Shown: positions 1 to 64,000, counted from the first letter of the stretch. The stretch: DNA of 64,000 bases from Raillietiella orientalis (GCA_036172245.1 JAYWIR010000011.1:4278001-4342000); one strand, 5' to 3'. Program-made: numbers and translations. The notes: generated from the sequence alone by a model not told the origin.

Positions 1-3000
1 TAGTTGACTGGAAACTTGTTGTATTTTTAATACCCGCTATTCAGATATCAAAAGAGAAATGTTTCAATGAATTGGATCAAAAATGTTTGTGATGAAGAGT
101 TATAATATAGCATATTACAATATTTTTTCTTGTGGTTTTATCTCATAAATAAGAAATAAAGTTAATGAATAAAGGAACACATTATTTACTTTAAGTAAGT
201 CCGGTTCTGCAAAAGAAACCATTCTAAGCATTGCACGAAGGCATGCTTGACGCACTGCTGGTCCTGCAGATGAGCTATAAACTTCATAAAGAACACTGAA
301 CAGACTATGGATACAATTAGACGTTAACTTATAATCTTCCTCAAGATGTGTTCTATTGTAATTTAATCCATGACTTCCTGATGCTGGATTGAAAATATAA
401 GAAACAAAAAACCAAAATTTGTGTATACCACCACTAGAATTAATTTTACGTTCTATAGGACGAGATGTTCCAGTGGATTCGTTAACTTGCTGCATTGACT
501 GAAAATCGATAAAATAAGTTTTTCCCATCGAAGAAAGAGTAATATCCTCCTCTCCTGTGCAGTGAGCAATCTGAGAAAAAAAATTAGACAGGAACAACAA
601 AATTTTGATGACATGTAATAATAATAGACAATAAGTAATGTATGCATAATGACTTAATGCCATATGAAAAATACAGAACATATCACTTGGATAAAAATGT
701 TACTTACTTCTATCACTTGGGAATCAATTGAATTGTATGCATGCCATATACCTCGATTGTCCTTCCATCGCCATTGCACCTGCTCAGTTAGTGCCGGTGA
801 AGAAAACAATACAGAATCAATACTGAAAATGCCTTCAGCAGGTAAGGAAGGCAGCAATTCACCAATCAAGTTAACTATCTCATACAACTCTTGTGATGTG
901 CGTGATGTCAGTTCGATCTTCAAAATTAAAAATGAAGACTATAATTTGACTTTTACTCCTTTGTTTTTTACCTCGTCAGGATTTACTTCGCTGGTTCCAA
1001 TCAACAAATAACTGAGAGTATCGACAATATTTTGTCTTAACATCTGAACAGCCAACTCTGGTGAATTAGCACATATAAGGGAAAGCATATGAATTGCAAC
1101 ATTAAAAGAACTTGAACTTATTAAAGGTGGCGAAATCACAAGCAGCTGTTGCAGGTTTCTCAGGAGACCATAGCTCACAATTTCTTTAAGTTTATCAGGA
1201 TTATTCTGAAAACTTTCCACTAAACGGCTGAAGGCTAAACAGACTGATTCAACACTCTTCCTGTCCTACAAGAACAATTAGATGGATTTTAAATTCCATA
1301 AATATGAAATAAACATTTTTTTTAGGAACATACAGATTTTCATCTACAACTTGCAACCCACTTTTTGAATTAGTCACCGGATGAAACGAGAATTCATTAG
1401 CGACGAATACATGCTCATAAATAATGAATTTTTGTATCATTTGAAACATTTCTTTCAGAATCAAACGCCAAGATTGTTCTGTTACTCATTCCGTTTTAAA
1501 ACAATTAAAACTTTAAGAAAGCGCGCATTTTTATTTAAATCTGAAAATCAACAGCTCCTTCCTTTTTATAGTTTAAAACCTTTTTTGTTACAAAGAATTT
1601 TTGCTGTAACTTTTTCCACCAATTACTCTTTTACTGTACTTTATGCATGAAGTTAATTCTTTAATACCTGATGAGTTAATCTCTGGGATAAAAGGGATAA
1701 AGAGCCAGATACAAATCGAAATTCATCTGAATGCAAATTCTGACAACAATTTGCAGTGATTGCCAATGATGAACGTTGGGCATTTATTGAAAAAAAGTCC
1801 AAATACAGCAAACAAGCTGAAATGCCATCCTGAAAAATTTCCAAACGTATAGAATATTCTTATTTAAAGAAAAAAGTATCAAATATTCGGAAAATGAAAA
1901 ACAAATGCTTACTGCTTGAAGTATTGCTTTGTTGTGCCTCTGAGACAAAATCTCTAAAGCTGTCAACGACTGTTCTGCAACATCCATACACTGAATTATT
2001 TGTAACTTTTCTAAGAACATAGGTACAGCCTCCACAACTATAGCAGAAGATCGAGGAAGAGCTTCCATCATATATGTTAAGGCACGACAGGCATGATTCA
2101 TCTGGAATGAAAAAGGTCTGCATCAAGATTCCATTCTATCAAACCTAATTAACAAAGAATATGTATTGAATATTATAAACATGTAACTAAAGAACATACT
2201 CTACAAACACAATCTACCTAAAGAATTTCTTATGCTGATCATGGACTGTATACAACAAAATGCATCAAACAAAAGTTCAATCAAAGACAACTTTTCGTGA
2301 TATTATTTTGGGTTAAGTATGAATACCAAAATCAAAACGAAAATTTGTGATAAATTTTAAAATAGACCCAAAACAAATCAAGAAAATTAAAAACTGAAAA
2401 ATGTTGCGTTTAGAAAGATTACAAGTCTCAAAAAGGAACAAATAAAAAACTCGCATTCATCTAGTCAAATTCAAATATGTAACACACTATGGAAATTAGA
2501 GCTTACGGTATCAAAAGTCTGATTAGAATTTAACAGTCCAACAAGAGCAGGAACTGCCTGCTTTACTGGAAAACCAGACAGAGTATCTTCATTTCCCATG
2601 ACAAGCAACTGGCACATTTCGATGACAGACTGCAACTGCTGGCATTCATCCACTGCCTGAAGACCCTGAACTAACTGTAAGCCTTTTGAAGCTGAAACCA
2701 AAAAGCAAATAAAATCATTTTGACAGTGACACACTTCTTAATGATTCTTACATGCAGTAGAACCAAGGTTGCGATGCAGAATGTGCTGCATCCTAGGACC
2801 CAAAGTACCAAATAGGTGAGGTGGGAGCCCACGAGCCTCTAACAAAGCTTGCAATTTGCCCATATCATTATCTTCATTTTCACTCTCTCCACTTTGTGAA
2901 CTACCCATGGGAAGAGAGGAACTTACGCCAGATGTTGAGGCTAGTCATTCAAATAGAGAAATTATAGACATTAGTCCTAGACACCTGTGCATGTTAATTG

Positions 3001-6000
3001 TACTAAATCAGAACTAAAATGCTATTTATTATAATATTTTTTCATCTGAAAATGGTAAAAATCTCTTTTTTTTTTTCGTTATAACAGTTTGCTAACCTGA
3101 TATTCATCCTAAACTCGTATTATTTCTAAATGACCTCTATTAATCAGATGCTGTACATTACACATTTCTGAGTTTTCGTGCTTGTTAAATGTAAGCTGAC
3201 TTTCGAATGCAAAAAGATATTTGAACTTTGAATATAACAGAAGCAATTAAATAATTCGAAATCTTTTATTTCTAAATCTACATGTTTTCACTAGATTAGC
3301 ATTTCATGTTTCCTAAAAAATTGCATTTCTACATGGTTGAGACAATTTGCAATTTCACTTTTTCCAGGTTTGTTAAGACAAATGAGTTTTCTGTTAACAA
3401 TCCAGGAAAAGTTAAAAGATAAGTTGCATGGTACACTAAGAAATTACAATCAGTGTCTGTGGTGGTACACTTGGTCGCATGGTACACTAATATCAATAAT
3501 ATTAAACATTCTGTAATGCAACATAGAATTCTCAGAATTTTTGTTTTCCTATTTGAAAAGAGATCTATTGCATGATTTGTTAATGTGCTTACATTATTAT
3601 ATATTACATGGATTAAATGCATTTGCTTCCCATCAGCTGACACTGGGTGTAAGAAAATGGTCAAATCAACAAAAAATACATTCCAAAAAAATACAGGGGA
3701 AAAAAAAATCACATGCTGAAGTGTTAGCAAGAATAATAAATACCATTTTCTTGATTCACTCTTGGGTTATTTGATACTTGTCGCTCAGGCAAAATGTTTA
3801 CAACAGATGATTTGGATGGTCCTTGAGAAATCGCAACATTGTCTGATTTTAATGTTGATGCTGGATTCAATGAATTCTCATCATAAACAGACATTTCCCC
3901 AATTACAAAGTTTTCTTCTCCTTGGGTAGTCTGTCTTCTAGAAATATCAACCCCATGAATGTTATGTTAAGGAAATTAATCAACAAGCTTGTAATACATG
4001 AAACAGAGGATTACTATCAAGGTTTAATCTATTGTTAAGTAAATACCATCATAACACAAAAGACAGTAAGCTAGTAGTTAGGTTAATTGAATATAGTGAA
4101 CTTTCAATTTTATTTGAATTTCAGGCAATCAATACAGAAAAAGGAAGTCACTACAATATTATCACAGTAATAAAAATGCACTAAAATAAAATGAAAACTT
4201 TTAACCCATTTGGAATTGTTAGTTGAACTCGTAGTATGCATATTAAATAAAAGTATTTCAACATATATGCACATCTTCACTTGAATACTTGCAGCCAACA
4301 TCTATGCTTAATTCAGATTTTTTAAAAATCTTCCAAAAGTTTTAAATCATTACAATTAAAGATATGACCTTTGCAATGATGTTTTAGTTAGCAGAGATAC
4401 ACAAGAAACTCAATTTTGAAAATGTGCAACTTCTAAAGTCTGCATTAAAACATTCAGTTTTCATTTTACTATTATACTTTGATTGAAATTTCTTTTTCAA
4501 AAATGCTTCCACATACTTTGACAAGAAGGTATACCCATCAAATACAATAATGAAAAAGTATGAAATCTCCACTACACATCAATGGCTAAAATTCCGTTTC
4601 TTTTAGAAAATGCTTGGAAATCAAATGAGAAACCACGTTTCTATACAGAATGTCTCCATGAGAAGAACGCAGCAATACTAAAGCAACAACTATACACATA
4701 AACAAATTTTTTTTCTTCAAAAAAGACCAGCAATGGAAACAAAATATCTGTCAATAAAAAAATAAAAAACAATGAATGCAAGAATGAAAACCTCATTAAA
4801 TTGCGGAAGTAAAGTGTAACAAATTTTTCACTGGGGGAATCTCGAAAAACATTGATAAGCACTGTAACAGTTTACCTCTGCCTTTAATAACCAGCAATTT
4901 CAATAAACAGGGCACCTCACACTACCATTTTATTGCTTTTATGCGCTTACAGCTCAACTAATGATTGTTGTTACTGATATGCTGTGCAGACATGGAAATT
5001 AGTATAAACTGAAACTGTTTAACACTGCAATACTCACATCATGCAGCAGCATTGCGCTATGATTAACGTAACATAAAATATATGAGATGATCCAAACTAA
5101 AAATACAATAACTACAGACTAAATTGATTGGTCATACTTGTTTACTAATCCATATCTAAATTATCGGTCAAATGGTTTGTTCCTTTCTGCATGTCTTCAA
5201 AACCTTTAGGGTGCACAAACCCAAGATCTTATACCAACTTTTAAAGTGGTCTAATTTCAAACATCGGTGCTTTAATATTTGAAAATTATTATAAAATGTT
5301 AAACCTTTCAAATAAACATTAACTGTGCTCAGGGCACAAAGATGGGTTTAGTTTAAAACTGGAATGAAATAATAATAATAATAATAATCATAATAATAAT
5401 AATAATAATAATAATAGATAAAAAGATCACAAGAATATTTATTTCAAATAATTAAACTTTTAATGATTCAACTGAAACTGGATACTGCATGCTGCTAGCA
5501 ACAAACTCGAAATCATCGTTACTGTTTTCGTTTTCACTGCTCGACTTGTTAGAAATGGAAATTTGGTGTAAACAACAAATGTTCCTAAGCACACAATCGG
5601 CTGCGTTCTAATTTCCTAGTGCATGCTAATTTAAAACACGAAAAATCCTGCACAGGTTCACCCAAAATTTTTGGAAGCCCTTTATTTGATGACTAATCGA
5701 TAAAATTCACGGTTACTTCTTACATATGAAAGATACTGTTATTAATTTGTAAGGGAATGATCTGCACGAAAACAAACCGATACTTTCGAGTCCATTTGGG
5801 TTGAAAACATCTCTAGAAACATCCAAATAAACTAAAACGAAATGGTCCTAGCAATATTACTTTAGTTCACATCACTTCTGTGAGAATCTTCAGGTGCTCC
5901 ACGAACTAACTATACAGCTGTACGTTTGTAATGAAAGTAAACATTAAATTTTCTCGACTTCTGAAACAACAACAGAAACAGAAAAAAAAAAAAAAAAATT

Positions 6001-9000
6001 GAAGCGAAACAAAAAAAAAAAAAAAAAAAAAAACATCCGAGGAAACCTTCGGTAGAAAACAGTAATGTAGTGCAAGTGGGTTAAGGAGCGATGCTGCGTC
6101 TTCCATGTTAATTGTACGTGTAAGTACCGATCTTATCAAGTGTACGCCGGGCTCGGAACACTTTTATCTTTTGGTGAACTTACGATTCTTTGTTTTGCAA
6201 GGCGACTCGCGTAGGAGCGTCGACGTCATCGCTCGAGTGAGGATTTTAACAGATACCGTTATCGAGTGCCAGCAGTATGCACAGCACGGGGAACGGCGGC
6301 CCTTCCCGTATTGGCAGCGTGACCTTTGCGTGCCCAGCGAAGGCTGCAGGAAGAACACCTTACCTCTCTCTCTCACCGCACTCGACGTCCCCGAATCCCC
6401 GAATTCCCCCCCCCCCTTCCCTTTTCGGGGACGGACTTAATAATGATAGTGGAGCAACCACCGAAATTCGAAACCCACCCATATTTATTTAAATACCCTT
6501 GACCGAATGGATTCGGCAGAATCAACGACAGGCTGCTGCTGCTGCTCCTCTGAGGCCAGAGCTTCCGGCCGAACACACCTTTCATGAACACAATTTCCTA
6601 TGCAGCACGGACGGTCGTTATGACGTTCGTCCGCCAGCGGAAACTGACACGGGAACGGAACACGGCCCGTTTGGTGCACGGACATCCAAACAAAAACACC
6701 GCTCGATTCGTGCTTCGCCACCACGAACATCGCAAACTGATGTTTCTGTTAATAATTGCATTTGCACTTATTTTTGGACCTTTCTAAAAATATCTGCACG
6801 ACGATCATCCAAAACAATCTACGACTAATTGCATGCCGTTCGTCTCATTGGTGACCAAAAATGGTGATCAACCCGAAAATTCCCTTCAATCTCGGACGCA
6901 AAAGCTGTTTCCTGAGTAATTTGACACGAAACTGACAGGTATGTCTTCTTCGTGCTTCAAATAAAAAAATGGACCTGCTTTGTATTTCTTTCTAAAATTA
7001 TGATGCTTGTGTGTACTGCAATAAACTCAAGTCGTGATGGTCTGCGAAACGCTTTTGCGAAAAAAAAAAAAAAAAAACATATGAGAAAAAAAAATACATC
7101 CTTTCCAAAACTAGCAATGAATGCACCCATAAATAAATAAAGCACACATACCTATCGCTGGCACAAGAACCCGTTTTGCCCAAATCTAAGCGTTTTTTTT
7201 TCAACGGTAAATTAGGTAGCTTTGAGTCGGTATTTCTTTTGGATGTTGAATTTTCCGCTTCACCTATACACATAGAGATAACATATTAACAAAATCCAGT
7301 TGTTTTTAAAAACTAAAACAGCTGTGACTTACCTGGTAATTCAACAGAGCTGCTACTTTTATTACTTCTTAAATAATACTGTCGTTTGCTGACATTATAC
7401 TTTGCTAAAATTAACATGATATGCAATTAGATTTCAATACACCATGTGTTTAAAAATTGTACAGACAACATGTGAGCTCACAAGCAAATTCAAGCATTTT
7501 CACCATTCAGATACATAAATTAGGAAGTTAAATTATACTGTGTTACATAAGATTTGTATTTGTTCACCAATAGTTCAGTAAATGGAAATGGCGAAAACTA
7601 GGATGCAAGAGTCCCAGCCTATAATCCACCGTCAGTTCATAATTTAGTAATACACATTTTAATGTCATAATTGAGTCAACATAATAAAAATCTAATTTCC
7701 TTAAAGCTTGAATGCTTGAAAGTTTGTATTTTAAAAGTAATCAAGAGGTCTTAAAAGAATGTTTATCATATTAACAGAAAAGAAAATACTGTCAAGGCAA
7801 TGTAATTTTCAAGGCATGAATGTATTTGCATAATGACTTTTACATTTGGCCATCATTTGAAAATAGTTAAAGTACTAAAACTTGTAAGTACTTACACTGC
7901 AAGTTTCATGCATACAGTTTATATATTCAAGATGCTATAATCTAATCTGCAGTAACCATGAATCATGAATTACCTATTCAACTAGCATACTCAAAATGTC
8001 CTTCCCAAAGTAATAAACACAAGCTAAGTACTTCGGCAACAGAAAATATCCTGATATTGCAAACAATGGCCAATCAGTTTGAAATGAATTAGTGCACATC
8101 TACAAAGTTCCATTAGAAAGATCAATGAACAATATAAGCACATATGCTACATGACCACCCCTTTAAACTGACACAACAGGAATCAATTTCACTACCTAAT
8201 TAATGAGCTGAGCAAATTCAATTGTCTCAGACTGCACACATGAACAGAGAAGAACAAGATGATAGGAACATAATCATGAATCTTGTTGTCATCAACAGGC
8301 TCTGTATCTGTATACTGACACTTTGCTGACTTTTCTATTCAACAAGAGAATCTTCTAATTTGGCAAACAGCAGCTCATTAGTTCAGTTCTATTAGACTGT
8401 TTGACGAACTTGTCCGATTTGGCTTTTGTTTCATTTCCGACATGTATACCTAAATGTTTTTCATTATCAAATTATTTATTTTTGCATGTTGAATTAAAAG
8501 AACTCCCACATCATTTTTCACTCCCCAGTTTGCTGATTAAGGTTTTCATTCCGCCTTTTCATTTTAAACTTTTTTCTATCACAAACATTGTCACTCATGA
8601 TAGTGAAACTGCTTTTCTTTCTTTGGTATCTCTGGCTCTTTTGTCTATTCAAACGTATGGTTACTTAGAAATACTGTCAGAAATCTACATAAACATTGCA
8701 TTTTCATACTCCTAATTTATCAAAAGCCTTTATTTTGCTAAACTGGCTTCTTTTGTACAAAAAATGAAATAAAATGTAATAAATATGCCAACCAACTTAA
8801 GTTGTTGTTTATCAAAACTTTCAACCAGATTGGGTATCAAATCAAAATCAGAAAACAAAATTGGCGTAAAATATATCAAAAGCAATTAATTAGATGACCT
8901 GTATTGCTAAACTCTACTGAGTTAAAGGCAAAATAAATACCGAAATATAAAAATAAATAACTAAAATCCATATCCAGCAATTTAAGTTTTTAACCACATT

Positions 9001-10808
9001 CTCCTTTCCAGCATCAGTTACAATGGTTTTCTATCTTTATGACCAAAAGTGGTAAACTCGAGCACTTCTTATTACATACAAAGAGCCTTTGCTGGGATCA
9101 TTTACCAAGCAAGACTAGTTAAGACATGAAGAAATGGAATCATGTAGCTTTTGCTTAAGTAATTCCAAATACTTGGATAGTATTTACGAAGAATTTCGAG
9201 GTAAGATTTTTGCATTAATCACCATTTTCTATATCATTTTCTTTCATTTCAATTTCAGTGATTTTGCTGATCAAGCAACCACTTGAAAATTCTCTTCATT
9301 TAATGCTGCTACATTTACAATTTTCTTCTAAAAGATTCTGTTGGCAATAAACATCAAAATAATACTATAATGTACTTTCTGAAATTAACATATAATATTC
9401 ACATGAAATACTTTCCTTCTAATAAATAAATCACCCAAATGGATCATTTCTTAACACTTCTTATGGACTACAGAATTTTATTTTGAAATTAAGACCAACT
9501 TTATAGGCATTAAAAAAACTACCTTATTCAAGCTTTGTTAGAAATTAATCCTTATTTACTATAATAAAAAAGAGGCATGCTTTTTTTTTGTCAATATTTA
9601 GGACTTTTAGGTTCCTTTTTCCTCAGAAAAAAAAAAAAAAAAAAGTATACCTTTTTCTTCAAAAATGAAACCTGAAACAATCCTACATATCAACTGCAGG
9701 ACTTAGATAGCAAAGCATGCAATACTGAGAACCCAAAAGCCTGTTTAGAATGGAAGTAGTTATACTGCTTACATGCAGCCATGAAAATGCTGTTTCTCTT
9801 TATAGGATCATAACTAACTAATTAAATTTATTAATGCATTTACTTTTATTTCACTATTATAATTTCAAAAAATTCTTTTATGCAGGGAATGCATTTCCCC
9901 ATAATACATACATATACTCGAATATAAATCAAAAGTACAGCATTCTAAACTCAATATTTTTTCTTCAAATCTCAAGGGGATTAAATAAAGCATTCATTAT
10001 TTATGTGAATACCAAAGTAGCAAGTGGAATACCAATTAAAGGTTCAGTATGTTTCAAATTTAGTAAACCAATCACAAAGGTCTTAAAACAAAATTTATAA
10101 GGAACATTTGAAACAGGAAATATTACCTACAATTCCCTAATGCTAATATCTCAGTTACAAAAAACTGATAAAGCACACTACTGAATACAATACTTTACAA
10201 AGCCATGATACAATTTGTAGCAATTTTCTGAGAATGCAAAATGCACTCTCCAGTGAAATGCTCAAACTGAGGTGAGCAGTTGCAATTAAAACTATTTAGA
10301 TGTTGTAACAAATTGAAATATCCGATCTTAGAAGGTAAGAATGAACGAAAAAAAAAAAAAAACAAATTCGGATATCATAAGCAGGAAAGACAGAAACTGC
10401 ACCTGCACTCATGAAAATTTACAAATCCTAGGCTATGAGGATACTGTTCATGAACATGGAAAAATACCAGAAAGACTAATACACCAGTAAAGAAAAACAC
10501 ATAATTAGTACAATTTAACCCAAGAATTTACACATCTTTATCGCAGCACAATAAAAGAAAAGTGAGAAACTTACTTGGAGTGAATAATGATGGACTCTTC
10601 AACTTACTTACATATGAATCAACTTTAAGATTATTTTTCAAACTTTTATCTTGAGATCGTCGCTTTAGATTCTTGCTTCTCAATCTGGAATATTTAAAAA
10701 AATCAAATACACAACCATTTTAAAGAGTAGCCTCTAAATTTACCTTGCTGCTATACCACAGCTAGTAGCACTGGATTCTTCTACATCATTTTTTGATTGA
10801 GATGCCAT
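1..10808 (-). CDS. TRIP12: E3 ubiquitin-protein ligase TRIP12/ctrip (ARM-repeat and WWE region; 3' part including the HECT domain lies beyond the left edge)
   Basis: GT-AG exons join in frame: 10808-10744, 10684-10575, 7404-7333, 7263-7152, 3937-3744, 2940-2752, 2691-2507, 2101-1913, 1829-1668, 1265-972, 917-708, 570-429, 383-190, 36-<1. Family motifs: [68 protein letters not shown] ([13 protein letters not shown]...[12 protein letters not shown]), [14 protein letters not shown]. The poorly conserved N-terminal exons rest on splice sites and phase only. Confidence 0.95.
5367..5416. repeat. (AAT)n microsatellite
   Basis: Near-perfect aataataat run with one interruption in a TRIP12 intron. Confidence 0.9.
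6050..6900 (-). promoter_or_regulatory. Intronic CpG-rich island; candidate internal promoter or alternative first exon of TRIP12
   Basis: Abrupt CpG/GC-rich block within CpG-poor TRIP12 introns, with a consensus minus-strand donor C|GTAAGT (plus-strand ACTTAC 6178-6183). Confidence 0.45.
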
Positions 10809-13800
10809 AGATATTACGAGCTAACTCAATCATTACTCATAATAACTGCATTTTTGTTGCGCCAAATGTTTCGAAGCAATACAACGATAATATAATATAA
10901 TTTGTAATGGCACAGAAAAAATAGCGTTTAATTTATGCAACTTTCATTATGGTGATGATTAATTTTTCACGTCAACATATTCAAATGAACTATGTGATGC
11001 CAAGAAAAATTCTAGTCATTGAAAGAAGACACATATAATCCATATTAGATAATCACACGAAGAATTTTATTTTACAGCCCCATCCAGCATGCATGCAAAA
11101 CAGTTGATGCTATTGCTCAAATCATTAAAATTATTTTATTCAACCAAAGCCACATTTATAGGTTTCACGTCATTTTTTTATCTATTATATTAACACGAAT
11201 AGCATCACGGACAGAGCACTATGCAGTTTAGCAGCAGTTCCTTGCAAACTCTTCAGAATACGGAACATTACTAAATGTAACGAATGCCCTGTACTTTTTT
11301 TCTTTAGGGCAACAAAAACATGCAAAACGCGTGCACATTCATAAATCACGTTCTGCATTCGAACATTCATTCTACGCTGCACTGAACGTTAGTATAACAA
11401 ATAGCATGGAAACTTTGGTAGCTCATGTTCTCAAGTTATTTCGTGCATTAAAGTGCACGGAAAAAAAAAAAAAAGTGACAATATGTTGCCTTTGGAGTTC
11501 CGGGCTCATTCGTGAATTCAGCAAACATTTGCCTTATGGACATTCCAGAATATTCAGCAATTTAAACTTTACTTTGCCTGAACAGTTCAGTAAAACTTTT
11601 GTTAAGAAGTAAGCATATTTTTGGAATTCAGTCTGTCAAGTTTTTCTTTTTTTTTTTTTTCCTCAAGTTATCATTCCTTTTCGAACTACTTTTTGTAGAA
11701 CTAAAATTCGATCTTGGATAATGCAATCGACTGAATTTAGTAAACCCCCTAGATTGCTTTTGTCTGTTCTCGTTAACAAAGAAAACATCCATATACTAGT
11801 CGTATCTAAAGGATGACATATCTGGCAAGACAAAACAGCGGTAGCAACATAATAGCTTTAAAATCAGAAAAAAATTAAGCAAATTATCACTAACGAATAC
11901 GAAACTATACGAATATTCCATTCGATCCTCAGGAATTCTTCATTTCTTTATTATGAAAATAATCAATAATTTCATTTATAGAAGGATGGTAATGATTGTT
12001 TTCAAACATTTAGCATTGAACTTATCAGCATAGATAAATGTATAAAATTCTAAGCTGGTAGATAGTTTAGATACAATATCAAGCATTCTTTACTGAGAAT
12101 TTTGCAGGAAACTAGCAATTCGAAGGATTCTCTAATACAACAGTGGAATGTAAATTTTTCCAGACTCTTTCATACTTTTGTAATACAAGCGATTTTTTTT
12201 CAACATTAAAATAATTTCGAATTCTTTTCTCCTCTATTTATTTTGGAAAAGAACAGACCTAATTGGGAAGTTCAACTGAGTTAACATGATATGTAGAAGT
12301 TCTATAAGATTATTTAAAGGAATGAACGTCATTAAGTGTTTGTTACTTTTTTCATCCTGAAATAGTGGAGATTTTTTTAACAAAAAAGAACGGAAAAAAG
12401 AGAAAAATAAATGGAAGTTTTTTTAAATAATTATATATTGCTACTGCAAAGCTATTGCAAACCCTGTTTGTATCTCTCTCACAGCTTGCATTTTTATATC
12501 TGGATCACTTATCTGCTTTATTCAGTTTCTAAACAAGATTCCGTCTAGAACACCACAATGGTATAGGAAGAAAGTATAATCAAGAGTTCATGACATGCAT
12601 CTTGAAATTTCTATTCTTATAAACTAAAAATACTCTATTCAATTAAAGCAGATGGATTTCCTTGAAGACTATCTTCTGCTTGAATTGATTGTTTTGCGTT
12701 ATATCCTATTTCGTTCTTTTTGGGCTGCATTTGTACAGTACTTAAGTTCCTCTCTCAATTCTATGATTTATTGGAAAGCATTTTTAAAGTTTTTGAGATG
12801 TCCTACGAAATAAATTCGGGCAACTTATGTGAAGCACTCTTCTCGTATACTACCACAAGAGACTACTCTGAAATTGAAATGATTTCTTCAGGGTTTTCAA
12901 GGATCAGAAAATTGTCGCTCCGAATTCTCGTTCACAGAAGTTGTCATGACTGGAGGGGTTCAGCAATGTGATTGAATGTCCTTAAGTTTTTGTTAACTAC
13001 AGAATGTCTTAGGAAAACACTCATGTAGTACTTTTGCGAATTCCACTGTTGCTTAGGAAGATATCTATACTTATTCCTATTAAAATACTGAATACACTTG
13101 GGATTTTGTAATTTCGTTCTTATTACTATAGATAGAAAGCTGCATTTGTTACAAAGCTTGCACATTCCCGTTACAATTAGTCGTGGAGAATAATATCTGC
13201 AAATTAATATTTTAACGCTTGAATATCTTAGCATTCTTATACTCTTCATTTTCACATATGATTCCAAAACTGAGTTTTTTAAAAAAAAATATTTTTGCAT
13301 TTTTTTTCTATTTTGAATATGTTTCTGTAGCATTTATCTTCTAACCATCTTTTTGGGACACTCTGTATTCAAAAACAGTTTTCATAATTAAGAAATGAAG
13401 AGGATATTACCTTTCTGGACCAATGCAGAGAACAAGATTTCATTTGGAAACAAATGTAATAGTGAAAAATGGAAAAAAACATTCTTCGCATTATCCACAA
13501 AGAATTCTTTTTTTAATGTCACTCGACATGAATGATCTAAGAATGCCTTATATTTATTTAATACTGTCCTTTTCACCATCACATTGTTTCTCGTTTTTTG
13601 CAAGTGCTAGTTTTTAATGCTTTCTAATCTTGCCCATAAGTTCTTGCAAAAAAACTTTGTCGAGTTTTAATTTCCCACATTTTTTCGTTGTCATTTTTTC
13701 TGGTCATCTTTCACGATGTTTTTTTTTTAATTTATTGATATAAATTGGAGTTTTATTTCTGGTATAAATTCAGAATGTGTTTTTATTGAGTTTTAAGAGT

Positions 13801-15883
13801 ATCTATTCGGATTATAATGGATCAAATTTTGCAACTCTGGTTTACTATTTCATAATATTTGGAAAATTCTCAACTTTCTACATTGCTTTATTCAAATAGT
13901 TTGATTCCACTCCTTTTGAATGAATAGAAATTTCAAGCTTTTAGCCTGTTCTATTATTAAGCTTTTATCTTTGGCTTTAAGCCTTCGTTATTTTTTAAAT
14001 CCTACTTTTGAAGCAAACCTGAGTTTGTCAGTGGTTTCCACAATGACTTTAGTTCTTTTCGTTAAGTTCAAGGTACATGTCATCATGAAACATGGGCAGA
14101 GTACTAGTAATTTTGACATGCAGAGAAGAATTAACATACTCTGGTGTATCCTCCAAAGTTAGAACTGTGAAACCACTTCCTCTTTCGTGCTACATCGTCG
14201 CTGCAGATGTCCTAGTGGAACTGGAGTTACAGAAGTCCCACTTTGCTTTATGAAACAATTAAATTTAGTCAGAACACCTATAACTTAAGAATGAGTATTA
14301 ATTTTCCTACTTCTATCTTCTTATCTATATCGAATAAACTTTAATCAATCCCCGAGATGGGTAGACCTCAGTCATTGAAACAGCTTATTTGAAGAAATGC
14401 ATCACAAGAAAAGAATCCATCACCTTTCTGTGGCAACCAATAAGCTGCTCGAGTATCAAAAATTTCAGCTGAAGTTATTATTTTCTCTGTTTAGAGTCAA
14501 ATAAAGCTACGTATTGTCATATGCCTGTTCTGTATCAACTAAATAACCGAAGTGCCATTTGGGTTAATTCATCAATGGTTTTATCAAGGAAAAACTAATA
14601 GTGCTAATTTGATTTTCGCTCCATGAGCCATGAATCTTGAAATAAATTTTTGCCTCAAATCAAGGATTTATGCTCTATGTATATTTGAGAGAACAAATAT
14701 TCAATTCAGACGCTGTGGGTTTTCCTTTTTGTTGTTACTGCTTTCTTGATTTGAAAGATCTAAATATTTCCTGTTTTGTTCCTCGTAATAAACTTTGGAT
14801 CGATCGCCTCACCTACTGCTCCCAAAGATGAAGGTTCTTTGTAAACTACTGAAACGTATCAGACGAAACACGATTATTTGTCTTGTTCTTAGAGCTACAA
14901 ACTAATTCAATAATAGAGTCCTGGAGAATTTTGCTGCTTATTGTGAATTCTCATAAACATAGAATACTAATTACTCTTGACATAAGAAGCAAAGGGTGCG
15001 GAGACTGTGCCACCAAACCACTCATGATGCCATTCTCAGTGACGTTCTGATTCACCGAAAAAAAAAAAAAAAAAACACGGAATGGCACACGAAACGTTTT
15101 CCCTTCAATAGATGAAATTTCCAGGAGCTGAAATCCAGGTGATGAGAAGGCAGATATGTTGGAATCCTTGGGTGGTTACTCAGTTTCATATTGAATTGAG
15201 TTTTCATTTTACGAAGAACAGATGGACTTTTATCTCCTCATGTGTTAAATTTTGGTTAGGAACAAAGGAACATCTTGAAGCATGTTCCTGATTGTGGTCA
15301 TTAAGAATTTCTTTGCTTTATGTATGGTCAAAATACATATTGATTGCCCTAATGTGTATATATAATTTGTATGTCATGTGCTCATCTGACTTTTCACTAC
15401 TTAAGGCTGCTTGAGGTCTTGTTCGGAAACAGTTTGGAAGCTGGGGATTTTGCCCATCTGCATCTCTTTTCTGTGGTTTCCTATTCCTATTCTTGCTATG
15501 CTGAAAATTCGTATGATTTCCGAAACTTCCTGGACTTTGTATGCCACTAATGAGTTTTTTTTTCCATCATGGGTTTCCCAACTCTTCTGGATACTACAGT
15601 ACATGATTTTGCCACCATTGTGTTGAGAACTGTATTATTTGACATCAATAATTTCCAATACGCGTTTGCAGATATGGAGTTGTGCCCAGTTGGCAGTTTT
15701 TGTTCGTTTTGCGATTTATTACAAAGTATTTATATTGCATTGTTTTGAGACCAATGTATGTGCCTAATCTTGAGTGAACATATTTGTAGACACTTTTTTA
15801 GATTATTCAGTAGAAAACAATAGCAATCAACGTTTCAATATAGTTTTTTTACTTGATTGCTATGTCCACATCTAGGTAGTGAG

Positions 15884-17812
15884 ATGTCTGAAGCATTATT
15901 GAAGGCAGCTAAGGATTCTATTTTGTATGGGATTATTTTACAGGTATGACGTATTTCTGGAATCATGCAAGCATTAAAATAGCAATATTAGGTATCTTTT
16001 AAGATATTTTCATTTGTTTTAAATGCAATTGTGATTCGCCACATCAGTAGAGATGTCTTGGGAATAGTAAATGTGAGGTAAGACTAGCTGTTATTTTCAA
16101 TTCTAAAGTTTCACGGTATTTGTCTACTCCAAAATTCTGTAGGCTTTCTTTCCTATATTCTACAATACTGTTTTTGAGTAGAGAAGCATTCAGAAAGACA
16201 TGTTTAAGAACAAAAGTCATTACTTCAAGTGTTCTCAATGTGACTTGGCTGAGGTAAGATCATCCATGTTATCTTTGGAAAGTTCAAAGTTTGGTGAAGT
16301 ATTTTAGCAAGCTGTGTGAATTCAGTTATCCTTGGTTCAATATGGCTTTACCTACTTGATGTTCCGTCAGTTGTGAGTGTCCATCAGTATCAAATGGCAG
16401 TGTATGCTGTTATTATGAGTTGTATCATGGAAACCTGTTCCGAACCCTTGTTTGTTGTGACACAGATATCAGGTATTATTAAAATAAAGGTAAGGTTTTT
16501 TTTGTGGCTTTTTTTAAAATGTCTATTGCAATGTTTCAGACAATGGCTGAGTCAGTGTGTTTGTTTAGTAGAAGCATTTTGCTTGTGCTAGCAATATTGT
16601 ACTTTCCTGAACAAATTATCTATGGTTTTTGCATGGCCCAAATATTGTCTTCTTTACTCTATTCGTCAATATTTTATTTGTGCTCTTTTTGGCAGAAGGA
16701 ATACATCAGAATGAAACAATTCTCATTCAAGGAAATGATGCCTAATATCTCTTCAAATGTGAGTATCTATTGTATGTGTGCTCATTTTGGAATAAATAGG
16801 AGATGTTTGATAAAGAAACCATGGGGCTTCTCTGGTGTTTCTTTAAACAGTGCTTGATAAAGCATGTGTTAACAGAAGGAGAGAAACTTGTTATGACGTT
16901 TTTCTCTCTTATGACACTTGCTCAGCAAGGTACATTTGATGTTGTTAATAATTTGGGAAGTTTAGTTGTTAGACTTTTATATGCCCCTATTGAGGAAGCA
17001 GCATATTTTTATTTTTCCCAGGCCTCAGACAACAAAAGTGATAAGGAAGTAAGTTAATTCTTATGCTTAGGAAAATAAAGCTCAATCATCTTTTAGATGA
17101 TGGTCACAGTCCTTCATTCAGCACTAAGACTGCTTTTTTATGTTGGACTTATCACCTTTGTATTTAGTTTGGCATATTCTCATTTATTTTTGTATATATA
17201 TGGAGGTTCTAGTCTGAGTAATTCGGAGGCACCATTGTTGCTCAAAGCACAGTGTTGTTATCTTTTGTTGCTTTCCATAAATGGTGTTACAGAAGCCTAT
17301 GCGTTTGCAAAAATGAAGCACAAGCAATTGAATAATCATAACAGAAAGTTAGTTTTCCTCTCTTTAGTTTATATACTGGCTGCATGGATCTGGATACACG
17401 TTTTTGGGAGCATAGGAATGATTTTTGCTAGTAGTTTGAATATGTTATTAAGAATTGTTTTCAGGTTAGTATTTTTGCAATGTGAAATTGTATACACAAG
17501 TTTTGTAGTTTTCAGTTTATTTGCAGGGAATGCAATGTTAGTGTATTAAAGTTGGTACCCATTCCAAGTTGGAGATTGATTTTTCTGATGGTATCATCAG
17601 CTTCTTTAATGTTGTTATCAGAAGTAAGTCACACTTGCAAACAATCAAATCCAAAGTCCACATTCCAGAAAGTGTTATATTCATGGTCAAAAACAGTACA
17701 TCTACTTAATGGGGGTATAATATTTATTATAGTTTTGCTCATCTTATTATTTTATCTTGAACCTGAAATTACTGCAGATTTAAAAAGATTTTGGAAACTG
17801 AAAAAACTGTGA
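15884..17812 (+). CDS. RFT1: Protein RFT1 homolog (Man5GlcNAc2-PP-dolichol translocation protein), about 513 aa
   Basis: Exons 15884-15943, 15992-16077, 16143-16253, 16300-16489, 16540-16758, 16800-17048, 17097-17464, 17509-17623, 17669-17812 total 1542 nt in frame. Motifs: LGIVNVRL-FLYSTILFLSREAFRK, KHVLTEGEK, QGTFDVVNNLGSLVVRLLYAPIEE, LSINGVTEAY, NMLLRI. Confidence 0.95.
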
Positions 17813-20800
17813 AATATATATAAAATGTTGATGGCTTAAACTTTAGATTGCATATGCCAGCAAGTCTGGGACATTGTGCTCACTGGTCAGGTGAATTTTT
17901 TCTCTGAGAACTATTAATTAGCAGAAACAGGAATTAATATATAGGGACGTAAACACAATAAACACTTGATAATATCAGTTTTTTAATGGTGTCCATGTCA
18001 ATTTTGTTGGCATGCTGTTTCTCTGAATCCACAACTTGAAATTAAGGGAAGTAGTATTCCTAACATGAAAGCTGCATTGGCATAGAAGGAATATTTTTAC
18101 AAAAAAGCATGTGAATAAGAGATTTGTATCTATCCCTGCTTCCACATTATGGAAATATGTGCAACATAACTGGTAAATGAGTGTATCTTTTGCAAACTCT
18201 GTAAACTTACCATTCAAAAGGAGGAAAATGTTGAATTTTATTATTTTTTATCACCTCACACAAACCATACTGGGTATTAGGGAAACTTGGTCTTTTCTTT
18301 ATACAGAAATTAACTTCAGGAAAATGTATTTGCATTTTTCAAAAGCATGCAGAACATCATAGCTGTGCTCAATACCAAAAATACCAAGTAGTCCATGCTG
18401 AATAATGCAATCAGTCGAGGCCCTCAATTGTGCAGTGTTTGTGCAAAAGCATTTTGTAAGATTTGAAGTATTAACTAGTTTATACACAAAAAGTTAAATC
18501 ATATACATTATTGGTTTTCCTGAAAAAAACAAAATCCCCATTCATATTGTAACTTTTCTCTTAAGAAAACGTTTGTCCTAAAATGTATGGTGCTGTTTCT
18601 TTTGGATCTTAAAATTGTACGATAACTTTTGAAATATGTTGATTATTGCACTAGGAATATATTTCAAAGTGCTCCAGAAACTTAAGTTACTTAGCTATCA
18701 CACATCCCTGCAAACATGTGTTTATGATTGTTACTATTTGACTGATTCTGAGTGTTTGAATTTAACAAACTAGCAATTCGTTTGTGCAACAAATTCAAGT
18801 CTGGTTTGCATCCAGATCCTTGTCTTGATGTTGGTTTTGTTTGCTGTACTCAATGCATAATGTATCAAACAACCACAGTGCTTTGAAATATGTGAAAACA
18901 TGGTAGCCACTTGGATGATCAAGTGAATACTGCTACAAAACAAACAAGAGACAAAAGTAATTGCAAGTAACAGCATAAATTTGAATAGGACAAGCGTACA
19001 TTTTTCAAAGTGCCTTTTCAGCAGCTTATCACAAGCTTTTCTTTACCACTTCAAAAAAATTGAAAGTGCAAACATAACAATCAACATATGTACAGAGTCT
19101 CTGGAACAACTAATGTGCTGTGGGAGAAGTAATGGATGCGTACAACAGCCATATAATGACACCCCTCAGTATGCATGTTATGGAAAAATGACCTGCAAAA
19201 AAACCGAAAAAAACTGAAACGAATCCAGGGGAACCCTTAACATACTTCTTGCAGAAGCTCATTGCTAGATTATCCTTAAACTGCAATGTAAAAACATGAC
19301 ATTCGATTAATCCTGATTATATTTCCTTTGTATTTATAAAATAGGGACCGTCATAAAACCTGAATCTTTCTGAAGAAACAGTATCTCAAATACTATGTTA
19401 TTGAGAGAACATGGACACAAAACACCAAACGGTTCAGAAATGCCAGAAAGTCGAAACAAACAAATGTTAGCAACGAACCCGCCATAGAAATTCTATGAAG
19501 CAGTGATGAATTCTGTTACTCGACAAAAAAGTGAAACCATTACACTACAACATCAAATCAAATCGAAAGTGGGATTAAACTGAAGAACAGTAAAATCAAC
19601 GAAAACCTCATTAATGAAAAAATGGTTGGAGGCCACAATGTGTTTTTAAAAAGAATTACAAAGTCTTTTAACACTATGCTATTGGTTTGAATGATCCTGT
19701 CAGATAATCACAGGTTTCCATATGCCACCACCATTTTACATCTTCATAGTGTCAGAAACTGTCAACCGAACTTTCCGTAATAGCTTATTTCTGTGCCATT
19801 GTTTTGAAAATATTAAAAATGGACAATATGAAAGTACAGTTGTACTTTCATAAGAAAGCGTTTTATGCATGGTTAGAAGAAGGAACAAATGAGGGGGTGA
19901 GGATAGCCTGAACATCAGTTTATGATAGGGTTGATGTAAGTTCTTATTGCTCCGTTAGCACGATTACTTTGAACGTAAGGACTATGACACCGCGTCCAAA
20001 TTCACTGAGTGATAATGAGGTAGGTGAAAAGAAAACACATAATAATAGCAACGTAAAATTTGCTGAATACGATCCACTCTCACGCGACACAAATGGTGCC
20101 AACAGTAAATTTTATTAAGAGAAGAAATTATATTATTGTAAAACGTGTGTTTAAACAAATAATATTAAAACTATGTAATGTAGAAATGTTTGGTGAAATC
20201 CTGTTGAATATTGAGATTACAAAAAGGCAATCGCGTGTTAAGAAACATGATATTGCTGCATCATAGGGGTGATACATCTGTAAATTCAGCGAAATGATTT
20301 GCCTAATTTCGGTTCTAATTTCCTATTGCAATCCAAACTATCATTATTAAAATTTCAAATCGCTCAGAAAAAAGAGTCAACTGTTTTGTGTTCAAAACAT
20401 TTTTTAATTTAGAATGAGGGCACTTTCTTGTTACATGCAAAACGTGTACGTTTATGATTCGTATGTTTATCACACTTAATTGGTAATATCTTTAATCAGA
20501 GGTAGAAAATGCTTCCGTCTGAAGGAACCTAACAAAACACTATTCATTCTTTTAGCATTTCTCCTTTACCTGACATGGTTTTTGATTCATAGAACTTATA
20601 TTTCTATAATTGTGTTGCACAAAAATACGAGTCAACTTTTCTAAGCCAAGGATTTTCATCATGGCAGTTTCTTTGAATACGTCGTGTCCGTGGACAATCT
20701 GAGTATGAATTACGTAAAATATACTATGGTCTTATTGCTACTTCTTTGCTTAAAGAAAAAAGAGAATGAATGAATTTGTAGGGAAAGGAGTGGTTTTATT

Positions 20801-22253
20801 GTTAATAAGTTTTCACTCTGCAAATGATGGTCATGGACATCATTTGAATAATCACTCCCTAGAGCATTGTGTTAAGCATTCATAAAGTGTTCTCAGTTAT
20901 TTTCAGGTCCACTGAATCGGAACTTTTTTTTTCTTTTAGCATAGATAGTTTTATTAAGATTTGTTTATAATTAGAACTATCTCCTTGTCTCTCGCATCTT
21001 TCTTGCCTTCGTGAAAAATAAGGGTACGCTCGAGGGAATCTTTCGTTTCACAGTTTACTACCTATTTCCTGAGTTCACTCACAAACTGCCGATAGTTATT
21101 CATCTTGTGAGACATCGGGAACTTGAGTTTTGTTCGAGATCAAATTTCTTTTATACATAAATACGGTTTGCACCTGCATTTTTAAGCTGATCATCCTAGT
21201 GACTAGGGGAATGCAGAAATCACATAGTAGCACCATTTAGTAATTTATAAGCAAAATTTGTATGACAAAGTTTAGTAGCTCTTGTTATACAGTTTCATAA
21301 GAGTTGTAGCCTCCCTGATTGGAATTTTTGACGCTTCTCTAACTATTTGGAAATTTCGAATATTCAAAAATAAAGGTTCATGTTAAGTTTAAAGATTCAA
21401 AGTACATAATTTTGATCATAGCTAAAGTTCAAACACTGAATTTTCTTTTCCAGTCATGATGATGATTCATCTGGGGGATTATTGTGGACCCGTTAGTTAA
21501 AGTAGCAAATGTATTCTAACTTTATCGTTTACGCGTTCATAATTTCATGAATTTTGTTTCTCGTAGTTTTTCGCAATATCTTTTGCCTTGTAAATGAAGA
21601 TGTTGGAATGAAGATGTGGTTTGCCCAACAACTGGAGTCACTAAAAAAAGCTACGTCGCAGCCTCTTTGTATGGCTGCAGTCAAAATTTAGAATTTATTC
21701 CTAACGACCTGATAGATTAATGACCACTTTGGCATAAGGGAACGTTGCAGCGCAAAGATATTTGTTTTCAGTGGCCTCTTTCAACACAGGAAAAGTAATT
21801 TCAATAACAGGAGACTCAGAATTCATTTTCTGGAATTTCTTTTTCCTTTTGGCATCAGGAAGGTGCAGTGAAAACTTTGCCATCCATTTTGGTTTGCCCT
21901 ACATCGAATCAAACTACATAAACTGTCGAATGTAAACATGATAAATATTTTAAATAATTTCTTGTTTGCTTGTTTGTTGGAAAAGTTCATTCCTGTAGAA
22001 GTGGTTTCAATTTTCTATGCCGTGTCGTCACGAAAATTTTCAAATGAATACCAGCTTGAAGGTTAAGGTCCTTTCTTTGAGAAATACGCCGCTAGCTATT
22101 TTCGTATGTTTTATGCTTCAAGGTAGATCTGTAATTAGTCTGTTGCAGATTTGAGTATGTGATGATACGATGGTTTTCATGTGTTACGTCTGTTCTTTTG
22201 TCATGTTACCCATTCTCTAAAGACGAAACTAAATTCATGTAATTTATTTATCC

Positions 22254-25200
22254 ATGGCGTGCTCAGCTATTACTTTGTCCATAGCTACTATTTGTGCAGT
22301 AGTAGCCACTGCACTTATCTCCATTGCTTTTGGAACAGATAACTGGAAATACATCGATGTGGATCGCAATAAAATAAAGGTATGGAAACACTATTTCTGG
22401 GGGGGGGGGGGGTCAGCCCCACAATATTGTGAAATCAGTTTGGACCTATAATGTGTGCTGTACTTTTCAATCGTACGTTGCTATTCATGTGCGGTAAAAT
22501 TTGGACATCGCTTGCAATCGTGTCGATTTACGTAGATTGTTTCATTCGAAGTTGCATAATTTCTACATTGGATGTTTGTAATTTAGAAAATTTGAACAGT
22601 CCGTTTGAAGTGTGTGTGCATTTCCTAGATTTGATTTTGCGTGCATGTGCGTTCTTCAGTTTTAATTTGGATGGGAAGGTTTTATTCAAGCTGTGCACAT
22701 GAGTAATTAAAGTTTTCCGTGCCAACTGAACTGCGGTATTGATATTCCAATAATATGATGAAAAAAAAAAAAAATACTATGGCATTTCCTACTTCTGTGT
22801 TTTTGTATTCTGCGCACGCCAACCCTGTGAAATACGTGTGATGATGATAATTATTCTTACCCGCAATTTTTAAGCGAAACTGAACGCATTCATCGCAGTT
22901 GGTGTCGGATGGGCATCGCTTTGAAAATTTCAGCTTTTTTTTTTTTTTTTCTCTCTCCTCCCCCCCCCCTCCCCCACGCCAGCTTCGCAAACGTGGACAT
23001 TTTTTGCGTTTTTGCAAGATTTCTATCGCACTCTCGGCGATGTGGCAATCCTTAGGGTGCCGGAATGCCGCCGTCTGTGGTGGTAAACAGCTGTTTACCG
23101 TGCAAATGCCCACCGTGTCGGCTGTGAATGCGCGTCGGAAGCTCCTGCGGCTGACCGAACGTTTCCCGTGCTGTTGCGGGGAAAATCTGGTATGCCGCCA
23201 TCATTCATTTCGGTCATCTGCGTGACCTGAAAATGAGTGTCACTGCTCAGCGAACCAGATTTTTTCTCCCCAGTTGGGGGGAGGGGGAGGGAGGAAATCC
23301 ACAGGGAGGCCGATCCCGGAGAGGGTCGATTCGAATCGCCTGCGTGCTCGGCCCAGGAGGCACACCCTCAACCCCTTGACTTGTGGACTGTTGCCGGAAC
23401 ACCCCCGCGCGGGAACAGGAGCGCTCCTCAACGGTGCAGTTCTTCTGACCAACTCGGAGGCAGGGAAACAGCAGCAGCCTGTTTTCCAGCCAGCTTGTCC
23501 GGAACGGGTGCGCCGAAGAGAATCGGGGGGGAGATGGGAGTGAAATTCGGACGGACCAGACTGACAGGACTGTACAAACCGAACAGCAGGACTGTACGCT
23601 TCCGAAAGTGGAGCAAATCCAGGATCTCCTGAGTTCGTTCCACGAGAGTACCCAAAACCCGAATCCGTGGGTGCTTGTTCTGCTGCTGCCGTGGGAGCTG
23701 CAGCGCTGTCAAGCGTGGACAGATATTGCGGCGACGGGCGATTTCCGTAAAGTTCTTCCCCATGGACGCGTGACCTATTCGCCGGGGACTGTGTTCCCAG
23801 ATCGAGCGTGGGCCCGTAAATCTGTGCATTCCGTATTTTGCAATGAGTTGTCAAAAGTCTTCTCAGCCCAAGTTTTTCTTAGATTGATTCAAAGAATTTT
23901 CATTATTTTAGTTAGAATTGAAAAAAACTTCTGATGCAAATTTGCTAGAACAGTTCGAAAATAACGAACTCTACTATCCCAGGACCAGAGGCTTGTTTCG
24001 TATATGTTTCCCGGAAGAAAAGCCAGCGGCAGGTAATTAATACTCGATGGGATCCATTTTTTTTTTTTTTTTCTACTTTTGACTGCAGTAGAGTAGAGTT
24101 GCCTTAATTAAAAAACTTTTGTTCTAGGACCTACAGAGAGCACTTTAAAAATACATATTTATTTATGGGAGGTGGGGAACGATGATCGAATAGGCCTTGA
24201 TTTCTATTCACAAATCTTCCAAAGCAGCTTCCATCAGCAAAAATTTATCCGACGCTTCCTTAGGATCACAGACGTCAGTCAGTTGTTTCCTGGAAATCGT
24301 TTGGAATTTAGGGTCACGAGAACGAATCCGTGTGTCTGCAACAGGTCCCTCCCTCTTCATGCAATAGTGTCCTATTGTTTTTTTTTTTTTTTTTAAAAAA
24401 AAAACAAAAAAAACAAAAAAGAAAGTTTGAACAACGGCCCTTTAGAAAGCACTGTGGATGATTGTTTTTCTGGAATATTTCGTTTATATAGGCTCTGTTC
24501 GTGTGACTTTACAGCCGGAATGCTGGGCTGTTTTCTCAACTTGCTTCTTCCCGTGGAGAATCCTCAACGATGCGAAGGCTTTCGAAGAGAATTGTACTCG
24601 AAATTGATCTGTCTTCATATCTATAGAAAAAAAAAAAAAAAATCATCATCAGCTCACCCTTTTTCCTCATGAAACGAAGACGACAAAAGCAATACGTTGC
24701 TTGATCTGAAAGCCACCTAATTCTTCGTCCCCGAGTGACGAATCATCAGCATTCCATCGGACCTAGTGCAAGCAGAATATGTTGGTTGCGTGTGGGTTAT
24801 TTTGTAGGCCAGCTTAGAACCGAGCCTATGTATTTTCAGAGGCAGAGCGGTGATGGCCGTCGGTGATCTTCTTCTACTTTGTTTGTTCTTTTCTAATCCG
24901 ATGGGTACATATCACATTCCGAGCTCACGCATCCGTAGCATCTGCACGCAGACGTCTCTGCTTTTGGGTTTCCTTCTTCTTCTTGTTGAAACAGAAATAA
25001 AGCATTGTCTTCAAGCATTCTCTGCTCCTATTACGTGCCACTCCATGCTTCTGTTGCGATTACCTCGAATTTCAATCGTCTTCCTGAGCTTTTCTTCCTC
25101 CCCTCCTGCCGCCCCCCAGCTGCTGCATCAGTGGATCATAACGTTTGCCGAGGATTGCTGCTTCCCGCTTGTAGTCTATTCGAAACCCTAAAGCTGCCAA

Positions 25201-26519
25201 ATCGACGGGTTGACTCTACAAGAATCAAGGAGCACCGGTTCACTTCAAGGTTTCTCTTCGGGAGTGGACCCTCCATCGCGTACCATGGATCTGATTGACA
25301 CCTTCTTCCCAGGGGGATCCCTTTCCAAAGTGTAAGAAGAACGCTGTTCCCTTCGGGAACCTACCCTTCAGAGAAATTGGGAGGCGTCCCTTCGGGATTC
25401 TCTTCCGAGGAGGAAGCAGGGAGCGGTTCCTTTCGACTCGACGACGTTCGGTCATCAAAACGTGTCTTCCGAAGCTAAGCGTGCGACGAGCATTTAACAG
25501 TCCTCACCTACGGACACACGGGAATAGGGTGAAGCACTCGTTGTCCTTCCCGTTTAGGGACATTGGACGTTTTTTTTCTTCCTTTTTTATTCAAAGGACA
25601 AGTTGTGCGCGTTCTCGTAGAGCCACTCTGTAGGCAGTGGGGTTTTCGGAACGTCGCTTCTATCTTAAGACGGATGTTTTTACTCGCAGGAATCTCTCAA
25701 GTGCACTGCGGCAGCGCAAGAACGAAGAAGAATCCAAAATTTCGGTTTTATTTGGTTTCAGCGTTTCGGATCGAATGCGAAGCGCTCCACCTGTGAGGTC
25801 TTTATGGTGATGGCTATTTCGAGTCTTCAAGGAGAAACGTCACGTCGTATTTTGCTCTCCCGGCGTAGTTCGCAGCTGTAGAGCGTTTCTAGAGATTCTT
25901 ATCGACTTTTAGAAGCGAGGCTTCGCATTCTGAATCAATTTCCAAATAAGGCGTTCGTTCCATCCACAATGGTTCAAAGATGAAGAAAACTCCGTAAGAG
26001 ACGTGCAGGGACCGCGAAGACGTTGTTTGCTACGCCTGTTGAGAAGATGGAGCGAATGTGGAGGATGCACGAAGTGTTCCAAGAAGCGTTACCCGAAGAG
26101 CCTGCAAACACTGTCGTGATAGAGGCTTATCATGAATTCCTCCCTCATCGTGGTCTTTATTGGTGAAAGTGTTGTACACATGCGTCCGAAGAGAAACTCG
26201 TGATGAAATCTCGAAACGCTGATGGCTTTCACTCTGCGGGATCTTTATTGGCACTTAATTGTCCGACAAACCTCTGTGTTCGTTGGAAAGATTCCTCTGA
26301 CCTGTAACTTCAGGAACAACAACATTGTACCGGATTCTGCTAGTCTTCTCCATGTAATAATAGTATTTAATGCAAATGTATTATAGTGGACGTGTATCTG
26401 TCTCCGGTGGAGACGTACTGCCACAATATTGAGTACTACATCCCTGATGAGAAAAATCAAATCAGAAGATTTTCCGACGATCTGCAGACAGCATTACGTG
26501 AGTTTTTAAAATATATGAT

Positions 26520-26572
<53 letters not shown>

Positions 26573-28181
26573 CGAAGCGCCGGTGATACTAAGAGCGGTT
26601 CGTGGATTTTCAAGATAAAAGTACATTTTGTACTTGAAATGTCTGTGATGTCTTGGAACTTCCCGCACGCCACCGTACCGGCAGTTGCGTACAAAATGCT
26701 CGAACTGTTCCGTGACGAAACGGAACGTGATTCCATCACCCTGACACTGTGTTCGTAATTCCAGGAATGGGCCATTCTGTAATTGGATTGCTAATTGTGG
26801 CCTTTTTCTTCATCTTCGTGGCCTTTTGGACTGGTATCTCCGGATGCTGGAGGCGGTCTTCCAGCAACATCGCGTCCACAGGCATCCTGATGTTGTTGGC
26901 ATGTGAGTCGATTCGTGTGACCTACATAGACGTGAGCCCGGCAAAAGAGGCCGTTGTGATGACCGTTTGGCTTCTTGTACCGATCCGATTTCTGTGCACT
27001 GCATAGGGTACTACGAAGTCACGTTGTTTCATAATGGCCATCCGTCGACCGTCGAAAAGCACCCAAAAAGGTGTACACGCCGTTGGATGTGGTGCTGCTT
27101 CTCGAGTAGGCTCGCGCGAAAATCCGACATGAGATTTTTCCTTCTTCTTCTTCTTCTTTTTCTGTCCGTGTTGTAAAAAAACAGGAAAAAAAAAAAAAAA
27201 GAGAGAGAAGCTCTAACGAGGGGGTATTTACGTTTCACGCACCAGTGACGGATTTTGTATGTTCCTGTTTACGATTCCAGGCCCAGAAGAGAACCAGCTC
27301 CGCCGTGTGTCTTAATGCGTTCTAACTGTTGAAGTGTTCTCGTAGGCCTCTTCACAGCTGGAGGAATGGGGTTGTGGCACGGAGTCGAGTATTTCGAAAG
27401 AGAAAAAGTCCAAGAAAAAGGTTATTATCTTTCTTATCCGCAGGTAAGCGCCCCGGGACCCGTGCAGAGCGAAGGCGTCTCCACGGTGTTTGTTTGCAGA
27501 TTTTGAAAGACAACACGAGAAGTAACTACGATTGGTCTTACGTCATTTCCTGGATCGGAATCGGATTTTCTCTCCTGTCCTCCTTTTTGTTCTTCGGAGC
27601 ATCGCGGTGCCTCCAGAACGAGAAAGATCAGGAGCATAATCACAAGATGCATTACCAAATTCCCAGTAATTGCTGATTTTAACTTTTCTTGACGGCTTCA
27701 AATGCATGCCTGCGCTTGCGTGCGTTTCTCAAAAGACCCACCAATGGATTTCTTCCTCCTCTTCTTTTTTTTTTTTCCGTTTAATGGTTCTCTTTGCGCC
27801 TCAGGAGCAGGCGGGAGGAATGTTTGGGCTGTTCTTTCTTTTCTTTTTTTTTCATGTGCGTCCGTCCCTTCCGTTCATTCGAGGAAAGTCCGCGTTGCGC
27901 GTCTCGCTGTCCGAGGGCAGCGAGCCCGGGCGCTTTCCGGTCCACAAAGGAATTCCGCCGCCGAGCTCCGCCGGGTTTCCAGAGCGCGAGAGACGGCAGC
28001 AGCCCCGATTCCGAGTTGGTGGGTTTTGCCTGCACCCCTCCCTCCCCCGTGCGCGGGCCCCTTCATGATGGAACCGGGGTGGGGGTGGGGGAACTGTTTG
28101 TTTGTTTCCTCGACCCCGTCGCTCCTTCCCGCCCGTTCCCGAGACACGCGGATCGAAGGCTCTCTGTCTGTCTGTCTGTCT

Positions 28182-28212
<31 letters not shown>

Positions 28213-28829
28213 CCGTTCGCGGCGGCGTTTCTTTGTTCCACTCGAAAGCCTCCGTGCCGTTTTCCTTCCTCCCTCTCTAGCCGTGGGCAGCGGGCAACCG
28301 ACCTGCTGCTGCCTCTGCAGCTATTTTGGGGAATCGTTCCGTTTCGACATCTCGCAGCTTTTCCGTGGGTGACGATGTGCACCCCTCGTAGCCATGTTTT
28401 TTTTTTTTTCTTTTCCACCTCCATTTCTGCCGCCTCTTCGTGGAGTGAATCACGCGATTCGGACCCATTGATTCTCCCGTCCGTTGCGCAAATGCCTTCG
28501 TTTTTCCTTTTTTTTTTCGTTTTGTGGTTGAATGAGTGTGCTCGCGTGCGTTTCATGTATTCGAGAATCCTCTCGCTCGCTCGGAATTCTCCGCTTGTTC
28601 AGATGCTCTCCCTCTTTCTCCTCTCCCCCCTCTCACACGCGCACACACATACAGTGACCACGGGCGCAGTGTGTCGTGCGTGCTGCTGCGAAGCTGTCAG
28701 GGAAGGTCTTTTCCAAAATCTGCCGTTTCAGTGTACCCCCCTCAGAAGATTCAGTATCCATACAACTACGGATACGGTTATCCTGGACCATATTACTATG
28801 GATCTCAGTGCGGACCGTACAATTACTGA
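22254..28829 (+). CDS. Claudin-like (PMP22/EMP/claudin superfamily) four-TM protein, about 285 aa, with a Tyr/Gly/Pro-rich tail
   Basis: Exons 22254-22379, 23912-24032, 26387-26497, 26765-26902, 27346-27443, 27500-27665, 28732-28829 total 858 nt in frame. Signatures: AFGTDNW, TRGLFRIC...C, YDWSYVISW and four hydrophobic segments. AATAAA at about 29064. Confidence 0.9.
25215..25435 (+). mobile_element. Headless internal fragment of the tRNA-headed SINE-like family
   Basis: GGAGGCGTCCCTTCGGGATTCTCTTCCGAGGAGG...GGAGCGGTTCC matches about 56778-56830 and 54172-54220. It lies in intron 2 of the claudin-like gene; boundaries are approximate. Confidence 0.6.
26525..26567. repeat. (TG)n microsatellite
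   Basis: About 21 perfect TG units just after claudin-like exon 3. Confidence 0.95.
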
Positions 28830-29525
28830 GGCTGCTGTTTGCGGCCGCCAAATTCGGTTTCGAAAGCCGAAGCTGTGCTTCGCCTGCAACATCGCGTCGT
28901 CGTCGTCGTCGTCGTCGTCACGGAAGAGGACAAACAAACAAACACACACAAAAAAAAAAACCAAAACGAAAAAAAAAAAAGAAAGACATGGCGCCTCAAA
29001 GAGTTTTTTTTTTTTTTTTCCTACTGCAGGACCAAATAGACTCTTTAATATTTTATATGGATGAATAAATATGTGAGTCATTGTATTGTCGCGTCGAATG
29101 CGCCTCCGCATAGCCGGGGGGCGCGCGTGGGAAGCGGAATGCCTGCTCCTCCTGACCTAGGAAGGGATGCGCGGCTCCGTTCTTGCTAGGCATAGCCGGG
29201 CGTGCTGATGCGGTGGTTCTCGAATCTGCTTCCGGTTGATTCGGACCAATGGGCCCGTGCTCTCTCGTCCTTCTCCTCCCACCTTCGCCACGGAGCCTTG
29301 CAGGTTGGGGGGGGGAGTCGAGATGGGCACGCGCAGCAAGGAACTATCCTGATGCGGCAGATCCTGATGCCCCCGCCGCCTCTACTCCTGCGCCGGGGCA
29401 CCGCCCACCCGCCCGCCATCTCCCCATCCCACCTGCAGATCTTCCCGACCCCCCGGGCTTTCGCGTCTCCTGCCCTTTACAGGTTTTCCCTCTCTCTTCC
29501 GGCGGCTGCTGCTGCAGAGCGGAGG

Positions 29526-30978
29526 AGATCCGGAACGCGAGAGCAGCAGCTCCTCTCCGTAATCTCTCGTTCCCGATCCGAAAGCCAGGAGAGCCCACGG
29601 AAGGCGTCCCCGTAGCCTCCCCAACTCACAGGAGGGCTTCGCGGTTCTCAACGCAAACAAATGAGGGGAAGCACCACCCCAGAACCGAAAGGTTTTCGCA
29701 TCCCGTCGTTCCCAAAGGGGTGGGAGAGGTGGCGAATCTTCGAGGGAACGAAAATCCCTTCCCCTCCGTCTGCAACCGTTCAAGGACCCGTGGTGGTGGG
29801 CGGGTCGTGTCTCGGCAGGGGGCGCTGGACATCTTTCTTCCCTCTTTTACACCGAGCAGGGCAGGGACGGCAGGAGGACAAGGGTCAGCCGCCGAAAGAG
29901 AGGCGCCAGGCGAGGTTCTCAAGCAGCGAGACGTCAGGAGGAGGAGCGGGCGCCCGGCCGTAGCTCGTCTGCGACCGAGGGGAATCCGTTCCGCGTCGTG
30001 GGTCGTGGGGTGGCCACTCCCGCGGCGGGCTGGCGGTCACGGTTCAGGAGGATGAGCAGAGGACCTGGTCGCGGTCGCCGCCGCCGTAGGCGTGGGCGTC
30101 AGCACGCTCTCGTTGCGGCTGGTGCTCGGCTCCGTCGCGCGCGTCGACGCGAGCGCTTTCGAGGCCTGGTCCCTGCCGGCGGCGGCGGCGGGGCAAGGCG
30201 GGGGGGGGGGGACTCCACCGCTTTTCGTCTGGTCGCCCCAGTTGCGGAGAAGAGCAACAGGGGGAAGCTCACGGATGCCTCCTGCCGAGCTGGAATTTTT
30301 TGGCTCGGGAGCGGCGTTCCGTGGCGTCACCTTCAGCAGAGATATGCTGGGCCCGAACTGCTGGGGTGGACTGCCCTCGTCCTTCGCTTCGGGCTGCCCT
30401 TCAGCAGAGATCCCAGCGGGTCGGGGCAGCAGCTCCTCCTCCTCGCCCTGGAAAAACCGTTCCGCCCGGGCTGTTCCGGGGCGCCTTCCGGGGTCGAAGC
30501 GCGCTCCCTTCCTCCCTAGAGAAAGCGACTTTTCCGCTCAGGAGGGTGCCGGAGGCGGGGGTCAGGAGAACGAAGGTCACGACCTGAGCGAGGAAGCAGG
30601 GGTGGAAGGAAGCGGGGGAGCTCCGGGACAGCGCGCGGATTACTCCGAGGGAGGACCCGGAGATGGCGCAACAGTCGGGAAAAAAAAAAAAAAAAATGCG
30701 GGGCCGGCGGAACGCGCGCGCGCGGCAACAACCTGACTGCGTGCGTTTCGCGCAGACGGCGCGACGGCAGATGGGAACGGCCGTGCCGCCGCGACGACGG
30801 TGGAATGCCGCCGACGCCGCGCGCGCTCCCCTCGGAAAGCCGATGTGTGCTATGAACACCCTCCCGGTCCACCTCTCTTCGCCGTAGCCGGCCAGATCCG
30901 GAACGCGAGAGCGTCAGCTCCTCCCCGTAATCTCTCGTTCCCGATCCGAAAGCCAGCAGAGCCCGCAGAAGGCATCCC
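29526..30978. repeat. 85-bp direct repeat pair (29526-29610 and 30894-30978)
   Basis: AGATCCGGAACGCGAGAGC...GAAGGCRTCCC; 7 mismatches counted by eye, no gaps. Confidence 0.9.
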
Positions 30979-32811
30979 TCACCCTCCCCAAAGGCCCAGA
31001 GCCTTTTCTCTTCTTCTCGCCTTGGTCCTGTCGGAGGCGATTCGGCGGCGGAGCCTTTCGCTGCCCCCGCTTTGCACTCCTCGCAGCTCCCTTCGGAGCC
31101 TTCCGGGATGCCGGTGGGTGGTCGAAGGCCGTGACCTCCCAGGGGAAGGAGGCGACAATCTCGTTCGACTTTCGGAGCGGCTCCTCGTGGACCCTAGGAT
31201 TTTCCCGGAAGAAGCGCGCGATTCTCTCAATCCGGTGCGCGCGCCTGCACACGAAGGGTTTCTCCCTCCCCCCCCCCCCCCATCTTCCCTCTCCCCGAAT
31301 CCTCCCGGGCAGGTGCATGCCGGTCTCACCGGTGCGTCGTCTCGCAGCGCTCCGTGGCTGCAGCGGACTCCGTCCAGGTCGGAAGGATGGCTCTCTTTCT
31401 TCCCCTTCGAAGATGCTCCCTCCCGCGACGAGAGAAAACCGATGCCCCTTCGCGACGGGCCGGGAGATTTCGGAGGGCGAGTGCGCTCTGCGCCTCGACC
31501 GATCCAATCGCCCGGTTCATCGAAACGAAGATCAGCACCTGAGTTCGCAGCATCCTCACCATCTTTTCTTCTTCTTTTCGAGTTTTCCCTCATTTCCGAA
31601 ATGCTGACGGGTCTCCCCGATTCTCCGTTGGTCAGTTCTTTACTGCACAGCGTGCGTTCCTGTGCACAGTGCACGGCGTCCAGTGTGCGTGCACGCGTAC
31701 GTGTCGACAAACATATGCAGAGTAGGCCTCCGTATAACACGGGGAATGCATTCCTCGCTATACGAATCCGCGTTATACGGGCCCCATGGGTTATGTACAT
31801 GGATAATGTGATAGTACTTCGACAAGATAAAAGGCCGTTAAAACGTAAACGTCCTAACAGTAGAATGGCTATTTTACTTTAGAAAAATAATAATAATAAA
31901 GCTGCTTATTATTTAATTTGAAGTGAAAAAAAAAAATTCAGAGTGTGTTGCTGTTTAATCAATTGAAACGATCCTATTTTTTAAGCGATTCAATTCTCGT
32001 TGTTGAAAATATATTTTGACGACACAAAAAGGAAGTGTTTTTATTAGAACGTGAAAATAACAAAAAAAATTCAACCTACTTCAACCATATGGTGGTATTT
32101 TTTTTCTTTTCTTTTTTTTTAAAAAAAAAAACAACAGCCGAACCTATACTACGAAATTGAATTTCTTCAGCAGCCTGTGAGGCGCTGATTAACCTCTTAG
32201 GAGTGTCGCCATTTTTTTCTGCGTCTTACGGGGGGGGGGGGGAGAGGAGGAGGAGGTCCGCTAAACACGTGACCAGGAGCGTTGGCTCGCACTCTCCAGT
32301 GCGTTGGCCTGGAGTGCGGCTCCTGCCTCCCTCTCAACGTCTGGCGGAATGCCCCCGAAACGCCTCGAGCTGCCCAGTGGAACGAAGACCTGGGCGCGCT
32401 TCACGTGGAAAGGGGCTGGGGGGCCGGGAGTGAAGCGGCTTCCTTCCATCCCTACCGCTGCAATGGACCCAGGAGGCGGGACGAAGAGGAATCACGGGAA
32501 AAAGCAATGGTGGCAGGACAAGCCGGAGACTGCGAGCGATTTTTCCAGCTCCTCGGAACGATTTTTCCCACGGGTGGGAACGCAGTGCTTCTGTGGCCCC
32601 CTTCGGAGGCACGCCGGCTGACCTCGGAGGCGCCAAAATCAGCCGTCTGTTCAAAGCAATTCTAACAGTAAGCACAAGAAGGCCTTTTCCGGTTCGTTCC
32701 TTCACCGTTTACCAAGTCAACCTGGCGGTCGATCTAAAAGGAAACAACGTGAGAGTTCTTCTCCTTCCGGTAAATACGAAGGGGGGCCTCGTAGATGGGG
32801 TGAGGTAAAAC

Positions 32812-33048
32812 AGCGTGGCCACATGGCCCGTGGTCACGGTCTCCGCCCGTGGCACCACCAAACGTCGCGGGTTCGAATTCCTCCTGCAAGATGACGCTGG
32901 TTGGCTTCTATTCATTCGTATGCGGCACTGGTAGCGGATAAAACCGGATGCCCCCAATGAGGGCCGGGACAATGGGAGTCGACCTTCGGGTCCTTCCAGG
33001 AATCAAGGAATGGGGAGTTCCCGCCTCCGGTTGTGCAAAGGAGTGGAA
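32812..33048 (+). mobile_element. tRNA-derived SINE-like element, copy A (3'-truncated, internal deletion)
   Basis: A-box-like TGGCCCGTGG and B-box GGTTCGAATTCC at 32870. The body CTCCTGCAAGATG.CGCTGG...GGCCGGGACAATGGGAGTCGACCTTCGGGTCCTTCCAGGAATCAAG is shared with copies B and C. Confidence 0.75.
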
Positions 33049-36000
33049 TTGTTGAACGTGCTTCGGGAACAATTTGGGAAGCAATTAAGGTAGGTAGTGT
33101 CAGAACCTTTTGCTCGTGGGAATCGTAGAACGCTAATTTGGCTTCGGTCCGCGATGACCTGTCCCACGTTCCAAAAGGGGGCTTCTTCTTCAAGAAAGCG
33201 GAAGGAGTAATCACAGGTCCGCGTGCAGGAACTTTTTCGATTTCCGCCTTCGGCTGGTCGTGTGGCTCGTCTGCTTGCCAATCGGAGGGTCGCAATCACA
33301 TCTCTGTGAATAGTTGTCAGCAGCCTGGCTGCAAACCTCCACGCAGTTTGGTCACTCGAAAGCAACAAATCCCATTTACGGTCCGTTTAAGTTCCAACAC
33401 TGAGGAGGGGCACCAGACGACCTCCCCACACCACGTCGGTGAATGCGAGACTTCTGCTTTCGAGTCCTTCCAACCAACGTGACTACTTGGGACCATGTAC
33501 CTGTATGAATCTAGATGGATCCGGTGAAATGTCAGATGATTTTTCAGTGAATTTCAATCGTACACGAATAGCACCCGGGAGGTGGGGTATTCTCACATAC
33601 CCCACATTCCGTGTGTTAATAATACGTCAACTCTTTGCGATCCGTGTGAGCCAGAATGGATTTCGTCGTTCCCAAAACCACACAAGAAAGCCAGCTAGAA
33701 TTCACCTAAGCACAAGGATGACCGTCTTGTAGACAACACTTCCGTCCATCATCAGATCAAAGTACTTCAACAAAGGCTGAATCAGAGACTGCATTCAAGC
33801 ACCTTGCAGTACCTTGGCTTCTGCACCGTCTATCGCTCTAACGCCCAGATTTGATTGCTAATCTGCTTAACATTTTTCCCGGGTTGCACCATTGGCTGAG
33901 GTAATTCTAGGTTGCCGCATTCATTTCTGAGGAATTTTTCTCAGCACCTGTAATCGGTCGTTCAACCATCTCATCAAAATTTGTTTGCCTCTTAGCCGCC
34001 ACCCTACCCGATTCAAGGGTGTGCTTCCTTCCGTCTTTAATTAGAACACGAAACACGACCAGGATTCCTTGCACGGGTTTAGGTTTACTGTGCGATGAGG
34101 TGGTCCACATATTTCAGAAATCGTAGGCAATCTTCAAGGTAACTGTACTGTACCAACGCTCGATCAAGCGATTGATTGTAAACACTGTTATTTCATAACC
34201 TCCAGAGCCAGACAGTCTGTGTGCTCGCTAGGAGAAATCCTTTGATGGATGGCAACCACTTGAGTAACCCAACCTAAAGCAGCGTACGGCATTCAAATTA
34301 TTATACACGCATTGCCCTAATAGTTGAGCAAGAGAGCTCAATGAATAATGACATTCACATACACTCATAACCAAAATCAAGCACTCGAGACTGGCTGCCT
34401 CAGCTCTTCATGCTGCTTCCGAAAGAGACAAACAAAAACGAGGGGGAAAAGCGCATGCAGTCAGCAGGCGCCGAGTCTATTGCTTGCGAGAATTAATGCA
34501 AACAGATGAAGAGAATTCTACCATAAGTAGGGAAGATGCCTTTCGATAATCTCCTGGGGACCTGGTTTTCCTCCGCGTACACACTGCATACCATAGATGA
34601 AGAAGAGGTCGTTCCTAAAACACACATTCTTGACTCGATACGTGCGATCTTGCCTCGGAATCTAACTGACGTGTGGTCGAAAACAGATCCCGGATTCGAC
34701 AGATCTGAGGTTGAAAACAGAAAGCAGATCTCTGAATTTTAATTGAGTCTGTGGTTGTGGTAGAAAGATTCCAACACCCAACTTGGGAAGATTTGGGATG
34801 AAGGATCAACAAGAAGAACACGTCCGCAGCCATCGAATATTTTCCTCTTGCCGACAGAAGCGTTTCGTCTCTTCCATTTAACTTTGATCACAGGGGCATT
34901 CTTGCGTCTTTGCGGTATACGGGAGTGCAAAGAATGACTTGCCTAAAAAAGCTCTTTTGATCACAGTGCAAATATCGAAGGGATATGGCAACTCTGCCTT
35001 ATTGTGATAAGTCATGTACAGCAAGTTCTCAGTTGTCGGACGCTCTGTCAACTGTCACCTTAGGTACGTGTCCCGTCTTTTAAAAGTGCGTTCCTTCTCC
35101 CCCCCTCATCATCCAAACTGCCTCTTAACACGCACTGTTAACAAGAGTTTCTTAGCAAGTTCCCGTTTACATTAATGTAAAATGAGGCAAGTTTAATTTC
35201 ATAGTAAACAAACAAACAAACAAACAGCTGGGTTGTGCTTCCATTCGTTACGGTACAAGAGGTGTAGTTCAGATGTGAAGACGATTAAAACGTAACCAAA
35301 TGTCGGTTTCAAGGGTGTTCGTTACATCCTTAGCTTCACGGGTGACGTATAATCAAAGGCTTCCTGGAATCTGGAGCAATGGCATCGCTTGATCCTCAAA
35401 CCTTCGTCACTGGAGTGTGTCGCATGGGAGAGTGTCTGCACAACAGAACTACGTGGAAACGAACTTTTTCCTTTTTTGATATTTTGTTTATGCTATTTAG
35501 GGGGTAACTCAAAAATGTTTCTCCATTGTTTGTGGAACTTTTTCATCGGTACAAAGCTCTTGCAGATGGGCGGCCGTCTGTGAAAGAACACATCCCTCTA
35601 AGGGACAGTGTCTAGCTACAGAACCAAAGTGATTAGGCAACGAAGGCTCAAGAAGTGAGCTTGGATGATTCTATAATGCTTCAAGAGAGTGGTCACCGTT
35701 GCCAGCATGCGGGTCTTTGAGGGTTTTGAGTAGCCGAGTGCGGGTTACTCTGATCAATGATTTTCGGAAATGCCACACTCATATCCCCCTCCCCCCCCAT
35801 GATGCCTGATGTTTTGGTCGCGAACGGCTCCAAGAATACCCAGCTATAATCTCAGTGTATGAGAATTTTTCCACATTTGCTGCGTTAGAAAAATCCATCT
35901 CAATGAGAACTGTACGAAAGTTGCTGCAACATGTACACATTTTCCTTCCCAAAACGGCCTGCAGCCCATAAGGAAGCGTGAAAAACGTACAAACAACACA

Positions 36001-38399
36001 TTGAAACCATTCGCACCTCGGCTAATTCTGGAAAGCAAATCGAATGTTTGGACGGCGAAGAGAAACTTCTGTCGAAGAAGTCTGGGCTGAGTCGCGATGC
36101 AAAGGTGGGGAGATGCGGCTGTACATTTTTGCAGGTTCAGGGGTTGAATTCCGAAAGAAAATGCTCGTGAAGCTTCAATAGGACGTACACATTACCATAT
36201 GTTTAGTAGGCGGAAGGTCCTTCTGGAAAAGAATTCAAAGCATGGAAAAATCAAAGCAAAATGGAGGTTCTATTTCCCCTCCCCCAAAATCTCACGGTGT
36301 GTTCATTTTGAAAAGGTGAAGTGAGACCAAAGAGAAGTAGTGAGGCGTTTCATATTTTATCCTTGCCTCAAAAGATCGCATTTTTGGAAGTACACTGAAG
36401 GCACCACCCGCCGCCGAGCACCAAACCGTACATTTGTTTACGAAATTCGTTTCCAAAGTCTTCCATTTAAGGGAACCGCAGCAACGCATGATAATCGCTC
36501 ACGCGGCCATTTTGGGTTAGCTCGAAAGATCCGAAGGGAACGATTCCGCGTCTCTTGCTATAAACGGTCACTATCAGTAGGACATTCAGACTGTACGCTT
36601 TGGACTTTACATCATTTGTAAATACTCACAGGGTATATTCATTTTTCCGTTACATAGTCAACTGGAGACGCATATGAGACGTTTGTTGGTTCATAGGCTG
36701 TCTTGTACGTATGTTTGTTGCATAATGTATTATTACCACAAGTGTGATGAGCACGTATGATATCGCCATGAATTATTATAAATACATTGCACAAATGTGT
36801 GTACTCACATTGTGTACACAAATAAAACACTCATCATTTTTTATTAATAAATACGATCCACTTATTTGGGATGGGAACGTATAAAATCATTGTGCTCAGA
36901 GTGTTCAGAAGTGAATAGCGACAGATCTGGAACGTTGGAACGAGCAATGTAATTAAAGATTGTTGCTTATGGAACTTTGCATACATTCTAAAGCCGTGCT
37001 TTTTACTTTTTTGTGTGGACAATAATCGTAATTTGAATTTGGAAATTCCTTCCAAAGCTAAATCGTACTTTGCAAACTTCGAATCTGGAGAACCAGTCTG
37101 TAACGTTCCAGCAGTCGAATTTCTCCGTGACACCTGAGATGAGACGCAAAGAATATCTTCTGCTGTGAAACTCTAGAAGCGATCGAACTCGAGACCTGTA
37201 CTCTGAAACAAGCAAGATTTCTAACTGAAGGATGACTGTCTATTGGAGCTTTCATATCTAGAGCGTTTGCATGTCTTCTAGCATCTTCGATTACGCAGTA
37301 GGCCGACTGCAAAGAGTCTAGATTGATCAGAGACTCGACAGAACTGAGTTATTTCATATTCATTCTCGAGATGAACGAAAATAGAGTAAAGAGTAATTGG
37401 AGATAGATCATTAGTGCTATTCAAACAGAGCAATATTCAGTTACAAAACTACTGAATGTGATTGAATAGTCAGATGAACTTTTTGACATCTTCCATCAAA
37501 GTTTCAAACCACCGAATATGTAGTAATATGTTAAGGGTCGATGATCCTTAACATGGAGTTATTCCTTTGAAAGCTTTGGAACGATTCTTTGAATTTGAAG
37601 GTGTTATTTGTAATAATTTCTATGCTCAGAATACTAAAAGAGCTGGTGTTTTTTATTCAAGTCTGTTTTAGATGATTTGAAATGAAAAATTAGGCGTCTC
37701 GCTGGCATGGTCATTCACCCAATTTCCAAACATTTATTGCGTAAATACATGATTCACATAATCAATTTCATGAGATAAGATTGAATTATTATTTATAATT
37801 ATAATCGAAATCAAAAGTAGAAAGGCAAGCTAATGCTCATGAGCTGATAAATCGACAAGTTGCATTGTTTTATTCATAACTTTGTCTACACTGCTGTGTT
37901 TCTATGTGTGCCATAGGTCTACTGCTCATGAAAATCTTTTCCCTGTTTTCATATTTTATTATGCCGTAAGATGTTTCTCCCATTACTCTTTTGTGAGTTC
38001 ATGCTTACCTAAGCTGCTTACACGATGTTTTCTTCATTAAATTATAACCCACATTTGCGTAAATTGAAGACATCTTTGTTATGGGTCTAATCAACTTCTT
38101 TAAATACCAGTCGAGTATGTCAATTTGGATTAGGCTACTGCCTCGTCATTCCAAGGATGGGGAATTCCCAAGTAGGCATCTACAAGATCATGCTGGTGAC
38201 AAAAGGGAATCAATGATGTTGACTTGGCATCTATGCAGTGTTTATTGTGACTTTGAATGGAGGAAGGTTCTGTTGGCCGAACGCAAACATGCAATTCGAT
38301 GGTAGCTGCTTTTATGGTTCCTTATTCTAATTAACTTTAGGATTTAGAAGGAATCCACGATTCGAAAGGAAAAATAAGAAATTTCATGTACTCTTTGCG

Positions 38400-39650
38400 G
38401 CATGCCGTCGATTTGATCGGAGCGTTATGTATTCGGGGGAAACGAAAGTTCATCTCATGCCCATCTGGCGAAAAAGTAACGGTGTCCTTATAAATTATTT
38501 ACGCTAGTTTTTTTTTTTTTCATTGCCTTGTCTGTCTGTCTTTTTTCTTTTTTCCCTAGTCAGGTTTAAATTTATCCGAGTGATGAATGTGGTGATGTGG
38601 CACAACCGTCTACTCGCAGCGCTGCGTGGAGAGTCGAGCATGAAAGTAAGGCGATCATCACCTCGGCGAAATTGGCATTGATTTGAATTCTTTTCTCTTC
38701 GAACGCGTCTTGGAGCACATGCCGTCGAAGCCGTAGCAATCGAATGAAAAACATTTTCCATTCTTTGGGAAAAAATTGCTGGAGTCCAAAATTTCTCCTT
38801 TTTTTTTTTTTTTTTCTTCTTCCCTTTTAGAGAGCAGCTACGGGAGTAATGCGATCGTTTTCGTGTTCCGTTCAGGTGCGAATCCGTGCTGTTGCCTGCG
38901 ATGGCGAGTAATGGCATAAAAGTTGCTGATTTCATTTCGACGACTGGGTTTCCAACGAATTTTCCGGCAGTCACATGGTCCGAAGACAACAACGTGGCTT
39001 TTCTGACACACACGGGAATACACATCTTTGTGAGTATGCATTCAACGTGTTGCGCCGCGAAACGGCTTCGTGTACACACGTGAATTCGGTGTACACGCTC
39101 GGTGCAGCCCAGCCGTGTCCTTTATTTTGGCATCTTGACGTCATCGGCAATAACAAATTTAATCGCGGACCCCCCTTTTTTCGTACGCTCTGTACGGAAG
39201 TTCTGTTTAATGAGTCTTGTTGCGAGTCCCTATGCCTTTTGCCGGTTGAACTTGAAAGTGTACGCGAGCGCCCGTTCTTTGTACGTAGCCGTGTTCACTG
39301 ATTTTCAAGGCCGTGAGTTGGTGCAGTGCATTCGTGAGCTTGCGACGGAAAGCCTTTGGTCAAGGTTTCATCTGGAAGGGGTTCATTTAGAAGACATTCG
39401 TGAATTACGGACGAGACCTTAACCGGGGTTGTGGAACACCAACGCAGAGATGTGAAGAGTTTTAGGAAAAATTCTCTCTGAGCGTTTGACTTGGCTTTGT
39501 AATCGTGCATCAGTTCCTAAAGTTGAACTTTGACTGCTTATCTTGACCTTATACTTCGTTGAAGTTCGATGTGCTAATTGTCACTTCCAAACGAGTCATT
39601 GTTTGCTGATTTTGAATTTCGTTTCCGCAATGTTTGTGGAAGGTATGAAC
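38400..39650 (+). promoter_or_regulatory. CpG-rich promoter region around GTF3C4 exon 1, possibly shared with ITFG1 and Gemin6
   Basis: CpG-dense block spanning the first coding exon; CpG density falls sharply from about 40400 across all downstream coding exons. Confidence 0.5.
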
Positions 39651-42600
39651 TGTTGTGGAGACATTCATGTGTTTAGTAATAACACATGTTGACGTTCGAA
39701 GCTGTTAAGAGCAAAATGTGTGATTTGCTGCACTTCCAGAGTTAGTCATACAGCTCCAAGAATTGCTTTTGATGTTAGACCGTTGTGATGTTTTCCACAG
39801 TTTCCACGATTAACAAAATCGTATAATAAGTTTGTTTTGCCTTATAACATTCGAGCAAGTTTATAGCGGCATTTGCACAAATGCATAATTTTCTGGTCCT
39901 TGCCCCAAAGTCGATGTTTTATATCTGTAAGTTCATGCTTGCAAAGCGTTTTGCCATTCTTGCATCATTGTGTTTCGACAATGCAGTTTTTGTGAACCTT
40001 GCAAGTGCATCAAGTATAACGATTCAATTCTTTTGATGGTATCCGAAAGTAGGAAACTGATTTTAAAGCGTTCCAGAGACCCAAAGTATCAGTTCTGAAT
40101 GAATGAATGAATTGTTGAAGTTAATGTTAAGGTGCCTCTCAAGTAGTGGTTGTATGCCTTCACACACTGTAGGGTCAAGAATGAATACTTTTTAAGCCAG
40201 CATTTGCCCACAGATGAACACCCACGAACCAGTTGTTTTGTACTAGTTGTTTTTCTGTATGGTTTTATAGTGGTTTCAGCATATGTATACTCAATACTTT
40301 TTCTCAGACCTTTTACAATTGACGTAATTAGCCTTAATTTTCCAAAAAATTCTCAATAATCACGGTATTCTCCCTTAAGGTTAAAAAGAAATGATGTGAT
40401 AACTAGAACCTCTTATTTGATGTGCTCAGGAAATTTTCATCAATTTAAGTGTTTGATCATTTAGATTGTTATGTGAATATGTTTTTTTTGTTGTGATTAT
40501 GAATCAGATCTATGATTCCTAAACTAATTTACTTTTTTTATCCCTTAATTTACCAGGTCCAGTTTGTGTGAATGATCTTGCTTGTATTGTGAATGTTATT
40601 TGTATTCCGGATTGCAAATTTTTTAATTATATTTAAATGATGAATAGACTTGTGCGTAAGTTATTATTTGGTTAAAATAACCTTGTGTTTTAAAATGATG
40701 CTAATATTCAGTTAAAATAAATTAATATCTGATTTTAAGGTGATCTGACTTAAGTCATAGGTATTTTGGATATGTACACTTTGTGCTTGGCAAATAGTAA
40801 AAGTGCATAAGCATTTATGTGGAACTGTTGCCATGATACATGCCATGATACTCAAGGCATACGATTTTCATTTCTTGTGTACTCCAAGTGGTTATTTTGA
40901 AAATGTTTCATTAATTATGAGGTTCAAAATTTGAAATGTGAAGAGAAATGAAGACGTTCATTCTTCTATGCCTTCTCCATTTCATGTTATTCAGAGCCAG
41001 CAATACATATATGTGACATATATGGACATATAGCATTGATTGTCAACTTGAGAGATGCAGGGAGGCCTTGTTGTTTCTAAAGCTTAAAACCAGTATCTAA
41101 AAATAATGAATTGGAACAAAAAAACATTGTCAAATTAATTTGTTTGCAGAAAAAGATTCCATAGATTTATCTATAAAAATGATCATTGTAAGGTTGCATT
41201 CATTTTGCCTGCTATTAACATGGCAAGTTTTACATGTTATTTGTGAAGATATAAGTGGTGATGTCTTTGGAAACCTCAGAAATTTCATTCCGGTTGCATT
41301 TGGTGATTTTAATGGAGATAAATTAACAGATCTGTTTGTTCTTACTTTGGATCATAGAATGCTTAGAATTCTGCTTGCCATAGAAAAGGATATTTTGATT
41401 GGTCCACAAAATATTGAGCCATATTTTCAAGATAAATTAAACATTAATTGCAGTGTTAATTTTAATGAGATTGACAATGTTACTCCAGCAGACTTCAATG
41501 GTGATGGGGCTCTTGATGTTATGATTTCAGTCAAAAACAAGGATGTTACTGATATTTATGTATTTTGGGGAAATTTGACTTACCTTGATTGTAGAGATGT
41601 AAACCAGCCATTGTTTAATGTAACAGGACAGCCATTTGTATTTGACTACAATTTTGATATGATACCAGATGTTTTGGGAGAAAATACTTTTGGGCAAAGA
41701 TATGTCTGGATGTTTCATAAAACCAAGACTTTTGAGGTCATCCAGTATGAATGTTCTTCACAAGACTCTGATTCAGTAACTCCATTCAACAAAAATTATT
41801 CACATGCCTTTATTGATTATGATGGTGATTTATCTGCTGACCTTGTGTTGACAGTTGAAACAGGCTTTGAAATATGCTTGTCAAAAGCTTCAGCTTGGAT
41901 AACTGTACCATACCCCCAAGAGTCAGTTATTAGGGGACAGTCATTGTTCATTGATATCGATATGGATGGAAGAATTGATCATCTGCTCCCAGTGTGTTAT
42001 GATGAATACTGCAGAGATTCGTCACTATTGCTGTTTTATGGAAATCATTGGATTAAGCTGAATATCAGTCTGACTGATGAATGGGGAAATCATTGGAAAT
42101 TTAATGATACCAAAAGCAATGGAGGACTTATTATTAGATCTGGTGACTTTGATTTGGATGGTTATCCTGATTGTCTTATGACTTTCAGTTTAACAAATGA
42201 TACCGTTGATAGTAAAAATCTATGCAAAGTGGTTTTGTTGCATAATGTAATGTGCAGGGACAATTGCTTGTTTAGTCGTACATTTGAGGTTCAGTGGACT
42301 GCTTTTGAGGAATTTGGAGATACAGTCTTGGGTGCATTTTTTGATGTTCATGAAGATGGATTACTTGAAGTTCTCTTATTAAGGTATTTGAAACATGGCA
42401 ATACTGAAGAAAGATACAATCTTGCAGCATATCGTGGGTGTTCAATAGATGATAGCAATTTTATTAAAGTCATGGTGTCAACAGGTGTCTGCTATGCCGA
42501 TTGTTTATTTCATCATGTGCCATATGGAACTAATCAGTATGGATCTACCATATGTTATAAGACAGTAGATCAAAATGGCGAGTTGCAACAGTCATGTGCT

Positions 42601-45600
42601 GGACAACTTTATCAGAATGCATATTTATCTTTGCAATTACCATATCACCTTTTTGGTCTAGGACGAACACAAAATTTTGTTGATTCATTGCAGATTGGTC
42701 TTCCTTATAAATCATATGACAGAAGTCGATCATGGATGCAAATTATACCAAATTCACAAATGGTCATTTTTCCATATCCTATTGACCAATCAGTGTATTG
42801 GTTAAACAAGTTGTTCATTACACCAAGACATTCAGTGTTGCTTATTTTGTGTTTCCTAATTGGAACATGTTTTATGGCATGGATTGTTGTTGCTGTTTTG
42901 CATTTACGAGAAAGAAGAATCGATAGAAAAGAAAGATTCTTGGAAGCCTATAGATTTCATTTTGATGCTATGTGATAGTTTACAAAATAAATGAGCAAAT
43001 TAACTAATTTATTTATTTGATTATTTATACTGCATATCTTTAATGAATGTAATATTCACTATTAAATGCACTTAAACAGATCGAACCTTGCAAATGAATA
43101 AATTACTTCTGTTCATTAAGATTCATATTATGTTCACCAGTATTATGTTCACTGCAATTTTTTATTGGTGAATAAGAAAAAAACATTTCCACCAAAAAAA
43201 ATTCTTCGGAGGCTTTTGTAAATCTCAAAGATTTCAAGCCATTTTGGGTTTTTATTTTATAACAGTTGTCATTATCTTTCAGAAATCTGTGCAACCTTGT
43301 ACCAAATTAGTTCAACATAAATTCTCAGTGTAGGCAGAATCCTGAACTGTTTTATAAACTAATAATGAAAAACTCTTTAATGATTAGTTTTTTAAATTGT
43401 ATATTGATATTGTACAGAATTTTTTTAACTATATATATTTTCATTTTGCAGAAATGAAATGCCAGTTTTTATTCATTCCCAAACTGATTCATTAGGAATC
43501 CATCGTGTTTTTAAAAATAGTCCTTTACAATTGAGTTCTTTTTTGGATAAGTATGTATTAATCGAGCTGTTTAATTCAGCAGTATATAGAGGTTGGATCT
43601 ACACAGTTGATCCTGTTAGTGAAAGTGTTGTTTTGCAAAACATAGAAGATGGTCAAATTAAAGTGATTATTATTTCTGGTGTTCATATAAAAAAATTGGA
43701 AATTCTTTCGGAAAATAAAGAAATTTCTCAAATCCATAAATCTTTGTTCCGATGTGAGTCATCTATGCCCTTGACTGATGAAAACTTGAAGATGAGGAAG
43801 TGTGAAATCATACATGCTTTTGAAAAACATAAGATACCTTTAATAGACAATGGTATTAATTTATATGTTAATGAAGACAACTTTATTCAGCCCCCTTATC
43901 AATCTGACAGTTGTGTGTGCACCAATGAAATAATTCTCGAAAGAATTCAAAAGATTTTGGCATCCATCAAGTAGACTGTATTTGCAATCAGTAATACTAA
44001 TAAAACTTGTCATCATGCTGTAATGTAATCTTGCTCATGTTATTTGAAACACACTGTGCAAACTGTGCAAATATTTCATTAACATGTTATAAAATGGTAT
44101 AAATAAATCTTTAATATGTAATAAATCAACTTTTGTGATGCCAAAAAATTCTGTTTGCATTTCTAGTGTATTTAATCATTGCATACTCGACTTGAAGTCC
44201 AGCTTTGACTCTTAGCTATAAAATATTAAACTGTTTCCTTTTAAAGTGCACATTTTGAATTAATCGCAAGTGCATCTGTCAAATCTGTATAAAAATTCAA
44301 TATGCAAATGAAATTTCCATAAAATCCCAAATTTCCAAACATAAAACCAAAATTTTTAATGAATTTTCTCTTAATTTATCAACATAAATGCATCATACTA
44401 TACATTGAATCTTTTGAAAAAAAAAAAGTAATGCTTCCACTTGGCTTGACCACATTTTCTCTGAACAGCTTGGTGATTTTTTTAATACCACCATCATTTG
44501 AAACTATAAAATATGAAATGCTTTTGTTCCGAAATCTGATCATCATTTCTTTTAAACAGAATCCGACTTACAGGAGTGGCTTTATTGCATTTTGGGGGAT
44601 GTTTTGTACTCCAAGTTTGTTTATGTTTACTCCATTTTTAAGACTAATTGTGTATAAAAGTGTGATTTGATTGTTGCTGTTGATGTTAAGAGTACAAGTA
44701 GAACTTAAGTGTATTAAAATATTTTATCTTTAGAAGTTAATATTTTCATCATTGTCAAAGCAAAATGGGATTAGATTATGGAATAATGTCATCCCACCTT
44801 CAAAAATGGTTAATCCAGTGTATGATTCAGAGTATACAGGTATTTACCAAAAAATTCAATTTCAAGAACTAAGTGCATTTGTTTCAGATTTAGTTTTCTA
44901 GTTTTTCATGATTTTATCAAAAGGATTATATTATAATACAATTATTAATGTTTCATTAATTGATGCTTATATTTACCATACATGCCTATTTTACATTTAG
45001 CCTTATCAGTAAGAAAATATTGAATAAATGGATTTTAAATATTAATTACTTTTCGTTGTATCCAATGCAGAAGAGTAAAAAAAAAAAAGTAGTGAGGATT
45101 CTGTGAACCAAAACTTTGTAGTAGTAATGACATCATGCATTTTATAATTTTTATATGGCTTCTGGTAATGCAAATTTATCATTAATTAAAAATACTGGTG
45201 TGGCTGAGATCAAAATATATTCATCTCAAAATCTCATTGCAGATTCTTAAATTCATTTTATATAAACCAGACTCAGAAAAATTGTAGACCCCAAATTTCC
45301 ATGTTAACTTTAGCATAATTCTAATATCTGTTCCGTCTGTAATCATTTTGTTAATGACATCAGATAGGTTAGTTTGCTTTGTGATTTTAATGCACATGTA
45401 ATCTCATATACTGGAAAACTAGTTATTCCTCAGTGAATTAAAAAAAATTCCTTTTTTAATGTCTGAGGAAGAGTTTAATCAAAGTGTGGTAAATAATTTC
45501 TCATTTTAACAAACTGACATCTAAAAGCGAGTTAACTGTTGATTTTTATAGTATTTATTTGGCTTCTGTTGAATAAGTGACCACTTATCAAGTTTCAGGA

Positions 45601-48600
45601 AGGAGAATTAAAATGAACTTCCTGAAATTAGATTTTAATATGAAAAGCCATGAAAGTGGAGCCTATTACAGTTTACAATAACTTTTAATGTCCTACATAT
45701 ATTTGAATATCTTCAAATAATTTGAATATCTTCAAAAATTGTTGTATTAAGCTTTTTCCAGGATTGTTCTTACCTCTAACTTGGTTTTATTATGAATGAT
45801 CGACCTATCAATTTTGTGATCAAAGCAGATAATTTTTTGTAACCTACAGTGCACTCTTTTCTGTTCAGGCTGTAGTTTGGAGGAACTCTTATCGTTGCCA
45901 CAGATTAATAGACAAGAAAGCTATAAAGCTATGCTGGATAGAACAATTATTCCACAGCTGAAAAGTGGTGAAGAGACATTCAGGTGGTATAAGAGTGTTT
46001 CCTGGTCACCTAAGGGAGTTGGAAAATTAAACAGGTACAAGATATGTTTTCATAAGAAAATATAGGTTATTTTAAAAATATAGGTTATCATATATTATGA
46101 ATTATAAAATGTACTGCTCTCAAAAAAATTGCATTTTAAGTTAAGTGAGGTTTTCAGTTTGTATTAGCATATTTATTCTTGATTCTATGTTTATTTTTAT
46201 TATTCCAGATGGCCTTCATTGCACATCTTGTTTCAGTATTTAGGCCATTCTTCAAAGAATGGTTTGTCACGCGTATGTTTTTATTTTACTTGTTAAATTT
46301 CGTCTTTATTATTAGTGAATTGGCTCAATGAATTGACTAAATTAACTGTGAAATTATGTTTATATGGATGCAGTAATGCCATGTTGATATTTCATGTTAT
46401 ATTTTTGTTTGCAGTTGTCTTTTAGCTTCTGTGACATTTGATCACTGGTTAGTTCTATGGGAGTGGAATGAAAGAAAATGGGAATTAGTATATGATCTGT
46501 CACAGAAATGGCTTCATCATTTATTAACTACTACTGAATTTAACATGCCTGCTCTACAACCTGTTACTTTTCCTGATTACTTAGCAAAGTTTAAGAAAAG
46601 AACATATTTGTTAAGTTTCCAAGGTATCAGATAAAAATAAAAAAGGTTTTTTATATTAAGTGAAAATTAACTCAATAACTAAAACTGTTTTCACAATTAA
46701 CACAAAAGATAAGTAAGATCGTAACAATCTTTTTGTTTAATAAAAGGAAAATATAATTTCCCTTTTATAAAACGGAAGCTTCTTTATTGAAATATGTTTC
46801 TATACTTGTGCCATTAGAAATTATTTTAAGATTAAAAGTTTTAAGCAGTAGTTTTTAGTTATGGAAGCACATGCTTAAGTTTTGATTTTTTTTATTTTGT
46901 TTCTAATAGATAATTTTTGTTATTGATGATGTGATCACTTCATCATTTTTATATCATTGTTTTTTTTGTCATGTTTATATTAATATAATGCTCGTATGCT
47001 GCTAATATTTTCGTTCTTCCATTTCAACATTTATGCTCAGCTACTCAAAATTTCAGTTTAGTAGGAAAGCTCTATTGCTTTGCTGTGAATAACGTGACAA
47101 AAATAATGACCAGTCTTGATTTTAAGAACACTTATCCTTGAATTCCTTTGGTTTAGATTTCTGTATTCTACTGCATTTGTTTGCATTTGTCATAGGTTGC
47201 ACGTGTATGTAAAGTTTTCTGATTGCATAACATTAAGACTTATTGCAATAATGGGTGTGGACAAACGTTCTGAAGCATTAAATCAATGAACATTAATTAC
47301 ATTAAAAATGAAAAAAAATAATACCCGTCCTTATAGTTTGTATCATTTGCAAAATTAGACAAAGAATCTCATGTTTGCACAAATTAATTCATGGTAGTAC
47401 ATAGTTTGAGTTCAAATTATATTTTATTGTGATAAAAGAAAATTCCTAAGCATTAATTTTCATCATCGACGAATTAGAAATGAAGATTCTCTTATTAGGT
47501 TTCTTTATCATGAAAAGTTTCCAGCTTTTACTGACACAAATAATTGTAACGAAAACAGTAATAGCATTGCATAATGGAAATCTGTTGATAACAGTGTGTT
47601 CCAGACTACTTACATTGCATTTTGAATTGATTTAATTCTTCATCAGAATATTTTAACCAATTTTATTTTCTTGTGCTAGAAATATGTTGGAGTCATCTAT
47701 TCGAAGATGATAGAAATGATTTTTTTTCCTTGCTGTTCTGTTCCACGAAGTTTGCTAACGTCATAATTTGGAAAGTTGAATCTTCTGTTGTCATATCTTT
47801 ACAGTCTGTTTTGGATTTTGATGATCAAATAAGTACTTTGTCTTGGTGCAAACTAAATAATGCTGAAGGTATTATAAATTTAGCTAAAAGCTGGTGTTTC
47901 AAATGTTGTTTTTTAAGGTTTTCTTTTAATTGGGCACCTCTCAGGTCAAGTAAATATGTATTATGTGAATGCAGTCAACAATGAAGTCATTTTGAAGTCT
48001 TTAAATCCGGTTTGTTTAGAGAATGATCTCCTTAAAGTTTCCCATATTCTCTGTAATGTGGTGGAAATGAGACCATTAACCCTGAATGCTGTAATTTGTA
48101 AACGAAATGTTCTGCTTTCTTTGGTTTTATCCATCGATATTTGCAAAGGATCTGCAAAAATGATCTCAACAACACACGTTTTCATTAATGGACTAAACGT
48201 TGCAGGTGTAAAAATAAGCTTTTGTTTTTTTTAATAACTAGGAATTTTATCATATTTGGATAAATGCTTATAACATATCAATTTCTGTTTCTATTTATTG
48301 TGCCTTAGTGTTTCTCATATGGAAATTACATAAAAATTTCGGAAAAACATGCATTTTTTTCCGTTTAATAATCATCTAAATACGTTGAAAGGTTAGAATT
48401 CATTATGATCGAAGTTTTTTATTTTTTTTAGGTATAACAAGAATGTATGATGGCAATTTCTTAGTTGCATCTCAGAATGGATATCTGTCTAGAGTTGGTG
48501 TAGATTATAACTCTGGGAACAAAATTTCTAAGGAGAATATAGATTTCCCCAAAAAGTTTTCAAAATCACTTTTTTTTGGATTAGCAAATTCACCAAATCA

Positions 48601-51600
48601 GATATTATGGTGTTTGTCAGAAGCGTAAGTATTTCATGAACAATTTTTTTTCATATCCAAAGTACATAAATTATACCATCCTCAATGCGAAATACATTAT
48701 TTTGTTAAAACTATTCTTTGCATGTTTAAATAACCACGAACAAAGCATCTACAAACCACAAAAGCTTTTATTTTCAAATTCCGTTTTGTTGAAAGGGGAA
48801 AAGAATTGATGTGGGAGAGATCAGAACGTATTGAATGATTCCTTATAGTTATGTTTTCTTATATGTGTGCAGTTCTAATTTTCGCAAAGGGATATGAAAG
48901 AGAAATTCTTTATTATATAAGAATTTTCTTTCTAGGAAGTAATCCCCCCAAGTCTTAATTTATTACGTTATTTCATGGTTGTATGCTAGAAGTTTTGCAG
49001 GAAACCTTGAGAATATTGTTATTTTTCTGGTGAAATTAAAATCATTGCTACCCCTCACATCAGTATTTGATCAGTCTTGAATTTCTAGATTTTCAGAAAA
49101 TAAAATGTGGCTTTTCTATGAGGGGCAGATTTATTAAAAGTTTATGGCTGAACAAATAGAAGTTGAATTAAAATTTTCGAATGTGTTTGGAAGTATTACC
49201 TAATTTTGATTCTTTTGAGCAAGTTTGACACCTAAATTGTGCCTAATTTTGAATTCAAATTCAAAACATTTATTTGATCAAGGGAAACTAGGAACAATGT
49301 TAACAGAATCCGGTAAAGTAAAACGTGTATATTTAGGAAGAAAATAGCACTTGATACCTAAAAAGTAAACTGAAAAAGATGGGTGAATGCTTATGTGGTG
49401 GAAATTAATCTTTTGAGATATCATGTTTTTCAATCCTCAGTTTGGTATACAGTTTAATTAAGCTCCTTTGCATATGCAAAATGAGATTTGTTGGATTATT
49501 CATATTCTCAGTATTTGGTAAGTTTGTTATGGAAACATGCCATTAAATTGAAAAATATTCTAAGCTTTAAAGTCTAAACAATGTTTTTTTGTGTGATTTA
49601 TATTCTTCTGTTTTTTATTATTGTTTTCTATTCTTATTGTTTGTTTATTATGGTTTTTGAGGAAGATCAATTTTAAATATTGTTCAATAAATTTTGTTAT
49701 ACATTCCTTGAGTTTAATAGTACTATTGTCATAGCCGGAAAAATTTGGAATTAAAAACGAAAATGAAAATAATATGTATGAAGTTTGTTGATGAATCTGG
49801 ATCTACAGGAAACTGAGATAGTCAGAAAAATGTGTTGAGCAAACAATTGTTAGTTAGACATTTCTTCATTAGTTGCATTAAATGTATTTACCTAAAAGGA
49901 GGATTATATGTTAATTTGTTATCTAAAGTATAGGTTGCATGTCAAATCATTTGATTTTGAGAGAACCAACATCAGCTACGTTCTTCGTGTATCCGGATCC
50001 CCAGATTGCATTTGATAACTTGTATGAAATCTCATCCTTGAGAATAATGAATAATGTGGATATTTTGGAAGCTGTGAGGTATATTTGAATATTTTATCTT
50101 ATAGATTTTTAGTTTTTAATTTCAAGAATTTATGGCACCAATATTAATATCGAAAAAATGTTTACTGTAATTGAAAATCCAAAATCTGTTCCAACAAATA
50201 TGTTACAGTTATGTTGGTGGAGCATTAATATAGCTTTACATACCATGCATATCGATGACAACGTTGCTGAAAAATTGGTTAGTATATAGATAGATTCTTT
50301 TTTCTTTCTCTCATAACACAGTTGATAAGCAATCAGCGGACAATACTGTAACAAGAGATATGTTTATTTATTGATAGTTTATCGATTATGAATATTGGCA
50401 TTTCTGCAAATATTTTCCTTAAATAATTTCATGTTTTCAATTTTAGAAATGATGATTGTGAATCATTGTTATTCTTAATTGAATTCTTTATGATAGTTCA
50501 TGTAAAGTCTAATAATTGATGTTTTTATTCAGTAAGTCATTTGATGTATTTTTTTTGTTTTTTCCAGAAAAGTGGATGCATCCAATTACAAAATCAAATA
50601 TTCCTTAATCACAGAATTTCATATGCAAAGGAAACATTTCTGAAATCATTAAATACACAACAAAGGAATTCATGTTTACTCGTGCTAAAATGGCTTTTGA
50701 AAAATCAAGATCTGCTTTCTGAAGAGCAGATGGGCTTTCTGCAACGTATGGAAAATCAGCTCAATTCAGATTTGCCATCATGCGTGGACATTTGTTCAAT
50801 TTGTGGAGAAAATATCCTTTTATGATTAACTATTTAAGAATCAAATTAATTATTTGACAGTTGAATCTGCGTAATTTTTATAGGACTGTTTGATTTTATT
50901 TAAAAAGAACTTCAGTTGGAAGCATGGTTGTAGAAGTTTAAATGTCCAGTGTTTTTGGAATTTTATCAGTTGCTTATAATAAATATAGTAAATTTTAATG
51001 AATTTTATACACTGTTGGCTTACATTAAATAATGAATGTTTGTGTCAGTTCTCGTACTTTGTGACAAGTATCATAGTTTTAACAAAATGTTAAACAGTAA
51101 TTCCTTTAATCACAATTTATGTAAATATTTTAATATCAGCTTGGAGCTCATATGACATTATAGGAATATATCTGGTGTTTTATTTACACGAGACTTTTGT
51201 TTATTGTTTTAATGTTACATCCCATTATCAGTACTGATTTTTAGAATTGAATTATACTTGCCTTCATGTTTTCAGAGAAGTCTCGTTTAATCTAAAGCCC
51301 CTTTTGTTTCAAGTGAATCCACAGTATTGGTCCTTTGTATTCATAATTTAAAAAAAAATCCCATAGCTGTTGAGTATGTTGCACTTTGTTTCGTAACGAT
51401 TGTCAACCTTAATTGATAGTTTACAAATTCCCATTATTGATGTTACATTTGGTGCCTGTCCAAATGACCATAAGTTTCCACGTTGCAGTCAGACAATGCT
51501 TCTTTGCGATACAGTTCCATACTATCGCTGTTCATCTTGTGGTGCATATGCATGCAATCTGCAAGGTATGATTTTTTTTAATTTTTTCATGACGAAGTAT

Positions 51601-52740
51601 GTTGCATGAATATACACTGCTGGTGACTATACGTTACCAGCAATGTTCACTTATTCCAGTGTTTTCTTGTTCCGAATGATGAAAGCATTTTATGTGAAAA
51701 TCTTAAGCATTTAGAGTTCCTGATGTTGCTGATGCTTCAAGCATGAGCGACAAAAGTTTTCAAAGTTTCCAATGCCAAACCCTGAAATCAGACATTTTCA
51801 CTGCCGCTCATGAAGTTTATTTTATCAAAATAAGGTTCGCAAATTTAGATTTGTTCAATGAGTATGCAAAGAGGACTTGGAACTTATTTTTAGCATCGGT
51901 GAATTCACACGAGGGGATCCGCCAGAAAAAAATTGTCTTTAGTAGAACATGACCTTTTTTTCATCAATTACAAAAATACCATTAATGCATTGGCACACGG
52001 GTCATTAAGCCTGAGAGACTCGAAACCATCGGCAGTTGGGATCTTTGTGTTTTAATTAATGGAGGGTTCAGAAGTGAGATTGTTTGTGGAAACATGAACA
52101 TCCCATCATGGAAACCATGGCATGCTACAGGACTTCAATCAAGGAAATCCTTGATTGCGAGGATCCGACAACTGTCGCAAAATCTTTGTGCAAAGTCTCC
52201 ATTCCCGTTTTTTGTTCAGTAGCGCACGTCAGCCATAAATGGCCTTTCTCTCCAGGACTTGTTGAGTGGGGAAGTAGAGGAGACTGCTATCTCTTAATGA
52301 GTAGCAATGTCGTAGCATGGAATTATTCCTGTTGATGGAACTCACTTAGAAAATGAAGTGTTTTTTTGTTCTTGAGATTTAGGTAATTGGTCACATAAAT
52401 CGGTTGATGTAGCGTATGAGTAAATTATGCCTTAGCAATTTCACGTGCGTTAGCATCGTGGTTCTCAAATGACTAACGTTAACATTTGATCACTTCCTAA
52501 TCTCAAGTATCATCTGCACACGTATAGTTCGTCGAGTCGTAATCGTTTTTGTGTTTGCCTACCGATGAGAGCGTGGGATTCCCTGCGTACTCGGAATCTG
52601 CCCTTTTACTGCAGGACTCATTAATGATCCGAAATAATAAGGTGGCTAGAAATGATTTTCCTTGTTTTTGTTTTTTTCTTCCAGGTGGACCTTGGAGCAT
52701 AAGGTGTGTACTGTGTGATGGACTTATTCATCAGGCGTGA
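38901..52740 (+). CDS. GTF3C4: General transcription factor 3C polypeptide 4 (TFIIIC90/delta), about 673 aa
   Basis: Exons 38901-39029, 44734-44839, 45869-46034, 46415-46623, 47680-47868, 47918-48205, 48432-48624, 49929-50078, 50127-50277, 50568-50811, 51425-51565, 52685-52740 total 2022 nt in frame. Motifs: AVTWSEDN, MLDR...SVSWSPKG...CLLASVTFDHWL, FGLANSPNQ, and a C-terminal zinc finger CSIC...CPNDHKFPRC...C..C...CVLCDG. Confidence 0.9.
41179..42975 (+). CDS. ITFG1: T-cell immunomodulatory protein / LINKIN (integrin-alpha FG-GAP repeat protein 1), 598 aa, intronless CDS nested in GTF3C4 intron 1
   Basis: Single ORF; the first ATG (41179) gives a signal peptide. FG-GAP motifs AFGDFNGDKLTDLF, PADFNGDGALDV and GDFDLDGYPD; LQLPYHLFGLGRTQNFVD; IIPNSQMVIFP; C-terminal TM helix and conserved tail RFHFDAM. 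Confidence 0.97.
   Translation: MIIVRLHSFCLLLTWQVLHVICEDISGDVFGNLRNFIPVAFGDFNGDKLTDLFVLTLDHRMLRILLAIEKDILIGPQNIEPYFQDKLNINCSVNFNEIDNVTPADFNGDGALDVMISVKNKDVTDIYVFWGNLTYLDCRDVNQPLFNVTGQPFVFDYNFDMIPDVLGENTFGQRYVWMFHKTKTFEVIQYECSSQDSDSVTPFNKNYSHAFIDYDGDLSADLVLTVETGFEICLSKASAWITVPYPQESVIRGQSLFIDIDMDGRIDHLLPVCYDEYCRDSSLLLFYGNHWIKLNISLTDEWGNHWKFNDTKSNGGLIIRSGDFDLDGYPDCLMTFSLTNDTVDSKNLCKVVLLHNVMCRDNCLFSRTFEVQWTAFEEFGDTVLGAFFDVHEDGLLEVLLLRYLKHGNTEERYNLAAYRGCSIDDSNFIKVMVSTGVCYADCLFHHVPYGTNQYGSTICYKTVDQNGELQQSCAGQLYQNAYLSLQLPYHLFGLGRTQNFVDSLQIGLPYKSYDRSRSWMQIIPNSQMVIFPYPIDQSVYWLNKLFITPRHSVLLILCFLIGTCFMAWIVVAVLHLRERRIDRKERFLEAYRFHFDAM
43459..43974 (+). CDS. GEMIN6: Gem-associated protein 6 (SMN complex), 171 aa, single-exon CDS nested in GTF3C4 intron 1
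   Basis: Sm-like motif YRGWIYTVDPVSESVVL and C-terminal IQPPYQSDSCVCTNEIILERIQKIL. Acceptor TTTTGCAG ends at 43451; AATAAA at about 43999. Confidence 0.92.
   Translation: MPVFIHSQTDSLGIHRVFKNSPLQLSSFLDKYVLIELFNSAVYRGWIYTVDPVSESVVLQNIEDGQIKVIIISGVHIKKLEILSENKEISQIHKSLFRCESSMPLTDENLKMRKCEIIHAFEKHKIPLIDNGINLYVNEDNFIQPPYQSDSCVCTNEIILERIQKILASIK
50812..51424 (+). other. U12-type (minor spliceosome) AT-AC intron in GTF3C4
   Basis: 5' site ATATCCTTT at 50812, branch site CCTTAAT at 51407-51413, terminal AC at 51423-51424. Removal restores the frame (CSICGE-K-IPIIDVTFGACPNDH); read-through meets TGA at 50823. Confidence 0.9.
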
Positions 52741-53784
52741 TAACCGTCAGATTTCAACAGCATGAAACTGAATGCGTCGGACTTACTTTTCTGCATTTTT
52801 TATATGTTCAAGAAAAACATCTCTCAAAGTTTTCTTCGAAATGACCGATGACCGTCTTTCTTGAGACGGTCACTGCGAAAAATTCTGTGAGAGCACAGAA
52901 ATTGTCTTGTGTAATAAAAAAGTGTGTCACGAGGACATACTGCTGGAATGAAACATTTCGCCGTTATTCTCTTTTACTAGGACGGTTTACGATGGACGTC
53001 GGTTTCCTCATCGTCCTGGCTCTCTGTCGGTTAGCACGCGCTGTCCTCTGTCCTCCAAGTTCTGTTCTCGATGCTCACACTTCCAAAGGTTCACCAGGGC
53101 ATTGATGCTCGGAATCCCTTCTTTAGTTATAACTTCGCTATCCTTAGTGACTGTAAGGGAAGTGTCGCAGCGAAGATCCCAATATCTTTCGGGTTTTTGT
53201 AAGCGGAGGATGAGGTGCCACGACATGGAGGTTTGGGATCCCTATGTTTCTTAAACGAGCTTTCAGTTGCTCTTTGGGTCAAGGTTCACCTTCGCTTCAT
53301 TTCGACCTGTCATTCCTAAGCAATTCCCGGTGTCACCATATCGAAAGTGAATAAGGATCAACAGTCGTCACGAGTTTGTCGGACAGAGCGCCGAGGTTCT
53401 GTAATTCTCGACCAACAGGTAATCGGAGGACATTTGCAGTGATCTGGAAATTTCCCGATTGTTTTTTCGAAAAGTCTGGTGAATTTGCTTTGCGTTGTCT
53501 TTTGACTTTTATCGCCATAATTTCGAGGAAAGTTTGCCCAAGCCTTATCCTGTTAAAGAGTCGGCATGACTGGCTGCCTCGAATCTCCGGAAAGCTTTCA
53601 TAGACGGGAGCGTCGACTCCCGTTTTCGGAGCGAGCTTGGAAACAAGCCATTTCGTGCACCGCTTCCTCCTCCTGCATTGCACAACAGACGTTGGAACTC
53701 CTGGACTTGTTGATTGAGATGAAATTCCTCAATGATGATGCATCGGTATTGCCGTGCCGCTCACGGGACTGAGCGGTCTGTGAG

Positions 53785-54445
53785 CGCGCGTGGGAGGCTT
53801 TGTGGTTAAGGCTCCTGCGAGTGGCACCATACGTCGCGGGTTCGAATACTCCGGCAGAAACGGAAGCCACTGCGTCGTTGGGCTCCTCCTGCAAGATGGC
53901 GCTGGCTGGCCTAATCATTCGGACGTGGACCCGGCGGTGGATTAAGCTGGAGGTCCCCCCGATGAGGGCCGGGACAAATGGGAGTCGACTTCCGGGTCCT
54001 TCCAGGAATCACAGAGTGGGGAGTTTCCCCTCCGATTAGTGAAGGAGCGGACCCCCTGTTCCGGAGGACCCTCCGGATCGTACTGATGGAGTAGGTGTGT
54101 CGCCACACCTCTCCAGAAAGTGCAGAGAAACGACCCGATCCCTTCGGGGAAGCTGCGTCCCTCTGAATTTCGGAAGCGTCCCTTCTGGGTTCTCTTCAGA
54201 GAAGAAAAAAGTGGAGCGGACGCCCTGGGGATCCCTCCAGAGAGAATAAGGAATGAGATTCCCTTCTGGATTCTCCTTTGGAGACAACCAGGGTGGAGGT
54301 GATCTCCGTTTCCGGGGATTCCTTCCCAGACTTGAGAGGAACGGACTCCCTTCTACGGAGCCCTTCCTGGGTTCATAGGGCGGACCCCTCCCGGGATGCC
54401 CATATCTTGAAGAATTACACGCATCCTCGGGTGGCGTGGAACCGT
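53785..54445 (+). mobile_element. tRNA-derived SINE-like element, copy B
   Basis: tRNA-like head GTGGTTAAGG...GTGGCACC...CGCGGGTTCGAATAC (B-box 53839), conserved body, hairpin array, and 3' motif TGAAGAATTACAC...GGCGTGGAA shared with copy C. Confidence 0.8.
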
Positions 54446-56314
54446 GTCGAAGAGCTGCGAAGACAGAAAATAAGGATTTCCATCATCTGCTCTCGTGATC
54501 ATGCTTTCTAGCTGAGCAGGGAATCATTGTATACGCAAAGCATAGTGGACATTGGTCCGGAAGACTCGCAGCTGGCTTGCAGTGGACGCTATTTCGAGTA
54601 CCTCAGGGGCTCAGCTTGCTCTGCTCTTTGTCGAATACGTATTTCGGAAGTCTCGTGACGTGTTCTGGAAGATTTGGGGGAAATTGCAAGCTTGTTAACT
54701 TGACGACAGTGCGATTCGATTATCATGGTCATGGTGTTTCACACGATAAGAAATCATGGCCAATTAATTATGCAACCAAAATAAATATGCAGTCACACAG
54801 AAGGAACGGCAAGGAATTTTCGATTTTTTAGATGGTCTTCCATCAGCAGCCTAGCAGAAGTGCGACAAAACAAATTGCCGATACCTTTATGTTTGCTGCA
54901 GTTTGATTTTTTTTTTTTTTTTAAAGAAAAAAAAAGGGTTTTAATAATTTGCAAGAATAACATAAAGTGGTGGATTACAAAATGATAAATTCCTCGCATG
55001 ATTTGAATGGAGGAAATTTTGACGTCTGGGCAGCGAAAACGTGGACACACGTAGCTTTTGGAAAGCTCACAATAGGAAAACATTGCAGAGACGTTGGCAA
55101 AGAAAATTAGTAACAGTGTCATCAACACTGTGGATTGTGAGCATTCGGAGGTTACGGTTGGATGTATGAGTATGTTACAAACGGTAGGGATGGCGCAAAC
55201 GAACCTACTACGCTGGTGGCACTCTCATGCATCCCATATTTTGTCGCAAATGTGTGAAAGATCCGTAGGAGTGCTCCAGCAAACAGCATCTCCGAGAGCA
55301 TGACAGATGGTGTTCTGAAAGTTTCCAAGTTGAAACTGCATGGCGAGACTGGAGCATGATCGAGGGAGGAGATCCGGAACGACGAGGAAGAAAGGAAGCT
55401 GCTTTGCAAATGGACTGTGTGTTCAAGTGTCTGACTTAACTGTAAAGTCGACTAAACGAAAAGGTACGATTCCTGACCTCAACTCTGCATTCTGACTCTG
55501 GTCAAACGCACAGATCATTTGACAAGGGAAAAGGTAGAAAATACGGTCAATGTGGTGCGGAATCTTGGAATCTGTTTTCAGTGCAGAAAATGGAATTTCA
55601 TGTGTACAGGTGCTTATTATCAAGCTGTGCTATGTCTAGGAAGACTTCGGCAGTATGGGGAAAAGTCTTACGTTACCAAAACACACTGAGCAATCACCTC
55701 TGTACTTATGGTCTCCATTTGTCAGCACGGATTGAAGATGTGCACATCTTTCATTCCGTGAAGCATCCGCAGAACTCTCTTGGGGGCATATTGAAAACCC
55801 GGCGTTTCCTGAGGTTGAGGCACGAGACATAAAGATTGACAATAAACAGCCAACAAGGATGTAACTTTTCTAAAATTTTGATGGCATCCTGCAAGTGTAG
55901 ACGTCGATGAGGGAATATCAGCACTCTTACTATCCAAGAAACTTTTGTAAAATTAGGAAAATTAAAATCATAGATTGATTTTTTTTTTTACTAGATTTTT
56001 TTTTTCTTCAATGAAAACAGAATAAGTCATTCGTTGCTTTTGTAGCTTTTGAACATTTTCATGATGCAGTCTTATTCACATGTTATATAATCCCAAGTAT
56101 GGCTAAAGATTAACTCCTTGGGCATTCCTCTCCTTCCCACTGAACAGTCCATCCACATTAATGAATTTCCAAGTGATATCAATACGTGTAGTAAGTAGTG
56201 GTATAAGTAAAAACAAGTAGTTGCGACTTCAGGAACAGATTTAATGTGATCTAATGTTATTCGTAGAAAGAGTAAAGGTACCCCACATCTGACACCATCA
56301 TAATTTTTGCCCAC

Positions 56315-57165
56315 GTCGGAGACCTTGCAAGGCTTCCGCGCGTGGCACCGTGCGTCGCGGGTTCGAATACTCCGGCAGAAACTGACGCCACTGAGTCATC
56401 GGGTGCCGAGTTTCTCCTGCAAGATGGCGCTGGTTGGCCGAGACATTCAGGCGTGGCACCGGTGGTCGTTTAAGCCGGAGGCCCCCGACGAAGGCCGGAA
56501 CAATGGGAGTAGACCTTCGGGTTTTTGCAGGAATCAAGCAGTGGGGAGTTCCCCCTCCGGTCGTACAACGGAGAGCGGACCCCCCTCAGCGGGAGAACCC
56601 TTCCGGTTTCAACAACATGGAGCAAGGAGCCCTCACGGGCACCTCTCCTAGTTCGATGGAGCCGACCCTCCCTGTTGCGGGAGGGGCCTCCGAGTCGTCG
56701 CCTCTTCACAGAGTGTGCACAAGGAAGCAAGCGAGAGCGATTCCCTGAGGGAAGCTGCAGCGCCCCTTCTGAGTTTCGGAAGTGTCCCTTCGGGGCTCTC
56801 TTCAGAGGAGTGAACAGGAGCGGTTCCCTTGCGGGTTCCCTCCGGAGAAGAAATTCCTACTAGCGGATCCTTTCCGGGTTCCCTTCGGAGAAGATGAAAT
56901 GGAGAACACCACCCCCCTTCCGGAGGGTCCCTCCGGAGAGAATGAGGAAGGGGAGATTCCCTTCGGGGTTCCCCTTCGGAGACAACCAGGGTGGGAGGCG
57001 CGATCCCCCCCATCCGGGGGGGGATCCCTTCCCAAGCGTGAGAGGAACGGACTCTGAGCGCTTCCTGGATTCAGAGGACGGGCCCACCCCCATCCCGGAG
57101 TGCCCCCTATACTGAAGAATTACACCCCCCTGCGGGTTGCCGCAGGCGGCGAGGCGTGGAAACAG
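56315..57165 (+). mobile_element. tRNA-derived SINE-like element, copy C (longest, about 850 bp)
   Basis: GTGGCACC.TGCGTCGCGGGTTCGAATACTCCGGCAGAAAC (B-box 56360). A GC-rich insert in AT-rich DNA, collinear with copy B but with extra internal units. Confidence 0.8.
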
Positions 57166-59885
57166 TAAAAGTTGCACTCGGAGAGAAGTAATTTCTTCAT
57201 TTTTTCAGGAATGCTAAAGTTCTGAAGCAATTCAGTGGAGGAATTTGTTTGCCCGTATTGCTGACACTGGAACTTCCTGATTCTCAGTTTCTTGAGATCT
57301 TGGGAACAATAAATCTAAACTATTGGTTTTTTAAGAATTAATGGCCCTATTCTTGTAAGCTTTCGAAGTTACCAAAATGCTGAATGGGAAAAAACTTGGA
57401 AAGCGAACTGTATCTTCTGAGCTTTTCAGGATTTCTGAAACTGTGAATTCACCATGATATTTACAAAATTTTTATTCATCTCTGTAAAAGTAAAGGATAT
57501 ACAATATCTTAGTTAGAATATTATGATTTTTAAGCATGCTATCCCAGCAAGATATGCATGTATTTGCAAGTTTTCAGGAGCTATACACATCAGCAAATAC
57601 ATTAGAAAAAAGAAAGCGGAAAAAAAGAAGAAATAAAACAGAAATGATTTGTTATGAAAAAGAATCTAATTTTCCTAAAATAAAAGAGGAAAACTAGTAC
57701 CATAAGTACAAGACTTAATATTAAAACAAAATGAAAATTAATTTGAGATTTTAACATTTCCAATAATTTAAATGATTGGCATTACTTCCAGTTACGTTTG
57801 CAATAAACTGGATTCTTTAGATTTTCTGCTCTGCTTTGGATTCAAAATGATAATCTGATATGCCACCCTTCATAGCATTATTATAACGACATTCTCTGTT
57901 ATATGAGTGTGGTCGTCTACATGAGGTTTTTTTTTGTTTGAAATAAAAAAAAAAAAGCCGTGCAGTTTATAAGTTCAGACATTTTTTTTTATCAAATTGT
58001 TTGCTTCTCTTAAAAAAAAATATCTTTTATCATTCCTTTTCTTAGAGTCAAGAAATTTCAAAGATGAGCTTTCAAAGAATTGTGATAATGATTGTGTACG
58101 TGATTATGATTGCTAATGTTGCTAATGAGGAGTCATTGCTTTTTCTGATATGCGGTTGTAGCCATTCAAATCTTTGATGCCATTTCTCTCTGATGTCTTT
58201 CATATTCCTTCATCATATTTGCTGATGCGTTATCTGCTTGGAGGTCAGCAAAAACATCATCAAATTTGAAAACATTGAGATTTAATGAACATAAGGTACG
58301 AGTGTTTGCTAATATAGTTTTGTATCTATGTCAAAAAATATTTGTTTTGGCTTGTACTGGAATTGTAATTGTCTTCATAAATATTGTGATCAGCATGTAT
58401 CAAGTTCATAGTGAAGTAGATTATTTTTTTATCCAATATAAGTAAGTTAATTGAAAGTGGATCAACTCCATACACATCTATGAAAGAGATGAAGTTTTGT
58501 CATCTGGTAATTCTGAGTTCTTGTAAAGAAAAGTTTTCTTGGCGGTTGATTTGAAAATCTGAATGTGGCCGTTGTTATCCTTGAACATAATGTTATCGTG
58601 AATATAGACGTGTATCTACGAAGATAGGATATATAAGCATGAATAGTGAGTATTTGATTGAATGTATCACAGAAATAACAGATGAAGTAATAATGTCAAT
58701 GCTTTGAGATTAATAACGTTTTTAATGGTAGGTTATCGAGGACGTTATGATCTTTAATACCATATCAAAGTTGATTTAAACTTTCACTTGTAGGTATTCA
58801 GTATAATGTGTTCTAGTGTTTAATTTCTCGTATTTAAACTGTGCAAATTCTTGTATATGGATCTCAGGATTCCAAGTTTTCTTGAAATGGAACTGTAAAT
58901 GAATGCTTGTATATGTATAGTGGCATTTAACCTCAGTGCTTGTGATAGACTACCCATGTACATTCATTTTCTGTTCCTGTATTTTTGCAAACAATCAAAC
59001 GGAACCGGAAAGATGATGCCGTATTTCCCTCTTTTGAATTAAATTTGTGATATCTATCAGCCAATTGTATCACATTTTTCTAAGCATTGAACTATGTTAG
59101 AATGTGTGATTAATAAAGTTACAACATACACTACATTAGCTGTTTATCAACTCTGTTCTTACGTTTTCTTCAAGGAACAAATAGGAAGTTGGTTTGATAT
59201 TCTCTCATAAAATATTCAGTACATTGGAAGGTAGTTGATTTGACAAATATTCTAATGCTAGTAGCTGTATGCATTGGGTCAATATATGTTCTATTTTATG
59301 TAAATACAGCATTTTTTCGTAAATTTTTGTGATAATCCTATAGCTCCGAATTTGTTGTGGAGGAGTTTCCAGTTCTGGTTTTTTGTATTATGTAATCAAG
59401 GTACTTCCACCAAACATAGACACGGAAAATTGTTATCATTATTATTATGCTAATAGTCAGCATTCAGTATGTCTACAGCACACTGAGATTTCAAGAATTA
59501 AACTTTTCAGTTTAATGTTTTATACTCATATAACACTTTATGTGCTGTGAATTCGTGTTTCCCTTTTTTTTTAACATGTGTTTTAGTGACCATCAAACTG
59601 GTGCTTTACACAGATCTGTTGCAACACATACTTGCTAAATTGATGATAATGAAAAATTTGAAGCAGAGTATATAGAATATTATAGCTAACTGATCATTGC
59701 CTACATTCATGAGGCTACATAAAGATATGCTTAAAAGTCAACATATTTAGAAAACAGATTTTTAATAGGATGTTTTGTAGCAAAATAATGTTTTATTGGT
59801 TACCTATTTTAATAGGAGCTATTCTTTGCATATTCGTTACCTTTATTTTTGTTTTCGATAAAGGGTTTCTTGTTTATGTTGAGCA

Positions 59886-59920
59886 GACCGTGCTTTCAAA
59901 ATTCTTTTGAAAGCACGGTC
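59886..59920. repeat. Perfect 16-bp inverted repeat with a 3-nt loop
   Basis: GACCGTGCTTTCAAAA-TTC-TTTTGAAAGCACGGTC. Confidence 0.9.
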
Positions 59921-62900
59921 ATGATTTAGAATGACTGTTGGGAGTATCTTTTAAGGTAGTATAGATGATGAACATGGTCTAAAATTGATAATATAAATTG
60001 TTTCTTTTTACTTTGTCAGATTTCTGATTTGATTATAAGCTTTTATAACGTTTTGCGTGCCATGAATGTTAAGGTTATTGATTTTTCGTTTGTTTGGATT
60101 CAAGCAGATGTCATCTGATCCTTCAGATGACAAATCCCCGTTCGTGCCCGTTTTTATGTCTTGTCGGTCGCACAATTTGCATGTACACGTTTTGATGAAA
60201 GTTTTGTTTGCATTCACTTTTTTCTCAAATCGTGGATTTACCAAGAAAAACTTGGTACTGTTTCTTGGAATAGTCACAGTTTCTATAGAATACTCCATGT
60301 TGCAAATCCATTTATGTGAATAGTGGATCATTGACTCTTATGAAGAGGATTTTCTCAAGAACTTTGAAAATAAGGAAACTGAACACTTCCCATGCTGCTG
60401 TACATTAGCTTGTACATTGTCAGAAAGGAAATCACATATGTAACCTATATTTTTGTTCTCCTCAATTTCGTTTCATACATTTATGTGTCCGGTGGTTGGC
60501 GTCTTTCTTATTTTGCAAAAAAAGTCTCCTGAAAAGCCAAAGTTCTCTTTATCAACTTTTCTAGGTTTGTTTTTCAGATTCTCGGTTCTCAAGAACCAAA
60601 GTCTTCCTTGTATCCGTTATCAGGTTTGAAACAGGGCCAAGATAATGATTGACCAGGAATCCTGCTGTGTGGTCTCATATTGTTTTGCTATTCGTATTTG
60701 TTTCATAACGGTATCCGTATTTTGAATTCCTACGGAGTTTATTTGAGTTCCGTGGTTTTGGACATCTGCGAATGTTTCCCGACTGTTCTCTTTGTCTGAG
60801 ACATGCCCGTGGCACTCGACACCGTCATCACTCCAGCAAAACACTCTCAGGCCCCAAGCGCAGTAGGTGCTTTGATTCTGAATTCGTATTATGACCTGCC
60901 CTGATGGACGAATTCCAGGAATATGCAGTGCCTTGAAATTCATTTCTGAAGGAAGGCGGCTCATCGTCTTTTATTGCCTCAAAGTGTCAGAAAGGATGAG
61001 TGGAATCTGCTACTTATTTGAGCCTCTGGACAATGTTTAGCGTTCCTGCATTGCTCAATGCCATTGAGTTTGGTGCCTGGCGGATAGGTTTCTCATCTGT
61101 CGGTTGCCTTCGGTCTGGAAGTCCCTACTGTAAGCAATTCCTAAGCTTGCGCAATGAAAGACGAACAAGCGGAGGAGGTTGGGTCAACCTGGGATTCTGT
61201 GCAAGCCCTAAACGCTAGGTCGTTGAGGTCTGAAGACGGGTGCGCCCGTTTCCGTTCCGCTGTTTCCGTCCCGCTGTTTCCGTCATTCCTTCGGTGGGCG
61301 GATTTTTCCGCCTCGCACGCAATGCGTGCCCTACCGAGCTGCTGTGTGCATTTCTTCGGCACACAGTACACCTCTTCGACCCTGGATTCCTGTTCGAAAC
61401 CCGGCAGCCCGTGTTTCCTCATGACACTCGACACCACCGGAGACCGATGTGACCATCAAGTCCGTGCTCCTGCGGCGCGCAGCCCAGATCGGAGGGGTTG
61501 CACTTTCGAGCGGCAGTCTCCTCCCACACGTCTTGCAACGAGGCCAGGAATCATCAGATTTCTCGTACCGAAATCAGAATGTTGGCGTGTTTTTGTTTAC
61601 ACTGAACGTCTTCAGAGAGGGTAGTCACTATTGAGCCATGGCTTGCCCTGACAAGGCGTCTCCTTCACTTTACGTTCTCCAACGTCTCAGAGGTGCTTCG
61701 AGTTCTCTATTTTCACGGTTTCCGCTCTCTTCTTCTTCTTGGACCCAAAGAAGCACGCGAGGAATTCCTCGCAAAATCATCGAAATCGACGATTGGATTC
61801 ATTTCACACGCTTTCACGGGTTATGGATTTTAGGTGGCTCTCACGATTTCAAGATACTTGTAGAAAGGCTCCACGGGTTGCGTGGACACTGATGCATGAA
61901 ACTGTAGTGGGACTCACTTTCCTGGTTTCGTTATCGCACCATCTTAAATCATTCTTGATTTCTGACTATTGCACGGCGGCCTTGTTGCCATCGCTTACCA
62001 ATCATCCGTCCCATTGTGGCTCTTTCAGCGTCCCGCATTCTTTTTGGATTTCCTTTTCCACTGAAAAGCGATCTGCCTTGGAAACGGTGGCAGTCGCAAA
62101 GTTGTCAAATGAAAACCGCAAACACGCAGCCTGAAAAGAAGTGCCAATGCAACAGCTATGCAAAATACTTTGTTCGATCAGGATTCGGAATTCTGTTGAC
62201 ACCGCGGTCTGCGGAAGGCTCACCAGGGTCATGCGAGTTTCCAATTGCAAGAACGGGCATCGGATTGCATGTCCGTGTACCTCGAGAATCCCCCCCCGTC
62301 CCCACTCCCCTGCTGCCAAGCGTGGCGCGTGCCCCGAAGCATCGCGACAGGTAATGCCTGTCGGGATGCTCGAGTGGATGCTGTCCTTTTCGGTGTTGGC
62401 AACTGATGGCACTTCAGTGCGTCAGAGGATGGTTAGTCTAATCGAAATTTTGGGTCATTTGTGTATACCACGTGTTCCTTCAGGGTTCCCCGTCAGTTTG
62501 CTCGGGGGGGGGGGCATTTATTTGCTAATCTGATTCTTGCCATGCTTGTTTTCTCACCATGCACATACGTCTCCGAAAGCTTCATGTGCTCGTAGCTGTA
62601 GGGTATCATTCGTAAAAAAAAAAAAAAAAAAAAAAAAAACTTGATTTCTTTGCAAAGATAGGACCGCATTTAAACCGAAAGCTGCCAGCAGCAAGGTCAT
62701 TGACCAAAATTATGGCCAATGGATTTGGCTGGCCACGTCTGATTTTCCAGATGTCTCTCACGGTCTTCAAAAAGCAGCGTTCCCCCCCTGATTCAATTTG
62801 CGAAATTCAGTTTTCGTTCGATTTGCAAGATGAGGGATGAGGAACTGTGTGTACGCTTCCATGTTGGTCCGTGAAAGTAGAACGGAAAAGAAAGGCATTT

Positions 62901-63118
62901 TTTTTTTTTTTCTTGCTGTATGATACCTCACACGTAGTTAAAGAGTTCGCATTTGAGATGAATCCGTTTTCTCAGCTGCAATAATTCACTCAAGCAGGTT
63001 GCACAGTATACGCCATTGCTCTCAGTGCTTTGCTCAGACAAATAGAATGCATATTGAAATGGATGCACGTCGTTTCGCGGTTCTGTTCTGCTCGTGATGC
63101 ATATCTTTTTGTTTTAAG

Positions 63119-63550
63119 ATGGTGGTAAACGCTCGTGGTCCAGTGAAGATCCAAGATCCATTTCCAAGAACATGGATCTGGCTCGTAAGGAAAAACAGGG
63201 TCGTGCATATGTATACAGTCTTCAGAAAACGAAGGAGTGAGGAGCAGCACCTGTTCTTACATTCTACGTGTCGGAGTTAATCCCCTCAGGGCTAAAGTAG
63301 GGGTGTACTTTTCAGATGGATAGAATTTCTCATAGAAGAAGAGCTGCCGGTCACAGCCGAACTGGAGGACGCCCTCCGAAACGGTGTCTATCTTGCTAAA
63401 TTGGCTCGATCCATGTTTCCCGACGACCCAAAGACAAGTAAAATATTTGACGAAGACCAGTCCTTCTATAAGAGCAAGGGTCTGCATTTCAAGCACACCG
63501 AAAACGTCAACTTGTTCTTGGAGGCTTTGAGAAAATTGAAGATGTCGGAG
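63119..63550 (+). CDS. IQGAP: Ras GTPase-activating-like protein IQGAP, N-terminal calponin-homology exons (partial; the gene continues to the right)
   Basis: Exons 63119-63236 and 63316-63550 join in frame: MDLARKEKQGRAYVYSLQKTKE|WIEFLIEEELPVTAELEDALRNGVYLAKLA...KIFDEDQSFYKSKGLHFKHTENVNLFL. This matches the IQGAP CH-domain signature (LEEGLRNGVYLAKL...GLHFRHTDN). The true start is uncertain (ATG 63172 or an unidentified upstream exon). Confidence 0.9.
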
Positions 63551-64000
63551 GTTTGTGTGTTTTGGGAAGCTTCGCTCACTATAAAAAGAAAAAACAAAAG
63601 ACTTTTTATTGCAATCATATCAAAGTAAACGGAAAAAAAAAAAAAAAAAAAAAAAAAACGAACCACGCGTGGGAACTGCACTTGTCTTCCCTACTGTCTT
63701 TGACATCAGGTCCATATTCCTACCACTTGCGATGTCTTCGAGAAAAAAAACATCCCCAAGTTGATCATTTGTTTGAACGAGCTCAGTTGCATTTTGTCCG
63801 ACGCGGGACAGAGGCCCCAGGAGTCTCCGGCCCACGAGCCGGTGAATTTCACCCGTAAGTCCAAAAGGTCCGCGTGCCCTCCCATCCCGCGCAGCAGCGT
63901 CTCCTCGTGGTGGCGATGGGGCTCACACGCGATTTGGAGGCACGTAAAGGGAATTTGCGAGGATACCCGGCGGGGAGCGACGTGCGCGCGACAACCGTGG

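Follow-up and report, generated by a model that had tools for sequence, protein, structure and literature searches.

In the cholinergic locus, the intronless VAChT gene occupies intron 1 of ChAT in the same orientation and has promoter and first exon in common with it; operons resolved by spliced-leader (SL) trans-splicing occur in nematodes, tunicates and chaetognaths. The Su(var)3-9/eIF2-gamma fused locus of dicondylic insects has common 5′ coding exon(s) and a common promoter, as described by Krauss et al. (2006, PMC1435931), who give it an age of hundreds of millions of years and report re-fission in one lineage. Promoter and 5′ exons are in common in CPNE1/RBM12 and about 20 other human pairs according to Yang et al. 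(2008, PMC2568002). A literature search returned no paper on an arrangement of GTF3C4 with ITFG1; it is visible in the NCBI annotation of Cimex.

The window, i.e., the whole stretch of DNA analysed, comprises 64,000 nucleotides of Raillietiella orientalis (GCA_036172245.1 JAYWIR010000011.1:4278001-4342000). On its + strand, intact single-exon ITFG1 and Gemin6 coding sequences lie between GTF3C4 exon 1 and the later GTF3C4 exons, both within the first GTF3C4 intron (39030–44733; Table 1). The first-pass annotation had proposed this nesting, with an acceptor ahead of each nested ATG, an AATAAA behind each nested gene and a second donor downstream of exon 1; on inspection of the sequence every one of these features was present at its position, the second donor as a candidate site.

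Table 1: Features of the GTF3C4/ITFG1/Gemin6 locus (positions counted from the first letter of the window).
Feature	Position	Strand	Basis or remark
CpG-rich, GC-richer block around GTF3C4 exon 1; CpG o/e 1.0–1.56	38400..39600 (about)	.	composition; presumed unmethylated promoter region
GTF3C4 coding exon 1, 43 codons, phase 0 end, WSEDNN start of TFIIIC_delta propeller	38901..39029	+	N-terminal-peptide profile, alignment, Cimex mapping
Tandem donor GTGAGTATGC	39030..39039	+	use of either donor predicted
ATG 39630, then putative donor AAG/GTATGA at 39642/39643	39630..39648	+	phase 1 end, would fit ITFG1 frame
Acceptor-like ...TTTGTTTGCAG / ...AATTAATTTGTTTGCAG	41134..41149	+	exon would begin 41150, 29 nt 5′ of ITFG1 ATG
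ITFG1 (TIP/LINKIN) complete single-exon CDS, 598 aa	41179..42975	+	ORF, Pfam, homologues
AATAAA	42986..42991	+	11 nt 3′ of ITFG1 stop
Acceptor-like ...TTCATTTTGCAG / ...ATATTTTCATTTTGCAG	43436..43451	+	exon would begin 43452, 7 nt 5′ of Gemin6 ATG
Gemin6 complete single-exon CDS, 171 aa	43459..43974	+	ORF, Pfam
AATAAA	43999..44004	+	25 nt 3′ of Gemin6 stop
GTF3C4 exon 2 (probable)	44734..44839	+	splice sites, phase, length
GTF3C4 exon 3, SWSP motif	45869..46034	+	TFIIIC_delta profile positions 50–96
GTF3C4 exon 4	46415..46623	+	TFIIIC_delta profile positions 96–136
GTF3C4 exons 5–10	47680..50811	+	stop-free frame-consistent model
GTF3C4 exon 5	47680..47868	+	model; weak collinear tblastn match to Cimex protein
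GTF3C4 exon 6	47918..48205	+	model
GTF3C4 exon 7	48432..48624	+	model
GTF3C4 exon 8	49929..50078	+	model
GTF3C4 exon 9	50127..50277	+	model
GTF3C4 exon 10	50568..50811	+	model
Presumed U12-type AT-AC intron of GTF3C4, 5′ ATATCCTTT	50812..51424	+	in frame; CCTTAAT 12 nt 5′ of terminal AC
GTF3C4 exon 11	51425..51565	+	zf-TFIIIC

The ITFG1 ORF gave C2_ITFG1 (PF23122) at 116.8 bits (cut-off 27) and FG-GAP_3 (PF13517) at 43.5 bits; the family features (FG-GAP repeats, C2_ITFG1 domain, length near 600 aa) are all present, and lengths of 596–612 aa are given for fly, worm, mouse and human in PMC4275582. Homologues numbered 224 at E ≤ 0.001, the best with 40–41% identity over 94–100% of the query. In a quick single-gene tree the window protein stood on a long branch among non-hexapod pancrustaceans (SH-aLRT 86), outside Malacostraca and Branchiopoda. 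The ITFG1 coding sequence begins at an ATG of its own (A at −3) and encodes a signal-peptide-like N-terminus as well as a C-terminal hydrophobic segment; own ATG and signal peptide are expected of an independent gene or of re-fission, and point against a common unit. In the Gemin6 ORF the Sm-like domain (Gemin6, PF06372, 51.7 bits, cut-off 23.9) and the C-terminal domain (Gemin6_C, PF20417, 36.9 bits, cut-off 33.4) both exceeded the cut-off. At 43454, 5 nt before the Gemin6 start codon, there is another ATG in a different frame, which would come first on any mRNA using the 43452 acceptor. The two nested coding sequences are separated by 483 bp. No direct repeats resembling target-site duplications were found around the nested genes, nor, by eye, any remnant of an A-rich tail.

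The GTF3C4 model has 11 exons and 655 codons and is stop-free. Exon 2 is the sole open frame at its position; it has to be preceded by an exon ending in phase 0, and its own phase-1 end fits exon 3. With its 35 codons included, the WSED motif and exon 3 are 67 residues apart, compared with 61 in the protein of Cimex. Exons 3 and 4, scanned singly, gave TFIIIC_delta at 17 bits each (E 0.003), under the 27-bit cut-off, at consecutive profile positions; the ORF of exon 11 (51397–51609) gave zf-TFIIIC (PF12660) at 27.6 bits (cut-off 23). The intron ahead of exon 11 is what we take to be a U12-type intron, judged by the consensus sequences. A search for a GTF3C4 poly(A) signal found neither AATAAA nor ATTAAA in 51501–52600. 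Exon 1 alone gave no match in Pfam; exons 1 and 3 gave nothing relevant in the PDB, and the exon-1 N-terminal profile found there an unrelated fimbrial chain at E 0.3 only. A word search with exon 3 among longer proteins yielded 18 candidates, none at E ≤ 10, and exon 6 matched, among 1.84 billion representatives, one unrelated repeat protein of 5074 aa. Such single-exon blanks are uninformative, because exon 3, with its TFIIIC_delta match, also fails against the PDB. In the ESM Atlas the best named clusters for exon 1 were beta-propeller N-termini in 10 cases out of 10 (top score 0.90, recognition under the tool's mark), which is taken as a lead only.

For exon 1 a profile was built from the N-terminal peptides of 11 other arthropod proteins, the window row being left out; against 2675 six-frame ORF pieces of the window its sole significant match was +38850–39080 (E 4e-7; next 0.32). 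A phmmer search with exon 1 through 120 listed ITFG1 homologues matched P0006 (Lepidurus arcticus, E 3.8e-5) and P0032 (E 7.8e-4), in both at the very N-terminal end; the weaker matches among these listed homologues were N-terminal in every case, and the peptide alignment with relatives runs full length, from Met1 to the exon end. A candidate for a shorter exon-1 remnant, in P0001, fell short of significance (shuffle p 0.06) and was discarded. When the profile was run against the database, 18 of 2034 candidate proteins matched at E ≤ 10: 16 ITFG1-type, one 117-aa ORF and one GTF3C4-type (Cimex XP_014242126.1), the only carrier of that type retrieved in this set; a Gemin6-type protein was not among the 18. 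The peptide was present in 14 of the 120 ITFG1 homologues listed, plus 4 from the profile database search, and the nearest named relatives of the carriers are diplostracan branchiopods, Lepidurus, mirid bugs and Cimex. Some database entries for ITFG1 with the extension were called as ORFs from unspliced contig sequence; among the diplostracans the Val-Ser after the peptide is the donor read through. Such entries show that the two parts are contiguous in one frame, but not necessarily that a spliced mRNA joins them.

In Cimex lectularius, residues 1–40 of the GTF3C4-type and ITFG1-type proteins are identical. The pair are isoforms X1 and X2 of LOC106662500 under adjacent RefSeq accessions (XP_014242126.1 / XP_014242127.1), and in the GTF3C4-type protein (P0125) the TFIIIC_delta match begins at residue 23, profile position 1, inside the common exon; by this homology the domain start (the W-S-E-D strand) was assigned to exon 1 in the window. 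Judged by these alignments, exon 1 is a conserved exon common to GTF3C4 and ITFG1 in other arthropods, and the arrangement is conserved across lineages, as diplostracans, Lepidurus, mirids and Cimex carry the peptide on ITFG1-type proteins. The first-pass annotation had taken exon 1 as a leader only, which has to be corrected: in relatives it is a coding exon common to both proteins and extends the ITFG1 N-terminus.

At the end of exon 1, donor A (39029/39030) is of phase 0 and in frame with exon 2. Spliced from this donor to either nested gene, exon 1 is in the wrong frame and runs into a stop, after 4 codons for ITFG1 and after 1 codon for Gemin6, so that an exon-1 mRNA would bear an upstream ORF of 45–47 codons unless donor B were used for ITFG1. 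Donor B (39033/39034), with its GT 4 nt downstream, is of phase 1 and leads via 41150, stop-free and in frame, into the ITFG1 ATG; it is also in frame with exon 3. Its bases −3 to −1 (TGA) are poor, and the chance of its being in frame was, by our own estimate, roughly 0.15–0.2.

Downstream of the CpG-rich block a single CpG-poor, AT-rich block extends from about 40000 to 52000, with CpG o/e 0–0.7 across 40000–45000, and the composition scan found no second CpG island ahead of ITFG1, Gemin6 or exon 2. The composition is as first claimed, with CpG-rich DNA at exon 1 only; the argument for a common promoter drawn from it is weak, because RFT1, also in the window, starts at 15884, and the nearest 4 kb or so contain no CpG island. 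AATAAA occurs 8 times in 6.8 kb of the + strand (1.17/kb); its presence after both nested stops exceeds chance, because the probability of one within 30 nt is about 0.034 per stop. Acceptors were graded as YAG sites by pyrimidine count over 14 positions in the 6.8 kb. The ITFG1 acceptor has 8/14, a grade (≥8/14) occurring at 7.9/kb (54 sites) and unremarkable alone; the Gemin6 acceptor has 10/14 (≥10/14: 2.5/kb, 17 sites) and ranks 4 among 331 AG sites with a small local splice matrix. This 9-site matrix was dropped in favour of the pyrimidine count; it was overfitted and scored the GTGAGT donor −1.2. The acceptors are much less above chance than the poly(A) signals. Further acceptor-like sites lie 8 nt 5′ of the RFT1 ATG and 25 and 70 nt 5′ of the GTF3C4 ATG. 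The Gemin6 acceptor lies 477 nt behind the stop of ITFG1, and the acceptor of exon 2 (44734) lies 759 nt behind the stop of Gemin6.

We consider it rather likely, from sequence comparison, that GTF3C4 and ITFG1, with Gemin6 as a passenger, form an old pancrustacean composite locus with common promoter and exon 1. The promoter and exon 1 of GTF3C4 most likely serve ITFG1 as well, because the exon-1 peptide heads ITFG1-type proteins and, in Cimex, both isoforms; at least two of the three genes probably have one promoter in common. Of the original proposal of one promoter for all three, the GTF3C4 and ITFG1 part is strongly supported by the comparison with branchiopods and hemipterans, whereas Gemin6 is tied to it only by position, strand, an acceptor-like site and the missing CpG island.

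Transcription would start in the CpG-rich block around exon 1, and exon 1 would encode the first strand of the beta-propeller of GTF3C4 (TFIIIC 90-kDa subunit). Splicing of exon 1 to the acceptor at 41150 and cleavage after 42986 would give the ITFG1 mRNA; skipping of both nested terminal exons, with exon 1 joined to 44734, would give the GTF3C4 mRNA. With donor A, exon 1 would place ahead of ITFG1 an upstream ORF of 47 codons that stops 14 nt 5′ of its ATG; with donor B it would be fused in frame to ITFG1, as in relatives. Gemin6 would be a later passenger of GTF3C4 intron 1, its mRNA made from the common primary transcript via 43452 or from an own promoter in the spacer behind ITFG1. A doubtful extension is that one promoter and one coding first exon serve all three proteins, GTF3C4 by donor A, ITFG1 by donor B fusion and Gemin6 by termination-reinitiation, as an animal 'alternative-terminal-exon operon' with a core older than the branchiopod/insect split; the donor B GT sits in the same GTGAGT hexamer as donor A, and in an exon-1-led mRNA the exon-1 frame would stop one base before the Gemin6 AUG.

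Ordinary same-strand nesting, in which ITFG1 and Gemin6 have own AT-rich intronic promoters and an ancestral exon sharing was lost by re-fission, is possible, if on the unlikely side. It would accord with the own start codon and signal peptide of ITFG1, the canonical exon-1 donor out of frame with both nested genes, the statistically unremarkable ITFG1 acceptor and a separate poly(A) signal for each nested gene; RFT1 shows that a CpG-island-free start is possible in the window. Re-fission of Su(var)3-9 in aphids is documented in PMC1435931, and same-strand nested genes of Drosophila are mostly single-exon (72.53%) in the account of PMC3814207. The intron has, however, no compositional sign of a promoter over 40000–45000, exon sharing is kept in several other lineages, and the in-frame route from exon 1 to ITFG1 is still present in the window.

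An operon-like unit, in which the primary transcript from the exon-1 promoter would be cleaved at every poly(A) site and receive a trans-spliced leader at 41150 and 43452, is distinctly improbable. Acceptor-like sites with no proven partner do stand 29 and 7 nt 5′ of the nested ATGs, with similar ones near the RFT1 and GTF3C4 ATGs, and leader addition would remove upstream ATGs and with them the upstream-ORF problem; the ITFG1 tree places the window protein among non-hexapod pancrustaceans, and SL trans-splicing is described for calanoid copepods in PMC4664967. Yet no SL RNA gene or SL-bearing mRNA is known for this genome, and scans of the window found neither Rfam families nor tRNA genes. 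Instead of short spacers (about 100 nt), about 460 nt separate AATAAA 42986 from acceptor 43451 and about 730 nt separate 43999 from 44733; relatives produce ITFG1 by cis use of exon 1, and the first AUG after trans-splicing at 43452 would be the out-of-frame 43454. That exon 1 belongs to ITFG1 only and GTF3C4 begins past Gemin6, the three genes standing in tandem with no nesting, is scarcely credible: exon 1 alone has no TFIIIC_delta match in Pfam (uninformative, as noted for exon 3) and in-frame ATGs occur in exon 2 (44806) and exon 3, but the Cimex protein headed by the peptide has TFIIIC_delta plus zf-TFIIIC with profile position 1 inside the peptide, exons 1, 2 and 3 are compatible in phase, and about 50 TFIIIC_delta positions must be encoded upstream of exon 3, because the match in the window starts only there, at position 50.

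If ITFG1 truly depends on the promoter and exon of GTF3C4, as we prefer, this would be a second ancient two-protein lock-in after Su(var)3-9/eIF2-gamma, concerning branchiopods, bugs and the crustacean-like lineage of the window. Competition of splicing with polyadenylation would couple the production of a Pol III factor to that of a cell-adhesion protein, and perhaps to that of an snRNP-assembly factor too, and ITFG1 models begun at the internal ATG and GTF3C4 models lacking exon 1 would both be incomplete.

With SL-resolved operons the locus has in common unrelated same-strand genes behind one promoter, an acceptor just 5′ of the ATG and a poly(A) signal before it; it differs in that the genes of the window are enclosed by an intron of the first gene instead of following it, with spacers of 0.5–0.8 kb. 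VAChT/ChAT differs in its non-coding common exon and in products of one pathway, GTF3C4, ITFG1 and Gemin6 being without evident functional link. CPNE1/RBM12, as described by Yang et al., is alike in one promoter, common 5′ exon(s) and wholly different coding sequences chosen by splicing and polyadenylation; its common exons are 5′ UTR, whereas the GTF3C4/ITFG1 exon is coding, at least in relatives. Cimex LOC106662500 has the same two families and a homologous first-exon peptide (WSED... motif) whose exon opens TFIIIC_delta. There, compared as proteins, the two products have 40 identical residues, and each reads on in frame past the same exon end; in the window the main donor fits the GTF3C4 frame only, ITFG1 retains its own ATG, and Gemin6 is a third gene in the same intron. 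From the description by Krauss et al., Su(var)3-9/eIF2-gamma likewise has the specific exon of one protein within an intron of a same-strand housekeeping gene of unrelated function; the gene pair is another one, with one nested gene instead of two, and the nested unit of the window encodes an entire protein, start codon and signal peptide included. On its predicted structure, with nested exon and host intron on the same strand, the locus would belong with the Su(var)3-9/eIF2-gamma type.

The two reading frames nested in GTF3C4 intron 1 are complete (see table). For ITFG1, 224 homologues at E ≤ 0.001 were retrieved from the protein database (6638 candidates); since the best of them are 40-41% identical, the protein collection contains no close relative of the source organism. 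All features of the first-pass annotation were recovered on the plus strand (38.9-51.6 kb), and its observation is confirmed.

Features located in the window (window positions)
Feature	Position	Strand	Remarks
TRIP12-like HECT ligase gene, 5' part	1-7100	-	WWE and TPR_TRIP12_N matches
CpG island by the TRIP12-like gene	5900-7100		may be a divergent promoter
RFT1	15884-17800	+	Rft-1 matches up to 108.7 bits
GTF3C4 exons 1-6	38901-39029, 44734-44839, 45869-46034, 46415-46623, 47680-47868, 47918-48205	+	11-exon model
GTF3C4 exons 7-11	48432-48624, 49929-50078, 50127-50277, 50568-50811, 51425-51565	+	11-exon model
ITFG1/TIP, full ORF	41179-42975	+	598 aa; Pfam C2_ITFG1 116.8 bits, FG-GAP_3 43.5 bits; above Pfam cut-offs
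Gemin6, full ORF	43459-43974	+	171 aa; Sm-like domain 51.7 bits, C-terminal domain 36.9 bits; above Pfam cut-offs
Interspersed repeat, two copies	53808-54296, 56329-56994		81-90% identity across five collinear segments

The GTF3C4 model covers the gene as far as exon 11, short of its last exon and poly(A) site, and is stop-free over 655 codons. Pfam matches were obtained for 3 of 11 scanned ORF pieces, all in downstream exons: two to TFIIIC_delta, covering profile positions 50-96 and 96-136 with E 0.003 apiece and scoring under the cut-off, and one to zf-TFIIIC at 27.6 bits, against a cut-off of 23. Exon 2 is the sole open frame in its stretch and is phase-compatible on both sides; the distance from the WSED motif of exon 1 to the exon 3 anchor is 67 residues with exon 2 and 32 without it (Cimex protein, 61). 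The assignment of this exon to GTF3C4 is favoured by open frame, phase and spacing, homology adding no support. The intron between exons 10 and 11 (50812-51424) starts with ATATCCTTT and carries a branch-site-like CCTTAAT 12 nt before the terminal AC; the AT-AC reading is the only one that keeps the GTF3C4 frame, and the intron looks to be of the U12-type AT-AC class.

Searches with single GTF3C4 exons (exon 1 in Pfam and PDB, exon 3 in the word search, exon 6 against 1.84 billion representatives) gave no identification; exon 3, a confirmed exon, likewise had no PDB match, and the blank single-exon searches therefore carry no weight. Comparison of the exon-1 peptide with 120 ITFG1 homologues (phmmer) gave matches to the very N-terminal end of P0006 (Lepidurus arcticus, E 3.8e-5) and likewise of P0032 (E 7.8e-4), and lower-scoring ones to P0031, P0027, P0059 (Apolygus), P0025, P0055 (Lygus), P0022/23 and P0061 (Cimex). 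The matched proteins carry ca. 40 residues ahead of the ITFG1 signal peptide, and this extension can be aligned to exon 1 from Met1 through the final residue. A profile was built from 11 foreign peptides alone; in the window (2675 six-frame ORF pieces) its top piece was +38850-39080 (E 4e-7; runner-up 0.32). In the protein collection (2034 candidates) it found 18 proteins at E ≤ 10: 16 of ITFG1 type, one 117-aa ORF and P0125. The last, Cimex lectularius XP_014242126.1 ("LOC106662500 isoform X1"), combines a TFIIIC_delta with a zf-TFIIIC domain; its first 40 residues are identical to those of Cimex ITFG1 (XP_014242127.1, "isoform X2"), the two diverging afterwards, and its TFIIIC_delta match begins at residue 23 with profile position 1. 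By sequence comparison, exon 1 belongs by origin to GTF3C4, whose propeller it begins, and ITFG1 is the borrower. ITFG1 and Gemin6 therefore both lie between exon 1 and the GTF3C4 exons with homology support (45869 onwards), and the nesting is settled.

The carriers of the peptide comprise 14 of the 120 ITFG1 homologues and 4 further proteins from the profile search; 11 of the 18 had entered the profile, so that only 7 matches are independent. Among named taxa, the carriers stand closest to Cyclestheria, Sida and Evadne (diplostracan branchiopods), Lepidurus, mirid bugs and Cimex. In the diplostracan carriers Val-Ser directly follows the peptide; this is the translated read-through of a GTNAGT donor, and exon 1 and ITFG1 are hence contiguous and in one frame in that group. 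Carriers in bugs and Lepidurus appear spliced. The proteins inspected from decapods, amphipods, mayflies, barnacles, copepods, myriapods and spiders showed no exon-1-like N-terminus, which may have been lost in their annotation. In a quick ITFG1 tree the window sequence falls among non-hexapod pancrustaceans, outside both Malacostraca and Branchiopoda, and sits on a long branch (SH-aLRT 86).

The reading frames at this locus are unlike those of the relatives. Joined to the ITFG1 acceptor, the main donor TTT|GTGAGT (phase 0) leads to a stop after 4 codons, 14 nt 5' of the ITFG1 ATG; joined to the Gemin6 acceptor, to a stop after 1 codon, 1 nt 5' of the Gemin6 ATG. From its second GT (39033|39034, phase 1) the donor hexamer has an in-frame, stop-free path into ITFG1 (chance probability by our estimate ca. 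0.15-0.2) and fits the frame of exon 3 as well; donor 39642, with a small ATG before it at 39630, is likewise of phase 1. ITFG1, which retains its own ATG and signal peptide, might be translated by independent initiation, by reinitiation after an exon-1 upstream ORF, or as a fusion protein. On homology, the most likely promoter of ITFG1 is that of exon 1. In its mRNA exon 1 would be spliced to 41150 and the RNA polyadenylated after 42986; GTF3C4 mRNA would require both nested terminal exons to be skipped.

An AATAAA starts 11 nt past the ITFG1 stop and 25 nt past the Gemin6 stop (8 AATAAA in 6.8 kb of the plus strand), and the signals behind both nested stops exceed chance (P ca. 0.034 each). 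The acceptors before the nested ATGs are weaker evidence than these signals: ITFG1-grade sites (YAG, at least 8 of 14 upstream pyrimidines) number 54 (7.9/kb) and Gemin6-grade sites (at least 10 of 14) 17 (2.5/kb), while the same filters recovered 6/9 and 5/9 of the GTF3C4 acceptors, respectively. Further, very strong acceptor-like polypyrimidine sites precede the GTF3C4 ATG at 38500-38900 (3' ends at 38559 for T-run...CCCTAG, 38830 for T16CTTCTTCCCTTTTAG and 38875 for CCGTTCAG), with an upstream ATG at 38849; they may reflect a non-coding 5' exon lying farther upstream or a trans-splice site. The CpG island at ca. 38400-39600 (o/e 1.0-1.56) is followed by an unbroken CpG-poor block to ca. 52 kb in which, as the first-pass annotation had described, there is no second island. 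This argument is less decisive than it looks, because RFT1 has no island within ca. 4 kb of its ATG (15884). An acceptor-like ...CCACATCTAG lies 8 nt upstream of that ATG.

The only links between Gemin6 and a shared unit are its position, its orientation, a reasonably good acceptor 7 nt 5' of the ATG, a poly(A) signal of its own and the absent CpG island; none of the 18 carriers is a Gemin6-type protein. An out-of-frame ATG (43454, 5 nt 5' of the Gemin6 ATG; ATGAAATG, 43454-43461) opens a 13-codon ORF overlapping the Gemin6 start. The single promoter region proposed earlier for the three genes is partly supported, holding most likely for ITFG1; for Gemin6, shared transcription and a promoter of its own are about equally likely. 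Independent promoters for both nested genes, i.e., a re-fission for which aphid Su(var)3-9 offers a precedent in the accessible part of PMC1435931, are possible but rather unlikely. SL trans-splicing of the unit is quite improbable: acceptor-like sites stand ahead of four ATGs in the window, but no leader is known, spacers run long, and cis-splicing is what the relatives use. That exon 1 is part of ITFG1 only is scarcely credible, being contradicted by the Cimex GTF3C4-type protein with the same peptide and by the missing first 49 TFIIIC_delta profile positions.

The window is animal DNA of mosaic composition, genes lying in AT-rich, CpG-poor blocks with GC-richer blocks (CpG o/e near 1) between them. 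Throughout, CpG is depleted in the AT-rich gene bodies (o/e 0.1-0.5) and not in the intergenic blocks (o/e near 1), the pattern expected of germline gene-body methylation. Upstream of the locus, 22000-38000 is a 16-kb GC-rich, CpG-normal stretch rich in repeats and low complexity (up to 70% GC at 30-31 kb), with long spurious ORFs on both strands and no gene identified. Both copies of the interspersed repeat contain the string GGTTCGAATAC, similar to a tRNA B box, and the repeat may be a tRNA-derived SINE; ARAGORN found no tRNA gene in the window.

A literature search found no published account of a GTF3C4-ITFG1 shared exon, and "T-cell immunomodulatory protein" was not found together with "TFIIIC"; papers naming both genes are, by titles and abstract openings, human or mouse studies, and the accessible part of the LINKIN paper (PMC4275582) does not mention TFIIIC. 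The arrangement is recognizable in the NCBI annotation of Cimex. According to the accessible part of PMC3814207, 71.27% of Drosophila nested genes lie on the opposite strand, in agreement with the earlier remark that nested genes are more often antisense, and 72.53% of same-strand nested genes are single-exon. The locus belongs to a known kind, with Gemin6 as an additional nested gene. The cholinergic locus is one system of this kind. Others, as far as the accessible parts of the sources describe them, are Su(var)3-9/eIF2-gamma (PMC1435931) and CPNE1/RBM12 (PMC2568002).
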